The notes under the pieces: model-generated
The model's database searches: none
Told to the model about the DNA's origin: nothing
What the model saw: only the letters and a program-made list of their open reading frames with translations
Shown here: positions 1-64,000 of the stretch, one piece after another
Layout: each line of letters starts with the position of its first letter
Position numbering within the stretch: position 1 is the stretch's first letter
Source of the DNA: Dehalococcoidia bacterium
GTDB lineage: Bacteria > Chloroflexota > Dehalococcoidia > Lucifugimonadales > UBA3495
Assembly: GCA_012959605.1 (NCBI GenBank)
Contig: DUCU01000100.1
Coordinates: 7,147-71,146, forward strand
Direction: 5' to 3'
Length of the DNA stretch: 64,000 nt
Translations under genes and position numbers: made by a program

Positions 1-1
1 A

Positions 2-1027
2 TCTGATGCGGTCACGGTCGAGAGTTGGGATGAGGCAACGGCCTTTTGCAGTCCGGAAACCCGGGCGAAGATCGTGCATGGCGTCTGTCTACAGGGCAAA
101 GGACATGACCTGAACGTCTCCGGTGCCTGCCGGACTGGCGTGCAGGAAATTGCCGTGGTCAGCAGCCACGGTACACGCGCCTACCATGCTGGGACGTTTG
201 CCGGGTTGATCATCAACACCATGAGCGACGACTCCGCTGGCTGGGCCAAGGGCGGCGGCTGGCGGCTGGCTGACATGGACACGGAGGCCCTGGGCCGGGA
301 AGCCGTAGGCAAGGCGGTGGACGGACGCAAACCGATGGCCATCGAACCGGGGCGTTATCCGGTGGTACTGGACACCTACGCCGTGGACGACATACTGGAG
401 GCCCTCAGCCTCTACGGTATGGGCGCACAGGCAGTACAGGAAGGCCGTAGTTGGATGAATGACATCATCGGCGACCGGGCCATGAGCCCCAACGTAACCA
501 TCTGGGATGACGGCTCCGCCACCCAGGGCTGGCCCGTGCCGTTTGACGCTGAAGGCATGCCCCGGCGGCGCGTGGATGTGATCACTGCAGGCGTAATTAA
601 CACACCGGTTCATAACTCCTACACGGCTGGAAAAGACGGCCTGGTATCCACCGGACACCAGGCCTACTTCACCGGAGCGCCCATCGCCAGCAATCTATTC
701 ATGCAGGAAGGTGACTCATCCCTCCAAGGCCTGATTGGTTCCACTGAACGAGGCATCTATATCACCCGGTTTTTCTACACTCGCCTGGCCCACTCTAAGG
801 GCTGCGTCATGACTGGAATGACCCGTGACGGCACGTTTATGATCGAAAACGGTCAAATCACCCACCCCGTAAAAGACCTCCGTTTCACCCAGTCTTATGT
901 GGACGCCCTGGCCGGTGTTGAACTCGTTGGACGCGAGTCTAAGCTGGTGCTGAACGAGGTTGGTTTCGCCACCAGAGTCCCAGCCCTAAAGCTAGCAAAC
1001 TTCAACTTCACCGGCGTAACCGTTTAG
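2..1027 (+). CDS. TldD/PmbA family metallopeptidase, C-terminal portion (5' end outside window)
   Basis: The frame of ORF 74..1027 stays open back to the window edge. TldD/PmbA-like C-terminal blocks are present (GRSWMND, PFDAEGMPRRRV, ERGIYITRFFYTR, MTRDGTFMIENGQI, VKDLRF). Confidence 0.8.
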   Translation, partial: SDAVTVESWDEATAFCSPETRAKIVHGVCLQGKGHDLNVSGACRTGVQEIAVVSSHGTRAYHAGTFAGLIINTMSDDSAGWAKGGGWRLADMDTEALGREAVGKAVDGRKPMAIEPGRYPVVLDTYAVDDILEALSLYGMGAQAVQEGRSWMNDIIGDRAMSPNVTIWDDGSATQGWPVPFDAEGMPRRRVDVITAGVINTPVHNSYTAGKDGLVSTGHQAYFTGAPIASNLFMQEGDSSLQGLIGSTERGIYITRFFYTRLAHSKGCVMTGMTRDGTFMIENGQITHPVKDLRFTQSYVDALAGVELVGRESKLVLNEVGFATRVPALKLANFNFTGVTV

Positions 1028-1216
1028 CAGTCTAAATATCTTCTTTTCCCTGAGGGTAGACAAGCGTGCTATATTACGAAACCACTAAATGATTCGCTAA
1101 ATCCTTTATAAATTCCTTTGATAATTGTCCATACATTATTATCAATAAAGCGTATTATGCCTCACTAAGCGTGAGGCACCGATATTCACCCCCAGACCAT
1201 TAAGGAGTGACAGGCC

Positions 1217-2299
1217 ATGAAAGCAGCTGTGTTGCATGAAGTGAACCAACCTTTGCAGATGGAAGAAGTAGACGTCGCCCTGCCCGGTCCCAGAGAAGTT
1301 TTGGTGCGTACTCGTGCCTCTGGCGTTTGTCACAGCGATCTGCATTTTGTGGAGGGTCTCTACGCCACGGTCTTCCCGGTGGTGTTGGGACATGAAGCCG
1401 CCGGCACGGTGGAGGCGGTGGGTAGCCAGGTGGACTATGTATCTCCCGGCGACCGGGTAATCTGCTGCCTATCGGTCTTCTGCGGCCAATGCGAACGCTG
1501 CACCACTGGGCGCCCAGTACTTTGCTCTCGCACCGGATTGGTGCGTGGCCCGGATGAAACGCCACGACTGAGCCAAAGCGGCGCGCCTGTTACGCAGTTT
1601 GCCAACCTCGGTGCCTACGCCGAGATGATGCTGGTCCACGAGAATTCGTTGGTGAAGATTGAGCAAGACATCGGCTTTGAGCAGATGGCCCTGATCGGCT
1701 GCGGCGCTACCACTGGACTGGGAGCAGCCATGAACACCGCCAAGGTGGAGCCGGGCAGCACTGTAGCGGTCATTGGCTGCGGTGGAGTAGGGCTGAATGC
1801 CATTCAGGGAGCTAGACTAGCCGGTGCATTGCGCATAATCGCCATCGACGGTGTGGAAGACAAACTGACGCTGGCCCGCGATTTCGGGGCCACGGACGTG
1901 ATTGACGCCTCCAGCGGCGACGTTGAATCCCGGGTAAAAGACCTGACCAATGGCGGAGTGGACTACTCATTTGAGGCCATCGGCAAGAAAGAAACGGCAG
2001 AGCAGGCCTTTGGGATTCTACGAGCCGGCGGTACCGCAACCATCATTGGCATGATTCCCCAAGGCGTCAAGATTGAACTGGACGGCTCGGCTTTCTTACG
2101 GGAACGGCGCATCCAGGGCAGCAGTATGGGGTCGAACCATTTCCGGGTGGATATGCCCCGCTACGTAGATTTCTATCTGCAAGGTCGGCTCAAGCTGGAC
2201 GAACTGGTAACCCGCCGACTCAAGCTTGATGACGTGAACGATGCCTTCAAGTACATGAAAGAAGGATCGGTTGCCCGCAGCGTCATGATGTTCGACTAG
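1217..2299 (+). CDS. Zn-dependent alcohol dehydrogenase family protein
   Basis: Zinc-ADH signatures GVCHSDLH and GHEAAGTVEAVG, a structural-zinc Cys cluster (CGQCERC) and the Rossmann motif VIGCGGVGL. AAGGAG RBS at 1202..1207. Confidence 0.9.
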   Translation: MKAAVLHEVNQPLQMEEVDVALPGPREVLVRTRASGVCHSDLHFVEGLYATVFPVVLGHEAAGTVEAVGSQVDYVSPGDRVICCLSVFCGQCERCTTGRPVLCSRTGLVRGPDETPRLSQSGAPVTQFANLGAYAEMMLVHENSLVKIEQDIGFEQMALIGCGATTGLGAAMNTAKVEPGSTVAVIGCGGVGLNAIQGARLAGALRIIAIDGVEDKLTLARDFGATDVIDASSGDVESRVKDLTNGGVDYSFEAIGKKETAEQAFGILRAGGTATIIGMIPQGVKIELDGSAFLRERRIQGSSMGSNHFRVDMPRYVDFYLQGRLKLDELVTRRLKLDDVNDAFKYMKEGSVARSVMMFD

Positions 2300-2312
2300 G
2301 CCGATCGGTGGT

Positions 2313-2768
2313 TTAGCCTGTCAGGTCTGACCGGTTGGGCATGGTCATCATGGTCATGAGCATGGTGGCCACCAGCTTTTCTTCGCCGCCGTCGTAGGCT
2401 AATACGTCCCCCTTGCAGACGGTCACAGTGGCCCCGGGACGTACCACTTCACCGCGCGCCAAAAACCGATCTCCCTTGGCTGGAGCCAGAAAGTTAACCT
2501 TATACTCCACGGTCAGGACTGTAGTGTCTGCAGAGTTAAGACTAAAAGCGGCATACCCGCAGGCACTGTCTAGTATGCTCGTGATGATTCCGCCGTGAAC
2601 AAAGCCGTGCTGTTGAGTGAAATCTGCCCGGAAAGGCATCTCAATCTCCACGACGCCAGGCTCAATACCACCCAACGCCGCACCCAGGGTCTGCATGGCC
2701 GTCTGGCGGCTAAAGCTGTCGCGGACCTTGGCGATGAAGTCCGGGTCTCTGGGCTCAAATTTTGTCAA
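2313..2768 (-). CDS. PaaI family thioesterase (hotdog fold)
   Basis: 151 aa with a PaaI-like core (QQHGFVHGGIITSILDSACGYAA). Confidence 0.8.
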   Translation of the reverse strand: MTKFEPRDPDFIAKVRDSFSRQTAMQTLGAALGGIEPGVVEIEMPFRADFTQQHGFVHGGIITSILDSACGYAAFSLNSADTTVLTVEYKVNFLAPAKGDRFLARGEVVRPGATVTVCKGDVLAYDGGEEKLVATMLMTMMTMPNRSDLTG

Positions 2769-2813
2769 TGATCAGACCCCACAGCGTTGAAATCATTCCT
2801 CTAGAAATACGGT

Positions 2814-3710
2814 CTAGAATTTGAGGTCTGTTGCGTCTTTGAAGCGGCGCATGGCTTCTATATGCTCGCCGGCCGTGGTGAGCCCCCCCTGACGGTTTTC
2901 TATCGACAGATAACCAGCGCCCAGTTCCTGCCAGGCCTTGGCTTCATCCATCCAGTCTTCCGGCTGTTTGCCACTGACGCGTAGTCTGCCGTCCAGGACT
3001 AGCTTGCTGGGGTCGCGGCCCATTTCGCGCATATACCCGTGGACTTTTTCCACATAGCCTTTGCCGGTCTCGTCCGGATTGAAGTTGGGGCACCAGCCGT
3101 CAGCCAGCCTTGCCACCCGCTTTAGCACTGGTTCAGAGATGGTCGGAGTCGCCGAGCTACCAGCACCCAAGAAGATGGGTATGGGCCGCTGGACCGGCAG
3201 CGGATTTAGGCCGGCGTGGCTGATGTTGTGCCACTTGCCGTGGAAATCGACTACATCCTGTGTCCAGAGTGCGCGCATGACCTCGATTTGTTCGGCGCTG
3301 CGTGCACCGCGGTTATGGAAATTCTCGCCCAGAGCCTCGTACTCCACGGTATTCCAACCAACGCCAATGCCTAGCCGAAGCCGCCCTCCGGAGAGCACAT
3401 CAACCTCGGCCGCCTGCTTGGCCACCAACACCGTTTGGCGTTGCGGAAGGATCAGAATGCCGGTGGCCAGACCAACCCGCTCTGTGACCGCTGAGAGGTA
3501 ACCCATCAGCGTCATAATCTCGTGCACCACTGATTTATGGTTGTAAGTGCGTAGGGCAGGGAAATCGTGGTAGGCCGGGTCTGCGCCCAGCACGTGGTCA
3601 GCAATGAAGATGTAGGCGTAGCCCATGTCTTCTGCAGCTTGTGCAAAGTCCTTGATCGCTGACGGGTCTGGTTCAATCTCAGTCTGGGGGAAGATTACTC
3701 CAACTTCCAA
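2814..3710 (-). CDS. LLM class (luciferase-like) oxidoreductase, probably F420-dependent subgroup
   Basis: 298 aa with LLM-like blocks (FIADHV, LGIGVGWNTVEYEALG). The cofactor assignment is inference from length and subgroup resemblance. Confidence 0.75.
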   Translation of the reverse strand: MEVGVIFPQTEIEPDPSAIKDFAQAAEDMGYAYIFIADHVLGADPAYHDFPALRTYNHKSVVHEIMTLMGYLSAVTERVGLATGILILPQRQTVLVAKQAAEVDVLSGGRLRLGIGVGWNTVEYEALGENFHNRGARSAEQIEVMRALWTQDVVDFHGKWHNISHAGLNPLPVQRPIPIFLGAGSSATPTISEPVLKRVARLADGWCPNFNPDETGKGYVEKVHGYMREMGRDPSKLVLDGRLRVSGKQPEDWMDEAKAWQELGAGYLSIENRQGGLTTAGEHIEAMRRFKDATDLKF

Positions 3711-3758
3711 TGTTCGCTCCTCAGTATTCCATTATCTTCATGGTCTGCGATGGCTTCA

Positions 3759-4043
3759 TCATCTACGCCTTAACAGCCAAAATATGGAGATTCCTAATCC
3801 GGCCATGACAATCAACACAACCAGCAAAGGCCGCCAGATTTCCACCAGGACAACGACGATGATGAACAACACCGCCAACACTCCGGACAGGACTACCAGC
3901 ACCACTAGCGAGCCCGCCATAATGGCAACCTTGACCTGTTCCAGGCGCGCCGCAAAGGTGCCGCTGGACCGGGCATATTCGCGCGCACCCAAAAGCCCAG
4001 TTCCAACCAGGATGATTGCAATCCAGATGCCTGCTTCGCCCAA
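3759..4043 (-). CDS. small integral membrane protein, function unknown
   Basis: 94 aa with about three hydrophobic helices. It lies in the same-strand series between the NHL and LLM genes. No family recognised. Confidence 0.45.
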   Translation of the reverse strand: MGEAGIWIAIILVGTGLLGAREYARSSGTFAARLEQVKVAIMAGSLVVLVVLSGVLAVLFIIVVVLVEIWRPLLVVLIVMAGLGISIFWLLRRR

Positions 4044-4089
4044 TCAGACCTTCTTTAGCCGCTAGATAGATATCGGCGAGGCGATTTGC

Positions 4090-4977
4090 TTACTGGCGGA
4101 TGTATTTGACCAAGCGGTGGCCTTCCACGTTTTGATTCACATAGAGATCGCCATGGGAGTCCATCCACACAGCGTGCGCTCCATTGCCCATACCGGCATC
4201 CAAGGGGCTATCCCAGGTGGCGATGATATCGCCTTCGATGCTTAGGATGCTCATAAAGCCGTCTAATTCCGGCACGTAAATAATATCGTCCTGGTCGATG
4301 TAGATGTCACAGGGCCGGGCCAAGCCGCCCCATTCTTCCAGATATTTGCCGTCGGCATCAAATATTTGGATCCGGTTATTTTCACGGTCGGCCACAAACA
4401 CCCGGCCATCGGTGTGTACCCAGACTCCGTGGGGGACGTGGAACTCTCCGGGTCCGGTCTTGCCCGGCTCACCCCAGGAGAAGAGTAGCTTGCCATCGGC
4501 GGTGAACTTGTGGACACGCGCATTCCCATAGCCATCGGAGATGTACAGGTCTCCCGCCGAGTCCAGAGCAATGTCGCTGGGTCGGTTGAAGGGGCCCGCC
4601 GCCTGTTTGACTGGGTCGCTGACGTTGCCTGACCAGCCAGTGTCAGAAGGCTTATCCCAGTCACCCATGGTCATCAACAGATTGCCATCAGGCCGGTATT
4701 TCAAGACAACGTGGCTGTTTTTAACCGGCATATAAAGATTGTCATCGGCATCTATGAACATGCCGTGGGCGTCGGGCAATGCGCCTTCTCCCCAGGAATT
4801 CAAGAAATTGCCGTCACGATCAAAGACCATCAGGGGATGATCGCCCCGATTGAACAGATAGACCCGGTCTTGGGAGTCAGTGACGATGGCGGTCTGACCC
4901 AAAACCCAACCCTCCGGTAATTTCTCCCATGTCTCTAACTGCTCGTAAACTCGGACGCCTGCTCCTACTCGAACCAT
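4090..4977 (-). CDS. NHL-repeat beta-propeller protein (peptidyl-alpha-hydroxyglycine alpha-amidating lyase-like)
   Basis: Repeated NHL-type units (DSAGDLYISDGYGN, DGRVFVADRENNRIQIFD, DDIIYVPE, HGDLYVNQ). Confidence 0.7.
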   Translation of the reverse strand: MVRVGAGVRVYEQLETWEKLPEGWVLGQTAIVTDSQDRVYLFNRGDHPLMVFDRDGNFLNSWGEGALPDAHGMFIDADDNLYMPVKNSHVVLKYRPDGNLLMTMGDWDKPSDTGWSGNVSDPVKQAAGPFNRPSDIALDSAGDLYISDGYGNARVHKFTADGKLLFSWGEPGKTGPGEFHVPHGVWVHTDGRVFVADRENNRIQIFDADGKYLEEWGGLARPCDIYIDQDDIIYVPELDGFMSILSIEGDIIATWDSPLDAGMGNGAHAVWMDSHGDLYVNQNVEGHRLVKYIRQ

Positions 4978-5030
4978 TGAAATCTCCTATGTTTAATCGG
5001 GAGCAAACCTGCTCTCCGCATGTTTTAGTC

Positions 5031-5600
5031 TTATTCGCCGGTGGTCAGAGCTTCAATAATCTGAAGATGCAGTTCAGCCGACCGCTCGGAAACGGCCTCC
5101 GCGTTGATGCCGCCCAAGGGGTGCGGGATGCCCAGAGGCTGAAACCCTTGGCGTCCAAACACCTTGGCGTGGCGATAGGCCGAATTCAAAAACGGATCAG
5201 TACAGATGACTATAGTTGGCACACCCCGGTTCTCTAGGGCCATCGCGTCGTGCACACTGCACGCGGTGCAAGAGCCTCAATCCGCGATGCAGGTGACAAC
5301 AAAGTCGCACTTGGTAACCAGGTCATCAATGATGTCATCGGCGGCTGGCCGGGAATAGACGTACTTGTCGACTTCAAACCCATCCCTAAGCTCATAGTCC
5401 TTGTACATCAGTTCTTTGACACCTTGCAACAAGAGGCTGGCATTGGCCTTGCGGTTGCCGAGAAATCCGCCAACCTTGCCGTGGATGGAGTCCAAACGCG
5501 GGGCTGGGCTCCACCGAGAATTGGCATTCGGGTCAATTGGTGAGAGCAAGCCCAGCTCGTTTAGCCTGGCTTTTATGTCTGCTCTTGGTGCGCTAACCAT
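5031..5600 (-). CDS. UGSC-motif selenoprotein (in-frame UGA at 5277..5279 read as Sec), 189 aa
   Basis: ORFs 5277..5600 and 5031..5255 share one frame, and the 7 codons between them are open. Read-through gives FVVTCIAD-U-GSCTACSVHDAMALENRG. AAGGAG RBS (5606..5611) lies 5 nt before ATG 5600, and the downstream half has no RBS of its own. Confidence 0.75.
5246..5265 (-). other. candidate bacterial SECIS hairpin
   Basis: Minus-strand CGCGUGCA-GUG-UGCACG(A)CG forms 8 bp with one bulged A and a GUG apical loop. It starts 11 nt after the UGA. Confidence 0.4.
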
Positions 5601-5653
5601 AAATTCTCCTTGGAAGTGGGGTGTTATCCGGCGATTTCATATTCGTTCAGGAA

Positions 5654-6709
5654 TTAAGGTTGCTCTATTTTGAGCGTGACACGGCGCGATCCCCAGCCAG
5701 GTAGGTATACCGAATGTGGGCCGCCGCGTCCTCCCGCCACCATGATGTGTATTCGGTCTGCGGCGCGTACCACTGGTATTGTCTGGTCTTCGTCATTGGC
5801 ATCCACAAATCGGGGCCAGAAGTGGCCACGGTCAGAGTCGCCTTGGGGCGGGCCACCGCGTCTCAATTCTCGTACGGTTTTTCTGGCGTGCTCAAAGAGG
5901 AATTGGCGAATGTCCTGCTTGCGCCAGCCACCATCGCTGAGGAAGCGAGCGTGCTCGGGGCCAATAACCACAAAAGTGTCACCCGAAACGTACATCTGAA
6001 CATTGCCAAGGGTGCACATAGTATCGGCCAAAACTTTCAAAAAGTTTCGCGGCTGATTGTCGTGATACATGATGTTGTGGGGGGCTTCAGCAGGGAAAAC
6101 AGTCACGGCGCTATCTGAAGCGACCAGGCCAGCATCGGTGTGCAGCGGTTCCCAGGGGTTTATTTCCTGGTCCTCAGCCACGCAGTAGGTGTACGCGCCC
6201 GGGTGACCAAATGTGGCTTTGTTGGTCTCGCCAGGAATCGCTCCGCCAAGGTTGACCAACACCAGTTTGACAGCGCGCCCAATGGTGGCGTTGGCCCGCC
6301 AACCGGCGCCGAAGCAGTTATATCCGCCGTTGATATCCAGTTCCTTGGTGATAGGGCCGCTGACGATCACTAACGGGGTGTGGATGCCAGTTGAACACAT
6401 CACACCGCGAAGATTGAACCGGTCGTCCATCATCGCTTGGATGGCTGTGATAATCACCGGCATGTACTCTGGCAAACAACCGGCCATCACCGAGTTGACG
6501 GCGATGCGTTCCACAGTCGCTTTTCCGCCCAGCGGGGGCAGTTCGGCGATGAGTTCGCCGCCGTCCCGTCCGGTGAAATCAACGAACTGCTTCACACGGG
6601 CTTCGGTCGGCGGTACCACTGGCAGACCATCGGTCCAGCCAGTCTCAAACATCAATTCAATGGCATTAGTCAGATCAACAGCGTCAGAGGAAACCATATT
6701 TGCTCTCAA
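5654..6709 (-). CDS. uncharacterised conserved-looking protein, partner of the UGSC selenoprotein
   Basis: 351-aa ORF ending 53 nt upstream of the selenoprotein start on the same strand. No family recognised. The start is uncertain (TTG 6709 or ATG 6697). Confidence 0.6.
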   Translation of the reverse strand: MRANMVSSDAVDLTNAIELMFETGWTDGLPVVPPTEARVKQFVDFTGRDGGELIAELPPLGGKATVERIAVNSVMAGCLPEYMPVIITAIQAMMDDRFNLRGVMCSTGIHTPLVIVSGPITKELDINGGYNCFGAGWRANATIGRAVKLVLVNLGGAIPGETNKATFGHPGAYTYCVAEDQEINPWEPLHTDAGLVASDSAVTVFPAEAPHNIMYHDNQPRNFLKVLADTMCTLGNVQMYVSGDTFVVIGPEHARFLSDGGWRKQDIRQFLFEHARKTVRELRRGGPPQGDSDRGHFWPRFVDANDEDQTIPVVRAADRIHIMVAGGRGGPHSVYLPGWGSRRVTLKIEQP

Positions 6710-6809
6710 AATTGCTTCGTGGGTACCCGGTACAGGATTGCTCGAAGTGTAATCTGGGGCTCAATCACTGTCAACGCGGGCACGGTTTGGCCAGCGGTCG
6801 AAGCTAAAA

Positions 6810-7151
6810 TTACGGGTGCGGTCCCCAGGGCGCTTCCAGCATCAATTTTACCTCTTGGGTCATAACCAAGGGCCGCAGTTTGCCCGCAAATGCCATGAAA
6901 GCATCGTCGGCAAACAACCTAGACCAGAAATCGCGCCGGTCAGCGTCGTCCTCAAATCGCCATAGGTGGACTAACTGGTTAATGGTTCCGACGTCGCTGG
7001 TGAAATAACCAACTAATTTAGAGTCGAAGCCTCCCTTCTGTAATGCAGGCCATCCAGCCTCGGAATAGTGTTTGATGGCTTCACCCATCTTGCCCACATA
7101 AAGCGTGTAGGTTCGCAGTTCAAATATTGCCATCGCCCCTCCAGTTTTCAC
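6810..7151 (-). CDS. NIPSNAP family protein
   Basis: 113 aa with a NIPSNAP-like pattern (IFELRTYTL ... INQLVHLWRFEDDADR). Confidence 0.8.
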   Translation of the reverse strand: MKTGGAMAIFELRTYTLYVGKMGEAIKHYSEAGWPALQKGGFDSKLVGYFTSDVGTINQLVHLWRFEDDADRRDFWSRLFADDAFMAFAGKLRPLVMTQEVKLMLEAPWGPHP

Positions 7152-7385
7152 ACGATTGGTTGATTAGACCGAATTCCAAGATTGTACCAGCGACAAGTGA
7201 TCCCTGAGTTGCGTAATTTTCCTGCTTCCACCTCCAGACTCTAAGCTAAAGCAAATAATTTCTTTGTTCCTATACTGCATTCCCAGCGTATAAGTTGATA
7301 AAGAATATTAACATATGATTATGACGCAAGAAGGATTCCGGAAACTACGCGACGAAACGTGAGTTAAATTGAAGGGGGAGGCACC

Positions 7386-7922
7386 ATGCCAGCCTTTAGC
7401 TACACATCGTAAATCGTCATAAACGACCCGGCACAGAAAATTTTCGACATCGTAAGTAATCCCGCCAATCACGCCGAATTGGCTGGAAGCAATGAACTCA
7501 AGAAGATCACCCAACAGCCGGCAAGCCCGGTTGGACTGGGCACCCACATCATGGCCGAAGAGACTGTCATGATGGCCTACGGCATCGACATGGACTTGAC
7601 TGGAGATTCCATCGTGGCCACATTGGGCGCACCGAATTCATTCTCATTTGTGGTCAATCCGGCCCTCCCGGAACAGGTCCGCAGGATTCAGTTGTGGTTC
7701 AATATGTCGCCGGAGGGCTACGGCACCAAGGTAAACCACGAGGTGGAAGTCGACTGGGGAGAACTCACCCACGAGATGCTTGTTGGTCTGCGCGACAATT
7801 ACGAGCAGGTCCGCGCCGGTGTTGTTCGCACCGGTATGGACCAGACTCTAATCAACCTGAAAGGTAGAGCTGAGAGCAGCGGTGGCATGTTTGGATGGCT
7901 GAAAAAGCTATTCGGAGGCTAA
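7386..7922 (+). pseudogene. SRPBCC-like (START/Bet v1 fold) gene with premature TAA at codon 9
   Basis: GGGGGAGG RBS (7374..7381) and ATG 7386 open MPAFSYTS, then TAA at 7410..7412. The same frame continues IVINDPAQKIFDIVSNPANH into ORF 7479..7922. The family call is tentative. Confidence 0.55.
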
Positions 7923-7947
7923 CCAATTTCACAACAGAAGAGAAAAA

Positions 7948-7979
7948 GCCGGTGGGGAAATTCTCCACCGGCTTTTTTA
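7948..7979. terminator. bidirectional intrinsic terminator between convergent genes
   Basis: GCCGGTGG-N9-CCACCGGC stem followed by TTTTTT and preceded by AAAAA. Confidence 0.6.
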
Positions 7980-8017
7980 TTGCTCTTAAGAAGCTGTTGC
8001 AAAATTATTTCCTGGGC

Positions 8018-9184
8018 TTATTTCCCTTTGAAGGCGGGCATGACCTCTTTGCCGAACCATTCAATCTGGTCGGTGATTACACTCTGAGGTGTGCCCATGG
8101 GATGGCTCATGCCGATCCTTTCCAGGGCCGGGTAAGCCTTCTCGACAGCCTTAATCTGCTCAATGATCCGGTCCGGAGGGCCAGCCAAGAATGCTTGTTT
8201 CTTAACAGCTTCCTGGATGGTGGGAAGACCGCCCGTCGGTGCCCGACGGGGATCGCCAATGATATCAATTTGCTCATCGGTCATGCCACGACTCAATCGC
8301 AGAGGACCAAACATTTTGAGGTTCTCTTCAAAGTAACCCTGGGCTTCTTTCATGGCCTGCTCCACGGTCGGCGCCATGTGGTAGTGGAAGCCAACGCTCA
8401 GACCTTCACCTAGCTGGGCATCCTTCTTTCCGGCGCGGACTAAAGCGTCCCGGTAGCCGGTCATGATGTCATCCATGACGCCGCCTTCAGCGACGCCGCC
8501 GCCAAGAACTCCCTTGATGCCGTGTTTAACCATGAAGTCCAGCGCCCTCTGCGTGCCGCCCTGGATGGGCTGCCAGCACTCAACGGGAAGAGTCGACGGG
8601 CGGGGCACCAAAGTCAGCTCCTTGAGGGTGTAGCCGCGATAGGGCACCTCAGGGGGCAGAGTGTAGTACTTTCCCTTATGGGAGAAGGACTCGTTGTTAA
8701 ACGCCTTGAAGATGATGTCTACCGCTTCTTCAAACTTCTCCCGGTTGGCAACCTGATCGGTGATGTCGGAACCAAATGTCTCGACCTCACGGGTGTGGTA
8801 GCCACGTCCAACGCCAAAGATTACCCGGCCTTTGGTCAAGATATCGGCGGTGGCAAAGTCCTCCGCCAAGCGCAGGGGGTGCCACATTGGGGCGATGTTG
8901 AAACCGCAGCCAAACTTTAAGTTTTTAGTCAGATGAGACAAGTGGACATTAAGCATAATCAGGTTAGGGATACATTCGTAGCCTTCTGGCTGAAAGTGGT
9001 GCTCCGCCATCCACATGGTGTCGAAACCGTTCTCGTCTAGGGCTTTGGCAATGGCCTCAGACTTGCTGTAAACGGTCATCAGGTGTTCGTTATCAAACTT
9101 CCGGTCGTTGACCGCCGTGCCGCCGTAGCCGATGTTGGTCATGTCTACGTGACCGGCAAATAGGCTGTCGAATTTTGTAATCAT
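8018..9184 (-). CDS. LLM class flavin-dependent oxidoreductase
   Basis: 388 aa with luciferase-like blocks (WMAEHHF, FGVGRGYHTREVETFG). Confidence 0.85.
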   Translation of the reverse strand: MITKFDSLFAGHVDMTNIGYGGTAVNDRKFDNEHLMTVYSKSEAIAKALDENGFDTMWMAEHHFQPEGYECIPNLIMLNVHLSHLTKNLKFGCGFNIAPMWHPLRLAEDFATADILTKGRVIFGVGRGYHTREVETFGSDITDQVANREKFEEAVDIIFKAFNNESFSHKGKYYTLPPEVPYRGYTLKELTLVPRPSTLPVECWQPIQGGTQRALDFMVKHGIKGVLGGGVAEGGVMDDIMTGYRDALVRAGKKDAQLGEGLSVGFHYHMAPTVEQAMKEAQGYFEENLKMFGPLRLSRGMTDEQIDIIGDPRRAPTGGLPTIQEAVKKQAFLAGPPDRIIEQIKAVEKAYPALERIGMSHPMGTPQSVITDQIEWFGKEVMPAFKGK

Positions 9185-9329
9185 CGTTAACTTCGCCTTT
9201 CCAGTATCGAATTTCGCCCTGCTTGATTGGCAGGAATCAACGGGCTACTTAGTCGCCAATTATAGATAACGGCACGACCGTGTCAAGCGTGCATCCCGTG
9301 GCAATGTCTATCCAGACGAAGGGTCAGCG

Positions 9330-9665
9330 TTAGTCTGGTATACCCATAGAAACGGAAGTGTAGGTGCCGTTAATTGCTTTGGTCACGTGGCCTTGGCCGG
9401 TCATATCTTCAGCCAATAGCACATCACCGGCGTTGAAGAGCATTGTGGTGCCATCTTTCACTGAGACTTCCATCTGGCCGTCCAGAACAAACAGGTATTG
9501 TCGTCGAGACGGGTTATGCCAGTCACTAAAACTGTTCACCGTAGACGTCCGGAAGACCAGGTCTTCACCGGGTTTGGTAGGTATACGGTGAATAGTCTCT
9601 TCAGGGGCAGCCATTTCTTCCAGGTGGGACTGGCCATCATCGCCAGTGTAGATACGCACAAACAT
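9330..9665 (-). CDS. cupin domain protein
   Basis: 111 aa, small beta-barrel-like sequence (FVLDGQMEVSVKDG...FNAGDVLLAED). Family-level call only. Confidence 0.55.
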   Translation of the reverse strand: MFVRIYTGDDGQSHLEEMAAPEETIHRIPTKPGEDLVFRTSTVNSFSDWHNPSRRQYLFVLDGQMEVSVKDGTTMLFNAGDVLLAEDMTGQGHVTKAINGTYTSVSMGIPD

Positions 9666-9770
9666 GCCAACTCCTAGTCCAACTAGATTCAGATGTCAGA
9701 GTATACACGTATGCCATTACTGAATGGCTCGCTGCCTGAGAGAGGAGTAGTAGCTAATCCGGGAAGAACA

Positions 9771-10472
9771 TCAGGAGACGATCACGCCATCAACCAAGTC
9801 CAGTCGGCGTTGAGCGGTGGCGGCCAAGTCCAGGTCGTGGGTGGCCACTATGACAGTGGCCCTCCTAGATTCGGCAACCTCGCCCAATGTCTCGGCGATG
9901 GAACGCGCGGTGGCGGTGTCGAGTTCTCCGGTGGGCTCGTCGGCAAACACCACTTCTGGTCCGGTCACCAAGGCACGGGCAATGGACACTCGCTGTTGTT
10001 CACCACCGGACAATTCAAAGGGACGGTGTCGGGCTCTTGTGCCCAAGCCAACAGCCTCCAGAGCGTCGTGTGCCCGCTGTCTGCGTTCCCGCCAAGATAC
10101 ACCGCCAATATGCAGCGGCAGCTCCACGTTCTCCTGGGCCGACAACAACGGCATCAACCCAAACGACTGGAACACGAACCCAATCTTGTGCCGACGCATA
10201 TCAACCAGGTCTGCTTCTCTCAGATTGGCCAGGTCATCGCCATCAAATTCCACTGCGCCAGAGCTGGGCTTGTCCAGCCCGGAGAGGAGGTTCAACAACG
10301 TGGTCTTGCCGGAGCCAGACCGACCGGTGACCGCCAGAAAATCACCCCGTTCCACTGTGAGATTGATGATAGAAAGGGCAGTTACAGCGGTATCACCGGA
10401 GCCGAAGATGCGACTGACACCGACCGCTGTAATCACCGGTCCGACTATTGTATTGGATTCGCTAGCCACCAC
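9771..10472 (-). CDS. ABC transporter ATP-binding protein (MacB/LolD type)
   Basis: Walker A GRSGSGKTT, signature LSGGEQQR, Walker B VVFADEPTGELD. GGAG RBS before GTG 10472. Confidence 0.9.
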   Translation of the reverse strand: MVASESNTIVGPVITAVGVSRIFGSGDTAVTALSIINLTVERGDFLAVTGRSGSGKTTLLNLLSGLDKPSSGAVEFDGDDLANLREADLVDMRRHKIGFVFQSFGLMPLLSAQENVELPLHIGGVSWRERRQRAHDALEAVGLGTRARHRPFELSGGEQQRVSIARALVTGPEVVFADEPTGELDTATARSIAETLGEVAESRRATVIVATHDLDLAATAQRRLDLVDGVIVS

Positions 10473-10518
10473 TGCTTAACTCCTAAAATCAGGTCCGGGC
10501 CAAGTAATTTCGGATCCG

Positions 10519-11466
10519 TTAACGCCGACTGCGGGTCTGTCGAGGGTTTGTGCTGGGAGGGTCAATGACAATTTGACCTTCTTCAACCTGAATCTTAGCC
10601 AAACCGCCGCTGCGGAACCGATTGGCCAGTTCAATGGGGAGCTGAAGCCGCCCGGATTGGTCTACCACCACGTACTCATCTTCAACGGTGTCGCCGTCAT
10701 GCCGGTAATCCGGTCTGGTGAAGGTTTCCAAGCCGATGCGCCCGTCGCGGATGTGTACCACCCGGTCCACAAACTGGGAGACTCCCGCGTAATGGGTCAC
10801 AGTGACCACCGTTACCCCGTAGGCACGGTTCAACCCGCGGATCATTTCAAAGATACTGTCGGCGTTTTCCGTGTCCAACTCCCCGGTGGGCTCATCCGCC
10901 AGCAGCAGGGGCGGTTTGTTGGCCAGACCCACTGCAATTGCGGCCCGTTGCTGCTCCCCCCCGGATAACTCGTAGGGAAGCCGTTTGGCCTTATCGGCTA
11001 TGCCTAGAGACTCCAGTAATTCGCTGGACCAAGCACGGCGAGCCTTGGCTGGCTGGCCAGTTAGCGCCATAGGAAGTTCAATGTTATCGGCCACAGTTAA
11101 GTACGGCACCAGGTTCCTGGCGGTCGCCTGCCAGACAAAGCCAACTTCGGAGCGTCGGTACATAACCAGGTCGTTATCAGAGACGTCCAGCAAATCTCTA
11201 GAACCAACCATGACCTGGCCTGCAGAGGGACGGTCCAGGCCAGCCAGGATGTTCAGCAACGTGCTTTTACCACTGCCGCTAGCCCCGATAATCGCAATCA
11301 ACTCTCCGGGCTCGACGGTCAGGTCCAATCCGCGCAGGGCAACGACTTCCAGATCGGCGCGTTTGTAAATCTTGAACAGGTCATTGCAGTTGATATACGG
11401 ACCGTCATGCTGCACCGGGGCGGCATCACCGCTCTGATTGCTCAGATATTCACTCAATTGGGTCAT
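10519..11466 (-). CDS. ABC transporter ATP-binding protein (MacB/LolD type) with ~80-aa C-terminal tail
   Basis: Walker A GASGSGKST, LSGGEQQR, LLLADEPTGELD. Start placed at ATG 11466 (GGGAGA RBS) rather than TTG 11517. Confidence 0.88.
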   Translation of the reverse strand: MTQLSEYLSNQSGDAAPVQHDGPYINCNDLFKIYKRADLEVVALRGLDLTVEPGELIAIIGASGSGKSTLLNILAGLDRPSAGQVMVGSRDLLDVSDNDLVMYRRSEVGFVWQATARNLVPYLTVADNIELPMALTGQPAKARRAWSSELLESLGIADKAKRLPYELSGGEQQRAAIAVGLANKPPLLLADEPTGELDTENADSIFEMIRGLNRAYGVTVVTVTHYAGVSQFVDRVVHIRDGRIGLETFTRPDYRHDGDTVEDEYVVVDQSGRLQLPIELANRFRSGGLAKIQVEEGQIVIDPPSTNPRQTRSRR

Positions 11467-11533
11467 GCATTGTCTCCCATACCTAAAACCGGGATTGCCT
11501 CGGGTTTCACTAAGCAAGAAGTTTCTAGTCGCG

Positions 11534-14500
11534 TCATCCTGCGTCTCCCATTCTGAGAACCTGCTGCACCTGTATCTTGGCGCTCAACCAGGCCAGCCAA
11601 ATCACGGTCACCAATGTGACGCCCGCCAAGACTGAATAAGACACTAAAAGCGACAGCCAGTTGGTCGTAAGCGCCATGGGCGGTGTTACTCGTTCGCCTT
11701 CTTCAGCCAGTTCCATGAGCGGCAGCAGGGTTGCTCCAATCAGCTGGCCCACCCAGGTGCCCAAGGCCACGCCGCAGATGACGATTAAGAATAGATTAAA
11801 CCACACGATGCCCCGCATCTGACCGCCGGAGGAACCCAGCGTGCGGAGCAGGGCGAATTCCGTCTGACGTTCTTTTGTATCCAGGAACGAAAACAGCATC
11901 ACTCCAGAGCCAGTGGCCAGAGCTACGGCCAAGAACAACAGCACCAGCAACGCTCCCCAACCGGCGTTGACCAACGGCTGGTCAACCCGGGAGGCCACCA
12001 TCGCCTCTGCGTCATAAACGTCTCTGACGTTGACCCCAAGTTCTCGCATGAACTCGGTAATTTTATCGGCGTCGCCAATCGCCCTGGTATGATCAAAATC
12101 ATCTGGTATGTCTGCGGAGAAAGACTCCAGGTTCACCCAAATTTCATTGGCTCCAGCCGGGGGAACAGGGCTATGTTGGTTGGCCACAGCCTCAAAATTG
12201 TCCAAGTCCAACACCACAAATGGTTTGTCTCCGGGGTCCAACGTCGGAAAATAATCTACCACGCCTACAACGTTTATCCGAATTGCGTAGGTGGACAATC
12301 CCAGAATCACATCGTCACCAAGGGCAGCGTCGGCCAATTCCAAAAACTCTGTGCTAACCAACGCAGGTATTGGGGGTTCTGTAGGGCCGGGTCTCAGACC
12401 CCGTAGCCCAACGCCGCCGCTGGCCCAACTGAAGCGTGTCGATATTGGGAATTGTTCACCCCCTGCCGACCCGCTGGTCTCCAAGGCGTACAGGCCGGGC
12501 CGTGAGAAGTCCTGGACAACGGACCAGCCGTCAGACATCTCAAAATCGGTCAGCAGAACGGGTCCGCTGGTGGTAACCGCTTCCAACTCCCTTAAGAAAA
12601 TGGCGCCCAGGCCGTCAGACCCAAACCCACCAAGGCGATTGGTTATCTGAAACGCCTGTAGTGTGAATGGGCGTACAAGGGTGCTGCTGCGTGTGTCACT
12701 GGCTTGGCGCCGTCCGGCCGCAATCACCGGTGCAATGTCTGACTGAATCTTGTTCCAGCCTTCGTTTCCTAAAGTGCCCACCCAAGAATCAAAATACACA
12801 CCATTGGCATCGCGCAATCTCGCCCAGAGGTTTGCGCCGCCGTCGAGTCCAGTCGGCTGCACCCATACAGCCAGTCCAATCACGTCGTCTGGGAGCTCCA
12901 AGCCCTTGGGAGCCTCCGGTCCGTCCCCCAACAACTCAGCTAGGTCACTCATCGAATTACCATCAGCCAAGTCGTCTCTGAACCAGGCTACGTCTGCAAT
13001 CTTCGCCGAGTCCACCGCTAGAATCACGGTAGGGTCACTAAACCCTGTGGTGGTAATCTGCCCGTTAGAGCGGAATACATCAGTCGCGCTGATCACTGCT
13101 GGATTCTCCGCCACGTTTTCGGCAAACCTGCCGCCAGGCTTCACGCTGGATACGCCGGTATGCCGCACCCTCAAGTCGGCCCCCGCCGAATACAGGGCGC
13201 GTTCCTTTTGACTGCGCTCCAAAGTGGAACTAAAGGCGCTGCCAATTACGCCCAAAGCAGTGGACATGGTCAACAAGACAATCAAGATACCGGGAACCAT
13301 TGGATCGCGGGCTACGTGTCGCAGTGAATGCACCAACCACGATGGAGCAATCGGACCGGCCAGGCGTGACAACAGCAGCGCAAACCACGGGAATACCCGC
13401 ATCACCACCAACCCAACGGCCAGCAGTAACAGGGCCGGAATGAGCAGACCAACAAAATCCAGCTTCAACTCGGTGCTGTCTGGCGACTTAATCAGGAATG
13501 CGCCTCGGCTCCTGGCTTGGAACCAGATCAGTAGAATCAAGCCTAGGGCAACAACATCCAAGTAGTAGCGATGCAAGAATGACGCTGTTGGCGGGCGAGC
13601 GCCGGACTGTCTAGCTTCGATGATTCCGTGCCTGGCCGCCGCCACAGTGGCCAAAGTGAAAACTAGCACGGCCAATCCACCGCCGATCAAACCCAGTATC
13701 ATGGCACCCTGAGACACAACCACCGGAACACCGGAGATTTCATCAGCCCCGCCGCCCAGCCCAAAGAACACGTTGCCCAGCACCTTGACCACGAGCATTG
13801 CCAGGAACGGGCCGATGATCACGGCCGGAAGGCCCAGCAGCAGGCCCTCTCCCAGTCCTAGTATGCCAATCTGGATCGTAGTCGCGCCCCGGCTCTTGAG
13901 CATGGCAATCTCACTGGAGCGAGAGCGGATGATCAACCCAGCCACCAAGGCCAGATAATAGAGCAGAATCCCAGTGATGAGGAAAACCACCAAGAACAGC
14001 GGAACTCTGGCTAGGATTAATTGCTCGTCAAAGTCGCTTAGAAGTGTGTCCAACCGAATTGATGAGCTGGAATTCTTTAGCTCGAATGTGATGTCGTTTT
14101 CGACCCTCCAAAGGAGAGTTTGAAGGTCTCGAACGTCGTTGGCCCGCAAGTTTTCCCGGTCTAGGTAATAAAACCAAGTAACGTCGGTATAGAGGGCTGG
14201 ATAACGGCCAATCACCCGGTTGATTACAGCCTCTTCACTGGTGAACATGGGCACGATGGTCCAGCGGTCGTTCTTGAGACTAAAGTCGGCATAGACGCCG
14301 TACCAGAATTCGTCATCTGGATCGACTCGCTCAAAAACGCCCGATATGCGAACTGGCAGTCGCGGAGGGTCCGTGTAGGACGCGGCGGGGAAGATGCTCA
14401 CCACATCGCCCACTGCCATACCCAAAAGTCCTAGTCCTAGCCCGTCCACCACCACTTCCACTGGGGTGTCTTCAGATGCGGCCGCATTCTCTGCGCTTGG

Positions 14501-14968
14501 CCAACTCCCCTCGGTGAGCGTGACTCGATCAGTGCCGAAGCTAGACATGTGGACCACGGAGCCTCGGGGCCGGCTATCGTTGTCCACATCCATGCCCGGC
14601 TGTCCTTCAAAATAGAAGGTGGCCGTGTCTAATACCAACGCTTCTTCTTTCATGTATGGAGAAAGCACTGAGGAGACGCTTTCTTGGGCGAAATTCAGTC
14701 GGTCCTGGTACGCGGCGCGGCGTCCGGAGGTGGTCGACGGCTCATCCTGGCTGCTGAAAGACCTCATGGAAATGTTGGTCTCTTTAGGCGTGGCTTCTTG
14801 CAAAGCGTGGCGCAGCGATGCATTGGACAACAGGTCGGAAAAGATTACCCCGCTGGCCATCAACGCCACTGCTAATAAAATGCCGCCAAAGAGTACGGCC
14901 TCCAGTCGCCAACCAGTCACAGCTCGGCGTACTGCCATCACATAGGCGAACCTGATCATTGGCATCAT
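11534..14968 (-). CDS. giant double-FtsX (MacB/BceB-like) ABC permease, 1144 aa
   Basis: Two FtsX-type modules (SEIAMLKSRGAT and EFALLRTLGSSG linker motifs), about 10 predicted TM helices and two large extracytoplasmic domains. ATG overlaps the upstream stop (TAATG). Confidence 0.85.
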   Translation of the reverse strand: MMPMIRFAYVMAVRRAVTGWRLEAVLFGGILLAVALMASGVIFSDLLSNASLRHALQEATPKETNISMRSFSSQDEPSTTSGRRAAYQDRLNFAQESVSSVLSPYMKEEALVLDTATFYFEGQPGMDVDNDSRPRGSVVHMSSFGTDRVTLTEGSWPSAENAAASEDTPVEVVVDGLGLGLLGMAVGDVVSIFPAASYTDPPRLPVRISGVFERVDPDDEFWYGVYADFSLKNDRWTIVPMFTSEEAVINRVIGRYPALYTDVTWFYYLDRENLRANDVRDLQTLLWRVENDITFELKNSSSSIRLDTLLSDFDEQLILARVPLFLVVFLITGILLYYLALVAGLIIRSRSSEIAMLKSRGATTIQIGILGLGEGLLLGLPAVIIGPFLAMLVVKVLGNVFFGLGGGADEISGVPVVVSQGAMILGLIGGGLAVLVFTLATVAAARHGIIEARQSGARPPTASFLHRYYLDVVALGLILLIWFQARSRGAFLIKSPDSTELKLDFVGLLIPALLLLAVGLVVMRVFPWFALLLSRLAGPIAPSWLVHSLRHVARDPMVPGILIVLLTMSTALGVIGSAFSSTLERSQKERALYSAGADLRVRHTGVSSVKPGGRFAENVAENPAVISATDVFRSNGQITTTGFSDPTVILAVDSAKIADVAWFRDDLADGNSMSDLAELLGDGPEAPKGLELPDDVIGLAVWVQPTGLDGGANLWARLRDANGVYFDSWVGTLGNEGWNKIQSDIAPVIAAGRRQASDTRSSTLVRPFTLQAFQITNRLGGFGSDGLGAIFLRELEAVTTSGPVLLTDFEMSDGWSVVQDFSRPGLYALETSGSAGGEQFPISTRFSWASGGVGLRGLRPGPTEPPIPALVSTEFLELADAALGDDVILGLSTYAIRINVVGVVDYFPTLDPGDKPFVVLDLDNFEAVANQHSPVPPAGANEIWVNLESFSADIPDDFDHTRAIGDADKITEFMRELGVNVRDVYDAEAMVASRVDQPLVNAGWGALLVLLFLAVALATGSGVMLFSFLDTKERQTEFALLRTLGSSGGQMRGIVWFNLFLIVICGVALGTWVGQLIGATLLPLMELAEEGERVTPPMALTTNWLSLLVSYSVLAGVTLVTVIWLAWLSAKIQVQQVLRMGDAG

Positions 14969-17900
14969 TAGACGCCACCCCGCAGGACTTCAGAGGTGTT
15001 GAGTCGGCGAGCAGCCACCACGGCAAATCCCACTGAAAGCACAGCTCCAGCCATCAGTCCGGCCAACACGCCTGTCATCAGCCAGCCTTGCACGGAAGGC
15101 AACAGCGGTGGCACCGGGGCGTTCCCCTGGGGCGTTAGGTCAACCAATTCCAACACCAGCGACCCGGGCCAGTACCCCATGGCAGCGCCGGCGGCAATGG
15201 CTACTGCTGCGATAATCAGGCGCTCTGTGGCCAGTGACAGCAGAAATTGACGACGTGAGAAGCCCAAAACGCGCACCACTGCCAGGTCCATTCGCCCCGT
15301 TTTGACCGATACCAAGGCGTGGACGGTAAGTGTCAGCAGTACTGCGATGCCGATGGCCACCATGCTAAAGATGGTCAGCCCGTTCCAGCCGCCCCCGGCC
15401 AGGGGGTTTCGCTCGGCCAATCCCGCCACGACTTCAGCATCGCGCACGGAGACCAAACCGGGTATCACACTGGGTATATCGGCAATAACCTGCTCCCGGT
15501 CTGCTTCAGGGTCCAGCGCCAACCACATCTCAGCTGGCTCGTCCAGGGTGCTGAACGGGAGTCGGCGAACATACTCGCGGTAGTCGGCCAGGTCCACAAT
15601 CGCAAACGGTTTGCGGTCTGGTTTTAGACTTGGGAAGTGGCTGGTGATGCCCACAAATTGAATCGGCACTGCCAAGTATCCCAGTTTGAGTCGTATGTGC
15701 TGCCCTCGAACAAAATCGGGCCCGCCGATGGCCGGTAAGGGAAATGGTCCTGGCGGAAGGTGGATGCCCCGCTGTCCGGTAGAGATTGGCTTCTGCCAAG
15801 AAAAACTCATGCCTGACCCACCGCTGCGGGCGCTGGATCGAGACGATTCAGCGATATCCGGGATTTCATCCTGATTAACCAACGGCACCCAAGGTGTATC
15901 GCCTTCAAATCCTTCGATTACAACACCCGATGGCACCACCCCAACTGGCACCGTGTCAGCAGATGTACCAAAAGCCGTTACATCATCCAAGTGGATGACC
16001 CCGTGGGACAATCTGTTGGCCGGAGAGGTTGAGATGAAGATTGAGACCAATTCCAGCGGCAACGAGACTGAAGCGTATGCACGAATGTCTCCCGTGAACA
16101 GCCGCCAGCGTCCGTCAACCGCTTTCACATCGGCAATCTCAGCGACAGATGAACCGGGGCTGTCCGTCTCCATGATGTCGCCTAGGTCAATGTTGCGATA
16201 GATGCCGGTAGCCGTCATGATCCTGGCCCACAAGTTGACACCCGACCTTAGGTCAAGTTCCAGCAGAGCATTACTGTCCACCCAAATCCCCAGGGATCGG
16301 CTATCTTCTGGCAGTGGGATGCCGGTGCCAGCGAGACTGGCCGGGAACGGCCTGGGCCTGAGTAGTCGGCTGATTTCTTGCAGACCGCCCTCAAAGAAAT
16401 CGTCCCGGAACCAACCGGTCTTAGCCAAGGCTGGCGGATCAACGGCCAGCAGCTCCATAGTTTCGCCGCGCGGGCCGTCTAGAGGCGTGACCGAATCTCG
16501 GAATACTGGGCTCACTGCTGTGACGCCGGGCACTCTCGCCAGTTTTTCTGGAGCGTCTATCCGCAGGGCTGGTCCACTCAACACCATATTCCCGCCCACG
16601 CTGTACCGTGCCTGATCGCTCTGAGCTTGGGACAAGCTGGACTGAAATGTGGCTCCAAACACTCCCAAAGCCGCCGCTAGCATCAATATCACCGCCAACG
16701 AGCCGTGGGGGATGGGGTCTCTGGCCAGGCGCACCAGCGAGAACTGGAACCAGGCAGGGCCGATGCGAGTGCCCAACCAGGCCAACAACCGGACGATTAG
16801 CGGAATTATCCGCAAGAGCAGCACGCCAGCGGCAAATAAACCCAACACCGGGCCCAGGACCAAAGTCGGGTCAACATTTATCCCTTGGGAGGACAGTTCC
16901 TCGGTGACAAATCCGTCGCGACCGCGCACCTGGAACCAGATGATGGCCACGATTACCACCGCCAATATGTCCAGATAATACTGGTGCAGGAAGGGCACGG
17001 ACGGAGGTCTGGCCCTCGATTTCAACGACTCGAGGGTGCCCACCCTGGCCCGCCCCGTTGCCGTAATCAGTAGCACCGACAGCGCTAACACGCCCCCCAA
17101 GGCACCCATCCAGAACATGTCTCCGGCCAAGCCCAAGGGAATCGGAGCCGTTATGTCGCCACCGGGATTTATCGTGTCCAGCAGCAGTGTCTTGACGATG
17201 GCCCAGGCCAAGAACGGCCCAATGACCATCGCGATAACAACCACCACTCCCTCGGCCAACGCCAGCACACCGGTCACCTGCGCCACGCTGGCGCCACGAC
17301 TACGCAGCAGGCCAGCTTCTTCTGCTTGGCTGCGACCCAGAGTCCCGGTGATGAGTGCCAAGAAGTACAACACAACCACCACAACCAAAGATAGGTACAG
17401 GTAAAGCGGAATTCTGGCCAGCGTTAGGGCCTTGTCGAACTCTTCTATCGTCAGACCCAGGCGGCTCAGGACTAATGTGCGTGGGTAAACCTTGTTAACG
17501 TCGGTCTCCAAGCCAAGTATCTGGTCCTTAACATGAGTCGCATTGCCAGCGGTAAGAAATTCTGAATCCAAGAATAGGTAGAAGCCAAAATCGCCCACCA
17601 ATGTCGGGTAACGCTCGCCGATGCCTTGGAAATAGTCATCTTCGGTAACGAATAGAGGGACAATCACCGACTCGCCAACCGGCCGCAGGTCAAAATAAAT
17701 CGGTGCACCCATCCAATATTCTTCACGATGATCTATCGGATTAGCCAGACCTACCACTTTGAAGATGATCCGCTCCGGCGAGCCTCTGCGGGGAATCAGA
17801 TATATCCGGTCGCCAACGTCATATCCCATTTGGCGGGCCGCTTCCCGTCCCAGAACCGTTTCGATATCGCCCTGCTTATTTGGGTCTCGTAATGCGCCGG

Positions 17901-18345
17901 GGTCGGGCCAACGTCCTTCGACCAGCTCCGTATGCTCTTCGAAGCCAGTGAGGAAGAAAGGTCGGCCTCCGGGAGAGCCCAGAATCGGCGCGGCGGGTGA
18001 ATCGAGCAGGATTAGATTGGCCTGGGTGCGTCCAAACCGCTCGGTTTTCAGCAGCAAATCACCCAGTCGATCATCGGCTACTCCATCTACCAACTGCTCC
18101 AGTTTTTGGTAGTCACCCAGGCCTAGGGGCCGATTTTGCGCAATAACCTGTACATCGTGAACCTCGGCCCTGTGGGAGGATATTGAGTGTCGTAGGCCCG
18201 CTTCACCAAGGGCGCGGGAGTACAAGGCCCCGGTGGCCATGATTGTGACCGACGCCAAGATGCCAAAAGATGTTACCGCCAACAATAACCAGGACTGACG
18301 CAGTCGGCGGCACAATAGCCAGGAGACTAGGGACAGCAGCGGCAT
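14968..18345 (-). CDS. giant double-FtsX (MacB/BceB-like) ABC permease, 1125 aa
   Basis: Paralogous architecture to 11534..14968 (EEAGLLRSRGAS and DLAVVRVLGFSR linker motifs), with two large extracytoplasmic domains. Confidence 0.85.
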   Translation of the reverse strand: MPLLSLVSWLLCRRLRQSWLLLAVTSFGILASVTIMATGALYSRALGEAGLRHSISSHRAEVHDVQVIAQNRPLGLGDYQKLEQLVDGVADDRLGDLLLKTERFGRTQANLILLDSPAAPILGSPGGRPFFLTGFEEHTELVEGRWPDPGALRDPNKQGDIETVLGREAARQMGYDVGDRIYLIPRRGSPERIIFKVVGLANPIDHREEYWMGAPIYFDLRPVGESVIVPLFVTEDDYFQGIGERYPTLVGDFGFYLFLDSEFLTAGNATHVKDQILGLETDVNKVYPRTLVLSRLGLTIEEFDKALTLARIPLYLYLSLVVVVVLYFLALITGTLGRSQAEEAGLLRSRGASVAQVTGVLALAEGVVVVIAMVIGPFLAWAIVKTLLLDTINPGGDITAPIPLGLAGDMFWMGALGGVLALSVLLITATGRARVGTLESLKSRARPPSVPFLHQYYLDILAVVIVAIIWFQVRGRDGFVTEELSSQGINVDPTLVLGPVLGLFAAGVLLLRIIPLIVRLLAWLGTRIGPAWFQFSLVRLARDPIPHGSLAVILMLAAALGVFGATFQSSLSQAQSDQARYSVGGNMVLSGPALRIDAPEKLARVPGVTAVSPVFRDSVTPLDGPRGETMELLAVDPPALAKTGWFRDDFFEGGLQEISRLLRPRPFPASLAGTGIPLPEDSRSLGIWVDSNALLELDLRSGVNLWARIMTATGIYRNIDLGDIMETDSPGSSVAEIADVKAVDGRWRLFTGDIRAYASVSLPLELVSIFISTSPANRLSHGVIHLDDVTAFGTSADTVPVGVVPSGVVIEGFEGDTPWVPLVNQDEIPDIAESSRSSARSGGSGMSFSWQKPISTGQRGIHLPPGPFPLPAIGGPDFVRGQHIRLKLGYLAVPIQFVGITSHFPSLKPDRKPFAIVDLADYREYVRRLPFSTLDEPAEMWLALDPEADREQVIADIPSVIPGLVSVRDAEVVAGLAERNPLAGGGWNGLTIFSMVAIGIAVLLTLTVHALVSVKTGRMDLAVVRVLGFSRRQFLLSLATERLIIAAVAIAAGAAMGYWPGSLVLELVDLTPQGNAPVPPLLPSVQGWLMTGVLAGLMAGAVLSVGFAVVAARRLNTSEVLRGGV

Positions 18346-18494
18346 AGGGCTTAGCGGCCCTCCCAGTTACCGGCGATTGGTTTGGATTGAATATTGATTA
18401 TCGGCATACAGCTTCGGATTATACGACGTTGTTGGACCGAATGGACTACTCCGAAGATTACTCTGGATATTACGACGGGAATCCAAGAAACCCA

Positions 18495-18503
18495 TGCTAT
18501 AAT
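18495..18503 (+). promoter_or_regulatory. candidate extended -10 promoter element for the SDR gene
   Basis: TGCTATAAT lies 75 nt upstream of ATG 18578. Confidence 0.35.
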
Positions 18504-18577
18504 CCCGCCCACGAGTCACTGGCCTTGTCTAGGCGTGCCTGAGACTGGAATTTAGGCATTTAACCCGAGGTTTCACC

Positions 18578-19327
18578 ATGAAGCGATTAGAAGGCAAAAC
18601 AGCCCTGGTCACCGGTTCTGGCCGCAATATCGGCCGGGCAATCATTTTGAAGCTGGCCGCAGAGGGCGCCAATGTGGTGGTGAACGCCCGGAGCAATAAA
18701 GAAGAAGCGGAATCGGTTGCGGCCGAGGCACGCGCTCTGGGAGTACAGGCGCTGCCCTACATTGCCGATGTCTCGGATCATAAACAGGTGAACAGCATGT
18801 TTGCCGCCGCCGCGGAACAGTTCGGCGGAGTGGACATCTTGGTGAGCAACGCCGCTATTCGCCCAAAAACCCCGTTCACGGAACTCACGCTAGAGGACTG
18901 GGAATATGTCAGAGGCGTGGTGTTGGACGGGGCATTCTACTGCGTCCACGCTGCCATGCCGCACATGGAAAAGAACGAATACGGCCGAGTTGTCTTCTTC
19001 ACTGGAGATGGTGCTTTTGTGGGCTCAGCCACCCGCGCCCACGTGTCTGCTGCCAAGATGGGCATCATCGGACTGGCCAGGGGACTAGCTTCTGAATTTG
19101 GACCCAAGAACATCCGAGTGAACGTCATTTCTCCGGGGCGAATCGACACCACCAGGGACATGTCCTGGTATCCAGAGGGCGGAATGCAGGACACATCCAA
19201 CATCCCGGTGCGCCGCCTCGGCACGGTCGATGACATTGCTGCCACCGCCATGTTCCTAATTAACGACGACTGCGGCTTCATGACCGGCCAGACATTGCAC
19301 GTAAACGGCGGAACTAACTTCTTTTAA
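18578..19327 (+). CDS. SDR family oxidoreductase (atypical active site)
   Basis: TGSGRNIGRAI cofactor motif, NAA motif and SDR length. The YxxxK position reads VSAAK (no Tyr). Confidence 0.8.
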   Translation: MKRLEGKTALVTGSGRNIGRAIILKLAAEGANVVVNARSNKEEAESVAAEARALGVQALPYIADVSDHKQVNSMFAAAAEQFGGVDILVSNAAIRPKTPFTELTLEDWEYVRGVVLDGAFYCVHAAMPHMEKNEYGRVVFFTGDGAFVGSATRAHVSAAKMGIIGLARGLASEFGPKNIRVNVISPGRIDTTRDMSWYPEGGMQDTSNIPVRRLGTVDDIAATAMFLINDDCGFMTGQTLHVNGGTNFF

Positions 19328-19350
19328 AGCTGGGACTACGATCAAACAAA

Positions 19351-19390
19351 GAAGCCCGACCGAATGATGCGGTCGGGCTTCTTTGTTTTT
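19351..19390. terminator. bidirectional intrinsic terminator
   Basis: GAAGCCCGACCG-N7-CGGTCGGGCTTC stem followed by TTTGTTTTT, with an A-rich run upstream. It lies between convergent genes. Confidence 0.65.
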
Positions 19391-19420
19391 CTGCCATTTG
19401 TTAGGGGAGTATTCTGATTA

Positions 19421-20095
19421 CTAAGCCCTGAAGCGGAACTCCGTTAGTCCGTCTGAAATAATCAGCTTAGCCTCGGTCAGTTCCTGGATTTCCGCTGGGC
19501 TCCAGCCGGGAGCGTGCTCCACGAGCATGAATCCTTCTGGTGTGATCTCGAACAGGCCGAGGTCGGTGACCAGCATCTTGACCACACCGGGGGCGGTGAT
19601 TGGCAGGGTGCACTTGTTCAGCAGTTTGGGGCCGCCGTCGCGGGTGGTGTGTTCCATGGCGATGAATACGCGCTTGGCGCCAGCGGCCAGGTCCATTGCG
19701 CCACCGATTCCACCGCCCTTGCGACTGGGTATGCGCCAGTTGGCGAAGTCACCATTCTCGGCAACCTCGTAGGCACCCATCACAGTGACGTCAATCATGC
19801 CGCCGCGAATCATCATAAACGAGTCAGCGTGGTGCACACAGGCCATGCCTGGCAGAGGCGTAACTTTCTGTCCGCCGGCGTTGACCAGATGGCGGTCTTC
19901 CTCGCCTTCTTTGGCCAGCGGACCGTAACCAATCACGCCATTCTCGGCGTGGTTGATAATCTCCCGACTGGAATCTGAGTAGTTGGAGCATAGGGTGGGC
20001 ATACCCACTCCCAAATTAACGATCCAACCGTCTTGAAATTCCATGGCCAGGCGGTCGCACATTGCCTGACGTTCCAATTTAACTTTCTCAGCCAT
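19421..20095 (-). CDS. 3-oxoacid CoA-transferase subunit B
   Basis: 224 aa, CoA-transferase B-like (NLGVGMPT, ENG..G.GP, MGAYEV). Confidence 0.85.
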   Translation of the reverse strand: MAEKVKLERQAMCDRLAMEFQDGWIVNLGVGMPTLCSNYSDSSREIINHAENGVIGYGPLAKEGEEDRHLVNAGGQKVTPLPGMACVHHADSFMMIRGGMIDVTVMGAYEVAENGDFANWRIPSRKGGGIGGAMDLAAGAKRVFIAMEHTTRDGGPKLLNKCTLPITAPGVVKMLVTDLGLFEITPEGFMLVEHAPGWSPAEIQELTEAKLIISDGLTEFRFRA

Positions 20096-20146
20096 TGTTA
20101 TCTCCGTATTGAAGCCGTCAGCATTTAGCTGAAAGCTACTTACTTA

Positions 20147-20845
20147 TTAGATCCAGATGCCGTCTGCGGGAATTTTCACCAGCCGGTCCACGTAGATACC
20201 GGCAACGTGAATCAAATCAGGGTCAAGTTCACCGGCCTCGACAATTTCCTCTTCAACCTCAACAATGGTCACCTTCGCGGCCATGGCCATCAGGGGGTTG
20301 AAGTTGCGCTGGGTCAGCCTGAAAACCAGGTTGCCGGCAGTGTCAGCCTTCCAACAGCGAACCAGAGCGTAGTCACCGGGCAATGGATACTCCAGAACAT
20401 GCATTCGGCCGTTAATCTCGCGGTGCTCTTTTCCCTCCGCCAGTTCAGTACCTACTGACGTTGGAGTGTAAAACCCGCCGATTCCAGCGGCAGCGCTGCG
20501 AAGTCGCTCGGCCAGGGTGCCCTGGGGCACCAACTCTGCCTCAATTTCGTCGTCGTTATACATCCGCGTGAACGGTGTGACCTGGGACGGATGGGTGGAC
20601 GCGGTGAAGGCACAGATCATTTTCTTCATCTGTCCGGCTTCAACCAAAGTGCCAATATCGATATTTTCGTCTACTGTCCCGGCGTTATTGGAAACGCCGG
20701 TGAGTCCCTTGGCTCCCTGGCGATTGAGGGCTGCCAACAGGTTCCTGGGCACACCTACGCCACTGAATCCGGGGCTGAGTATCGTGACGCCGTCTGGAAT
20801 GTCCGCAACGGCATCGTCCATGGTCTTAAAAATCTTGTTCTTCAT
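20147..20845 (-). CDS. 3-oxoacid CoA-transferase subunit A
   Basis: 232 aa, subunit A-like (GFSGVGVP, ELVPQGTLAERLRSAAAGIGGFYTPT). Sits adjacent to subunit B. Confidence 0.85.
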   Translation of the reverse strand: MKNKIFKTMDDAVADIPDGVTILSPGFSGVGVPRNLLAALNRQGAKGLTGVSNNAGTVDENIDIGTLVEAGQMKKMICAFTASTHPSQVTPFTRMYNDDEIEAELVPQGTLAERLRSAAAGIGGFYTPTSVGTELAEGKEHREINGRMHVLEYPLPGDYALVRCWKADTAGNLVFRLTQRNFNPLMAMAAKVTIVEVEEEIVEAGELDPDLIHVAGIYVDRLVKIPADGIWI

Positions 20846-21097
20846 GAATACCCTTAAATTCTGGCTTTAAAAAACTGGGCTTCGCTATCTGGACACGAAA
20901 GGCTGTATACGAATGGCCCCTGGCTGGCGTGTTAAATACTACCGCAGACTGGTGTGTCGCGCTAGACCAACTGCTTTATTATTGAGATTACAAGTTCAGG
21001 TTGAGATTTTGAAATATCCTGAGACGACCTTGGGATTGAATATCCCAGGATTTCGTGTATCTTAATCTCGAATGGAATTAAGACTGGAGGTACAACT

Positions 21098-22156
21098 ATG
21101 GTAGCCACAAACCACCGGACTTACGTATATATTGGCCTTGGCGGAGAGGGCGACTACATCGGAGAAGGCGGACTAGTGCGCCGCGCTGACGGGGAAGAAG
21201 AATGGACTGACGTCTCCAAAGGTCTTCCTGATCAACCCCAAGTGCGGGCATTGGCCATCCGACCAGATGACCCCAAAATAGTTTTCGCCGGCACCGACAA
21301 GGGCGTTTACCGCTCCAAGGACCGCGGCGAAAACTGGGAGGCGCTGAACGACGCGGCCCCCGGATATGAGGTCTGGTCGCTGATACTTCACCCTGACAAC
21401 CCCAATGTGATCTTTGCCGGATACGACTCCTGCTCCATCTCACGCTCCCAAGACGGTGGCGACACCTGGAAGATGATGGACACCAGTGCGGTTGTATATC
21501 CGTTTATCACCACCTATATGCCTCCACTTGCCAAGCGAGTCATTGGCATGTCCTTCGACCCGTCTGACACCAATGACATCTACGCTGCTATAGAAGTTGG
21601 CGGCCTCTTGGCTAGCCGTGACGGCGGCGAGACCTGGATCTCGATGATTGACGGCCCGTATCTCAAGAACAATACCCTGGACCTGCACCACGTTCAGGTC
21701 AGTGCCGCTGCCCCGGGAACCGTGCACATTGCCACACAGACCGCCATGTTCCGCAGCCGCGACAAGGGCGTACGCTGGGAGCACGTTCAATTTGAAGACA
21801 TGTTCCCCGGGGGTTCGTACTGCAGAGACTTGCTCGTTGCGCCAGACGACCCCAAGACCATCTACCTGGCTGCCGGAGCCGGTGGTGGCGCCGCACCTGC
21901 AGATACCGTCCAACAGGGTGCTCTCTTCCGCAGCCGTGACGCCGGTGAGACCTATGACCGTATGGATCTTGGCGAGACCGTCCCCGGCCGGATGATGGCG
22001 ATCGCCATTGATGCCGGAGCTCCAGACCACATCTACTGCGCCGCCTACAGCGGTGAGGTCTACAGCAGCACCGACGGCGGTGACAACTGGAGCAAGAGCA
22101 AGACCCCGGCAGAGGCGACTCGCCATCTGCACGTTTATCCAATGGTCTGCGGTTAG
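21098..22156 (+). CDS. BNR/Asp-box repeat beta-propeller protein
   Basis: Six Asp-box motifs (SKDRGENW, SQDGGDTW, SRDGGETW, SRDKGVRW, SRDAGETY, STDGGDNW). GGAGG RBS present. Confidence 0.7.
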   Translation: MVATNHRTYVYIGLGGEGDYIGEGGLVRRADGEEEWTDVSKGLPDQPQVRALAIRPDDPKIVFAGTDKGVYRSKDRGENWEALNDAAPGYEVWSLILHPDNPNVIFAGYDSCSISRSQDGGDTWKMMDTSAVVYPFITTYMPPLAKRVIGMSFDPSDTNDIYAAIEVGGLLASRDGGETWISMIDGPYLKNNTLDLHHVQVSAAAPGTVHIATQTAMFRSRDKGVRWEHVQFEDMFPGGSYCRDLLVAPDDPKTIYLAAGAGGGAAPADTVQQGALFRSRDAGETYDRMDLGETVPGRMMAIAIDAGAPDHIYCAAYSGEVYSSTDGGDNWSKSKTPAEATRHLHVYPMVCG

Positions 22157-22254
22157 ACCTTTTACCGTTAAAGCCCTATGAAATAAAATCGATGGTCTGA
22201 GCTTGAGGTTCAGGCCATCGATTCAGTTGGCCGCGCCCGGCAGGGGCGCCGAAA

Positions 22255-22893
22255 ATGCAGGAGACCGGATTGACAAGTTTCTCGATTGACCGGGCGACCT
22301 ACAGTGTGGGAGAAAGCGCCCTGGATTTAATGGTTTTGGAGAAGACTGGGTTCCCAGAGTTTTTCCAAGGACACCAAGTTATCCGTGAAGGCTCATTGGA
22401 TAACGCCACCCTGGCTGAGAACGGCTTTGCGGGAAGCACTGCAGACCGATTTTCTGATGCCGGACGCGTCACAGGCATGATGCGTGAGCTCGGACCCACC
22501 TCCAACATGGCCATGTCCGACGGTTTCGACTTCATGGCCGCTTCAGTGGTGCACCTCTTCGACTCCCCTGATTCGGTCCATTACTGGATGCACGACATCT
22601 TTCTGAAGGATTTTGAGGATCAGATCGGTGAAAGTGTGGGACCGGGGCATCAACTAGTCTCGGCAACCAGACTCGAGCCTCAGGGGTTCTTCGACGAGGC
22701 TGTTGGCTTACGCATATTGCAGGGTGGCACCAACGGTCTAATCTCTTCCACCGTGGTGGACTTCAGAGTTGGCCGCTTGTTGGGCGTGGTGTTCATCGGG
22801 GCCGTTGGGGATCATGACCGACTGCGGCCGGTTGAACAGTTGGGCCAAGCGCTGGAGAAGCAAATGGTCAGCGTGGTTCTGGGTTCCACGTAA
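22255..22893 (+). CDS. hypothetical protein
   Basis: 212-aa ORF with no recognised motif and a weak start context. Confidence 0.35.
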   Translation: MQETGLTSFSIDRATYSVGESALDLMVLEKTGFPEFFQGHQVIREGSLDNATLAENGFAGSTADRFSDAGRVTGMMRELGPTSNMAMSDGFDFMAASVVHLFDSPDSVHYWMHDIFLKDFEDQIGESVGPGHQLVSATRLEPQGFFDEAVGLRILQGGTNGLISSTVVDFRVGRLLGVVFIGAVGDHDRLRPVEQLGQALEKQMVSVVLGST

Positions 22894-22929
22894 GGCAGGT
22901 TAGGCCCGCCCAGCACCCAAATTTCTCCA

Positions 22930-23973
22930 TTAGCCGATGTGAATCGGCTCCACTTTGACTGTCCGGCCTGTCTTGGCCGATTCAATCATGCCGTCTGTGA
23001 TTTGCACCGATCTGAGGCCGTCCAACCCCGAAGCCTGGGGTTCTTCATCGTTGGCAATGGCCCGGTTGAATCCCTCTATCTGCCATTTGGCCAGGGACAG
23101 GGCGTCCGGCTCGTAATCAACCGTGTTGTTCACAGTCTCGCTGATTACCTCCAAACTGCCGCCAAACGCCGGCCTCGAAGAATCTTTCAGTATGACCCGC
23201 CCGTCACTGCCGTAGATCGTAATGTCGTTCAAGGCGTCTGGCATCTTGTTTCCGCAGCACATCGCCCCGATGGCGCCGCCGCTAAACCGCAGCGACAAAG
23301 AAACCATGTTTTCCAGCGGAGAGGCATCCGTCTGTCCATCAGTGATTGCCGTCACTTCCACGACCGTCTGACCGATGACGAATTCCAGATCATCCACACA
23401 GTGAACGCCGGAACCGATCATTGTGCTGGAGTTTCCGACCATCTCCGGAGATTCCCACCACTCTCTCAGGCCAGAGCGGAGCTCGCGCTGGAGCTCTCCC
23501 CTAGTGCCAGAGCCAATCAGGCCCTGTGCCAGCGCCACACGTCCTAGTGCACCCTCGCGAATCAGCTTGCTGGCCTCGATGTGGCCGGGATGGTGTCTCA
23601 GTTGAAAGCCAACTCCTAATTTAACTCCGTTGGCTTTACACGCCTTAATCATGTCCACGCAATCGCTTACGGTCGTCGCCATTGGCTTCTCAACCAAGAT
23701 GTGCTTCCCGGCCTTGGCGGCTAGTTGAGTGAATTCAGCATGCAGATTATTGGGGGAGGCGACGAATACGACATCGACTCTGGAATCAGCCAACAACGCC
23801 TCGACCGAAGTGTAGGCAGCATCCGCGCCGTGGGTCTTGGCAAAAGCGTCTGCCCGTTCTTGGTCTCTGCTGTAGGCGGCCACGATTGACGTATTCTCAG
23901 CCAGCACAGCGGCCGGCGCGATCCGGGAATTGGGATAATTCCCGGTGCCTATAAATCCCCAACCAATGGCCAA
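22930..23973 (-). CDS. Gfo/Idh/MocA family oxidoreductase
   Basis: N-terminal Rossmann motif GFIGTGNY and EKP motif (LVEKPMA). Confidence 0.85.
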   Translation of the reverse strand: MAIGWGFIGTGNYPNSRIAPAAVLAENTSIVAAYSRDQERADAFAKTHGADAAYTSVEALLADSRVDVVFVASPNNLHAEFTQLAAKAGKHILVEKPMATTVSDCVDMIKACKANGVKLGVGFQLRHHPGHIEASKLIREGALGRVALAQGLIGSGTRGELQRELRSGLREWWESPEMVGNSSTMIGSGVHCVDDLEFVIGQTVVEVTAITDGQTDASPLENMVSLSLRFSGGAIGAMCCGNKMPDALNDITIYGSDGRVILKDSSRPAFGGSLEVISETVNNTVDYEPDALSLAKWQIEGFNRAIANDEEPQASGLDGLRSVQITDGMIESAKTGRTVKVEPIHIG

Positions 23974-24029
23974 TTCCGCACCCCTTCAGTTAATCTATTC
24001 CCGGACCCGTTTGAGCCTGCGCGAGACTG

Positions 24030-24815
24030 CTAGGCCCCTGCGCCTACTTTGTTGGCGGCTTCTCTGAGGAATTTGGTGATGTGAGGCAGCACCGGCTCGC
24101 TGGACCGGGACGCCTCTCCGTGATTCAGACCAGGCAGGGTCACAAATTCGCAGCCTGGTATCGCCTCTGCTGAGGCCTTGGCAGCGGGGTAGAACCCGTC
24201 AGCGTCACCACAGTAGATCAGGAAGGGCAGATTCAGGCCTGGCAGCAGTTCAGGAATGTTCTCTGTACCCATCGGCGCAAGGGTGGCCGCTATCAGAGCT
24301 TCAGCGTCGTTCTCCAGCAGCCTTGCTTTCCGTCCGGCTTCCATGGGGCCTTCATTGGCCTCTGCGTTGGCCACATAGGCGTCAATCCCACCCCGCAGCA
24401 CGCCAATCCTACGCTCGGGCGGGGTATCGGTGTTGGCAACGTGAGCGCCCATACCACCGATAGCAAACGAATGGAACCTGCCCAATGCGTGTTTCACCAA
24501 ACCAAATCCGATTCGACCACCCATGGAGTAACCCAAATAGTGCGCCTTATCCACGCCTAGGTCGTCAATGACGGCGAGAATGTCGCTAACCCTGAGTTCT
24601 AGGTCGTAAGCTGCCGGGTCGTGGGGTTTGTCACTAAGGCCGTGACCGCGGGCGTCTACCAGTATCAGGCGGTAGTCGTTTTTTAGTTCCTCCACATAGC
24701 CGTAGGCGTACCAGTTTTGCAGGCTGCTGGTTAGTCCGTGTTGAATCACTAGGGGAGGACCGTCTCCCTCAACATGGTAATGAATTTTTACACCGGAGTT
24801 GTCTACGTATGGCAT
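24030..24815 (-). CDS. alpha/beta hydrolase
   Basis: HG oxyanion motif (VIQHGL) and nucleophile elbow GYSMGG. Confidence 0.85.
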   Translation of the reverse strand: MPYVDNSGVKIHYHVEGDGPPLVIQHGLTSSLQNWYAYGYVEELKNDYRLILVDARGHGLSDKPHDPAAYDLELRVSDILAVIDDLGVDKAHYLGYSMGGRIGFGLVKHALGRFHSFAIGGMGAHVANTDTPPERRIGVLRGGIDAYVANAEANEGPMEAGRKARLLENDAEALIAATLAPMGTENIPELLPGLNLPFLIYCGDADGFYPAAKASAEAIPGCEFVTLPGLNHGEASRSSEPVLPHITKFLREAANKVGAGA

Positions 24816-24873
24816 CTGTCTTCTCCCAAATTATTGTCTGCAGATAGGTAGATGGTTCGGACTTGAAGGGTGA

Positions 24874-25953
24874 TCACCCCTCGCGGATTAGCCGTGCGGC
24901 CTCGTCGCCCATCTCAGAGGTAGAGGCGGTGCCGCCCAGGTCTACGGTCAAGATAGTGCGTTGCTCCAGGCATTTGGCCACAGCCTTGTCCACACGCTCG
25001 GCGGCTGCTGTGTCGCCGAAGTGATCAAGCATCATGGCCACGGCGGAGACGGTTGCCAACGGATTGGCGATTCCCTTGCCCATGATATCGAACGCTGCGC
25101 CGTGAACCGGCTCGAATAAGGACGGGAATTCATGATCGGGGTTGATGTTGGCGCTGGGTGCCAGACCCATGCTGCCAGTCACAACTGCTGCGATGTCTGA
25201 CAGAATATCGGCGAATAGGTTGGACGCCACCATAACGTCAAAGTCCTCAGGCCAGCGGACCAAATCCATACAGGCCCGGTCAACCAACAGCGATTCAGTC
25301 TCGATATGCGGGAAATCGGCTGCCACTTCGGTGAAGACCTCATCCCAGAAGACCATGCCAAACGACTGGGCATTGGACTTGGTGACTGAGGTTACTTTCT
25401 TGCCCTTGGCCTTGTTGCGCCGGTCGCAGTACTCAAACGCCGCCCGGATGATGCGCTCGGTGCCTCGGCGGGTAAACATGTTGGTCTGGACCACTGTTTC
25501 ATGAGCTGTGCCCGCATAAAGGCGTCCACCCACGGGAGCGTACTCGCCCTCGGTGTTCTCCCTAAAGATGACCATGTCGATGTCGCCAGCCTTTTTGCCG
25601 ACCAAGGGCGATTCCACGCCTGGATGAAGATAGGCGGGGCGGATACAAACTCCCTGGTCAAAGCTGCGACGCATGGGCAACAACAGGCCATGCAGGGTGA
25701 TGTGGTCGGGGATGTTGGGGTCACCAACCGCGCCGAACAAGATAGTGTCAAAGGCTTTCAATGTCTCGATGCCATCTACAGGCATGAGATTGCCGGTTTC
25801 GCGGTAGTATTCCGAGCCCCAGGGGAACTCGGTGAACTGAAAGCTGAGTCCGTCGGTCACGCTAGCCACAGCCTCGAGGGCTTTTCTGCCTTCGGCGATG
25901 ACCTCTAGCCCCACGCCATCGCCGGGAATCACTGCTATCTTGTATTCGGCCAT
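24874..25953 (-). CDS. isocitrate/isopropylmalate dehydrogenase family enzyme, tartrate/D-malate dehydrogenase-like
   Basis: IAVIPGDGVG, RENTEGEY, VTKSNA and a 359-aa length. Subgroup assignment is by resemblance only. Confidence 0.75.
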   Translation of the reverse strand: MAEYKIAVIPGDGVGLEVIAEGRKALEAVASVTDGLSFQFTEFPWGSEYYRETGNLMPVDGIETLKAFDTILFGAVGDPNIPDHITLHGLLLPMRRSFDQGVCIRPAYLHPGVESPLVGKKAGDIDMVIFRENTEGEYAPVGGRLYAGTAHETVVQTNMFTRRGTERIIRAAFEYCDRRNKAKGKKVTSVTKSNAQSFGMVFWDEVFTEVAADFPHIETESLLVDRACMDLVRWPEDFDVMVASNLFADILSDIAAVVTGSMGLAPSANINPDHEFPSLFEPVHGAAFDIMGKGIANPLATVSAVAMMLDHFGDTAAAERVDKAVAKCLEQRTILTVDLGGTASTSEMGDEAARLIREG

Positions 25954-25996
25954 TTTGGTCCTTTTTCTTTATTGGTCTTGATAAAAATTCGGAGGG

Positions 25997-26944
25997 TCAG
26001 GTTTTCACCTGTTGGACTCCGCCGCCCATTAGTCGGAAATGGTACACCTCGTTGGCGTCTGGGAAAGCCTCTTTGGCCTTGTGGAAGGTCGATGCGCCGC
26101 GCCGCTCGCGGGCGTCCAGCAGCACACCCATTATTGTTCCGCTGTGTCCAACGTTGATCCCTACTGCGCCAACTGACTCCGCAAATTCTTTGACTTCGCC
26201 AATACGTGGCTTGGAGAGAACTATTTGACTGGCTTCAGCGCTGATGCTGGCTCCCTGGCCCACCAGAACCGGGTCTTGTTCAGCAATTCCCTTTCGTAGT
26301 AGACGCAGGGCTTCAGTAGTCTGTTCGTTGACTGCCTTCCAGCGTTGGAAGCGATCAACCATGTTGAACTGCACCGTGTCCACGGTGCCTCCCAGGTCCA
26401 GGGCCACGATCTCCATAGGCGGAGGCGGGCCTAGACTCTCGTGAATAGTCCCGGCTCGGTGGTCAAAGAGGGCCACGCCGGGAATCATAATGCCGTCAGT
26501 GGGCTCAATGGACAGGGCAATATTGGCTATCTGCTCAGAAGTAAGCTCGTGACCCAGTGCCAGGCCGGTAGCCGCGATCGCCGCAGTTAGGTCAGCGCTG
26601 CTACTGGCCATACCTTTGCCACGGGGAATGGGGTTATTAATGGTCAGCTTAGCGCGAACTTTGGCGTTTTTCAGTTGCAAAAGAGTGCGCCGGACGGCAG
26701 CTCCAGTCTTTTCACAATTTTCTGGGACCTCTATACCATGTCCACCGGAGTAGATATCAACTTTGACTCTGGAGTAGAAATCCACCGGGCAGGTGACCAG
26801 GAAGTGGTTGCCATCGATGATTCCCTGGGCCAGTTCACCGCAGACGCCAGGCGCCCGAACAGTCGCGGTACCCAAAAGCACTGATTCGTTTCCGTTTGGC
26901 CCGCTGCCGTTTGACCCGCTATCGTTTGATGACGAAGTTGCCAA
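25997..26944 (-). CDS. GHMP kinase, PduX-like L-threonine kinase (cobalamin context)
   Basis: GHMP motif PRGKGMASSSA and N-terminal GVCGELAQG. Lies directly downstream of cobU. Confidence 0.6.
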   Translation of the reverse strand: MATSSSNDSGSNGSGPNGNESVLLGTATVRAPGVCGELAQGIIDGNHFLVTCPVDFYSRVKVDIYSGGHGIEVPENCEKTGAAVRRTLLQLKNAKVRAKLTINNPIPRGKGMASSSADLTAAIAATGLALGHELTSEQIANIALSIEPTDGIMIPGVALFDHRAGTIHESLGPPPPMEIVALDLGGTVDTVQFNMVDRFQRWKAVNEQTTEALRLLRKGIAEQDPVLVGQGASISAEASQIVLSKPRIGEVKEFAESVGAVGINVGHSGTIMGVLLDARERRGASTFHKAKEAFPDANEVYHFRLMGGGVQQVKT

Positions 26945-26949
26945 GGGTT

Positions 26950-27525
26950 CTACTCCCCGTTTCCTGATTTAATTTCTAATGGAATTCCTGCAACCACCAG
27001 GTGCACTTCCGTGGCGGTGGCGGCAATGCGTTGGTTGACCGTGCCCAAAAGGTCTTGGAACCGACGCCCCAGGGGCTCAACAGGCACCAAACTCATCCCA
27101 ACTTCGCTGCTAACCATGACAAACGCCTGGTCAGACATGGCGGTCAGCACCAGCAGTTTATCGGTCTCGGCGATGACTATCTGTTCTATAGCTTGCTTGG
27201 ATTCGGTTTCGTGTTCCAGCAACAGATTGGCAACCCAGACGTCAATCGAGTCAATAATCACTGCACCCGGACTCGGCTCTTGTCCTAGCAATCCGATCAT
27301 TTGCTCTGCCAGTCTGGTCGGTTCTTCAAGGGTCGACCAGTCTGCCGGCCGTGACTGCTGGTGGCGATCGATGCGTTCTTTCATTTCGTCGTCAATCGCA
27401 ACGCCGGTAGCCACGTATAATATCGAACCGCCGTTTAGCCGACCCAGCGACGCCACTCTGCTCTCGGCGAAGGCGCTCTTGCCAGACCGCACACCGCCAA
27501 ACACCAAGCAGAGGTCGGAGGCCAT
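26950..27525 (-). CDS. cobU: adenosylcobinamide kinase / adenosylcobinamide-phosphate guanylyltransferase
   Basis: 191 aa with P-loop GGVRSGKS. The start overlaps the cobQ stop. Confidence 0.8.
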   Translation of the reverse strand: MASDLCLVFGGVRSGKSAFAESRVASLGRLNGGSILYVATGVAIDDEMKERIDRHQQSRPADWSTLEEPTRLAEQMIGLLGQEPSPGAVIIDSIDVWVANLLLEHETESKQAIEQIVIAETDKLLVLTAMSDQAFVMVSSEVGMSLVPVEPLGRRFQDLLGTVNQRIAATATEVHLVVAGIPLEIKSGNGE

Positions 27526-29072
27526 TAGGGTCTGGCCGCGTTATATTTGCGGCTCAGGCCTGACATTTGGTAGATCAGGTCCATATCGATACTGGAACGG
27601 ATCCAGTCGGCCAGCTTGTCATATTCGCGATCCAGGTTATTCTCTGTGGTCACGTCAGGCAGGGAAACACCCTTACGGCGTGCCAACTCCGCGAGCATTG
27701 CTCCCCTCAGCTCTGGGTTGAGGAACAGACCGTGGATGTAAGTGCCCATCACGCTGCCTGAGGCGTCGATTGCGCCTTCCAAGTCACCGTCGCCACTCAC
27801 TGGGACATCGGCACGGTCTTGGATCAGGAACGGGGGCGAGAATCCCTCGCCAATAGTACGGCCCATATGGATCTCGTATCCAGTGACTGGCATACCTGCT
27901 GCTCCGGCCAGTAGACCCGTAGCTTCAGAAACGCGACCTTTGATTCGGTGCGTTTCCTTGCTGCCTTCAAAGATGGTCGTCAGGTTCAAAAGGCCTAGGC
28001 CATCGAGCTCCGTGATGGATGACTCTATGTGCTCCGGATCGCTGACTTTCGTGCCCAGCATCTGATAGCCACCGCAGATACCAATCACCGCAGCACCACC
28101 GGCGTGCAGGTCTTTAACCGCCTGGGTCAGGCCGCGTTCGTTCATCCAAGCCAGGTCAGGGATGGTCGTCTTGGTGCCTGGAATAATCACCAGGTCGGGA
28201 CGGCCCAGCTGAGCAGGCGAATCCACGTAGCGCAGTTCCACACCGGGATGGCGTGAGATTGGGTCAAAATCGTCGAAGTTAGCAATATGGGGAAGCTGGA
28301 GCACGGCCACGTCTAATACAGATTGGTGCGTGGCGATTGGAGCGTCGTCCAGGGCGACTGAATCTTCTTCGGGGATGTGGATGTCACGGTAGTGATGTAT
28401 CAGCCCAGCCACCGGAATACCGGTCCGGTCTTCCAGCCAGGTGATTCCATCGGTGAGCAGGCTGGGGTCACCACGGAACTTGTTAATGATCATTCCCTTG
28501 ACGATGGCCCGTTCCTCAGGCTCGAGGAGCTCAAGGGTGCCCACCAAGGCCGCGAACACTCCGCCACGGTCGATATCGCCGCACAGCAAGACTGGGGCGT
28601 TGGCGTAGAGGGCCACTCGCATGTTCACAATCTCGTTCTTTTTGAGATTGATTTCGGCGGGACTGCCGGCACCCTCAATCACTACGATGTCAAAGTCCTC
28701 CCGCAGGCTATCAAGAGATGTGTGCACGGCCTCCCAGAGTTGGGGTTTGAGGCCAAAGTAATCTCTGGCCTTGGCCGTCAGCAGGGGTTTACCCATAACG
28801 ACCACCTGCGATATGTGATCGGCTTCTGGTTTGAGCAGGACCGGGTTCATCTCAACTCGGGCTTCCACACCAGCAGCTTCAGCCTGGACCGCCTGGGCGC
28901 GGCCAATCTCAAGGCCGTCTGCAGTCACATACGAGTTGTTGGACATGTTCTGGGCCTTAAAGGGCGCAACGCTGTACCCATCTTGGCGGAAGATGCGACA
29001 GAAAGCAGAGACCAGCACACTCTTTCCCACATGGGAGGCGGTGCCCTGGACCATTAGTGCTTTCCCGGCCAT
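27525..29072 (-). CDS. cobQ: cobyric acid synthase
   Basis: 515 aa with N-terminal MVQGTASHVGKS and a C-terminal glutamine amidotransferase module (GICGGYQMLG). Confidence 0.9.
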   Translation of the reverse strand: MAGKALMVQGTASHVGKSVLVSAFCRIFRQDGYSVAPFKAQNMSNNSYVTADGLEIGRAQAVQAEAAGVEARVEMNPVLLKPEADHISQVVVMGKPLLTAKARDYFGLKPQLWEAVHTSLDSLREDFDIVVIEGAGSPAEINLKKNEIVNMRVALYANAPVLLCGDIDRGGVFAALVGTLELLEPEERAIVKGMIINKFRGDPSLLTDGITWLEDRTGIPVAGLIHHYRDIHIPEEDSVALDDAPIATHQSVLDVAVLQLPHIANFDDFDPISRHPGVELRYVDSPAQLGRPDLVIIPGTKTTIPDLAWMNERGLTQAVKDLHAGGAAVIGICGGYQMLGTKVSDPEHIESSITELDGLGLLNLTTIFEGSKETHRIKGRVSEATGLLAGAAGMPVTGYEIHMGRTIGEGFSPPFLIQDRADVPVSGDGDLEGAIDASGSVMGTYIHGLFLNPELRGAMLAELARRKGVSLPDVTTENNLDREYDKLADWIRSSIDMDLIYQMSGLSRKYNAARP

Positions 29073-29116
29073 CTAAACGTTTGACCTTTTTTGGCTTGAT
29101 AAAGCAGGCATTTTAA

Positions 29117-29770
29117 TTAACCAGCCTGCCCGTGATGCACGGTGCCGTCAATATGAGAAATGTCGTTGAACAGTCGCAATACTGCGTTGTCCGCATAGGT
29201 ATCTACCATTGTCAGACCGCAATTACCAAACACGAATGACCAGTTGCCTTCCAAAGGCATACCCAACAGCGAGACCATTGCCGCACGGAGCACGCCGCCG
29301 TGACTCACAACCAGCACGGTCTCATCCAGGTGATTGGCCTTGATCTCATCAAATATGCTGGCCATGCGAATGCTTACGTCCCGGGTGGTTTCCCCACCTT
29401 CAGGCGCATAACTCAGGTCTTTCTCCAGGTACTTGGGGTATTCCGCCGGGAATTTTTCTTGAATCTCCGGCAGAGTCATGCCTTCAAAAATACCTTTATG
29501 GTACTCGCGGAGTCTGGGGGTTTCGTTCAGCGTGATATCACGTCCGTCCAGTGCGAGCTTGGCAGTCTCAGAGGTCCGTTTCAGGTCGCTACTGTAGGCA
29601 ACATCAATTTGGCGGTCTGCCAACCGTTGCCCCAGTGAACGTGCCTGATCCTCGCCTCTTTTAGACAATCCTATGTCAGTGTGGCCTTGTATCCGTCCTT
29701 CGGCATTCCACTCGGTTTCGCCGTGACGGACTATTAATAGTGTTCCCATTCTGGTGGATATTCTAAACAC
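29117..29770 (-). CDS. histidine phosphatase family protein, CobC-like alpha-ribazole phosphatase
   Basis: RHGETEWN motif. First gene of the cobalamin salvage run. Confidence 0.7.
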   Translation of the reverse strand: MFRISTRMGTLLIVRHGETEWNAEGRIQGHTDIGLSKRGEDQARSLGQRLADRQIDVAYSSDLKRTSETAKLALDGRDITLNETPRLREYHKGIFEGMTLPEIQEKFPAEYPKYLEKDLSYAPEGGETTRDVSIRMASIFDEIKANHLDETVLVVSHGGVLRAAMVSLLGMPLEGNWSFVFGNCGLTMVDTYADNAVLRLFNDISHIDGTVHHGQAG

Positions 29771-29837
29771 GATGCACTTGAAAGTACACAGATACTTCTA
29801 TCTAATGTCTCTAGGATGTTTCACATACTACATGTAG

Positions 29838-29857
29838 ATGAGACTAACTAGTCTCAT
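29838..29857. promoter_or_regulatory. perfect 9-bp inverted repeat, candidate operator
   Basis: ATGAGACTA-AC-TAGTCTCAT in the divergent intergenic region between the cob run and the zinc-ribbon gene. Confidence 0.3.
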
Positions 29858-29893
29858 TAGTTGCCATAATTTAAGAAATTGGCATACTATATG

Positions 29894-29922
29894 TTGACAT
29901 GTCTTAAAATCCAAGCTAGAAT
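29894..29922 (+). promoter_or_regulatory. near-consensus sigma70-type promoter
   Basis: TTGACA (29894..29899), 17-nt spacer, TAGAAT (29917..29922). It lies about 30 nt upstream of the zinc-ribbon ATG. Confidence 0.5.
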
Positions 29923-29953
29923 ATCGAGACCGTAACGATGGGAGGTGTTTCTT

Positions 29954-30094
29954 ATGGAAGCATACTGTGTGAAGTGTCGAAGCAAGCGCGAGATCAAGAA
30001 CCCCGAAAAGATCACTATGAAAAACGGGAAGCCCGCCACTCAGGGTACATGCCCGTCATGTGGCACCAAGGTTTTTCGTATCGGAGCCGCTTAA
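29954..30094 (+). CDS. 46-aa zinc-ribbon protein (DUF5679-like)
   Basis: MEAYCVKCRSKREIKNPEKITMKNGKPATQGTCPSCGTKVFRIGAA with CxxC...CxxC. GGGAGGTG RBS lies 6 nt upstream. Absent from the ORF track because it is shorter than 60 aa. Confidence 0.7.
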   Translation: MEAYCVKCRSKREIKNPEKITMKNGKPATQGTCPSCGTKVFRIGAA

Positions 30095-30437
30095 CAGCGG
30101 TCTTCGACTTTTCTTCTTCGCTGATAACGGGCAGTCAGGCGGCGATTTAGTTGTTTCGAGCTGATAGTCGGCTTTCGTCCCACCGTCAGAAACTGGCCTG
30201 TGGCAGTCACCCGAAGTGTTGTGTAGTGATGTGTGTAAAGGGTGGCTGCTTACAGCTTGGTTAATTTTGTTTGAATTTTCCCTCTAGCCCTGAATATAAA
30301 CGGGTTTATTTAAACTTGTTCCATTTCAAAAGATACTGATTTGGGCACAGAGTAACGGAAAAAGCAAGATATCTGGTCGTCTTACCTATAGGTTTTATTC
30401 CTGTGCATTTTCGCGCGGGATTGGCAAACATGGCTTC

Positions 30438-30474
30438 GTGGCCGAGGGTCCCTCCTCTTCGGCCACTTTTTTTG
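30438..30474 (+). terminator. intrinsic terminator inside a long non-coding region
   Basis: GTGGCCGA-N13-TCGGCCAC stem followed by TTTTTTT. Confidence 0.7.
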
Positions 30475-30716
30475 TGCCGTTCCCTAGGTATTGCCAACTC
30501 CATTTTCCCACCCTCTAGGGTTTAACTGCCCGTCCATTTAATCGTCTCAGCCAAGTTATTTTCGACCTCAATCCTATGCTCTGTGCTATTATGGCGGCGC
30601 ACACCAACCATAGGGTTTTCAAGCGTGTTTTATCCCGTGCCAGCCATGACTTATCAGCCAGTAGGCTAGAGGCTGAAACGGAGCTAATATTCGAGTAAAA
30701 ACTTCGGAGGTTCATC

Positions 30717-31016
30717 ATGACTCAAACTGCTTCATGGCAAGACCTACTAAAGAGCGGCGCACCCGATATCCTGAAAGTGTCGGAGGACGCCCGTGATGTC
30801 ATCCTTCCCGACGGTGCACTTTCCAACAAGACCAAGACCCTGATGACCATGCTGTGTGATGCTCTGTTGGGTCACGATGGCGGAGTAACAACAATCGCCA
30901 ATCGGGCGCGAGCTGCCGGCGCATCTGAAGAGGAGATCGCCGAGACCGTAGGCGTGGCATTTTTGATGGGAGGACTACCGGCTCTGGTTACCGGCGCCAA
31001 TGCTTTTAAGAAGTAA
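30717..31016 (+). CDS. carboxymuconolactone decarboxylase (AhpD-like) family protein
   Basis: 99 aa, helical CMD-like sequence (KTKTLMTMLCDALLGH). GGAGG RBS present. Confidence 0.65.
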   Translation: MTQTASWQDLLKSGAPDILKVSEDARDVILPDGALSNKTKTLMTMLCDALLGHDGGVTTIANRARAAGASEEEIAETVGVAFLMGGLPALVTGANAFKK

Positions 31017-31102
31017 GCAGCCGATTTTGCTGAATTGTTAGGTGTGAATCACTGAATATTTCAGAAGTATCAGAAGATTCAGAACTAATTGAGGTACTTA
31101 AA

Positions 31103-32017
31103 ATGGCACAGGCCGAACCCATTGTATTTTTCAACGGCGAACTGAAGCCCGAATCCCAAGTTGGCATATCAATTAGGGACCGAGGCTACCTTTACGGGGA
31201 CGCCGTTTTTGACGCAGCACGGACATTCAATGGAACGCCTTTCCGTCTTCCGGAACACATACACCGACTCTATGATTCGCTGCGCTATTTGCGGATTGAT
31301 GTGGGGTTAAAACAGTCGGAGATGGAAGACTGGTCGCGTCAGGTTATTGAACATAATTACAAACTGCTGCCACGAGGCCAAGACATGTGGGTCATGCAGC
31401 GAATCAGTCGTGGCATCGAGCCGGTACTGCCCGGCGATGTCATGCGCCCGACCATCTTGATTGAGACTCATCCGATTCCTTTTGCGCGTCGTGCCGCTTT
31501 ATACCGCGATGGCGCTTCAATATTCACGCCATCAGTACCCAGAGTGCCGCCTCGCTTCCTCAGTCCCCGGGCCAAGACCCACAACTATCTGAACCTGATT
31601 ATGGGCGACTTGGAAGCTGCTGCTAGTGACCCTGACGCCTGGTCAGTGCTGCTGGATGAGTCTGGGAACCTGACCGAAGGCCGTGGATCCAACATCTTCT
31701 TGGTTAAAGACGGGACAGTTGCCACACCCAAGGGCCAAAACGTACTTGAGGGCATCACCCGAGGCGTGGCGATGAACCTGGCACGGGGTCTTGATATGCC
31801 AGTGGAAGAGCGGGACCTGGATCTTTATGACGCCTACGTGGCTGATGAAGCGTTCCTGACTTCAACTAGTCTTTGCATTTTGCCTGTGTCCTCGTTCAAT
31901 AACACGACCATCGCCGGCGGCCAGGTTCCAGGCCCGATCACTCGCAGACTGATGGACGCATTTAGTGATACGGCCGGCATGGACTTTGAAGAGCAGTATC
32001 TGTCGCACCTGGAGTGA
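31103..32017 (+). CDS. class IV aminotransferase (branched-chain / D-amino acid type)
   Basis: 304 aa with fold-type IV blocks (YGDAVFD, SPRAKTHNYLN, EGRGSNIF, EGITR). Confidence 0.85.
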   Translation: MAQAEPIVFFNGELKPESQVGISIRDRGYLYGDAVFDAARTFNGTPFRLPEHIHRLYDSLRYLRIDVGLKQSEMEDWSRQVIEHNYKLLPRGQDMWVMQRISRGIEPVLPGDVMRPTILIETHPIPFARRAALYRDGASIFTPSVPRVPPRFLSPRAKTHNYLNLIMGDLEAAASDPDAWSVLLDESGNLTEGRGSNIFLVKDGTVATPKGQNVLEGITRGVAMNLARGLDMPVEERDLDLYDAYVADEAFLTSTSLCILPVSSFNNTTIAGGQVPGPITRRLMDAFSDTAGMDFEEQYLSHLE

Positions 32018-32075
32018 TTCTGTAGCTGACGTATCCGGCATTGATCTTATTCACGCGTATTAGTGGGAGAAAACC

Positions 32076-32975
32076 ATGTCCGACCAAATTCCAAATATCA
32101 CCGACTCACCGACCGAGAAACTGGCCGTTGACTTTGGATTTACTGAAGGCCCACTCTGGCATTTGGACGGCTACTGGCTGTTTGTGGACATTCGATCGTT
32201 GAAAATTCACAAAATGTCGACCAGCGGCCAGTTGGAGACGTTCCGAGATCCTAGCTTCGGCACCAACGGAATGACCTTCGACAAACAGGGAAACATGGTG
32301 ATCTGTGAGAGCGATAATCGCCAGATCATGCGCCGCCAGGCTGACGGTTCCTACACGGCCATTGCCACACACGCCGACGGCAAACGCTTGAACCGGCCTA
32401 ATGATATTGTTGGCCGTTCTGACGGTAGTCTTTATTTTACAGATCCGGGCGGACGTCTTACGGACGCTGAAAGAGAACTGGATTTCAGCGGTGTGCACAT
32501 AATTGCCCCCGATGGCAGCCAATCTGTGGGCACCACCGAGACCGAATACCCCAACGGACTGGCGTTTTCTCCGGATGAAAAGATTCTCTACGTAGCTATC
32601 ACGCGCCTGGACAGCCGTTGCCTTGAAGAAAAAGAGAAGAAGCAGGTGTGTGAGCATCAACTGATTCGTGCTTTTGACGTGGCGCCCGATGGCAGCCTAA
32701 GCAATAACCGAGTCTTTGCCAACATGCATTCCGCAGAAGACGGCGTGCCTGACGGTATGAAAGTAGACGTCGAGGGCAATGTCTATTGCACTGGCTCGGA
32801 AGGGGTTTGGGTCTTTGACGCGTCGGGCAACCACCTGGGCACGATTATTCTTCCTGAGATACCCGCCAACTGCGCCTGGGGTGGACCCGACAACCGCACT
32901 ATGTTGTTCACCGCCCGTACCTCTGTCTTCAGCATGCGCATGAAGAACCCAGGCACAGCGATTCCCAGAGACTAA
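32076..32975 (+). CDS. SMP-30/gluconolactonase/LRE family protein
   Basis: TEGPLW, NRPNDIV, YFTDP, PNGLAFSPDE and DGMKVD blocks. Confidence 0.85.
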   Translation: MSDQIPNITDSPTEKLAVDFGFTEGPLWHLDGYWLFVDIRSLKIHKMSTSGQLETFRDPSFGTNGMTFDKQGNMVICESDNRQIMRRQADGSYTAIATHADGKRLNRPNDIVGRSDGSLYFTDPGGRLTDAERELDFSGVHIIAPDGSQSVGTTETEYPNGLAFSPDEKILYVAITRLDSRCLEEKEKKQVCEHQLIRAFDVAPDGSLSNNRVFANMHSAEDGVPDGMKVDVEGNVYCTGSEGVWVFDASGNHLGTIILPEIPANCAWGGPDNRTMLFTARTSVFSMRMKNPGTAIPRD

Positions 32976-33024
32976 TCCCTGGTTAAAGGGGTTTACTAAG
33001 ATTTCCTGAGGGTTGATAGACAGC

Positions 33025-34155
33025 ATGCCAGGTTATGACGCAATAGTGATTGGTGTCGGCGGCATGGGAAGCGCCGCGGTTTACCACTTGGCCAAGCGCG
33101 GCTTAAAGGTCTTGGGCCTGGAACAATTCGAGATTCCCCACGAGTTAGGCTCGTCCCATGGTCATTCTCGGATGATTCGCTACACCCTCCAGGAACACCC
33201 TTCCTATGTTCCATTGGTCCGCCGTGCCTACGAGCTTTGGCATGCACTGGAGCAAAGTGCTCGTGAAACACTGGTGGTCACAACCGGCTCGGTGCGTGCT
33301 GGGCCTCCGGACAGTGATTTCTACTTAGGCGCTATTGAAGCCTGCGACATGCACCAGATTCCTTACGAGATTCTCGGCAATACCGAGGTCAATAAACGGT
33401 TTCCCGGCTATCAGTTTCCCGATGGGATATCCTCGGTCTACCAGGCAGACGGCGGGTTCTTGCTTCCGGAACTGTGCATCGTGAGTCACGCCCAGGTGGC
33501 TGAAGAGGCCGGAGCAGAGATCCACAGCGGCGAAACGGTGCTGGGCTGGGAAGTCCAGGGCGACGATGTTCAGGTTCGCACCAACCGTGATACCTACTCC
33601 GCAGCCAGACTGGTGATAACCGCCGGTGCCTGGGCCGCCAAGTTAGTCCCTCACGTGGCGCCGTACGCCGTGCCTGAGCGGCAAGTGCTGGGTTGGTTTA
33701 AGCCGGATCGGCCCGAGTTGTTCACACCGGAGAATTTCCCGGTCTTTGGCATCTGGACTGAAGAGGGGCGCTATTACGGCTTTCCCAACTACAGCGTTCC
33801 GGGATTCAAGATTGGCCGGGCGCATCATTTAAAGCAGAAAGTGGACCCAGACGACATGGACCGCGAGATACACGCAGACGACGAGGAAATCTTGCGCGGG
33901 TTTACCAGTCGCTATTTCCCCCTAGCAGCGGGTGACCTATTGGACACCAAGACCTGCATCTATACCAATACTCCAGACGAGCAGTTCATGATCGGCGTGC
34001 TGCCAGACCAGCCCCAAGTGTCGGTGGCTGCAGGTTTCTCTGGTCACGGATTCAAATTCGCCAGCGTGATTGGCGAGATCATGGCCGATCTGGCGCAAAA
34101 CGGAGAAACCAGTCACAACATAGACCTTTTCCGGCTCGACAGATTCGACTCGTAA
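33025..34155 (+). CDS. FAD-dependent N-methyl-amino-acid oxidase (SolA / monomeric sarcosine oxidase-like)
   Basis: YDAIVIGVGGMGSA dinucleotide motif and C-terminal GFSGHGFKF. ATG 33025 is preferred over TTG 33013. Confidence 0.8.
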   Translation: MPGYDAIVIGVGGMGSAAVYHLAKRGLKVLGLEQFEIPHELGSSHGHSRMIRYTLQEHPSYVPLVRRAYELWHALEQSARETLVVTTGSVRAGPPDSDFYLGAIEACDMHQIPYEILGNTEVNKRFPGYQFPDGISSVYQADGGFLLPELCIVSHAQVAEEAGAEIHSGETVLGWEVQGDDVQVRTNRDTYSAARLVITAGAWAAKLVPHVAPYAVPERQVLGWFKPDRPELFTPENFPVFGIWTEEGRYYGFPNYSVPGFKIGRAHHLKQKVDPDDMDREIHADDEEILRGFTSRYFPLAAGDLLDTKTCIYTNTPDEQFMIGVLPDQPQVSVAAGFSGHGFKFASVIGEIMADLAQNGETSHNIDLFRLDRFDS

Positions 34156-34276
34156 GTCGATGATATGCTGGACTGGTTCACTTCAAATTAACCGGTTCCA
34201 ACATTATACAGGCGTAGACTCCGACCGGTATCTAAAGATAGTTTTTACCTGATCATGACTGGGAAGCAATAATCAT

Positions 34277-35164
34277 ATGGAACATCTAATCATTCACGAG
34301 ACACCGGATAAAAAACTGAAACACATGGTGGTTGTGTTCAGCGGCTGGGCCGACGCTGCAGAGGGAGCCACCAGCGCGATCAAGTTTTTACAGCGGAAAC
34401 TGAAGTCCAAGAAATTCGCCGAGATTGACCCGGAAGAATTCTATGACTTTTCCCAGACCCGCCCGTATACCTCCCGCACCAGAGACGGAAAGCGTCGCAT
34501 CCACTGGCCGGCCAACGAGTTCTCGTACCTGACAGACCCCAGAGCTCATTCCGGAGTCATGGTGTTTGTAGGCGTTGAACCCAACCTTAAGTGGCGCACG
34601 TTTGCCAAGACTGTGGCCACCGTGGCAAAAGACCACGGTGTGGAATCAGTAGTCCACATCGGCGCGCTGTTAGACGCCGTGCCTCACACACGCCCAGTCA
34701 AACTCAGCGGCACCGCCAGCGAATCCAGTCTCAGCGAATTTCTGGAAGGACAGGGAATTCGGTCGTCCAATTATCAAGGGCCCACCGGTATCAGCTCTGC
34801 CGTGATGGCCGCCTGCATCGAAGAAGGACTGGAATATACCTCTATCTGGGGTCACACCTCCCACTACTTGCAGGCGGCGCCCAACCACAGGGTAGGATCA
34901 ACATTGCTGGAGATACTGCTGAAGCTGCTAAATCTGCCCCTGGATCTGGCTGAGTTAAAGTCTGCGGCCGGCGTCTTCAATGTAGAAGTGGAAAAAGCTG
35001 TGGCCAAAGACGACCAGATCGCCTCCTACGTCACCAAGCTTGAAGGTCAGTACGACGAAGCTGTTGCTGCCATTGAGATTCCGGATCCCGCCGAGTTAGT
35101 CCGGGATTTGGAGAAATTCCTTCGCGGAGAGCAGCGCCGACCACCCACTGACCTTAGTAGCTAA
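34277..35164 (+). CDS. PAC2 (proteasome assembly chaperone-like) family protein
   Basis: 295 aa with the PAC2-like pattern VVVFSGWADAAEGAT ... VGVEPNLKW ... YQGPTGISS. Confidence 0.75.
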   Translation: MEHLIIHETPDKKLKHMVVVFSGWADAAEGATSAIKFLQRKLKSKKFAEIDPEEFYDFSQTRPYTSRTRDGKRRIHWPANEFSYLTDPRAHSGVMVFVGVEPNLKWRTFAKTVATVAKDHGVESVVHIGALLDAVPHTRPVKLSGTASESSLSEFLEGQGIRSSNYQGPTGISSAVMAACIEEGLEYTSIWGHTSHYLQAAPNHRVGSTLLEILLKLLNLPLDLAELKSAAGVFNVEVEKAVAKDDQIASYVTKLEGQYDEAVAAIEIPDPAELVRDLEKFLRGEQRRPPTDLSS

Positions 35165-35343
35165 AACTGCCTCCGGCCGTTAAAAAACCGGCCCGCAGGC
35201 TATTTGCTCTCTAAAACTTCATTCTCAAAACCCTCGTGACAGGCTGTATTTCCAAGACCCTACCGCCTTATGTTATGTCGTTTGAACTAGCGAGCTGAAA
35301 CCATATTAATTTGGAATAACAGAATGTTCGCAGTATCAATTTA

Positions 35344-35372
35344 TTGATTTGTCATAGACGTTAGTTTATACT
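35344..35372 (+). promoter_or_regulatory. copy D of the repeated SBP promoter module
   Basis: TTGATT-17-TATACT inside ATTGATTT-N10-TTAGTTTATACTT. Confidence 0.35.
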
Positions 35373-35384
35373 TAGATAAGGCTC

Positions 35385-36960
35385 CAGCAGGAGTGGTCCA
35401 GCTGTCAGGCACATTAAATGTGGGACAAAAGGAATTGGGCCCGTATTTTGGAAGCCCAAAAATCTCTGGTAACCCTCAGATATTCCTTAACAGCGCTGCA
35501 CCAATTACTGAAACCTTAGGTATCCACGCATTTGAAGGAAACAAACTGCTTCCAGGGCTCGCTGAGAGTTGGGAAGTCTCTCCAGATGGACAAATATGGA
35601 CATTCCATATTCGACAAGGGGTTCAATTCCACAAAGGCTTTGGCGAAATGACGGCCGAAGACGTTGAATTCTCCTTTGAACAGGTAGCCAACAGCGAAAA
35701 AAATGCCCGAGCTTCCATAGCTAAAGAAGTGTTCTTTAATGGAAACGAAAGTAGATCAATGCCTGACGACTACACCTGGATAGTCGATACCGGCACTCCT
35801 TTCTCCGACGTTGGAATACTTGAATTAATGGGAATGCCTCGTTCAGTTTGTGCTTGGATAGTAAGCAAGAAGCAAATCGTAATACCGCTGCCACCGGACC
35901 CTGGCAGATTGGCGAATGGAAAACTGGCGAATACTGGGAAATGCCTGCTGTTGAAAATCATTGGAGGCAAACACCCAATTTCGCAAAGATGATAGCTTGG
36001 GAGATTCCGAAGGAATCTGCCAGAGTAGCTGGCTTCCAAACAGGAAACCTCGACACGTTTGTAATGGCTCTGGACTCGATACCTGAAGTAGAAAAGGTAG
36101 AAGTCGCCACACTCTTACAAGTTCCGAACGCAATGCAATCTCAATTGAATTTCTACGGCAACCTCCATCTGAAAGAAGAAGATGGATACAAAGTTTAGGA
36201 TGAGGATCGTGACCACCCATGGATATCAACTAACTCCGATGTTGATTCCCCCGGATGGGCTAATGCTGTAAAGGTTCGTAAAGCACTGTCGATTGCGATT
36301 AACCGACAATCGCTCATTGATAATCTGCTGCTTGGGTTCGGTCACCCAAATACACTCCAAGGTTGGGGTGGAGCCGACGAAGCGCGATATGATTCAGATA
36401 TGATTTGGGAGTACGACCCCGAGGCCGCTAAAGCTCTTTTAGCTGAAGCAGGGTTCGGCGATGGGTTAGATATCACACTCACGGCAGCTATTCGCGGTGC
36501 CCCTTCACAACTCGAAAACTGCGAAGCAATCGCACAAATGTGGGACGACATCGGGATTAACGTAAAATTCCAAAACCTACCTTACGGGACTTTAAGGCCA
36601 ACGTTGGTTGCGCGTACATACCGAGGTGCTACATGCCACGCAGCATCTATTCGATTAGCACCAACTCAAGGATTTGCCAGCTATCTGAATGCATCGCCAT
36701 TCAGCTACGGGGCGGAACATGACTTCTTAGAAGAGCATATCGCCAAAGCCAAAGGGTCGATTCTACGAGCCGACCGGGAAGCGGCGGAAGACGCTCTTGC
36801 CCGATGGAATTTCGATAACGCATTCGCCATGATTGGCCTTTACGTTAACGACAATGTATGGCCAGTTGGACCGAAGTTAGACGTGGATTCTTGGAAAGAT
36901 CATGTCAAACAAGGCGACCTACGCCAAATCAATGGATTTGAGTATATAAAGCCTAAATAA
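35385..36960 (+). pseudogene. decayed family-5 (peptide/nickel type) solute-binding protein gene
   Basis: ORFs 35393..35992, 35848..36198 and 36400..36960 align piecewise to the intact paralogs at 37466 and 40154. It has no signal peptide, a frame change near 35875 and an in-frame TAG at 36196..36198. Confidence 0.8.
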
Positions 36961-37018
36961 TCCAATTAACAAAATAAATCCCGCGAGCTAGTCACAGGAT
37001 CACAGCCAAAAACAAAAA

Positions 37019-37049
37019 AGAGCCAGCCCTATGGGTTGGCTCTTTTTTA
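37019..37049 (+). terminator. intrinsic terminator
   Basis: AGAGCCAGCC-loop-GGTTGGCTCT followed by TTTTTAT. Confidence 0.65.
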
Positions 37050-37214
37050 TTTGGTAAATCAACGGCATGAGTCACATTTGTAAGCTCTGGCGCAAAACCA
37101 CACGTCCACATCCAAGTTCAAATCAACGATGATTACCACAATCAAGCGGTCTGCCCAACCGTAATCACTTCTGGTTTACTCAATTAGGGTTATCAAAATA
37201 TCAAATACAAACTA

Positions 37215-37243
37215 TTGACTTAAGATAAGCAATAGTATATATC
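37215..37243 (+). promoter_or_regulatory. copy A of the repeated SBP promoter module
   Basis: TTGACT-17-TATATC inside CTATTGACTT-N10-ATAGTATATATCT. Confidence 0.45.
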
Positions 37244-37465
37244 TACTTACCAAAAGGGCATATGTGTTTTGGTATTTTAGATCTTCTGATGATATATGCA
37301 TAAGTGTCTTGCTAGTTTTCAGTAATTAATTTGTTAATTAATCCTATATTAACTTTATAAACATCTAACCATTCCCAGCATCTAAGAGTCATTTTCCAAC
37401 TGGAAGCGGCTCCAGAACCCTATAGAACACCGTAGCCCCAAATTCAATTATGAGGTTGGTTCATC

Positions 37466-39304
37466 TTGATCAACTGGTTAAAAACCCCAAAATTCTTGAT
37501 TCTTGGTTCATTGACGCTCTTGCTAGCTGCAATGCTAGCCTGCGGCTCGTCGGCCACGTCGACTCCAATACCGGAGCAGGCAACTGCCGTTCCAGGAAAA
37601 GCCGCCGCAGTGCCAACTTCGGCACCTTCTTCCGGAAAAGCATCGGCTCCCGCGCCGACAGTGGTTCCTACCAAGGCCCCCCAAGCGGCTCCTAAGCCTT
37701 CTGGAACATTAAACGTTGGCCAGAAAGAGCTTGGCCCTTATGTCGGTAACCCTAAGTTGATCGGTAACCCCCAGATATTCTTGAACAGCGCCATACCTAT
37801 CACCGAAACTCTAGGGATGGCTGGATTCGACAGCGGGGCGCTTGTGCCAATGCTGGCCGAGAGTTGGGATACCTCAGCAGACGGTCAGACTTGGACTTTC
37901 CACATCCGGAAAGGTGTTCAGTTCCACAAAGGATTTGGAGAGATGACCGTTGAAGACGTCGTATTCTCCCACAAGCAAATCGCCGAGAGTGATAAACACG
38001 CCAGATCTGCCAACGCCGCGAAGATGTTTTTTGCGGAAGACGGCAACCAAACAACCCCTGATGACTATACCTGGGTAGTCGATATGGGCCAGCCCTTCTC
38101 CGAGATACCGATTTATGAATTGATCGCGACCCCACGTGCTGTTGGGGCCTGGATGGTTAGCAAGAAGCAATGGGATGAAAAAGGCGAAGATGAAGCTAAC
38201 TTCAATACCGCTGCCACCGGTCCGTGGGAAATCGATGAAGCCAAGACCGGCGAATTCTGGAGGATGAAGGCAGTGGAGAACCACTGGCGAGTTACCCCGG
38301 CTTTCGCGGAATTAATGTTCCACGAGATCCCCGAAGAGTCGGCCCGGGTAGCCGGTTTCAAGACTGGTAATTTAGACACCTTCGTCATGGCCCTCGATTC
38401 CATATCAGAAGTGGAATCGGTCAAGGGAGCAACATTGATGCAGGTCCCCAACGCCGTACAGGCTGGAATAAACTTCTACGGTCAAACCTACGTAGCAGCC
38501 CGAGATGGCGATACTGGCAAGCCCAATGTGCAAGGGGAAATGTGGCCAAACTACAACCCCGACCTACCATGGGTGTCTTCCAACAGTGACATCACTTCCC
38601 CAGAATGGGCAACGGCCCGCACAGTCCGACTAGCGATGTCGATCGCCATTGACCGTGAAGCGATAGTTAATAATATGCTGCAAGGGTTCGGACGCCCCAT
38701 AACTCTCAAGGACTGGATGGGCTTCGAGGACCGCCTACCATCTCCCGAAGAAGCCTGGCCTTATGACCCGGCGAGAGCCAAGAGCCTATTGGCTGAGGCT
38801 GGGTACCCTGATGGTTTCAAGGCAACACTGACTACAGCAATTCGCGGCGCTCCGTCAGAGGTGGAAGCTTGTGAAGCCGTCGCCCAGTACTGGGATGCGA
38901 TAGGAATTGATGTCGACTTCCAGCGAGTCCCCTACGGTACCTACCGACCCACAGCGGTTGCCCGTACCTACGAGGGCATGTCATGCCACAATGTAGGCCC
39001 GCGGTTGTCCCCGATCCAAGGGATGGCCAGCTTCTTAAATAGCGGAAACTTCAGTTGGGGCTCCGAGCACCCCATCACCGAAGAGTTGATTCCGCTGGGT
39101 CAGAAATCTGTGTTGGTAGCCGACCGCACAAAATACGAAGATCAGATAGCTGCATTCTACATCGATGAAGTCTTCGGAGAGACTGGATTGTATGCAGTCG
39201 ATAATGTATGGCCTATCGGCCCGAAAATTGCTCCGTGGACTGGTTTCGTCAAACAGGGAGACCTCCGCCAGGTTAATGGTTTCGAGTACATAAAGCCTCG
39301 CTAA
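37466..39304 (+). CDS. ABC transporter substrate-binding lipoprotein, family 5 (peptide/nickel type)
   Basis: 612 aa with a lipobox signal peptide (LLLAAMLAC-GSS) and an Ala/Pro/Thr/Ser linker, then a family-5 SBP body. TTG start has GAGG 10 nt upstream. Confidence 0.9.
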   Translation: MINWLKTPKFLILGSLTLLLAAMLACGSSATSTPIPEQATAVPGKAAAVPTSAPSSGKASAPAPTVVPTKAPQAAPKPSGTLNVGQKELGPYVGNPKLIGNPQIFLNSAIPITETLGMAGFDSGALVPMLAESWDTSADGQTWTFHIRKGVQFHKGFGEMTVEDVVFSHKQIAESDKHARSANAAKMFFAEDGNQTTPDDYTWVVDMGQPFSEIPIYELIATPRAVGAWMVSKKQWDEKGEDEANFNTAATGPWEIDEAKTGEFWRMKAVENHWRVTPAFAELMFHEIPEESARVAGFKTGNLDTFVMALDSISEVESVKGATLMQVPNAVQAGINFYGQTYVAARDGDTGKPNVQGEMWPNYNPDLPWVSSNSDITSPEWATARTVRLAMSIAIDREAIVNNMLQGFGRPITLKDWMGFEDRLPSPEEAWPYDPARAKSLLAEAGYPDGFKATLTTAIRGAPSEVEACEAVAQYWDAIGIDVDFQRVPYGTYRPTAVARTYEGMSCHNVGPRLSPIQGMASFLNSGNFSWGSEHPITEELIPLGQKSVLVADRTKYEDQIAAFYIDEVFGETGLYAVDNVWPIGPKIAPWTGFVKQGDLRQVNGFEYIKPR

Positions 39305-39406
39305 ACTCGATCCATAGTAAATATCATCGCCGCCCGGTGTGGGCCTTGGGTGAAGTTGATTCACTCTTGGCCCATGCCGGGCGGCTAGTACTCTCCCCCG
39401 CCGTAA

Positions 39407-39603
39407 AAGTTGATTCCATTGGCTCAGAAATCTGTGCTGTCAGCCGACCGCATAAAATACGAGGATCAGATAGCTGCATTCTTCCTAGAAGAGGTCTTCG
39501 GACAGACCGGACTGTATGCAGTGGACAATGTGTGGCCTGTCGGTCCGAACATCAAACCATGGGGCGATTTCGTGAAGCAAGGCGACCTAAGGCAAGTCAA
39601 TAA
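39407..39603 (+). pseudogene. 3'-terminal remnant of a further family-5 SBP paralog
   Basis: Encodes IPLAQKSVLSADRIKYEDQIAAFFLEEVFGQTGLYAVDNVWPVGPNIKPWGDFVKQGDLRQVN, which matches the last ~65 residues of the intact SBPs. Nothing upstream of it matches. Confidence 0.75.
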
Positions 39604-39635
39604 GTCCATCAACAGGACTGCAGCAACTAATAAAA

Positions 39636-39670
39636 AGAGGACCAACCTTCGGGTTGGTCCTCTTTTTATT
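39636..39670 (+). terminator. intrinsic terminator (paralogous to 37019 and 42046)
   Basis: AGAGGACCAACC-TTCG-GGTTGGTCCTCT followed by TTTTAT. Confidence 0.65.
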
Positions 39671-39898
39671 TTCCATTCAATCTGCCAGACCGTAATAAGG
39701 GTGGTTCGTATTGCGATAACCGGTAAGAGAGGCGTAAGCGAACTTAGAAGATAACCGCTGTTTGTCGGTATCGAACTACGGATTCAGATGCAAACTAATG
39801 CGCCGATCCTCCCTAATCCGAATATTTCCTCTTTCCAATTGGTTTTTTAATACTAGACAAACAGAATAATTATACGATTTGATATCAAATATATGCCA

Positions 39899-39927
39899 TT
39901 GACATGCTTACTACGTTAGTCTATACC
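39899..39927 (+). promoter_or_regulatory. copy C of the repeated SBP promoter module
   Basis: TTGACA-17-TATACC inside ATTGACAT-N10-TTAGTCTATACCT. Confidence 0.4.
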
Positions 39928-40153
39928 TATTCCCTATTATCGTTAATCCGGTAATTTACATATTCTGCCTGCGCTATAATCTAAGGAAAGAAGATAAACC
40001 GGACAATCATTACCTTGGTAATTAGGTTCCGGACTTCACTGTCGGCTTAACAATTCCCTACGAGTGTCAAAATACTCTTCGAGTTTTAAAGCTAACTAGC
40101 CGTAAAGCGCGAAGGATATCGTATAGTCATACTTTATTGGAGGTTTGTCCGTC

Positions 40154-41971
40154 TTGAATCACTGGTTAAAGAATCCCAAGTTAATGATCCTAGGGCCTTT
40201 GGTGCTCCTGTTAGCCGCCATATTGGCGTGCGGCTCGTCAGCGACCGCAACGCCGCCAACCAAAACGGACTCAGGAGCTCCTGCTGCGACCACAGCAGCG
40301 CCAACTGCAGTGTCTTCTGGTGGAGGCTCGTCAGCTCCTGCAGCCACAGCAGTGCCCACCAAGGCCCCTGAAGTGATGGCCAAGCCGTCAGGAACTATCA
40401 ATGTGGGCCAGAAAGAGCTGGGACCCTACTTTGGCAGCCCCAAGCTCTCCGGTAACCCTCAGATTTTCCTAAACAATGCCGCGCCAATTACAGAAACTCT
40501 GGGCATGTACGGATTCGATAGTAACGCCGTGGAACCCATGCTGGCTGAAAGCTGGGAAATATCTCCCAACGGCCAGGTTTGGACATACCACATCCGAAAG
40601 GGTGTGGAATTCCATAAAGGCTTTGGCGAGATGACCGTTAAGGACGTAGTGTTCTCATTTGACCAATTGGCCAACAGCGAGAAACATGCCAGGGCTTCCA
40701 ACGCCAAGAAAATTTTCTTTGCTGATAGTGGCAGTCAATCCACTCCAGACGATTACACTTGGGTGGTTGACTCCGGCACACCATTCTCAGATGTGCCAAT
40801 CTTCGAATTATTAGGCACGCCACGCGCCACCCAGGTCTGGATTGTGAGCAAAAAGCAATTCGACCAAGAAGGCGAAGAAGAACACAACCGCAACACTGCG
40901 GCCACTGGTCCCTGGGAGATCGATGACTGGAAGACCGGTGAGTTCTGGAAGATGAAAGCCGTGGAAAACCACTGGCGTCAAACACCCTATTTCGCCGAGA
41001 TGGTGGAATGGGAGATTCCTGAAGAATCTGCCAGGGTAGCCGGTTTCAAAACCGGTAACTTGGATACCTTTGTTATGGCTCTAGACTCCATATCTGAGGT
41101 TGAGAGCGTACAGGGCGCCACCCTGATGCAGGTGCCGGATGCCGGACAAGCTGGCTTGAACATTTACGGTCAGACCTATGTCCCGGCTCGAGATGGCGGC
41201 GGAGAGTCCTGGCCCAACTACAACACTGATCTGCCTTGGGTGTCTGCTAACAGCGACCCAAGCTCGGCAGAATGGGAAGTTGCACGTAAGGTCAGGGAAG
41301 CTCTCTCCATTTCCATTGACCGACAGACGATTGTCGACGAACTGTTGCTTGGATTCGGTCACCCTCTAGCCCTCAGAGACTGGGGCGGTCCCGATGAAAA
41401 GCGGTTGCCAGATGACATGGTCTGGGACTTTGACCCCGAGCGGGCCAAGAGTCTATTGGCCGATGCTGGATACCCCGACGGCTTCAACCTAACGTTGTCT
41501 CCCGCTCTGCGCGGAGCTCCTTCAGAAGTGGAAGCCTGCGAGGCAGTTGCTCAGTACTGGGATGACATTGGTCTGGACGTAACCTTCCAGAACGTCCCTT
41601 ACGGAACAATACGGCCCACGTTTGTAGCCCGTACCTATGAAGGGATATCTTGCCACTCGGTTTCCATCCGTTTGGCCCCAGTGCAGGGTTACGCCAACTA
41701 CTTGAACGACTCAGTGTTCAGTTACGGCACAGAGCACCCGTACTTGGAAGAGAAAATTCCGGTGGTGCAGGGCACAACAGACCGGGCAGCCCGTGAGGTC
41801 TTGGAACTCGAGATTGCCAGGTGGCAGTTTGACAACATCTTCGGTGAGACCGGCTTGTACGTCTTTGACAACGTCTGGCCCATCGGACCGAAGTTGCAGC
41901 CGTGGGATGGATTCGTCAAACAGGGCGATTTACGGCAGATCAACGGGTACGAGTACATTCAACCTCGATAA
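40154..41971 (+). CDS. ABC transporter substrate-binding lipoprotein, family 5 (peptide/nickel type)
   Basis: Paralog of 37466..39304 with lipobox LLLAAILAC-GSS and an Ala/Pro/Thr linker. Start set to TTG 40154 (GGAGG 10 nt upstream, aligns with the paralog N-terminus) rather than TTG 40145. Confidence 0.88.
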   Translation: MNHWLKNPKLMILGPLVLLLAAILACGSSATATPPTKTDSGAPAATTAAPTAVSSGGGSSAPAATAVPTKAPEVMAKPSGTINVGQKELGPYFGSPKLSGNPQIFLNNAAPITETLGMYGFDSNAVEPMLAESWEISPNGQVWTYHIRKGVEFHKGFGEMTVKDVVFSFDQLANSEKHARASNAKKIFFADSGSQSTPDDYTWVVDSGTPFSDVPIFELLGTPRATQVWIVSKKQFDQEGEEEHNRNTAATGPWEIDDWKTGEFWKMKAVENHWRQTPYFAEMVEWEIPEESARVAGFKTGNLDTFVMALDSISEVESVQGATLMQVPDAGQAGLNIYGQTYVPARDGGGESWPNYNTDLPWVSANSDPSSAEWEVARKVREALSISIDRQTIVDELLLGFGHPLALRDWGGPDEKRLPDDMVWDFDPERAKSLLADAGYPDGFNLTLSPALRGAPSEVEACEAVAQYWDDIGLDVTFQNVPYGTIRPTFVARTYEGISCHSVSIRLAPVQGYANYLNDSVFSYGTEHPYLEEKIPVVQGTTDRAAREVLELEIARWQFDNIFGETGLYVFDNVWPIGPKLQPWDGFVKQGDLRQINGYEYIQPR

Positions 41972-42045
41972 CACCAATTAATCTCCATAGTCTTAGCCAA
42001 GCCACCACTTGGTTTCTTAGCTAAGGCGCAAGACAGCAACCTAAA

Positions 42046-42080
42046 AGAGGAGCCAACCTCAGCAGTTGGCTCCTCTTTAT
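42046..42080 (+). terminator. intrinsic terminator (weak T-tract)
   Basis: AGAGGAGCCAAC-N7-GTTGGCTCCTCT followed by TTAT. Confidence 0.5.
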
Positions 42081-42359
42081 ATGAACGCCGAATAAACCAA
42101 AGTGCCTAGCATTTAACATTGGAGTAAAGGTGGCCAGTCCGTGAGATGGCTCATAAATGGCGAAATGCCTATTAGCTAACGATGCACGCCATTTAGCCCG
42201 GAGGCCCTGAAATTTGGCTTCAGGGCCCGGCATTGGCCCTGCTCCACCCCAATCAGAGCGGGCCTCTTAACATTGGCTGGTTTACCCCTTGATTTCATGC
42301 CGTGCCATCAGCTTCATTTACGCTCTAGTCGATAACTTTTGGTACGTCGGTTCCACCTA

Positions 42360-42388
42360 TTGACTTGCTAAAGCCGATAGTATATATC
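42360..42388 (+). promoter_or_regulatory. copy B of the repeated promoter module, in front of the permease operon
   Basis: TTGACT-17-TATATC inside CTATTGACTT-N10-ATAGTATATATCT. The flanks are identical to copy A. Confidence 0.45.
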
Positions 42389-42609
42389 TTACAAGCGATT
42401 TGGGGGTCGGCACTTGCAGACCTCTCTAATAATCATGCAGGAAATGAATGTCCCGCCGCCTGATTTGGCAAGTACAACCGATGAAGAGTAACGGGCAGGA
42501 AAATAAAACTGGTTCAAATACCGCCCGGTAAATGCCATGGGCATTCAACCAAACGGATTGATTCGGTTAGCGCTACAAAGCACATATAACACAAGGGGTT
42601 CCCATCTAG

Positions 42610-43101
42610 GTGCAACCACGGTTCGAAAAAAACTTTTGGGAAAAGGCAAATCCCTACCTGATTCCAATTGCACGGACGGTTGCAGGGTGTGTCCTAGGTG
42701 TAGTGCTAAGCATGATTGGCATAGCTTTCGCCTGGTCGCTATATGTATTCTTTGGGGGATCATCGATTAAGTTATGGCAGGCATCACTGTTCTTAGCCGC
42801 TGGAAGCGGAGCAGGGACAGCGGCCTTTGTAGCCTGGCTACACATTGATCGTGAAAACGGTTGGGTTCTAGCACTAACGGCGACAGTGGTAATTGGAGCA
42901 GGAATACTTGGTTCCTGGGTTGGATTCGAATATGGTGCGGCGCAAGAGATTGAGTGTTGCGCAATGCCTACCGTGTCACCGATTTACTACACAGCACTAG
43001 GCTCAGCAGTCGTAGCAACCATGGCAGGAGCCGCTTTCGCAGCAGCCCGGGCGATAGTCATGAGAAAAAGGCAGACCCTAATCCACAACGCAGTGAACTG
43101 A
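42610..43101 (+). CDS. small polytopic membrane protein, function unknown
   Basis: 163 aa with about four hydrophobic helices. Ends 13 nt before the first permease gene. GTG start. Confidence 0.5.
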   Translation: MQPRFEKNFWEKANPYLIPIARTVAGCVLGVVLSMIGIAFAWSLYVFFGGSSIKLWQASLFLAAGSGAGTAAFVAWLHIDRENGWVLALTATVVIGAGILGSWVGFEYGAAQEIECCAMPTVSPIYYTALGSAVVATMAGAAFAAARAIVMRKRQTLIHNAVN

Positions 43102-43114
43102 CGGTAAGAAAAAA

Positions 43115-44032
43115 ATGCAAAAATACCTGGTCCGCAGGTTCATACTCGCCCTAGTAACCTTACTCTGTGTCTCTTTGATTATTTTCATAATGAGCCGGGT
43201 TTCAGGTGACCCCAGACATATCTACCTGGATGATTACTCCACCCAGGAAGACTGGGATCGCATGGGTGAAGTCTTGGGCTTGGACAAGCCTTACTACGAG
43301 CAATACGGAATCTTCATTAAAGGTGCAGTAAGAGGCGACTTCGGAAAGTCTGTTCGGGAAGCACGCCCTGTAACTGACGTTGTTATTGAACGGGCGCCCG
43401 CAACATTGTTGCTGGGTGCAGTAGCCTTCAGTTTCTCGATATTAATTGGGGTGCCGCTGGGAATATTATCAGCGGTCAAACGCGGCACCATGATGGACAA
43501 CTTCGGTAAATTTATCGCTTTGATAGGCCAGTCTGCTCCGCCGTTCTGGTTGGGCATCATGCTGATGTTCTTCTTTGCGGTGAAGTTGGGAATGGTCCCA
43601 CCGTACGGAAAACAAGATTGGAACAGCATAATTCTGCCCGCCGTGACTTTGGGGTGGTACTACGCCGCCGCTAACCTACGGTTGGTACGATCCGCGATGC
43701 TGGATGTGCTGGATTCGGAGTACATCAAATTGGCACGGGCCAAGGGTGTTAATTCCCGAACCATCATCATGAAGCACGCGTTCAGAAACGCACTGATTCC
43801 ACCACTAACATTCGCCGGCGTGACCATCGGAGCTCTAGTAACTGGTTCATTGGTCGTAGAGACGGTGTTCGCATGGCCTGGTCTAGGCAGGTTGGCAATT
43901 GAAGCATTATTTGCCTTCGATTACCCGCTGCTTCAAGGAGTGGTAATCACCTTCACGCTGCTATACGTGACAGCAGCATTCATCGTGGACGTGCTCTACG
44001 CTTACGTAGACCCGCGAATCCGGTACGCTTAA
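43115..44032 (+). CDS. ABC transporter permease (DppB/OppB type)
   Basis: 305 aa with the N-terminal MQKYLVRRF...SGDP pattern and the EAA-loop region YIKLARAKGV. Confidence 0.9.
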   Translation: MQKYLVRRFILALVTLLCVSLIIFIMSRVSGDPRHIYLDDYSTQEDWDRMGEVLGLDKPYYEQYGIFIKGAVRGDFGKSVREARPVTDVVIERAPATLLLGAVAFSFSILIGVPLGILSAVKRGTMMDNFGKFIALIGQSAPPFWLGIMLMFFFAVKLGMVPPYGKQDWNSIILPAVTLGWYYAAANLRLVRSAMLDVLDSEYIKLARAKGVNSRTIIMKHAFRNALIPPLTFAGVTIGALVTGSLVVETVFAWPGLGRLAIEALFAFDYPLLQGVVITFTLLYVTAAFIVDVLYAYVDPRIRYA

Positions 44033-44049
44033 GTTATTAGGAGCACATA

Positions 44050-45090
44050 ATGGCAGCAGATCTTAGTGGAATTGTGGTTGCCCCACCAACAACCAAGGAA
44101 AGAGCCGCCGCAGTCTATAGAAAGATTAGACGGTTGCCTTTGATTCCGGTATTCCTACTTAGCTTAGTGGTCATTGCCGGGGTGTTCGCCCCGATCCTGG
44201 CTCCTCATGATCCAGAGAAGGGCGAATTAAAAGAACGAAACATCCCACCGGCTTGGTCCGGTGGTGTAAAGAGCGTCAAGATTGTCGTAGAACGGATGTC
44301 GATTAACCAGCGCACAACTAGCGTTACGTTGGCCGACGCCTTGAAGATCGATCCTGCGGCGCAGATTGATGACGAGATTGAAGTCTTCAGCCGTCCGGAA
44401 GGCACCACTAAGTTCTTATTGGGAACAGACCATCTGGGTAGAGACGTTCTATCCAGGGTGATTTACGGGGCTAGAATCTCATTGTTGGTGTCGATTGTCA
44501 CACTGGCAGTGGGAGGAACTATTGGCGTCACTATGGGCCTGGCAGCAGGCTGGTATGGCGGCATGGTTGACGAAACATTAATGCGGCTAGTAGACATTAA
44601 ATTAGCCATACCTTTGATTCTCATTGCCCTTGTGTTGGTGATAACGCTGGGTCAATCGTTATGGATCATCGTTACCGTGCTCTGCTTATTTATTTGGCCA
44701 AGGTTTGCCCGCCAAGTGCGCGGCGAAGTTCTACAACTAAAGCACATGGACTATGTTTCCTTGGCAAAGGTCTCCGGTGCCTCTACAGCCCGGATTCTGT
44801 TCATACATATATTCCCAGGAACGATCAATACATTGATTGTTGTTGCAACACTTCAGGTTGGTATCGTCATCCTTCTGGAGTCGACTCTAAGCTTCCTGGG
44901 CGCTGGCGTTCCGCCCCCTACCCCCGCATGGGGATCAATGGTTTCAGACGGACGCGACAAGCTTGCTGGCGGAGTCTGGTGGATATCCACCTTCCCCGGC
45001 GTAGCAATCATGGTGACCGTAATGTCCTTGAACCTGTTCGGCGACTGGCTACGAGACACTCTGGACCCGCGCTTGCGCCAACTGGAGTGA
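44050..45090 (+). CDS. ABC transporter permease (DppC/OppC type)
   Basis: 346 aa with LGTDHLGRDVLSRV and the EAA-like DYVSLAKVSGAS. Has an enlarged first extracytoplasmic loop. Confidence 0.9.
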   Translation: MAADLSGIVVAPPTTKERAAAVYRKIRRLPLIPVFLLSLVVIAGVFAPILAPHDPEKGELKERNIPPAWSGGVKSVKIVVERMSINQRTTSVTLADALKIDPAAQIDDEIEVFSRPEGTTKFLLGTDHLGRDVLSRVIYGARISLLVSIVTLAVGGTIGVTMGLAAGWYGGMVDETLMRLVDIKLAIPLILIALVLVITLGQSLWIIVTVLCLFIWPRFARQVRGEVLQLKHMDYVSLAKVSGASTARILFIHIFPGTINTLIVVATLQVGIVILLESTLSFLGAGVPPPTPAWGSMVSDGRDKLAGGVWWISTFPGVAIMVTVMSLNLFGDWLRDTLDPRLRQLE

Positions 45091-45141
45091 GCGGATTACC
45101 TGTACTTGAATAACTCAGCGATTTAAGGAACAACATATTTT

Positions 45142-46134
45142 ATGGTCACTGCGGATACAAGAATAGACACAGAAGTTGTATTGTCGGTCGATGATTTGCG
45201 AACGCATTTCACGACCCGCTGGGGCACTGTCAAAGCCGTTGACGGTATCTCTTTTGACCTCAGAAGGGGCGAGACTCTGGGAATCGTGGGCGAGTCTGGT
45301 TGCGGAAAGTCTGTAACCATGCTCTCCCTGATGAGATTGATTCCCATTCCACCCGGAAAGATCGTCTCAGGAAGTATCGTCTTGGACGGCGAAGACATAG
45401 TCCCCATCTCCGAGCAGGAGATGGCGAAGATTAGAGGCAGCAAAATTGCCTTGATTATCCAAGACCCGATGACTTCTTTGAACCCGGTCTTCTCCATTGG
45501 AGACCAGGTAGAAGAGGCCATCAAGATTCACCAAGACATACCAAAACGCTCGATTACAGACCGGGCCCTTGAGGTTCTGCGTAAGGTAAACATCCCTGCC
45601 GCAGAATCCCGAGTCAAGGATTATCCCCATCAGATGAGTGGAGGCATGCGCCAGAGGGTGGTGGGAGCAATTGGCATCTCATGCCAACCCCAAGTCCTCA
45701 TTGCTGACGAACCGACCACGTCCTTGGACGTGACCATTCAGGCGCAATACCTGAAACTGTTGAAAGACATCCAGAAAGAATCTGACCTTTCAATCATCTT
45801 CATCACCCATGACTTCGGCATCGTTGCTAAGATGTGTGACCGGGTTGCGGTGATGTATGCCGGACGCATAGTAGAGCACGGCAGTGTGAGAGATATCTTC
45901 AATAACCCATCCCACCCTTACACTGAGGCTCTTCTGGCGTCGGTTCCCAGGATGGACCGGGTCGTTGACCGGCTATACTCGATTGAAGGTCAACCGCCAC
46001 CGCTTCATGACCTACCCGTTGGTTGCGCTTTCGCGAACCGATGCCCCGTAGTCATGGACAAGTGTATTGAGACCTACCCAGAAATTAAAGCTGTATCCGA
46101 TGGCCATACCGCAGCATGTTGGAAGGTAGAATGA
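45142..46134 (+). CDS. ABC transporter ATP-binding protein (DppD/OppD type)
   Basis: GESGCGKS, MSGGMRQR, LIADEPTTSLD and a C-terminal oligopeptide-type domain (PSHPYT, CAFANRC). Confidence 0.9.
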   Translation: MVTADTRIDTEVVLSVDDLRTHFTTRWGTVKAVDGISFDLRRGETLGIVGESGCGKSVTMLSLMRLIPIPPGKIVSGSIVLDGEDIVPISEQEMAKIRGSKIALIIQDPMTSLNPVFSIGDQVEEAIKIHQDIPKRSITDRALEVLRKVNIPAAESRVKDYPHQMSGGMRQRVVGAIGISCQPQVLIADEPTTSLDVTIQAQYLKLLKDIQKESDLSIIFITHDFGIVAKMCDRVAVMYAGRIVEHGSVRDIFNNPSHPYTEALLASVPRMDRVVDRLYSIEGQPPPLHDLPVGCAFANRCPVVMDKCIETYPEIKAVSDGHTAACWKVE

Positions 46135-47132
46135 CCACAATAGATTCGTCCGAAACCAAAGCTGAAAGAGGACAAGTCCTACTTGAAGCCAAAAACCTCA
46201 AGAAGTACTTTCCGGTAACCAAGGGATTATTGATCTCCAGGACTACTGGCCATATCAAAGCAGTAGATGACATTTCCTTTGCGCTGCGCGCAGGCGAGAC
46301 CCTTGGCGTAGTGGGCGAGTCTGGCTGCGGCAAAAGCACCACCGCCAAAATGATGTTGATGCTTGAGGAACCCACCGAAGGCAGCATCCTCTTTGAGGGA
46401 GGAGACGTTCACAACAGCGCTGCTGTTAGAAAGTCTTACCGGAGTTCAGTGCAAGCCGTGTTCCAAGACCCGTGGAGTTCACTGAACCCACGCATGCGGG
46501 TCAAAGACATCATTGCCGAGCCAATGGTCATCAACTGGAACATCACCAAGGCAGAACAACAAGAACGGGTGATGAAACTGCTGAATGACGTGGGCTTGAA
46601 CGAGTACCATTCCAACCTATTCCCCCATGAGTTCTCCGGTGGACAGCGGCAAAGGCTCGCCATTGCCAGGGCGTTGGCCTTGAACCCAAGGGTGATTGTG
46701 CTGGACGAGCCTGTATCTGCCTTGGATGTGTCCATCAGAGCCCAGATTATGAACCTGCTCAAGGATTTGCAGGAAACGTACAACGTAGCCTACATGCTCA
46801 TTGCCCATGACTTAGCAACGGTACGCTATATGTGCACCTGGGTCGCAGTGATGTACTTGGGCCAGATAGTGGAGCTCTCCCCGGTGCAGGAGTTGTTTAA
46901 CAACCCGTCACACCCGTACACCAAAGCCCTGATGTCGGCAGCTCTGCCATCACATCCGGACACTGAGCAAGAAGAGATCATCCTTCAAGGTGAGGTTCCT
47001 TCTCCGCTGAATCCCCCGCCTGGCTGCTATTTCCACCCTCGTTGTCCCGCCGCGATGGACCGTTGCTCCGTGGACACACCCGTGGTCAAGGAAATCTCCG
47101 AAGGGCACACATTAACTTGTCACCTCTTCTAA
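46131..47132 (+). CDS. ABC transporter ATP-binding protein (DppF/OppF type)
   Basis: GESGCGKST, FSGGQRQR, IVLDEPVSALD, PSHPYT. Start set to ATG 46131, which overlaps the upstream TGA (ATGA). Confidence 0.9.
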   Translation: MTTIDSSETKAERGQVLLEAKNLKKYFPVTKGLLISRTTGHIKAVDDISFALRAGETLGVVGESGCGKSTTAKMMLMLEEPTEGSILFEGGDVHNSAAVRKSYRSSVQAVFQDPWSSLNPRMRVKDIIAEPMVINWNITKAEQQERVMKLLNDVGLNEYHSNLFPHEFSGGQRQRLAIARALALNPRVIVLDEPVSALDVSIRAQIMNLLKDLQETYNVAYMLIAHDLATVRYMCTWVAVMYLGQIVELSPVQELFNNPSHPYTKALMSAALPSHPDTEQEEIILQGEVPSPLNPPPGCYFHPRCPAAMDRCSVDTPVVKEISEGHTLTCHLF

Positions 47133-47161
47133 ATTTCCCGCAAACTGTTTAGGAACACCAA

Positions 47162-47193
47162 AACCGGGAGGCAACACCTCCCGGTTTTTTTAT
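47162..47193 (+). terminator. intrinsic terminator of the ABC operon
   Basis: AACCGGGAGG-N5-CCTCCCGGTT followed by TTTTTTAT. Confidence 0.7.
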
Positions 47194-47287
47194 TTCTGGC
47201 CTACCTGGTGCTAAAATCTTTCCCATCACCAACCTGATCAAGATTTTAGTCTGAAATCAGAGACACACCCGGTAATTAGACGAGATT

Positions 47288-48079
47288 ATGCCTACGACTA
47301 CTAAAAGAAGAGCACCCAGGACCAAGAGCAAAGCTGACGTTGCGCTCACTATCGAGATGATGACCCAGCAATACGGCCCGTTTACCCACGAAGCGCGCCT
47401 ACCTCCCACGGACGAGATGGTCTTTACGATTCTCTCCCAGCACACGTCCGATATTAACTCTAGTCGTGCCTACCGAAGCCTAATGGAAACATTCTCATCG
47501 TTGGAAGCCGTCGCGTCAGCAGATGTGGCAGACATTGAGAAAGCCATAGCTCTAGGCGGGCTGGCCAAGATCAAGGCTCCGCGAATCAAAGCAGTGCTTA
47601 ACAAGATACTTGAACTGAACGGCGAACTGGATCTGTCATTCCTAAGGGAGATGCCCTTAAACGATGCCAAGACCTGGCTACGGCAGCTACCCGGTATCGG
47701 CCCAAAATCTGCAGGAATCGTGCTAAGCTTCTCCCTAGGCATGCCAGCAATGGCTATAGACACCCATATCTACCGGGTGAGCCAACGACTAGGCGTGATT
47801 GGACCCAAGGTGAGCGTGGACAAAGCCCACGAGATTCTGGAAGACAAGGTTGAGCCTGAAGAAGTTTTCAACTTCCACGTTTCTTACATCAACCACGGTC
47901 GTCAGGTGTGCAAGGCCCAACGCCCGCTGTGCCCAGAGTGCGTGGTAGGCGGACTCTGTCCTTCCAGAAAGAAGTTCATGACCAAGGCAGACCTGGCTGC
48001 ACTCGCTGCCCAAGAAGAACAAGCATTAGCCGGAAGCCCGGGGGCGCCCATGCCTCACCTTCCGCAGCCTGATGCCTAG
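47288..48079 (+). CDS. endonuclease III-like HhH-GPD DNA glycosylase
   Basis: HhH motif LPGIGPKSAG and a C-terminal Cys cluster (CKAQRPLCPECVVGGLC). Confidence 0.8.
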   Translation: MPTTTKRRAPRTKSKADVALTIEMMTQQYGPFTHEARLPPTDEMVFTILSQHTSDINSSRAYRSLMETFSSLEAVASADVADIEKAIALGGLAKIKAPRIKAVLNKILELNGELDLSFLREMPLNDAKTWLRQLPGIGPKSAGIVLSFSLGMPAMAIDTHIYRVSQRLGVIGPKVSVDKAHEILEDKVEPEEVFNFHVSYINHGRQVCKAQRPLCPECVVGGLCPSRKKFMTKADLAALAAQEEQALAGSPGAPMPHLPQPDA

Positions 48080-48112
48080 CAAATAAATACCCCAAAACAA
48101 AGAGTAAGCGAA

Positions 48113-49144
48113 ATGAAAGTAGGGATCATCAACATCACTGGTTACGCAGGCAGCGAACTAGCCCGCATTCTGTACCGCCACCCTGAGGTGGAAATCACTT
48201 CAGTCACCGGTAGGAGCGCCGCCGGCCAGCAGTTGAATGAGGTATTTCCCCATTTGACCGCCATGAATATGGCCATTGAGCCTGAACTCAGCGGCAGCCT
48301 GGATATGGTGTTCTCTGCTCTCCCGCATAAAGCCAGCGCCGAAGCCTGCATACCGGTGCTCGAGCAGGGAGTAAAGGTTGTGGACATCAGCGCCGATTTC
48401 CGGCTGAAACAGGCTGATGAATACACAGAATGGTACGGAGTTGACCATCCGGACCCCACCTACTTAGAAGAGGCGGTCTACGGCCTACCGGAACTGCACC
48501 GGGACGACGTTACTAATTCACGGCTGGTTGCCAACCCTGGCTGCTATCCTACCAGCGCTATCTTGGGATTGGCCCCTGCGGTGGCTGGAAAGATCATCAC
48601 CCAAGACATCATCATTGACAGCAAATCCGGAGTGTCTGGCGGCGGTCGCAGTCTGACCATGACCAACCACTTTTCTGAGGTCAATGAGAATGTATTTGCC
48701 TACGCGTTAAAAGGACATCGGCATCTACCGGAGATCACCCAAGAATTAGCTCCGCTGACTGAAAAGTCCCTCAACCTGACATTTTTGACGCATCTGATCC
48801 CCATGACTCGGGGGATTTTGAGTTCCTGTTACGCAACGCTGATTGAGCCAGGAAATTGGACCGGCGATGAGGGCCAAGAGAAGATACTAGACCTGTATCG
48901 CGATTACTACGCAGACGACCCATTCGTACGCGTAGTATCCACTCCTCCCCAGACCAAGCAAACTTTGGGCAACAATTTATGCCTAATACACCCTTCGATT
49001 GATGAGCGCACAGGGCGGTTAATCGTAATCAGCTGCCTGGACAACCTAGTGAAGGGCGCCGCCGGACAGGCCGTACAAAACATGAATCTTATGTGCGGGT
49101 TTCCAGAGGAAACCGGGCTAGAAGCCCTGGCGGTTTATCCGTAG
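48113..49144 (+). CDS. argC: N-acetyl-gamma-glutamyl-phosphate reductase
   Basis: N-terminal GYAGSEL and active-site NPGCYPTS. 343 aa. Confidence 0.9.
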   Translation: MKVGIINITGYAGSELARILYRHPEVEITSVTGRSAAGQQLNEVFPHLTAMNMAIEPELSGSLDMVFSALPHKASAEACIPVLEQGVKVVDISADFRLKQADEYTEWYGVDHPDPTYLEEAVYGLPELHRDDVTNSRLVANPGCYPTSAILGLAPAVAGKIITQDIIIDSKSGVSGGGRSLTMTNHFSEVNENVFAYALKGHRHLPEITQELAPLTEKSLNLTFLTHLIPMTRGILSSCYATLIEPGNWTGDEGQEKILDLYRDYYADDPFVRVVSTPPQTKQTLGNNLCLIHPSIDERTGRLIVISCLDNLVKGAAGQAVQNMNLMCGFPEETGLEALAVYP

Positions 49145-49223
49145 GCCTGATTAGTTGCTCCAAAACACCAGAATCTAATTGTGCCTAGGCAATAGCCGCC
49201 TAGCTATAGTAGAATACGCCTGT

Positions 49224-49302
49224 GCCCCGGTCGTCTAGCCTGGCCTAGGACGCCACCCTTTCAAGGTGGAGATCATGGGATCGAAGCCCATCCGGGGTAC
49301 CA
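49224..49302 (+). tRNA. tRNA-Glu (anticodon UUC)
   Basis: Manual cloverleaf. Acceptor is GCCCCGG/CCGGGGU, D-stem is GTCT/GGAC, and the anticodon arm is CCACC-CTTTCAA-GGTGG. T-arm is ATGGG-ATCGAAG-CCCAT, and CCA is encoded. Confidence 0.85.
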
Positions 49303-49316
49303 AAAAGCAAAACAAA

Positions 49317-49346
49317 CCCCGCAGATAAAACTGCGGGGTTTTTATT
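49317..49346 (+). terminator. intrinsic terminator after the tRNA
   Basis: CCCCGCAG-N6-CTGCGGGG followed by TTTTTAT. Confidence 0.65.
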
Positions 49347-49458
49347 TGCCCAATTTTTTAATCCCGTACATCATCCAAAGGTCGATGAATTATTATCAAA
49401 TATTACATCACGAAGAACGTGCGAAACCGGCATCGTTAGGTTTTAGTTGGAGGTAATT

Positions 49459-49793
49459 ATGTTTGTCGTGATATATAAGTGGCAGTTGAAACCTGGAAAA
49501 GAATCGGAATTCAGAGACGCCTGGCGTCAAGCAACGGAAGCGATTTACGCTACTCGTGGCAGCCTTGAGTCACAATATTGATGAAGGGTCAGTATGGCAC
49601 CTACTATGGGGTTGCGCGGTGGCCTGATAGGGAAACGTGGTGGCGTCGGTCCGAACCTGAGGATGCCGATCCTTAAGCGAGCCGACTCATGGGAGAACTG
49701 ACCGAAGTCTCATTCCCACCGTTGGAACTTGAGGTGACCGACGATTTTCTGGCTTTAGAGGCGCATTCTCGATTGGCCACTATTTTCCCTTAG
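49459..49793 (+). pseudogene. ABM (antibiotic biosynthesis monooxygenase-like) domain gene with a frameshift and in-frame TAA
   Basis: GGAGG RBS and ATG 49459 give MFVVIYKWQLKPGKESEFRDAWRQATEAIYATRGSLESQY, stopped at TGA 49579. The sequence continues in another frame (QYGTYYGVARWPDRETW), has TAA at 49674..49676, then runs on to TAG 49791..49793. Confidence 0.55.
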
Positions 49794-49818
49794 AACTTAT
49801 CGGCCTGAAGGATTAAAG

Positions 49819-50274
49819 ATGAACTGGCAGGAATTTGCTCAACAGGACCCGAAGTTGGCGGCCTTAGGCCAAGAACGGTTAGACAAAAACGGTTTGGTGA
49901 TAGTGGGCACTCTGCGGAAGAACGGCTGGCCGCGGATTTCACCGGTGGAACCATTATTCTTCAACGGCCAGCTCTATCTGGGCATGATGTGGCGCTCTCA
50001 AAAAGCCTTGGATCTGCTGCGAGACCCCCGCTGCACCATCCTTAACGCCGTTTCAGACCGCAACGGACTGGAAGGCGAATTCAAGGTCTACGGCCGAGCC
50101 TTTGACATCACCAACCCTGGCGAACGTCAAAAATACGTAGAAGCCTTGTTTGAAAAAATCGGCTTCCAGCCCAACGACCACGAATTCCACTGTTTTGCCA
50201 TCGACATTGAAAGCGTTGCCGCTAACACTCTGGTAGGTGAAGAATTCCAGAACCAGGTGTGGAAGGCACGCTAG
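49819..50274 (+). CDS. pyridoxamine 5'-phosphate oxidase-like (split-barrel flavin/F420-binding) protein
   Basis: 151 aa with the pattern VIVGTLRKNGWPRISPVEPLFFNGQLYLGMMWRSQKALDLLRDPR. Confidence 0.7.
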   Translation: MNWQEFAQQDPKLAALGQERLDKNGLVIVGTLRKNGWPRISPVEPLFFNGQLYLGMMWRSQKALDLLRDPRCTILNAVSDRNGLEGEFKVYGRAFDITNPGERQKYVEALFEKIGFQPNDHEFHCFAIDIESVAANTLVGEEFQNQVWKAR

Positions 50275-50283
50275 ATGTCGGTT

Positions 50284-50840
50284 TTAGCCTCCATGATTTA
50301 GCGCCGTTGATTCGGCGGCCAGCAATTCCTGGCTTATCCGGGCCAGGAAACTGGCGTCAATGGCACCCACGCTCTTCTCGAAAATCGTGCCGTCTGAACT
50401 GACGAACACGGTAGTCAGCATGGACGTTACGCGATATTTATTGGGCACTGTGCGATCGTCGGTCCAGCCGGCTGGGTAAGTGACCCAGTTCGCGGAGCAG
50501 CGATTCGGCATCACTATAGGAACCTAGACCGGTGAAAATTTCAATATCCACGCCCAAGAGCATGATTTCGTCTTTAAAGTCGTCGTGGAAAGCCTGGAAT
50601 TGTGGCATTTCAGCTTGGCAGGGTGGGCATTGTCCGGTCCAGAAATTAAGAATCATGGGCTAGCCATAAAGGGCCGTAAAGGTTGGACAGGTTACCCTCC
50701 CAGAAGCCCACTTCTTCGACACCTTGGAAGAGGCTGACTTCAAAATCCGGCGCGTCAGAACCCTGCTCACCGCTGCTGGTGCCAGAAGTGATTGCGAATA
50801 CGATTGCCGCAATTATGGCGATGGATGCCGCTGCTGCCAT
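50284..50840 (-). pseudogene. TlpA/ResA-like thiol:disulfide oxidoreductase gene, disrupted
   Basis: Three overlapping minus-strand ORFs reconstruct a membrane anchor, APDFEVSLFQG, ILNFWTGQCPPCQAEMP and VTYPAGWTDDRTVPNKYRV...TTVFVSSDG. There is a frame change at 50663..50682, a TAG at 50660..50662 and a second frame change near 50475. Confidence 0.7.
50663..50682. repeat. 10-bp near-perfect tandem duplication inside the TlpA-like pseudogene
   Basis: GCCATAAAGG GCCGTAAAGG on the plus strand (one mismatch). Confidence 0.6.
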
Positions 50841-51156
50841 ACCGTATTTAGCAAAATTCTTCTGTTAAGTTCGTGCGCCTTGCTGGGCTGCGCCTGAAAC
50901 TCGGCTGCTTTTCCTTCTTCTACGATTGGCCAAAACCAAACCTTCTCAATAATCGCCCTTAATCTTTGGAATCAAAAAACCTTGAACGTGACCAGATAAT
51001 GATGTGATTCCGCCCAACGGTTGCGGTTTCGAACGCACATTGAGGCCATCTGATGTTATGTCTTCTGGCACGCGGCTTCTTGTCGCTGTTCCGGCCCCCG
51101 TGCTATCATTGCCTCAGCCTCAGATTACGGTCGAAATAGGCTAGAAACAGGGGTCG

Positions 51157-51780
51157 TTGCCCTTCCTTTCAGTTCGGGATCTGTATTTGAACAGCCAACA
51201 AGACCGGCAGGTCTACCTTTCAGTGGACGAACCGTTTTCCAGCGGTATCGCAAGCGATATACTGGGCGAATCACCCGGCTCTTCACTGGGCACTTCGGCG
51301 AGCAAATCACCGAAGGATTCAGTCGAAGACTGGCTGATGGGGATTGCACAAGCAGCCTTGAATGTGGCTCTGGAAGGTACGGAAGCGACCCAAATGAGCT
51401 TGGTAATCACTGATGACGAGACCGTCCACCGGCTAAATGCCCAATTTAGAGGGCTGAATGAGGTCACAGACGTACTGTCTTTCTCAACGGACCATCCCGG
51501 TCACTGGGAAGGCGAAGATGAACCGCCTGAAGACACCGACGGCTTCGATTTTGTGATGCCGCCAGATGAACCCTCCCAGCTGGGAGAGGTGATTGTATCC
51601 TACCCTCAAGCGAAACGTCAGGCAGATGAACGCGGCGTTCCACTTGCACATGAGTTGGCCCTTCTGGTAGTACATGGAGTGCTACATCTTACGGGCCATG
51701 ACCATCTGGAAACAGCAGAAACAACGCTGATGCAATCTAAAGAGCGCACAGCCTTGGCAGCACTTAACATTTCAATCTGA
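51157..51780 (+). CDS. ybeY: rRNA maturation RNase YbeY
   Basis: TDVLSF and the zinc motif HGVLHLTGHDH. The N-terminal region is unusually long and the start is uncertain (TTG 51157 or a later codon). Confidence 0.8.
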   Translation: MPFLSVRDLYLNSQQDRQVYLSVDEPFSSGIASDILGESPGSSLGTSASKSPKDSVEDWLMGIAQAALNVALEGTEATQMSLVITDDETVHRLNAQFRGLNEVTDVLSFSTDHPGHWEGEDEPPEDTDGFDFVMPPDEPSQLGEVIVSYPQAKRQADERGVPLAHELALLVVHGVLHLTGHDHLETAETTLMQSKERTALAALNISI

Positions 51781-51833
51781 TTAAATCAGACTACTGATTA
51801 GACCAGAGTAAACACGATGGAGACTCCGCTGTA

Positions 51834-53486
51834 ATGACCGGCCAGGCGATAACCGAACCTGCCACAGCCACTCAGGTTTATGCCCGTACGTGGCGCCCTT
51901 CCAGCTTCAGTCAGCTGGTTGGACAAGAACACGTCTCCGGAACGTTGCGCCAGTCCATCAAACTAGACCGAGTCGCCCATTCCTACCTTTTCTGTGGCCC
52001 CAGAGGCAGCGGCAAGACCACCACCGCCAGAATCATCGCCAAGGCCGTTAACTGCCTGGACACCCAGGATGGCAACCCCTGCGACGCGTGTACCATCTGC
52101 CGTTCCATCAACGGCGGCCAGTTCATGGACATCATTGAACTAGACGCTGCCAGCAACCGGGGCATCGACGAGATACGAGACATCCGAGAAAAGGTGAACT
52201 TTTCTCCGTCCCAGGGTCGACGCAAGGTCTACATCATCGACGAAGCCCACATGCTGACCGATGCAGCCTCCAATGCTTTTCTAAAGACACTGGAAGAGCC
52301 ACCGGAGCATGTCATATTCGTCCTCTGCACCACCGAGGCTCACCGGATTTTGCCCACGATTATCTCTCGGTGCCAAAGATTTGACTTCAGGCGCATCGGC
52401 TCCGAGTTGATATACGGTCGTCTATCTGACATAACCGAGTCCGAAGGCGTCACTGTAGACCCTGAAGCTTTACGCCTGGTGGCCCGCCACGCCGCCGGCA
52501 GCCTGCGCGACGCCGAAAACCTGCTGGAACAATTGGTGGTATCAGCCGCCGACGGTGTCACTCTGAAGCAGGTCGAAGAGCTCTTGGGCCTGGATAACGG
52601 CGAAAGTTCCCTGGAATTGGTCAAGTATCTGCTGCTGGGGAATACCTCCGCCGCTCTATCTGCGGTGAACCGGGCTGCTTGGAGTGGCACGGACCTACGA
52701 CAATTGCACAAACAGACCATAGAGCTGTTGCGGGCCGTTATGCACCTGCAATGGGGCTCCGAGGACGCTGTAGACCTTTCTGAAGATGTCACCGGCCAGC
52801 TAAAGGAGCTGGTAGGTAACCTGCCGCCTTGGCGGATAATCAGAGGCCTAAAGGTTTGGGGCGACGTCAACATGCGTTACGACGCTCCGTCCACGCTGCC
52901 CTTAGAACTGGCCGTGGTTGAGATTTGCGAGGACACGGCCCCGCCGCCGGCACAACCTGCTCCGATGGCGCCACAGGCAAGAGTTGCCGCCCCTCCTCCG
53001 GCAGGCCGCGCTCCGGCGCCTGTACCCAATCGACCGCCTCCCCCAGCAAGACCGGCGACAGGCCCTGCTGGGCAACCGACCACGCAACGCCGACCAGCCC
53101 CGGATACCGGGCCCATATCTGAATTAGGCGCAAAATGGCTGGCCGCAGTCAAAGTATTGGGACGCCATAAAGGCAAGAAATATAATCTGGGGGCCCTACT
53201 CCGTGACTGTAAGGCCAACGGCGTCTCCCTAGAAGACAACACCCTGGTGTTGGGCTTCTCCAACAAGGCCAACCTGGAACGGATGCAAGAGGAGATGGAA
53301 GACCCAGGCTCCCGTCGTCAGGTGAGTGAGGTCGTCACTGAAGCCTTCGGTGCAACCTACGAATTCAGGCTCACCATGGCCAACGGCGGGTCCACCGCTA
53401 ACACCGTTAAAACCGCGCAACAAAGTTCCTTGGTCCGCACGGCCTTGGGCATGGGCGCCAGAGTCCTAGAGGAGATCGAAGAATGA
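51834..53486 (+). CDS. dnaX: DNA polymerase III subunit gamma/tau
   Basis: GPRGSGKTT Walker A, zinc module CDACTIC, IIDEAHML and SRC motif. Pro/Ala-rich linker before the C-terminal domain. Confidence 0.9.
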   Translation: MTGQAITEPATATQVYARTWRPSSFSQLVGQEHVSGTLRQSIKLDRVAHSYLFCGPRGSGKTTTARIIAKAVNCLDTQDGNPCDACTICRSINGGQFMDIIELDAASNRGIDEIRDIREKVNFSPSQGRRKVYIIDEAHMLTDAASNAFLKTLEEPPEHVIFVLCTTEAHRILPTIISRCQRFDFRRIGSELIYGRLSDITESEGVTVDPEALRLVARHAAGSLRDAENLLEQLVVSAADGVTLKQVEELLGLDNGESSLELVKYLLLGNTSAALSAVNRAAWSGTDLRQLHKQTIELLRAVMHLQWGSEDAVDLSEDVTGQLKELVGNLPPWRIIRGLKVWGDVNMRYDAPSTLPLELAVVEICEDTAPPPAQPAPMAPQARVAAPPPAGRAPAPVPNRPPPPARPATGPAGQPTTQRRPAPDTGPISELGAKWLAAVKVLGRHKGKKYNLGALLRDCKANGVSLEDNTLVLGFSNKANLERMQEEMEDPGSRRQVSEVVTEAFGATYEFRLTMANGGSTANTVKTAQQSSLVRTALGMGARVLEEIEE

Positions 53487-53779
53487 ACCGCAACATGATG
53501 AAACAGGCACAGAAACAACTGGCCCAACTACAGAAGATCCAGGAAGAACTGGAGACTCTGACCGTTGAGGGCACCGCCGGTGGTGGCGCGGTTAAAGTAA
53601 CCATGACCGGCAAGCAGATCGTTGAGTCTGTGGTCATTGAGCCTGAAGCTGCCGAAGAAGTGGAACTGCTCCAGGACATGGTTTTGGCCGCAGTGAACGA
53701 TGCCGCCAACAAAGCCCAGGAATTGGCTGCCCAGAAGATGGCCGTAGTCACCGGCGGCATGAACATCCCGGGATTCTAA
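53483..53779 (+). CDS. YbaB/EbfC family nucleoid-associated protein
   Basis: 98 aa with MMKQAQKQLAQLQK...GGGAVKVTMTGK. ATGA overlap with dnaX. Confidence 0.9.
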   Translation: MNRNMMKQAQKQLAQLQKIQEELETLTVEGTAGGGAVKVTMTGKQIVESVVIEPEAAEEVELLQDMVLAAVNDAANKAQELAAQKMAVVTGGMNIPGF

Positions 53780-53846
53780 GAGACCGGGCGGGCCGGCGGT
53801 TTCGCATTAAAAGAGCGAAGACCCGCACCGGCAACGCACTCGATAA

Positions 53847-54461
53847 ATGACTCAAGAGAACATCTCCGGAGCAGCCCCTTCTCTAGCCAGGCTGGTTCAG
53901 GAACTCAACCGGCTGCCTGGCATTGGCCCCAAGAGCGCCCAACGTTTGGCGTATTACATCATTCGGCTGCCCGATGATGAAGCCTATGCCCTGGCCGACG
54001 CCGTGACCTCGGTCAAGCAGAATATCGTGTTTTGCGAGGAATGCCAGAACCTGACCGACGCCTCACCCTGCCAGATCTGCTCCGACCCCCGACGCGACCA
54101 GACAATTATCTGCGTGGTCGAAGACCCTCTGGACGTACTGGCAATGGAGCGAACCCGAAGTTTCAGAGGCCTTTACCACGTGCTACACGGCGTAATTTCG
54201 CCAATCAACGGCATAGGGCCCGATCAGCTACGCCTAAAAGAACTGTTCAGCAGGCTAGACCGACCGGAAGTGACCGAGATGGTGGTTGCCACCAACCCCA
54301 CACTGGAAGGGGAGGCTACCGCCATGTATATTCGCCGGCATCAGGGCCGGACAGACTTGCGCATTACCCACCTTGCCAGAGGACTTCCCGTGGGCGGATC
54401 ACTGGAATACACCGACGAAACGACTCTCACCAAGGCGTTTCAAGGCCGCCAAGAGATTTAA
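53847..54461 (+). CDS. recR: recombination protein RecR
   Basis: LPGIGPKSAQRLA HhH motif, C4 zinc finger (CEECQNL...CQIC) and a Toprim region. Confidence 0.9.
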   Translation: MTQENISGAAPSLARLVQELNRLPGIGPKSAQRLAYYIIRLPDDEAYALADAVTSVKQNIVFCEECQNLTDASPCQICSDPRRDQTIICVVEDPLDVLAMERTRSFRGLYHVLHGVISPINGIGPDQLRLKELFSRLDRPEVTEMVVATNPTLEGEATAMYIRRHQGRTDLRITHLARGLPVGGSLEYTDETTLTKAFQGRQEI

Positions 54462-54551
54462 AACCGTCCGGTTTTTTCATTGGGCATTCCTTGAATTATA
54501 ATCGGCTTTCAGAGATTAAATTAGCTTTCATGCTTGATCTGGAGATCCGCC

Positions 54552-55331
54552 ATGGCCCCACCCAGGACTTATCGCTGTGAATCCATCATCCTCAGCTATA
54601 CACCGCTGGACGAGGCCGATCTGTTGGTCACCATGTACACCCGTGACCGAGGGAAAGTCAGAGCCATCGGCAAGGGCGCGCGTCGGGCCACCAGCAAACT
54701 TATGGGTCATCTAGAACCTCTGACCGTGGTGCAGATGTCTATGGCCAACGGCCGCAGCATGGACATCATCTCCCAGGCCGAGGTTCTTCAGAGTTTTTCC
54801 GAGCTCAAAGGAGACCTGGACGGCATTTCCAAAGGCCTTTATTTGGCGGAGTTGGTTGATGGTTTTGGGGCCGAGGACAGCCCAAACCCAAATCTCTACC
54901 AGTTGATGATTGATACTCTCACCGTCCTTCAGGCCGACACCGAGTCAGACATGCCCCTGAGGTTCTTTGAATTCCACCTGCTACAGGTGTCTGGACTGAT
55001 GCCGGAGTTGTACCACTGCGTTGAGTGCCGTATCGAGTTGGAGCCGGACGCCCACCGATTTAGTCCCAACGTTGGCGGGACACTGTGTCTGGAGTGCAAC
55101 CCTGAAGACGCCCACCTGCGTCCGCTGTCACTCCGGGCGTTAAAAGTGCTCCGCCTCTTGGATCGTAGCGGAATCGCCGCAGCCAGTAAGTTGACCATGG
55201 ATGACAGCCTGGCCAGCGAATTAAAGAGCCTACTATCCACGACTGTCAGCTACTGGCTAGGTAAAGAAATTCGTTCTAACTCGTTTTTAGAACGCCTACA
55301 CAAGGATTCCCTCCCTGAGGTATACAAGTAG
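54552..55331 (+). CDS. recO: DNA repair protein RecO
   Basis: N-terminal OB-fold pattern (SIILSYTPLDEADLLVTMYTRDRGKVRAIGKGARR) and zinc motif CVEC...CLEC. ATG 54552 (GGAG RBS) is preferred over TTG 54534. Confidence 0.85.
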   Translation: MAPPRTYRCESIILSYTPLDEADLLVTMYTRDRGKVRAIGKGARRATSKLMGHLEPLTVVQMSMANGRSMDIISQAEVLQSFSELKGDLDGISKGLYLAELVDGFGAEDSPNPNLYQLMIDTLTVLQADTESDMPLRFFEFHLLQVSGLMPELYHCVECRIELEPDAHRFSPNVGGTLCLECNPEDAHLRPLSLRALKVLRLLDRSGIAAASKLTMDDSLASELKSLLSTTVSYWLGKEIRSNSFLERLHKDSLPEVYK

Positions 55332-55414
55332 GAGCTTATAGCTCACTTTTGAGCGGGACCCGCAGTTTCACGACTAAAAATAGGGCTACCGTTCCTTGAT
55401 TCAAAGGGTAAATT

Positions 55415-56989
55415 GTGTTTACCAAGATATTGATTGCCAATCGGGGCGAGATCGCCTGTAGGATTATTCGCACCTGTCAGAGGCTGGGTATAAAGACCGT
55501 CGCTATCTATTCGACGGTCGACCAGGGAGCGCTGCACGTCCAATTGGCTGATGAAGCCTATTTGGTTGGCGAAGCTCCCCCTCACGACAGTTACTTGAAC
55601 ATGGCCAAGATTCTAGACGCCGCCAAGCAGTCGGGCGCCCAGGCAATCCACCCCGGATACGGTTTCCTCTCTGAAAATGCTGATTTCACTCGACTCTGCC
55701 AGGAGTCGGGCGTTTGCTTTGTTGGACCAGACCCAGACGTGATGGAAAAGATGGGCGACAAGCTTCGCTCTCGCAAGCTAGCCCGCAAAGCCGGGCTGCC
55801 CATCCTACCTGGCACCGATGGGGCTATAGCCAACGAATGCGCCGCCACCAAGGCTTGGGAATTAGGTTTCCCGCTGATGGTCAAAGCTGCCGAGGGAGGA
55901 GGCGGCATTGGCATCCATATCATTGAGTCCCAAGAAGAATTGATGCCGTTAATCGACCGCACTAGGAAAGTGGCCGAGAGCGCATTTGGCAGCTCTCGCC
56001 TGTTCTTTGAGCGTTATCTGAAGGACGCCTCGCATATTGAAGTGCAGGTCATTGGTGATCAGCACGGCAACTTGATTCACCTTCACGAGCGTGATTGCTC
56101 TGTACAGCGCCGCAATCAGAAATTGGTGGAAGAGACTACATCGACGGCCAAATTGACCCCGCAGTTACGACGGAGGGTCTGCAATCTGGCCACCAAACTA
56201 GGCAAGTTCATTGGCTACACCAGCACCGGCACGGTTGAATTCCTGGTTTCCGCTGACGGCACGGTATTCTTCTTAGAGATGAACACCAGGCTACAGGTGG
56301 AGCACGGCGTCACTGAGATGGTCACCGGGCTGGACTTGGTGGAACTGCAACTCTTGGTTGCCGCCGGAGAGCCTCTACCAATCACTCAGGATGAAGTGTC
56401 TGTGAATGGCCACGCCATAGAGGTCCGGGTGTACCCCGAAGACCCTGAGACTTTCATGCCAGATTCCGGGGAAATCACCGACCTGCACCAGCCTGAGGGT
56501 GAGCACATCCGCATCGACTCTGCGCTTTGCAACGGTTATACCGTTGGGTTAGACTATGAGCCGCTAATGGCCAAGATAATGGCCTGGGGAGAGGATCGGA
56601 ATCAGGCGATAAAAACCTTGCAACGAGCGCTCTTAGAGTTCCGAATTGCAGGCGTGAAATGCAACGTTCCACTACTACGGGACGTGCTGGCCACCAAGGA
56701 ATTCATCGCCGCCACTCACCACACCGGCTCCATGCCGATTTGGATTGAAGAATTTCAGACCCGCATCCTAAATAAATGCGCCAACGGAAAGATGGGCAAG
56801 AACGAAAACGGGCATAAGAACGGCCAAGAAAACGGCGAACGCGAGATTGCCGCAGCTATTGGCGTCTCCATGGCCTTGGCATTGAAATCGGCCCAGCCCC
56901 TTGACACAACTGCCTTTAGCCCTTGGCGCGTATACGGGCGCCGGGAGCAACTCCTTTCCCGGTCAATGGGGAATCGAGGTTGGCGGTAA
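55415..56989 (+). CDS. biotin carboxylase (acyl-CoA carboxylase biotin carboxylase subunit) with ~75-aa C-terminal tail
   Basis: KILIANRGEIACRIIRT, GYGFLSEN, EMNTRLQVEH. 524 aa against roughly 450 for typical AccC. Confidence 0.85.
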   Translation: MFTKILIANRGEIACRIIRTCQRLGIKTVAIYSTVDQGALHVQLADEAYLVGEAPPHDSYLNMAKILDAAKQSGAQAIHPGYGFLSENADFTRLCQESGVCFVGPDPDVMEKMGDKLRSRKLARKAGLPILPGTDGAIANECAATKAWELGFPLMVKAAEGGGGIGIHIIESQEELMPLIDRTRKVAESAFGSSRLFFERYLKDASHIEVQVIGDQHGNLIHLHERDCSVQRRNQKLVEETTSTAKLTPQLRRRVCNLATKLGKFIGYTSTGTVEFLVSADGTVFFLEMNTRLQVEHGVTEMVTGLDLVELQLLVAAGEPLPITQDEVSVNGHAIEVRVYPEDPETFMPDSGEITDLHQPEGEHIRIDSALCNGYTVGLDYEPLMAKIMAWGEDRNQAIKTLQRALLEFRIAGVKCNVPLLRDVLATKEFIAATHHTGSMPIWIEEFQTRILNKCANGKMGKNENGHKNGQENGEREIAAAIGVSMALALKSAQPLDTTAFSPWRVYGRREQLLSRSMGNRGWR

Positions 56990-57420
56990 CCACACTTAGG
57001 TTCAAAGTCGGGGACAACTGGTATACCGTTGAAGTAGGTGAACTGACCCATTCCCCGGTTCAGGTCACCGTCGAAGGCGAGACTTTCCTCGTGGAAGTTG
57101 AAGGCCTGCCCGACCCACCTCCGGTTCGCCCTCGCCGCGGACGCACCCAGTCTGCTGAGATTATTGCTCCTCCCCCTCCCCAACGTGGTTCCGCTGGCAG
57201 CACGCCGGACAACATCATTGCCTCGCCATTATCCGGTCGTGTCATCTCTATACTGGTTCGGCCCGGAGACCATATTACGGCCGGTCAGGAAGTGTGCGTC
57301 GTCGAGGCCATGAAGATGGAGCAAAGCATCCGGGCCACCCGAGACGGCGTCATCAAAGAGATATTGGTCCAACCAATGGACTCCGTAAGAACCAACGACC
57401 CTCTGATGGAACTGGAATAA
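56980..57420 (+). CDS. biotin carboxyl carrier (biotinyl domain) protein
   Basis: Biotinylation motif VVEAMKMEQ after a Pro-rich linker. The frame has no ATG, so candidate starts are TTG 56980 (overlapping the upstream stop) or TTG 56923. Confidence 0.7.
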   Translation: MAVTTLRFKVGDNWYTVEVGELTHSPVQVTVEGETFLVEVEGLPDPPPVRPRRGRTQSAEIIAPPPPQRGSAGSTPDNIIASPLSGRVISILVRPGDHITAGQEVCVVEAMKMEQSIRATRDGVIKEILVQPMDSVRTNDPLMELE

Positions 57421-57589
57421 CCCTCGAAAAATCCTGTTCCATACTTTTTCCGCCGTCCTAGCCTATTGGCACCAACTCCCGCGTGCGTTAATCCTCTACT
57501 TGTATTATATTTGGCTGATTAAACCCAAAGTACGCCATACCCAGACCCAATTCCCCCGTGCCTCAACCGATTTGCAGGAGAGAAGCATC

Positions 57590-59134
57590 ATGAAATACGA
57601 CTACATAGTGGTGGGTGGAGGTTCTGCAGGGTGCACCATCGCCACCCGTTTATCCGAAGACCCAACCAAGTCTGTTCTGCTGTTGGAGGCAGGGCCGGAC
57701 TACCCCGATTTTGAACACCTGCCTGAAGACATCAAGATGGGCAACAACATTTGGCTGTCCGCCTACGGCCCTCACAGTTGGGATTACGTGGCCCAGGTAA
57801 CGCCAGAGCAGCCGAACCTGACCATCCCTAGAGGAAAAGCCACCGGAGGCTCCAGTGCCATCAATGGACAGGTACTTTTTAGGGGAATTCCGGAGGACTA
57901 CGACGGATGGGCTGAAATGGGGAACGACGAATGGGGCTTCACTAAGGTGCTGCCCTATTTCAACAAGCTGGAAACCGACCTGGATTTTGGTGGCGATTTT
58001 CACGGCTCTGACGGCCCGGTGCCGGTGCGACGTTACCCGCGCGACAAGTGGCTTCCGTACGCCCAGGCTTTCGAAGATGCCTGTGTCGCGGTGGGGTATG
58101 CGATTGACGAGGACATGAACCATCCGGAATCCACAGGCGTCTCTCCAAGGGCGAGAAACACCATTGATGGTGTTCGCATGAGCATGGCCTTGAATTACCT
58201 GGACATGGCCCGTCATCGTCTAAATTTCACTGTCCGCGGCGGAGTGACTGCCAGACGCATATTGTTCGACGGCAAACGCGCCATTGGCATCGAAGCCGAG
58301 AGCGGTGGCGCCGTTTTCAACGTGGAGGGAGACCAGATCGTGGTCTGCAGCGGAGCAGTTGCATCGCCGCAGCTGCTGATGCTGTCCGGCATTGGCCCAG
58401 CCGAGCACCTTAGTTCGTTGGGGATAGATGTGGTTCGGGACTCTCCGGGAGTTGGCCAGAATCTGCGCGACCATCCATCTGCCGCTGTCTTGTACCGTGC
58501 CACCGGGGAGAGGCCAGACGTCCAAGCTCCGGTCATCCAAGTCGGCCTACGTTACACCGTGGCGAACTCAAGCATTAGAAACGACATGCAAATAAGCCCA
58601 ATGCTGATGACAAGTGAGCACCGGCCGGCACAGGTTCAAATTGATGATGACGAAAACTACATTGGCCTCAGCGCCAGCCTGCAACTAGCTCTGGGCAAGG
58701 GTGAATTGAAGCTGACATCAACCGACCCTCACGTGCAACCGTTCCTAAACTACAACTACTTTGAAGAAGAGGAAGACCTGCGGCGTATGCGGGAGGCAGT
58801 GCGCCTTTGCGTAGAGATTTGTGAGCAATCGAGTTTTGAAGGAATCCTTCTTGACTTGGTTAGCCCGCCGCCGGATGATCTGACATCCGACGAATCCCTG
58901 AACGCCTGGTTGATGCGCAATACTGGAACCTCGCACCATATCTCCGGCACCTGCAAGATGGGTCCGGACTCCGATCCGATGGCAGTGGTAGATCAATTTT
59001 GTCATGTGCGAGGGATCGAGGGATTACGGGTTGCAGATGCCTCCGTAATGCCGGATTGCATCCGAGCCAACACCAATGCCACCACAATCATGATTGGTGA
59101 AAAAGTGGCTGATTTTATAAAAGAAGGCCGTTAG
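57590..59134 (+). CDS. GMC family oxidoreductase (choline dehydrogenase-like)
   Basis: YDYIVVGGGSAGC, GGSSAINGQ and C-terminal HHISGTCKMG. ATG 57590 (AGGAGAG RBS) is preferred over the 5'-extended ORF. Confidence 0.85.
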   Translation: MKYDYIVVGGGSAGCTIATRLSEDPTKSVLLLEAGPDYPDFEHLPEDIKMGNNIWLSAYGPHSWDYVAQVTPEQPNLTIPRGKATGGSSAINGQVLFRGIPEDYDGWAEMGNDEWGFTKVLPYFNKLETDLDFGGDFHGSDGPVPVRRYPRDKWLPYAQAFEDACVAVGYAIDEDMNHPESTGVSPRARNTIDGVRMSMALNYLDMARHRLNFTVRGGVTARRILFDGKRAIGIEAESGGAVFNVEGDQIVVCSGAVASPQLLMLSGIGPAEHLSSLGIDVVRDSPGVGQNLRDHPSAAVLYRATGERPDVQAPVIQVGLRYTVANSSIRNDMQISPMLMTSEHRPAQVQIDDDENYIGLSASLQLALGKGELKLTSTDPHVQPFLNYNYFEEEEDLRRMREAVRLCVEICEQSSFEGILLDLVSPPPDDLTSDESLNAWLMRNTGTSHHISGTCKMGPDSDPMAVVDQFCHVRGIEGLRVADASVMPDCIRANTNATTIMIGEKVADFIKEGR

Positions 59135-59171
59135 TCTGATTAAAACTCATCAAACGGCAGGGCCGGTCTTG

Positions 59172-59618
59172 TCACCGATCCTGCCAGGCTGGTGTTTCTT
59201 CATTCACACAATGGAGAAACACAAACGCTAATGTCCGGCCCAGTCCTGCAAATGGGCGGGTGAGGACTTTTACGTGGGCGTAATAATCCGGGTTGTCCAA
59301 CGTCCTCCGGTACGCGTGAAACGAGCCGTGGTCGTCAATGAACTCCAGCATGGTCCGGGCGTTCTCCACGGTTCCAAGTATCTTGCGCCGGTTTCTGACG
59401 ATGCTCCGGTCCTCAAATAGTCTCTCCAAATCGTCTGGCCCATAGGCCGCCACGCGAATCAGGTTGAACCCATCAAAGCTCTGCACAAAACCGCCCCACT
59501 TCTCCGTGATTACCGCCCAACTGAAACCGTCCCTAAATACACCCTTGGTCAGTTCCGCAAAATAGCCGTTATCGTCGGCTGGCGTGATTTTCGGCGGTCG
59601 CTCCAAGGTTCTTCGCAC
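59172..59618 (-). CDS. DNA-3-methyladenine glycosylase I (Tag)-like protein
   Basis: 148 aa with GFSWAVITEKWGGFVQSFDGF...IVRNRRKI...ENAR. The N-terminal zinc-snap Cys/His residues were not seen. Confidence 0.65.
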   Translation of the reverse strand: MRRTLERPPKITPADDNGYFAELTKGVFRDGFSWAVITEKWGGFVQSFDGFNLIRVAAYGPDDLERLFEDRSIVRNRRKILGTVENARTMLEFIDDHGSFHAYRRTLDNPDYYAHVKVLTRPFAGLGRTLAFVFLHCVNEETPAWQDR

Positions 59619-59799
59619 TTGAAACTCCCCAATTTATGTAATCCTCTTACCGCACAGTATCGCCTCAGAATCGCCTGGCTCCGATCTGAGATATGAGTTC
59701 TAGAAACTTGGATTTTTCAGAAACATCATACCTCCTACCATGATGCTTGATGATATGTTATATTGGCCTGCGTGATACTAATGGGAGAGGCAACGCCAT

Positions 59800-60714
59800 A
59801 TGGAATTGCGACAACTTGTCAGTTTTTACCATGTTGCACGGCTGCGAAGCGTATCTAAAGCAGCTAGAACACTGGAGCTAGGTCAGCCAACGGTAACCAC
59901 CCATCTCCGTAAACTGGAAGACGAGTTTGAGATAATCCTATTTGACCGGATCAAACGCCCAATCCAGCTTACATCTGAAGGGTCGATTCTCTTGGAACTG
60001 GTCACACCAGTTGTTCAGGCGGTGGACACACTAAAAACTCAGATGGATTACAGCGAACGCCGAGGATCGTTCGTGGTAGGCGCCTATCCTGATCTGGTGA
60101 TGCACCATCTGCCGCCGGGCATCCAGGTATTCAGCAATGCCTATCCGGACGTCCGAATCAGACTCCTCGCGAGACCTTATACTCCGCTTCTACGCTTGGT
60201 TAGGTCTGGCGAGATTGACTTGGCATTCTGCGCTCCGCCGCCTCTGGATGACTCATCTTTAGAGTTTCAAAAACTGTTCAAGTTTGACGTTGTGCTGATG
60301 ACACCGCTGGGCCATCCGTTACTCCAGCAAACCAATGTGACACTGCGTGACCTCTCACCATGGCCACTCATTCTCTCAGGGCCAGAAAGCTTGACTAGGC
60401 AGAGAGTGGAGCAGGAGTTGCGGAACCAGGGCGTAACGTGGGACGTGGTATTGGCATTGGATGATACCGAGTCCATCAAACGCTACGTGGAGACTGGAAT
60501 GGGTGTGGCGGTCTGCGCCGACTTCACCCTGCATCAACAAGACCATGACCGTTTGGGGGTGGTACGCCTGGACCATATCTTTGATTCATCGGTGATTGGC
60601 GTTTGCACTCTAAATGGAAAATTCCTGGGCCGGGCGGTGCGGAACTTTATCGATGTGCTTTCCGACGAGATGCGGGGTTACCACGCAGACCTGGCCGGCT
60701 GGGAACACACCTAG
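59800..60714 (+). CDS. LysR family transcriptional regulator
   Basis: N-terminal wHTH (MELRQLVSFYHVARLRSVSKAARTLELGQPTVTTHLRKLE) plus a periplasmic-binding-fold effector domain. Confidence 0.9.
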   Translation: MELRQLVSFYHVARLRSVSKAARTLELGQPTVTTHLRKLEDEFEIILFDRIKRPIQLTSEGSILLELVTPVVQAVDTLKTQMDYSERRGSFVVGAYPDLVMHHLPPGIQVFSNAYPDVRIRLLARPYTPLLRLVRSGEIDLAFCAPPPLDDSSLEFQKLFKFDVVLMTPLGHPLLQQTNVTLRDLSPWPLILSGPESLTRQRVEQELRNQGVTWDVVLALDDTESIKRYVETGMGVAVCADFTLHQQDHDRLGVVRLDHIFDSSVIGVCTLNGKFLGRAVRNFIDVLSDEMRGYHADLAGWEHT

Positions 60715-60812
60715 GTTCAAGAGAGAGCAAAAGCCAAAACTCATTAGGAAACCGCTGCTAAATTGATTCATGCAGCCGTCACGCGCCAGAGGTTAGCGCT
60801 TCTGACTGCCGG

Positions 60813-62511
60813 TTAGACCGATATTGGGATTTTAGACCCGCTCTCGTCTTTGACGGCGAACGATATGGAAATGCGAAAAGTAGTACCAACGCCAATCTCG
60901 CTGTCAACTGAGATTGTACCGCTGTGCTTGTTGATGATTTCCTGACAGATTGCCAGACCTAACCCCGTGCCCTGGGCTTTGGCGGTGTACAGCGGCTCAA
61001 AGATGTTTTCAAAATTTTCAGGGCTGATGCCGCTGCCGTTGCCCGCAACCACGATCTCAACTGTCCCGTCTGTCCTGTGGGATTTCACTCCCATGGCAAT
61101 CATCACTGGGGTAGCAGATGGAAACGCAGGATAATCATCCATAACGATGATCCTGCTTTCCGAAAATGCCGCGGTGCTGATGGACTCAGACTCAGTCACC
61201 ACACGCTGCGGGGGAAATTCCAACGCCGCCGGACCAGCTGCAGCTGCCAGATAAAGGCCCGGAGTTGACTCTTTTGGCAGCCTAAATGTTGCCCAATCAG
61301 CCCCTGTTAGCAGCACCAATATTTCCAACGCCGTTTTTGCCTTGTCGTTGAAATCTGCGAGATCATGTAGTGGCTTTCCAGCGCCTGATTCAAGCAAGTA
61401 AGTTCGTGGTTCTAAGCTTCCAATTCATCTCGGGATTCTTTAAGGCTAATCTCTTGTTCAGCCGACCTAAAGAGCGACCAAATTTCGTTGGAGAATGCTC
61501 TGATCAATGCAGCGCGCCGGTCATCAAAATAGTCTGAGGTCCTAGAAGAAACGCTCAATGACCCCAAAATGCGATTCCCAGACTTGATCGGCAGGAAATA
61601 CATCGACTCCACGCCCTGGTTCAACAACCCGGGCTGGGCGTTACTGGACAATTAATAATCATTAATCAGAATTGCTTGGCCCTCGAGATACGCTGTACGA
61701 GCTAGGATATTAGAATCCGATAGGTCTATCACTTGTCTGAATTCCATAGACCCAAAACCACCAGACGCCACTAGAGTCAGATTCTTCTCCTCTTTATCGA
61801 CTTTTCTCAAAACCACATAGTCCGCACCGATGATTGAAGCCAATGCATTGACGATTTGACGATTTGTTGCGCCAGGATTGCGGCAACGTCATAAAGCGAT
61901 TCCAACTGGCTGGCACGGTCTTTTGCAGCCTGTAATTGTATGGCGCTAGCGATGGCACCGGCAATTTGGTTCCCTACGATCTCCAACCGGGCAAACTCAA
62001 GCTCGCCGTATGCGTTTGGATCTTTTGAAGTAACATGCAAAGTCCCAACAACCTGGTCATTGGCTATTAATGGTGTAGCGATGCGGGACAGGAGACCGGC
62101 TTCATCCAACGATTTGGCGGCCGAACCGGCATCTACATATTGGTCTGTTCTAATTGCACGACTAGCATCTGCAACTTTGGCGACAACCGAGTTCTCCAAC
62201 GTTCTAGTGCTGCCTGGATCCATCCCGTCCACGTCCATCCCAAAGGTGTACTTGATCTCAAACGAGTTGTGCTCAAGATCCAGTTGAGTAATGACGATCA
62301 TGTCAAACAGAATGACTTTTCCCACCTGAGAGGCGAACCGCTCGCACACGTTAGGAGTGCTAAATGGGATTCCTACAATCCGACCAATTTCCGCGTATGC
62401 CGCTCGCTCTTCGGCTAAATCATCTTTGTGGTTACGCATGCCCAAGACACGAGTGGCCTTCTTAAAAGCGCCCGTGATTTTGCTCAGAGGATTGTTTTTC
62501 AGTGTAGTCAT
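60813..62511 (-). pseudogene. multi-GAF sensor histidine kinase gene, decayed
   Basis: Four minus-strand ORF fragments carry GAF-like segments, and the last ends in a HATPase G1/G2 region (AGNGSGI...GTGLGLAICQ). Lesions are an 8-bp tandem duplication, an in-frame TAA at 61652..61654, a TAG at 61412..61414 plus a frame change, and no recognisable H-box or N-box. Confidence 0.7.
61851..61866. repeat. perfect 8-bp tandem duplication causing a frameshift
   Basis: ACGATTTG ACGATTTG on the plus strand. Removing one copy joins ...ILAQQIV to NALASIIGADYVVLRKV in one frame. Confidence 0.85.
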
Positions 62512-62761
62512 ATTACTGATTCGTTTGGCCGGCCAATTCCAAGATTCAACTTAATCCGGAAAATTGACCACGGGATGAAAGTCGGGAAACCTTTTGGTGT
62601 ATATAGTTTCCGCCTCATGATTGTCAATTTATAGCCTTCTTATCACCGAACCGTTGATATCACTTCCTTGATTCATGACCGGAGCCAACATAACTCCCCT
62701 TGAGTCTTGCTCACCAAAAACATGATAATAGGGGCGTATTCCAACACAGTCTGAGGTTTTT

Positions 62762-63892
62762 ATGTCAACTGGCTCCTCAAGCAAGCAAATAAACGTGACC
62801 GTTATAGGTGCTGGTATCGTTGGATCCGCCATCGCCTACACTCTTGCCAAGCGCGGCGCAACAGTGACTGTAATCGATAAGGGAAGGCCAGGGGGCGGCG
62901 CCACCAGCCATTCATTCGCTTGGATCAACGCCACCGCCAAGCACCCAGTTTCCTACCACAACTTCAATCGCCGGTCCTTAGGAATATGGGACCGCTTTGC
63001 CAGAGACTTGGAAGTGGACGTTGGACTGCGCTGGGGCGGTCAGATGGAATGGGCCGCGACCGATGCAGGCGCTGTTGAACTTAAGCTACGGGCCGACCAA
63101 CTCCACGCCTGGGGCTACCCCTGCCAGATTCTAGACGGCGCCCAGATGGCCAAGCTTGAGCCATCTCTAACACCCAGACAGGTAACCTCCGCCATTTACA
63201 GCGAATTGGACGGTATGGTTGAGCCTACCGTTGCCTCCGAAGCCTGCATAAGGGGGGCCGCATCCTATGGCGCAACAATTAAGCTGGAGACTGAGGTCTC
63301 AAATTTGTCCGCAAACTCCGCTTCAGCCTCGGTTGTGGCTGGGGGAGAGCGTATCGACGCCGACATAGTAGTTCTGGCCGGTGGGGTCGACAATACCCTG
63401 CTAGCGGAGATGGCTGGAATCACTATTCCACAGAAAGACAGCCCCGGAGTCGTAATTCGCACCAACACCATCGCCCAGCCCCTATTCTCCAATGTATCTG
63501 TCGTCTACGCCCCGCCCTTGGAAGCTGGCCGGCCAGAGATACATTTGCGCCAATGCCTGGACGGGTCAGCCATGATCGGTGAGGGTAGCCAAGAGAGCCT
63601 GGCGCGAGACGACACCCAAGAACACGCAAACGAGCTCCTATCACGGGCCGCAGAATACGTGCCAGGTCTCAAAGGGGCTACCGCTATCCCGGTGCCGGTC
63701 GGTTACCGCCCCATGCCTTTGGACGGATTCCCTGTTGTTGGATTCTCGCCCAAAGCCCCCAACGTTTACCTGGCGCTGACCCATAGTGGGGTGACTCTGG
63801 CGCCGCTGTTGGCCCAACTAGCCACGATGGAGATTGTGGACGGCGCACAGGTGGAATTGCTCAGAGATTATCGCCCCAGCCGGTTCGATTAA
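62762..63892 (+). CDS. FAD-dependent oxidoreductase (DAO/glycine oxidase-like)
   Basis: VIGAGIVGSAIAYTLAKRG dinucleotide motif and C-terminal HSGVTLAP. Confidence 0.85.
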   Translation: MSTGSSSKQINVTVIGAGIVGSAIAYTLAKRGATVTVIDKGRPGGGATSHSFAWINATAKHPVSYHNFNRRSLGIWDRFARDLEVDVGLRWGGQMEWAATDAGAVELKLRADQLHAWGYPCQILDGAQMAKLEPSLTPRQVTSAIYSELDGMVEPTVASEACIRGAASYGATIKLETEVSNLSANSASASVVAGGERIDADIVVLAGGVDNTLLAEMAGITIPQKDSPGVVIRTNTIAQPLFSNVSVVYAPPLEAGRPEIHLRQCLDGSAMIGEGSQESLARDDTQEHANELLSRAAEYVPGLKGATAIPVPVGYRPMPLDGFPVVGFSPKAPNVYLALTHSGVTLAPLLAQLATMEIVDGAQVELLRDYRPSRFD

Positions 63893-63922
63893 AAATCCGT
63901 CAATCAGGCTCAGGTTTAAACC

Positions 63923-64000
63923 ATGAAATTTAGTGAAGGGCGATTTCTTACCACCCACACTGGCAGTCTGCCTCGTCCTGATCGGCTGGTGGAGCTTCTA
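63923..64000 (+). CDS. cobalamin-independent methionine synthase (MetE C-terminal domain)-like protein, 5' fragment
   Basis: MKFSEGRFLTTHTGSLPRPDRLVELL resembles the N-terminus of MetE-like (COG0620) proteins. The gene runs off the window. Confidence 0.45.
   Translation, partial: MKFSEGRFLTTHTGSLPRPDRLVELL

Follow-up and report, generated by a model that had tools for sequence, protein, structure and literature searches.

A recoded UGA in a UGSC-family selenoprotein gene of a marine SAR202-type bacterium and its conserved partner gene

The SECIS element of Escherichia coli fdhF is a hairpin that lies in the coding sequence directly 3′ of the UGA codon. In elements of the fdhF type the apical loop begins with G-U about 18-20 nt after the UGA, the loop sequence is GGUC and a U is bulged. 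Among bacterial selenoproteins, a UGSC-containing protein was already described by Zhang and Gladyshev in 2008 in the GOS metagenome, and a thioredoxin-like fold was suggested for it (PMC2398784). That paper also presents a fusion domain, 'Unknown_1', which may correspond to the partner described below. Knowledge of the family goes back to the Sargasso Sea/GOS metagenome surveys, and the GOS UGSC proteins comprise 255 selenocysteine (Sec) forms versus 21 Cys forms. Its function is not established, as the original prediction for the gene studied here had noted; biochemical data for members are absent from the literature (PMC13188914). The UxxCxxC motif has been documented for the selenoproteins GrdB/F/H (PMC6778437, PMC13188914), and metagenome-assembled genomes of the Dehalococcoidia are among the most selenoprotein-rich bacteria (PMC13326102).

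We analysed a 64-kb stretch of a marine SAR202-type (Dehalococcoidia) genome, referred to here as the window; the features at the locus are listed in Table 1. A mechanical list of open reading frames gives two entries here, 5277..5600 and 5031..5255, which the original prediction had joined into one selenoprotein gene by reading through a TGA. Translation of the minus strand from 5600 to 5031 gave 107 aa, the TGA at 5279..5277, 81 aa and the TAA at 5033..5031, confirming one 189-codon frame with a single internal TGA, around which the read-through product is ...FVVTCIAD-*-GSCTACSVHDAMALENRGVPTIVICTDPF... The seven codons from the TGA to GTG 5255 are open, as predicted (GGC TCT TGC ACC GCG TGC AGT), and a ribosome-binding site was found at ATG 5600 only (AAGGAG, 5611..5606), a purine-rich motif being absent before GTG 5255. 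When U was written as C in the query, profile searches bore out the assignment to the UGSC family, with matches that extend across the UGA. The score for NF041046, 'UGSC family (seleno)protein', was 126.8 bits and exceeded the cutoff of 125 by a thin margin (profile positions 6-147 of 147), and that for PF24696 was 150.2 bits against a cutoff of 25 (E=8e-44, residues 19-186, profile positions 3-171 of 172). The motif D-U-G-S-C is present in the window protein and in 41 of 41 relatives. The protein shares with the family the motif, the expected length and the alternation of Sec and Cys at the same column, and both are marine and mostly of the Sec form; it departs from the rest of the family in no essential respect, only its host lineage, SAR202/Dehalococcoidia, and about 40 N-terminal residues being lineage-specific. 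The window gene therefore adds a member to a catalogued family and is not a new family.

Table 1. Features at the UGSC locus of the window
Feature	Position	Strand	Details
UGSC-family selenoprotein gene	5031..5600	-	189 codons, ATG 5600, Sec codon 108, TAA 5033..5031
Recoded in-frame TGA (U108, motif D-U-G-S-C)	5277..5279	-	TGA conservation and Cys homologues
Shine-Dalgarno sequence AAGGAG	5606..5611	-	Sequence reading; 5-nt spacer AATTT before ATG 5600
Core SECIS hairpin (putative) CGCGUGCA-GUG-UGCACGaCG	5246..5265	-	MFE fold, synonymous suppression, covariation
Conserved partner gene, about 345-350 aa	5654..6697	-	ATG 6697, giving about 347 aa; mechanical ORF from TTG 6709; ends 53 nt upstream of UGSC start
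NHL-repeat beta-propeller gene	4090..4977	-	PF01436 NHL, E=3e-17; 53 nt downstream of UGSC
Promoter-like site TTGACA-17-TACACT	6746..6774	-	Consensus scan, 10/12 matches; pattern match only

The window sequence was compared with 41 species-level representatives of the Dehalococcoidia/SAR202, 59-95% identical. TGA occupies the Sec column in all 42 sequences, TAA or TAG never, while the terminal stops of the same sequences vary among TAA, TAG and TGA. All 41 relatives are collinear across the TGA, so that the junction proved to be conserved among homologues as the original prediction required. Complete chromosomes with the gene include OZ253486.1, OZ252223.1, OY763072.1, OZ240206.1 and OZ240214.1. 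The ratio pN/pS was 0.27 downstream of the TGA and 0.28 upstream. The 77 codons downstream contain no stop in frame, whereas an average of 3.2 and 0.8 stops was counted in the two alternative frames. In the metagenomes, 63 of 70 loci carrying the two-gene module described below have TGA and 4 have Cys. A search of family representatives (50% clustering) was carried out with the exact 107-aa N-terminal ORF as query; among the best 150, nine are full length and most others stop at the U column. Each of the nine full-length homologues aligns a Cys with U (consensus IGD-C-GSC), again in line with the expectation, and the Cys forms of Halorientalis, Variovorax, Roseovarius, Arthrobacter and Natrinema also place Cys there. 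C111, three residues after U, is nearly invariant. Gene callers cut the gene as had been anticipated, the public records of close relatives being 107-aa 'hypothetical proteins' that end at the Sec codon. A true stop, leaving a 107-aa protein and a decaying or separately translated fragment (a split gene or pseudogene), agrees with the exactly two pieces given by gene callers, with best 120 database matches that are fragments of about 107 aa and with a hairpin that is not significant in the window alone, but is effectively refuted by TGA rather than TAA or TAG in every species and most metagenome modules, by equal purifying selection on the downstream 81 codons and the upstream part, by a downstream piece that has neither a ribosome-binding site nor a conserved start, and by a family domain that spans the junction with Cys replacing U in full-length homologues. 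Translation does not terminate at the UGA of codon 108, which is recoded.

A hairpin follows the UGA in the MFE fold of the window sequence. Its apical loop begins at a distance of 19-20 nt from the UGA; with a possible lower stem included, the hairpin would span 5233..5273. Because the window hairpin alone is no more stable than shuffled sequences (z=+0.8, single-sequence fold), we took the support for it from comparative evidence. Synonymous codon heterozygosity was 0.06 at codons +3 to +10, the minimum of the gene, compared with 0.475 elsewhere (p=2.4e-6), a conservation that is partly confounded with that of the amino acids. The RNAalifold consensus includes the hairpin. Across 69 diverse Sec forms, pairing amounted to 85.8% versus 74.6% after shuffling, and double-change cells numbered 48 versus 13.7, a value that none of 500 shuffles reached. 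The covariation score of 0.279 likewise exceeded the shuffled value of 0.106 (0 of 500) and the slid-register controls (at most 0.111). Compensatory changes were found in seven of nine hairpin pairs and a GUN loop in 97 of 98 sequences, and the hairpin is also kept in other phyla and in Paracoccus. Seven Cys forms have fewer pairs, 2-6 out of the 8 that were scored. The consensus for the family is G(U/C)G(C/G)A-GUN-U(G/C)C(A/G)C, and 19-20 nt separate its loop from the UGA. Like the fdhF SECIS, the UGSC hairpin lies within the gene 3′ of the UGA, begins its loop with G-U and has an upper stem of the form ...UGCA/UGCA...; it differs in a 3-nt loop (GUN) instead of GGUC and, in the SAR202 version, in a bulged A instead of a bulged U. 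No SECIS family of Rfam matched the whole window at gathering thresholds or positions 5000..5650 at permissive E-values. Noise matches to mir-67 and leuA were all that these scans returned. The pattern of substitutions indicates that the hairpin is under selection of its own within the coding sequence; its geometry, with a G-first apical loop, is that of a bacterial SECIS.

We also considered whether the UGA might be read through as an amino acid other than Sec, either by a reassigned code (Trp or Gly) or by near-cognate insertion of Cys or Trp. A survey of the 64-kb window and of the 41 related loci yielded no selA, selB, selD or tRNA-Sec, which leaves some room for this explanation. An AIRS/AIRS_C gene near the module in one locus (L052) was rejected as SelD, having a weak HypE-like match only. 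However, TGA terminates many well-supported genes of the window with full-length domain coverage, for instance the isocitrate/isopropylmalate dehydrogenase gene at 24874..25953 with full-length Pfam coverage; TGA thus acts as a normal stop in the rest of the window, which excludes a reassigned genetic code. Insertion of another amino acid is further opposed by a covarying hairpin at SECIS distance that is specific to TGA forms, by the Cys at the homologous residue and by the documented richness of the class in selenoproteins, and we regard any such read-through as highly improbable. In Paracoccus ferrooxidans, selB is 3.3 kb away from a module of the Sec form; in this species and in P. versutus the Sec-form module is borne by a megaplasmid together with selB. 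A second selenoprotein gene was not found in the window; the TGA-bridged frames 29828..30283 and 57060..57518, together with extensions of TGA-ended genes, were rejected as candidates as they look non-coding. UGA 108 genuinely specifies Sec and is followed by a SECIS of the bacterial type, and we put the probability that the window gene is a genuine Sec-containing member of the UGSC family at about 0.95.

The gene upstream of the UGSC gene turned out to accompany it almost always. The content of neighbouring genes was tested by HMM and tblastn. This partner gene adjoins the UGSC gene in 40 of 41 loci of SAR202-clade genomes and in 70 of 80 metagenome loci that were chosen by the partner alone; both gene orders occur (42 versus 26). 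Two independent partner-UGSC fusions were found, one in locus L060 and one in Vibrio europaeus. A third candidate of 457 aa (P0341) was rejected, its C-terminal third being out of frame through a frameshift artefact; the 457-aa ORF cluster and large 'antisense' clusters from greedy ORF calling were artefacts of GC-rich contigs. The hosts of the module include marine SAR202, Tectimicrobiota, Paracoccus, Roseovarius, Variovorax and Arthrobacter, and haloarchaea with Cys forms. UGSC and its partner are therefore a two-gene module conserved across phyla, in both orders and twice as one polypeptide. Passive synteny is not expected here, since adjacency outlasts the inversion of gene order across phyla and is accompanied by the two fusions. 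It is very likely that the gene identity and its place in a module with the upstream partner both hold, and the UGSC protein probably forms a complex with the partner. The partner family comprises about 8000 or more protein clusters and has no Pfam model. The partner had no Pfam or NCBIfam match at E≤1 and no PDB sequence match, and no family match was obtained for 23 members. Two of its Cys residues, C74 and C172, and several of its His and Glu residues are invariant. The promoter-like site upstream of the partner gene (Table 1), a match to consensus, may mark the start of an operon.

The predicted structures were compared with those in the PDB. The AF2 model of the UGSC protein (pLDDT 85, pTM 0.80) places U108 two residues before a helix at 110-124. 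In the PDB it comes closest to lumazine synthase, flavodoxin-like domains and azoreductases (TM about 0.4-0.5), and thioredoxin-fold proteins are absent from the top 50 structure matches. The protein is predicted to adopt a three-layer alpha/beta sandwich that is flavodoxin-like and not thioredoxin-like. Thioredoxin-fold selenoproteins (Prx-, Trx-, Grx- and SelW-like) have, as UGSC does, a UxxC/CxxU-type motif near a helix start, but for UGSC the flavodoxin-like sandwich is predicted instead. The AF2 model of the partner (pTM 0.83) has class I fumarate hydratases as its sole fold matches (Foldseek probability 0.96, TM about 0.28). PDB sequence and profile searches with UGSC and with the partner gave nothing meaningful. 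These models bear on the question of whether the selenoprotein is a stand-alone, thioredoxin-like antioxidant oxidoreductase whose neighbour is merely syntenic. The UxxC motif and the fold suggested in 2008 (PMC2398784) are compatible with such a protein, as is one Cys form that adjoins a PreA-like flavoprotein with the partner not nearby. We consider it quite unlikely, given the predicted flavodoxin-like fold, the lack of a thioredoxin fold among the top matches and an adjacency that persists despite inverted order across phyla and in two fusions.

Other neighbours of the module are restricted to particular clades. The NHL gene lies downstream of UGSC in 33 of 41 SAR202-clade loci and in 1 of 80 metagenome loci; it is a lineage-specific third gene. 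Genes of the thioredoxin system occur with the module in Arthrobacter, in the order trxB-trxA-partner-UGSC with trxA and the partner gene overlapping by 4 nt, in Roseovarius, in the order partner-UGSC-trxB, and in Variovorax, where trxB is within the cluster. In locus L046 we found TrxB (TIGR01292, 363.6 bits, cutoff 343.45) and a thioredoxin homologue with a score just under the cutoff (TIGR01068, 90.0 bits, cutoff 96.8). TrxB is present in 3 of 35 long metagenome loci. CaiB-type CoA-transferases, acyl-CoA ligases, an enoyl-CoA hydratase and a CoA ester lyase also occur near the module, as do TRAP/TTT binding proteins and LysR regulators. A general association with CoA enzymes looked strong in the first five contexts; we downgraded it to a clade-specific link because CoA-related neighbours were found in only 8 of 80 loci of the unbiased metagenome sample. 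Neither trxB nor CoA-related genes lie next to the UGSC gene in the window. Thus trxB/trxA and CoA- or carboxylate-handling neighbours recur in some clades only.

The original prediction had likened the Sec site to the UxxCxxC arrangement of GrdB, and this was borne out in part. The motif is present here as U-GS-C-TA-C; across the family UxxC is conserved while the position of the third Cys varies (C, G, W or A). The comparison with GrdB/PrdB profiles had a similarly mixed outcome: four related models match residues 87-174, including U, with E=9e-5 to 8e-3, and these matches are weak and far below the cutoffs (21.5 versus 602.2, 17.5 versus 65.45 and 15.6 versus 300 bits among TIGR01917, TIGR01918 and TIGR04483). 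Pfam GRDB (PF07355) gave no match to the UGSC protein at E≤0.01. UGSC resembles GrdB/F/H and PrdB in having Sec in U-x-x-C(-x-x-C), a weak local similarity at the Sec site, a neighbouring gene for a non-seleno partner subunit and, in some operons, genes of the thioredoxin system. In contrast, UGSC, with 189 aa, is shorter than PrdB (about 240 aa) and GrdB (about 435 aa), no likeness of its partner to the pyruvoyl proproteins GrdE/PrdA could be detected, its loci are without grdA/C/D or prdC, and its hosts include marine and soil heterotrophs, not Stickland fermenters.

From these likenesses a working scheme may be outlined. SelB and Sec-tRNA(Sec) would bind the hairpin and insert Sec at U108, which would then stand just ahead of the predicted helix 110-124 in the flavodoxin-like domain and pair with C111. 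The two residues would form a selenol/thiol redox pair that cycles via a selenenylsulfide. Within a heteromeric enzyme, UGSC would supply the redox subunit and the partner the substrate site, and the oxidised U-x-x-C would be re-reduced by NADPH, thioredoxin reductase and thioredoxin, which would parallel the Sec subunits GrdB and PrdB of the glycine and D-proline reductases. The weakest link of the scheme concerns the substrate, which would probably be an organic acid taken up by the cell and may be handled as a CoA thioester. A thioredoxin-driven two-subunit (seleno)reductase is a tentative reading, to which we give slightly less than even odds, and a CoA-linked substrate is doubtful. The fuller proposal, that UGSC and its partner make up a widespread, undescribed (seleno)enzyme whose redox subunit is distantly related to the Sec domain of GrdB/PrdB, is recycled by thioredoxin and reduces an imported organic acid or acyl-CoA, is put forward with a little more reserve than the reductase reading.

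The pair could also be an enzyme without redox chemistry, for example a hydro-lyase or an isomerase; U or C would then attack as a nucleophile, take part in acid-base catalysis or bind a metal or cofactor. This would suit the fumarate hydratases as sole fold matches of the partner (high Foldseek probability, low TM), the partner's invariant Cys, His and Glu residues, and a LarE sulfur transferase found near the module in one clade. It would also suit the fusion in Vibrio europaeus, which is without the U/C-x-x-C motif and adjoins aconitase X, DUF126 and enolase; from the missing motif it follows that some family members work without redox chemistry. On the other hand, several bacteria have dedicated trxB/trxA genes within the operon, Sec is strongly favoured over Cys (63 versus 4) as is typical of redox catalysis, and the Cys three residues beyond U (C111) hardly varies. 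We believe a non-redox enzyme to be unlikely, and the thioredoxin-driven reductase is the reading we prefer.

These results have several consequences for the family. They supply a correction to the annotation of relatives, whose public records are cut at the Sec codon, and the family-specific SECIS consensus could improve the automatic calling of UGSC genes. The published guess of a thioredoxin-like fold would be corrected by the predicted flavodoxin-like fold. Handles for further work are provided by a partner without family assignment, two natural fusions and recurring in-operon trxB/trxA genes, and cultured, genetically tractable hosts exist: Paracoccus for the Sec form, and Arthrobacter (sp. 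ERGS1:01), Roseovarius (sp. THAF8) and Variovorax for Cys forms with a dedicated thioredoxin system. Taken together, the partner, the fusions, the trx genes and the cultured hosts make the function directly testable. If the proposal is true, the two-subunit enzyme would extend selenium chemistry of the Grd/Prd style well beyond anaerobic Stickland fermenters, and UGSC, which is among the most abundant selenoprotein families of the sea, would gain a function, as would its partner family.

We translated the UGSC gene on the minus strand as a single frame whose product runs ...CDFVVTCIAD-TGA-GSCTACSVHDAMALENRGVPTIVICTDPF... The original prediction had described this gene as a UGA-recoded selenoprotein hidden as two ORFs. 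Both ORFs were present in a mechanical ORF list and the description proved accurate in all details, including a ribosome-binding site ahead of ATG 5600 only; inspection of the sequence revealed no RBS-like motif ahead of GTG 5255, the start of the downstream piece.

Features of the UGSC locus and the rest of the window
Feature	Position	Strand	Remarks
UGSC gene	5600..5031	-	189 sense positions; single internal TGA 5279..5277 (U108); terminal stop TAA 5033..5031
Shine-Dalgarno AAGGAG	5611..5606	-	5 nt ahead of ATG 5600
SECIS-type hairpin CGCGUGCA-GUG-UGCACGaCG	5265..5246	-	directly 3' of UGA; loop starts 20 nt after UGA
Partner gene	5654..6697	-	~347 aa, directly upstream of UGSC
NHL-repeat gene	4090..4977	-	downstream of UGSC
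LLM (luciferase-like) flavin monooxygenase paralogues (two)	2814..3710 and 8018..9184	-	flank the module of partner and UGSC
NIPSNAP protein	6810..7151		near module
PaaI-like hotdog thioesterase	2313..2768		near module
Zinc alcohol dehydrogenase	1217..2299		near module
ABC ATPase and two very large tandem proteins	10519..18345	-	1144 and 1125 aa
Oligopeptide-type ABC transporter cluster	37466..47132	+	two tandem family-5 solute-binding proteins (612, 608 aa); confirmed permease gene 44050..45090; two ATPases; interposed ORF 43115..44032

Scanning a single genome for each GTDB species, we obtained 41 related loci, all in MAGs of Dehalococcoidia, SAR202 or Chloroflexota; every locus matched the whole read-through product (59-95% identity). 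All 41 carried TGA at the Sec column and none carried TAA or TAG; their true terminal stops were TAA, TAG or TGA. The 77 codons 3' of the TGA were open in the UGSC frame in every sequence, with a mean of 3.2 and 0.8 stops in the alternative two frames, and pN/pS was 0.28 upstream of the TGA versus 0.27 downstream. Conservation thus extends across the junction, as predicted. The best 120 matches in a database of 5.8 billion proteins were fragments of ~107 aa that stop at the TGA point. When the N-terminal ORF was compared with 1.84 billion cluster representatives, 9 of the best 150 matches were full-length (179-215 aa), and most of the others stopped at the residue that faces position 107 in the alignment. 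Since many well-supported genes in the window use TGA as an ordinary stop, the genetic code is standard. At the level of sequence comparison, these results demonstrate that the UGA of the UGSC gene is recoded, and they support the original interpretation.

With U read as C, the 189-aa product scored 126.8 bits against NCBIfam NF041046 'UGSC family (seleno)protein' (cutoff 125) and 150 bits against Pfam PF24696 'UGSC' (E=8e-44, residues 19-186), both matches spanning the junction and confirming a UGSC family member. Four models of the GrdB/PrdB families matched weakly (residues 87-174, U included). Cys occupied the U column in 9/9 full-length representatives, with the consensus IGD-C-GSC-TSC. 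The second Cys of the motif, C111, is nearly invariant and the third position varies across the family (C, G, W or A), so that the conserved motif is UxxC, not the UxxCxxC first proposed. The UxxCxxC arrangement ascribed to GrdB/F/H is documented in the literature (PMC6778437, PMC13188914).

Taken singly, the window's hairpin did not exceed shuffled sequences in stability (z=+0.8), and an Rfam search found no model that matches it; comparison among relatives settled the question. In 42 SAR202-clade sequences, synonymous codon heterozygosity was 0.06 at codons +3..+10 versus 0.475 elsewhere (p=2.4e-6), the lowest of the entire UGSC gene. Sec forms (homologues with TGA at the U108 column) of Paracoccus, Candidatus Tectimicrobiota and three further metagenomic clades carry the hairpin at the identical offset. 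Among 98 distinct Sec forms, the apical loop was GUN in 97, pair 21:27 was C-G in 74 and G-C in 20, and pair 19:29 was U-A in 80 and G-U in 13. In 69 diverse sequences, 85.8% of cells were paired versus 74.6% when shuffled (0/500 shuffles), both sides had changed in 48 cells versus 13.7 expected (0/500 shuffles), and compensatory changes affected 7/9 hairpin pairs; slid-register controls were at most 48.6% paired. Cys-form genes, which have a Cys codon at the same column, formed just 2-6 of 8 scored pairs (n=7), and the MFE folds of three of them contained no equivalent hairpin. Some covarying positions exchange Cys for Trp or Gly, or His for Leu or Arg, and the RNA structure is therefore maintained at the protein's expense. 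The covariation demonstrates a conserved SECIS-type hairpin. The SECIS of E. coli fdhF has a loop that opens with G-U ~18 nt after the UGA, a geometry like that found here.

Sequence searches of Pfam, NCBIfam and PDB matched neither the partner nor any of 23 homologues. Its family is very large (at least 7993 matches); among the best 120 listed, every source-given name was 'hypothetical protein'. It precedes UGSC in 40/41 genome loci, and in the exception (L009) the UGSC gene lies ~335 bp from the contig end. We also examined 80 metagenome loci chosen by the partner alone (38-91% identity). UGSC lay beside it on the same strand in 70, contig ends cutting most of the others; the key codon was TGA in 63 modules and Cys in 4, and the order was partner to UGSC in 42 loci and UGSC to partner in 26. 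In one locus (L060) a single polypeptide joins partner, a Pro/Ala-rich linker and UGSC with its Sec TGA. Plasmid pVEu of Vibrio europaeus (L139 5323..7008) encodes a 561-aa fusion of the reverse order, UGSC-like domain to partner, in which the U/C-x-x-C motif has decayed to M-G-T-S-V. The unannotated partner thus nearly always accompanies UGSC and is sometimes fused to it. Because gene order varies and two independent fusions exist, we infer a physical partner-UGSC complex.

The genes on either side of the Vibrio fusion encode aconitase X, DUF126 and enolase; the fusion resembles a redox-dead form of the module set among hydro-lyases. On a plasmid of the haloarchaeon Halorientalis litorea (L134 5358..8020), a Cys-form UGSC gene lies between two partner paralogues (46% and 42% identity to the window's partner), in a cluster that also encodes an LLM oxidoreductase, a CoA transferase and a CoA ester lyase. 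There and in Natrinema, the module has DUF6282 beside it. The Cys-form protein of Arthrobacter sp. ERGS1:01 (L138 7015..7830; 271 aa) has a ~95-aa C-terminal extension with a C-S-D-C motif. One Cys-form gene (L045 3630..5564), which has no partner nearby, comes immediately after the gene for a PreA-like dihydropyrimidine/dihydroorotate dehydrogenase that carries ferredoxin domains, so other redox enzymes may also make use of the UGSC domain.

AF2 modelled UGSC as a flavodoxin-like alpha/beta sandwich (pLDDT 85, pTM 0.80) in which U108 lies two residues ahead of helix 110-124. Its best PDB matches were lumazine synthases, flavodoxin-like domains and azoreductases (TM about 0.4-0.5). No thioredoxin fold was among them, which contradicts the thioredoxin-like fold guessed in 2008 (PMC2398784). 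The partner model (pTM 0.83) matched only class I fumarate hydratases, weakly (probability 0.96, TM about 0.28). Invariant partner residues include two Cys (C74, C172) and several His and Glu. Residues 98-105 and 158-168 form highly conserved loops that were modelled with low confidence, as is often the case for active-site lids.

In annotated genomes, the gene cluster repeatedly includes thioredoxin genes: trxB-trxA-partner-UGSC in Arthrobacter (trxA and partner overlapping by 4 nt), partner-UGSC-trxB in Roseovarius, and trxB, TTT binding protein, SDR, partner, UGSC in Variovorax. Locus L046 has partner, UGSC, CoA-transferase, TrxB, which exceeds its NCBIfam cutoff, and a thioredoxin homologue that narrowly misses its own. 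Other recurring neighbours are CaiB-type CoA-transferases, acyl-CoA ligases, enoyl-CoA hydratase, CoA ester lyase, TRAP/TTT binding proteins and LysR regulators. In the unbiased, partner-picked sample, TrxB occurred in 3/35 long metagenome loci and CoA-related genes in 8/80; being minority patterns, both are treated as clade-specific hints. U108 and C111 would run a selenenylsulfide cycle, the thioredoxin system would recycle UGSC, and the substrate could be an organic acid or acyl-CoA.

In Paracoccus ferrooxidans, selB lies 3.3 kb from the Sec-form module. On its pFER4 (L136 6399..8056, 11371..13146) UGSC is annotated as two hypothetical proteins and lies directly upstream of the partner, with DsrE, TusA and cysteine desulfurase genes just upstream. 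L048 (1471..2552) encodes a LarE-type ATP-dependent sacrificial sulfur transferase (TIGR00268, 343 bits) and a small YHS/PP0621-family protein, both upstream of two CoA-transferases, enoyl-CoA hydratase and the module; L050 (1344..2419) is arranged likewise, with a 274-aa gene at the LarE position. The LarE-type neighbourhood may point to a cofactor that contains sulfur or a metal.

Elsewhere in the window, the NHL-repeat gene is SAR202-clade-specific (by UGSC in 33/41 SAR202-clade loci versus 1/80 metagenome loci). The UGSC stop and the NHL-repeat start are separated by 53 nt, within which a 7-bp hairpin (4999..5016) has a terminator-like score on the plus strand only, opposite to the genes; on the coding strand the hairpin is not followed by a T-run. 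The LLM, NIPSNAP, PaaI and alcohol dehydrogenase neighbourhood is reminiscent of the expanded repertoire of oxidative catabolism that has been described for SAR202. The 1144- and 1125-aa proteins that follow the ABC ATPase matched the FtsX permease domain at their C-termini only, a pattern suggestive of a MacB-like exporter whose extracytoplasmic domains are giant. Two stretches of ~900 nt (29771..30716 and 50275..51156) contain no ORF of at least 90 aa on either strand and no Rfam match at the gathering threshold; a TGA-bridged frame in the former looks non-coding.

In GOS, 255 Sec and 21 Cys forms of UGSC were counted in 37 samples (PMC2398784), and BSepDB places Dehalococcoidia MAGs among the most selenoprotein-rich bacteria (PMC13326102). 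The gene is a correctly identified new member of an already known family, and its novelty is accordingly modest. Reviews of 2022 and 2026 list UGSC (NF041046) among families with largely uncharacterised functions (PMC13188914), in agreement with the original prediction. With the partner module, the fusions and cultured hosts, the long-open function of UGSC is now experimentally approachable.
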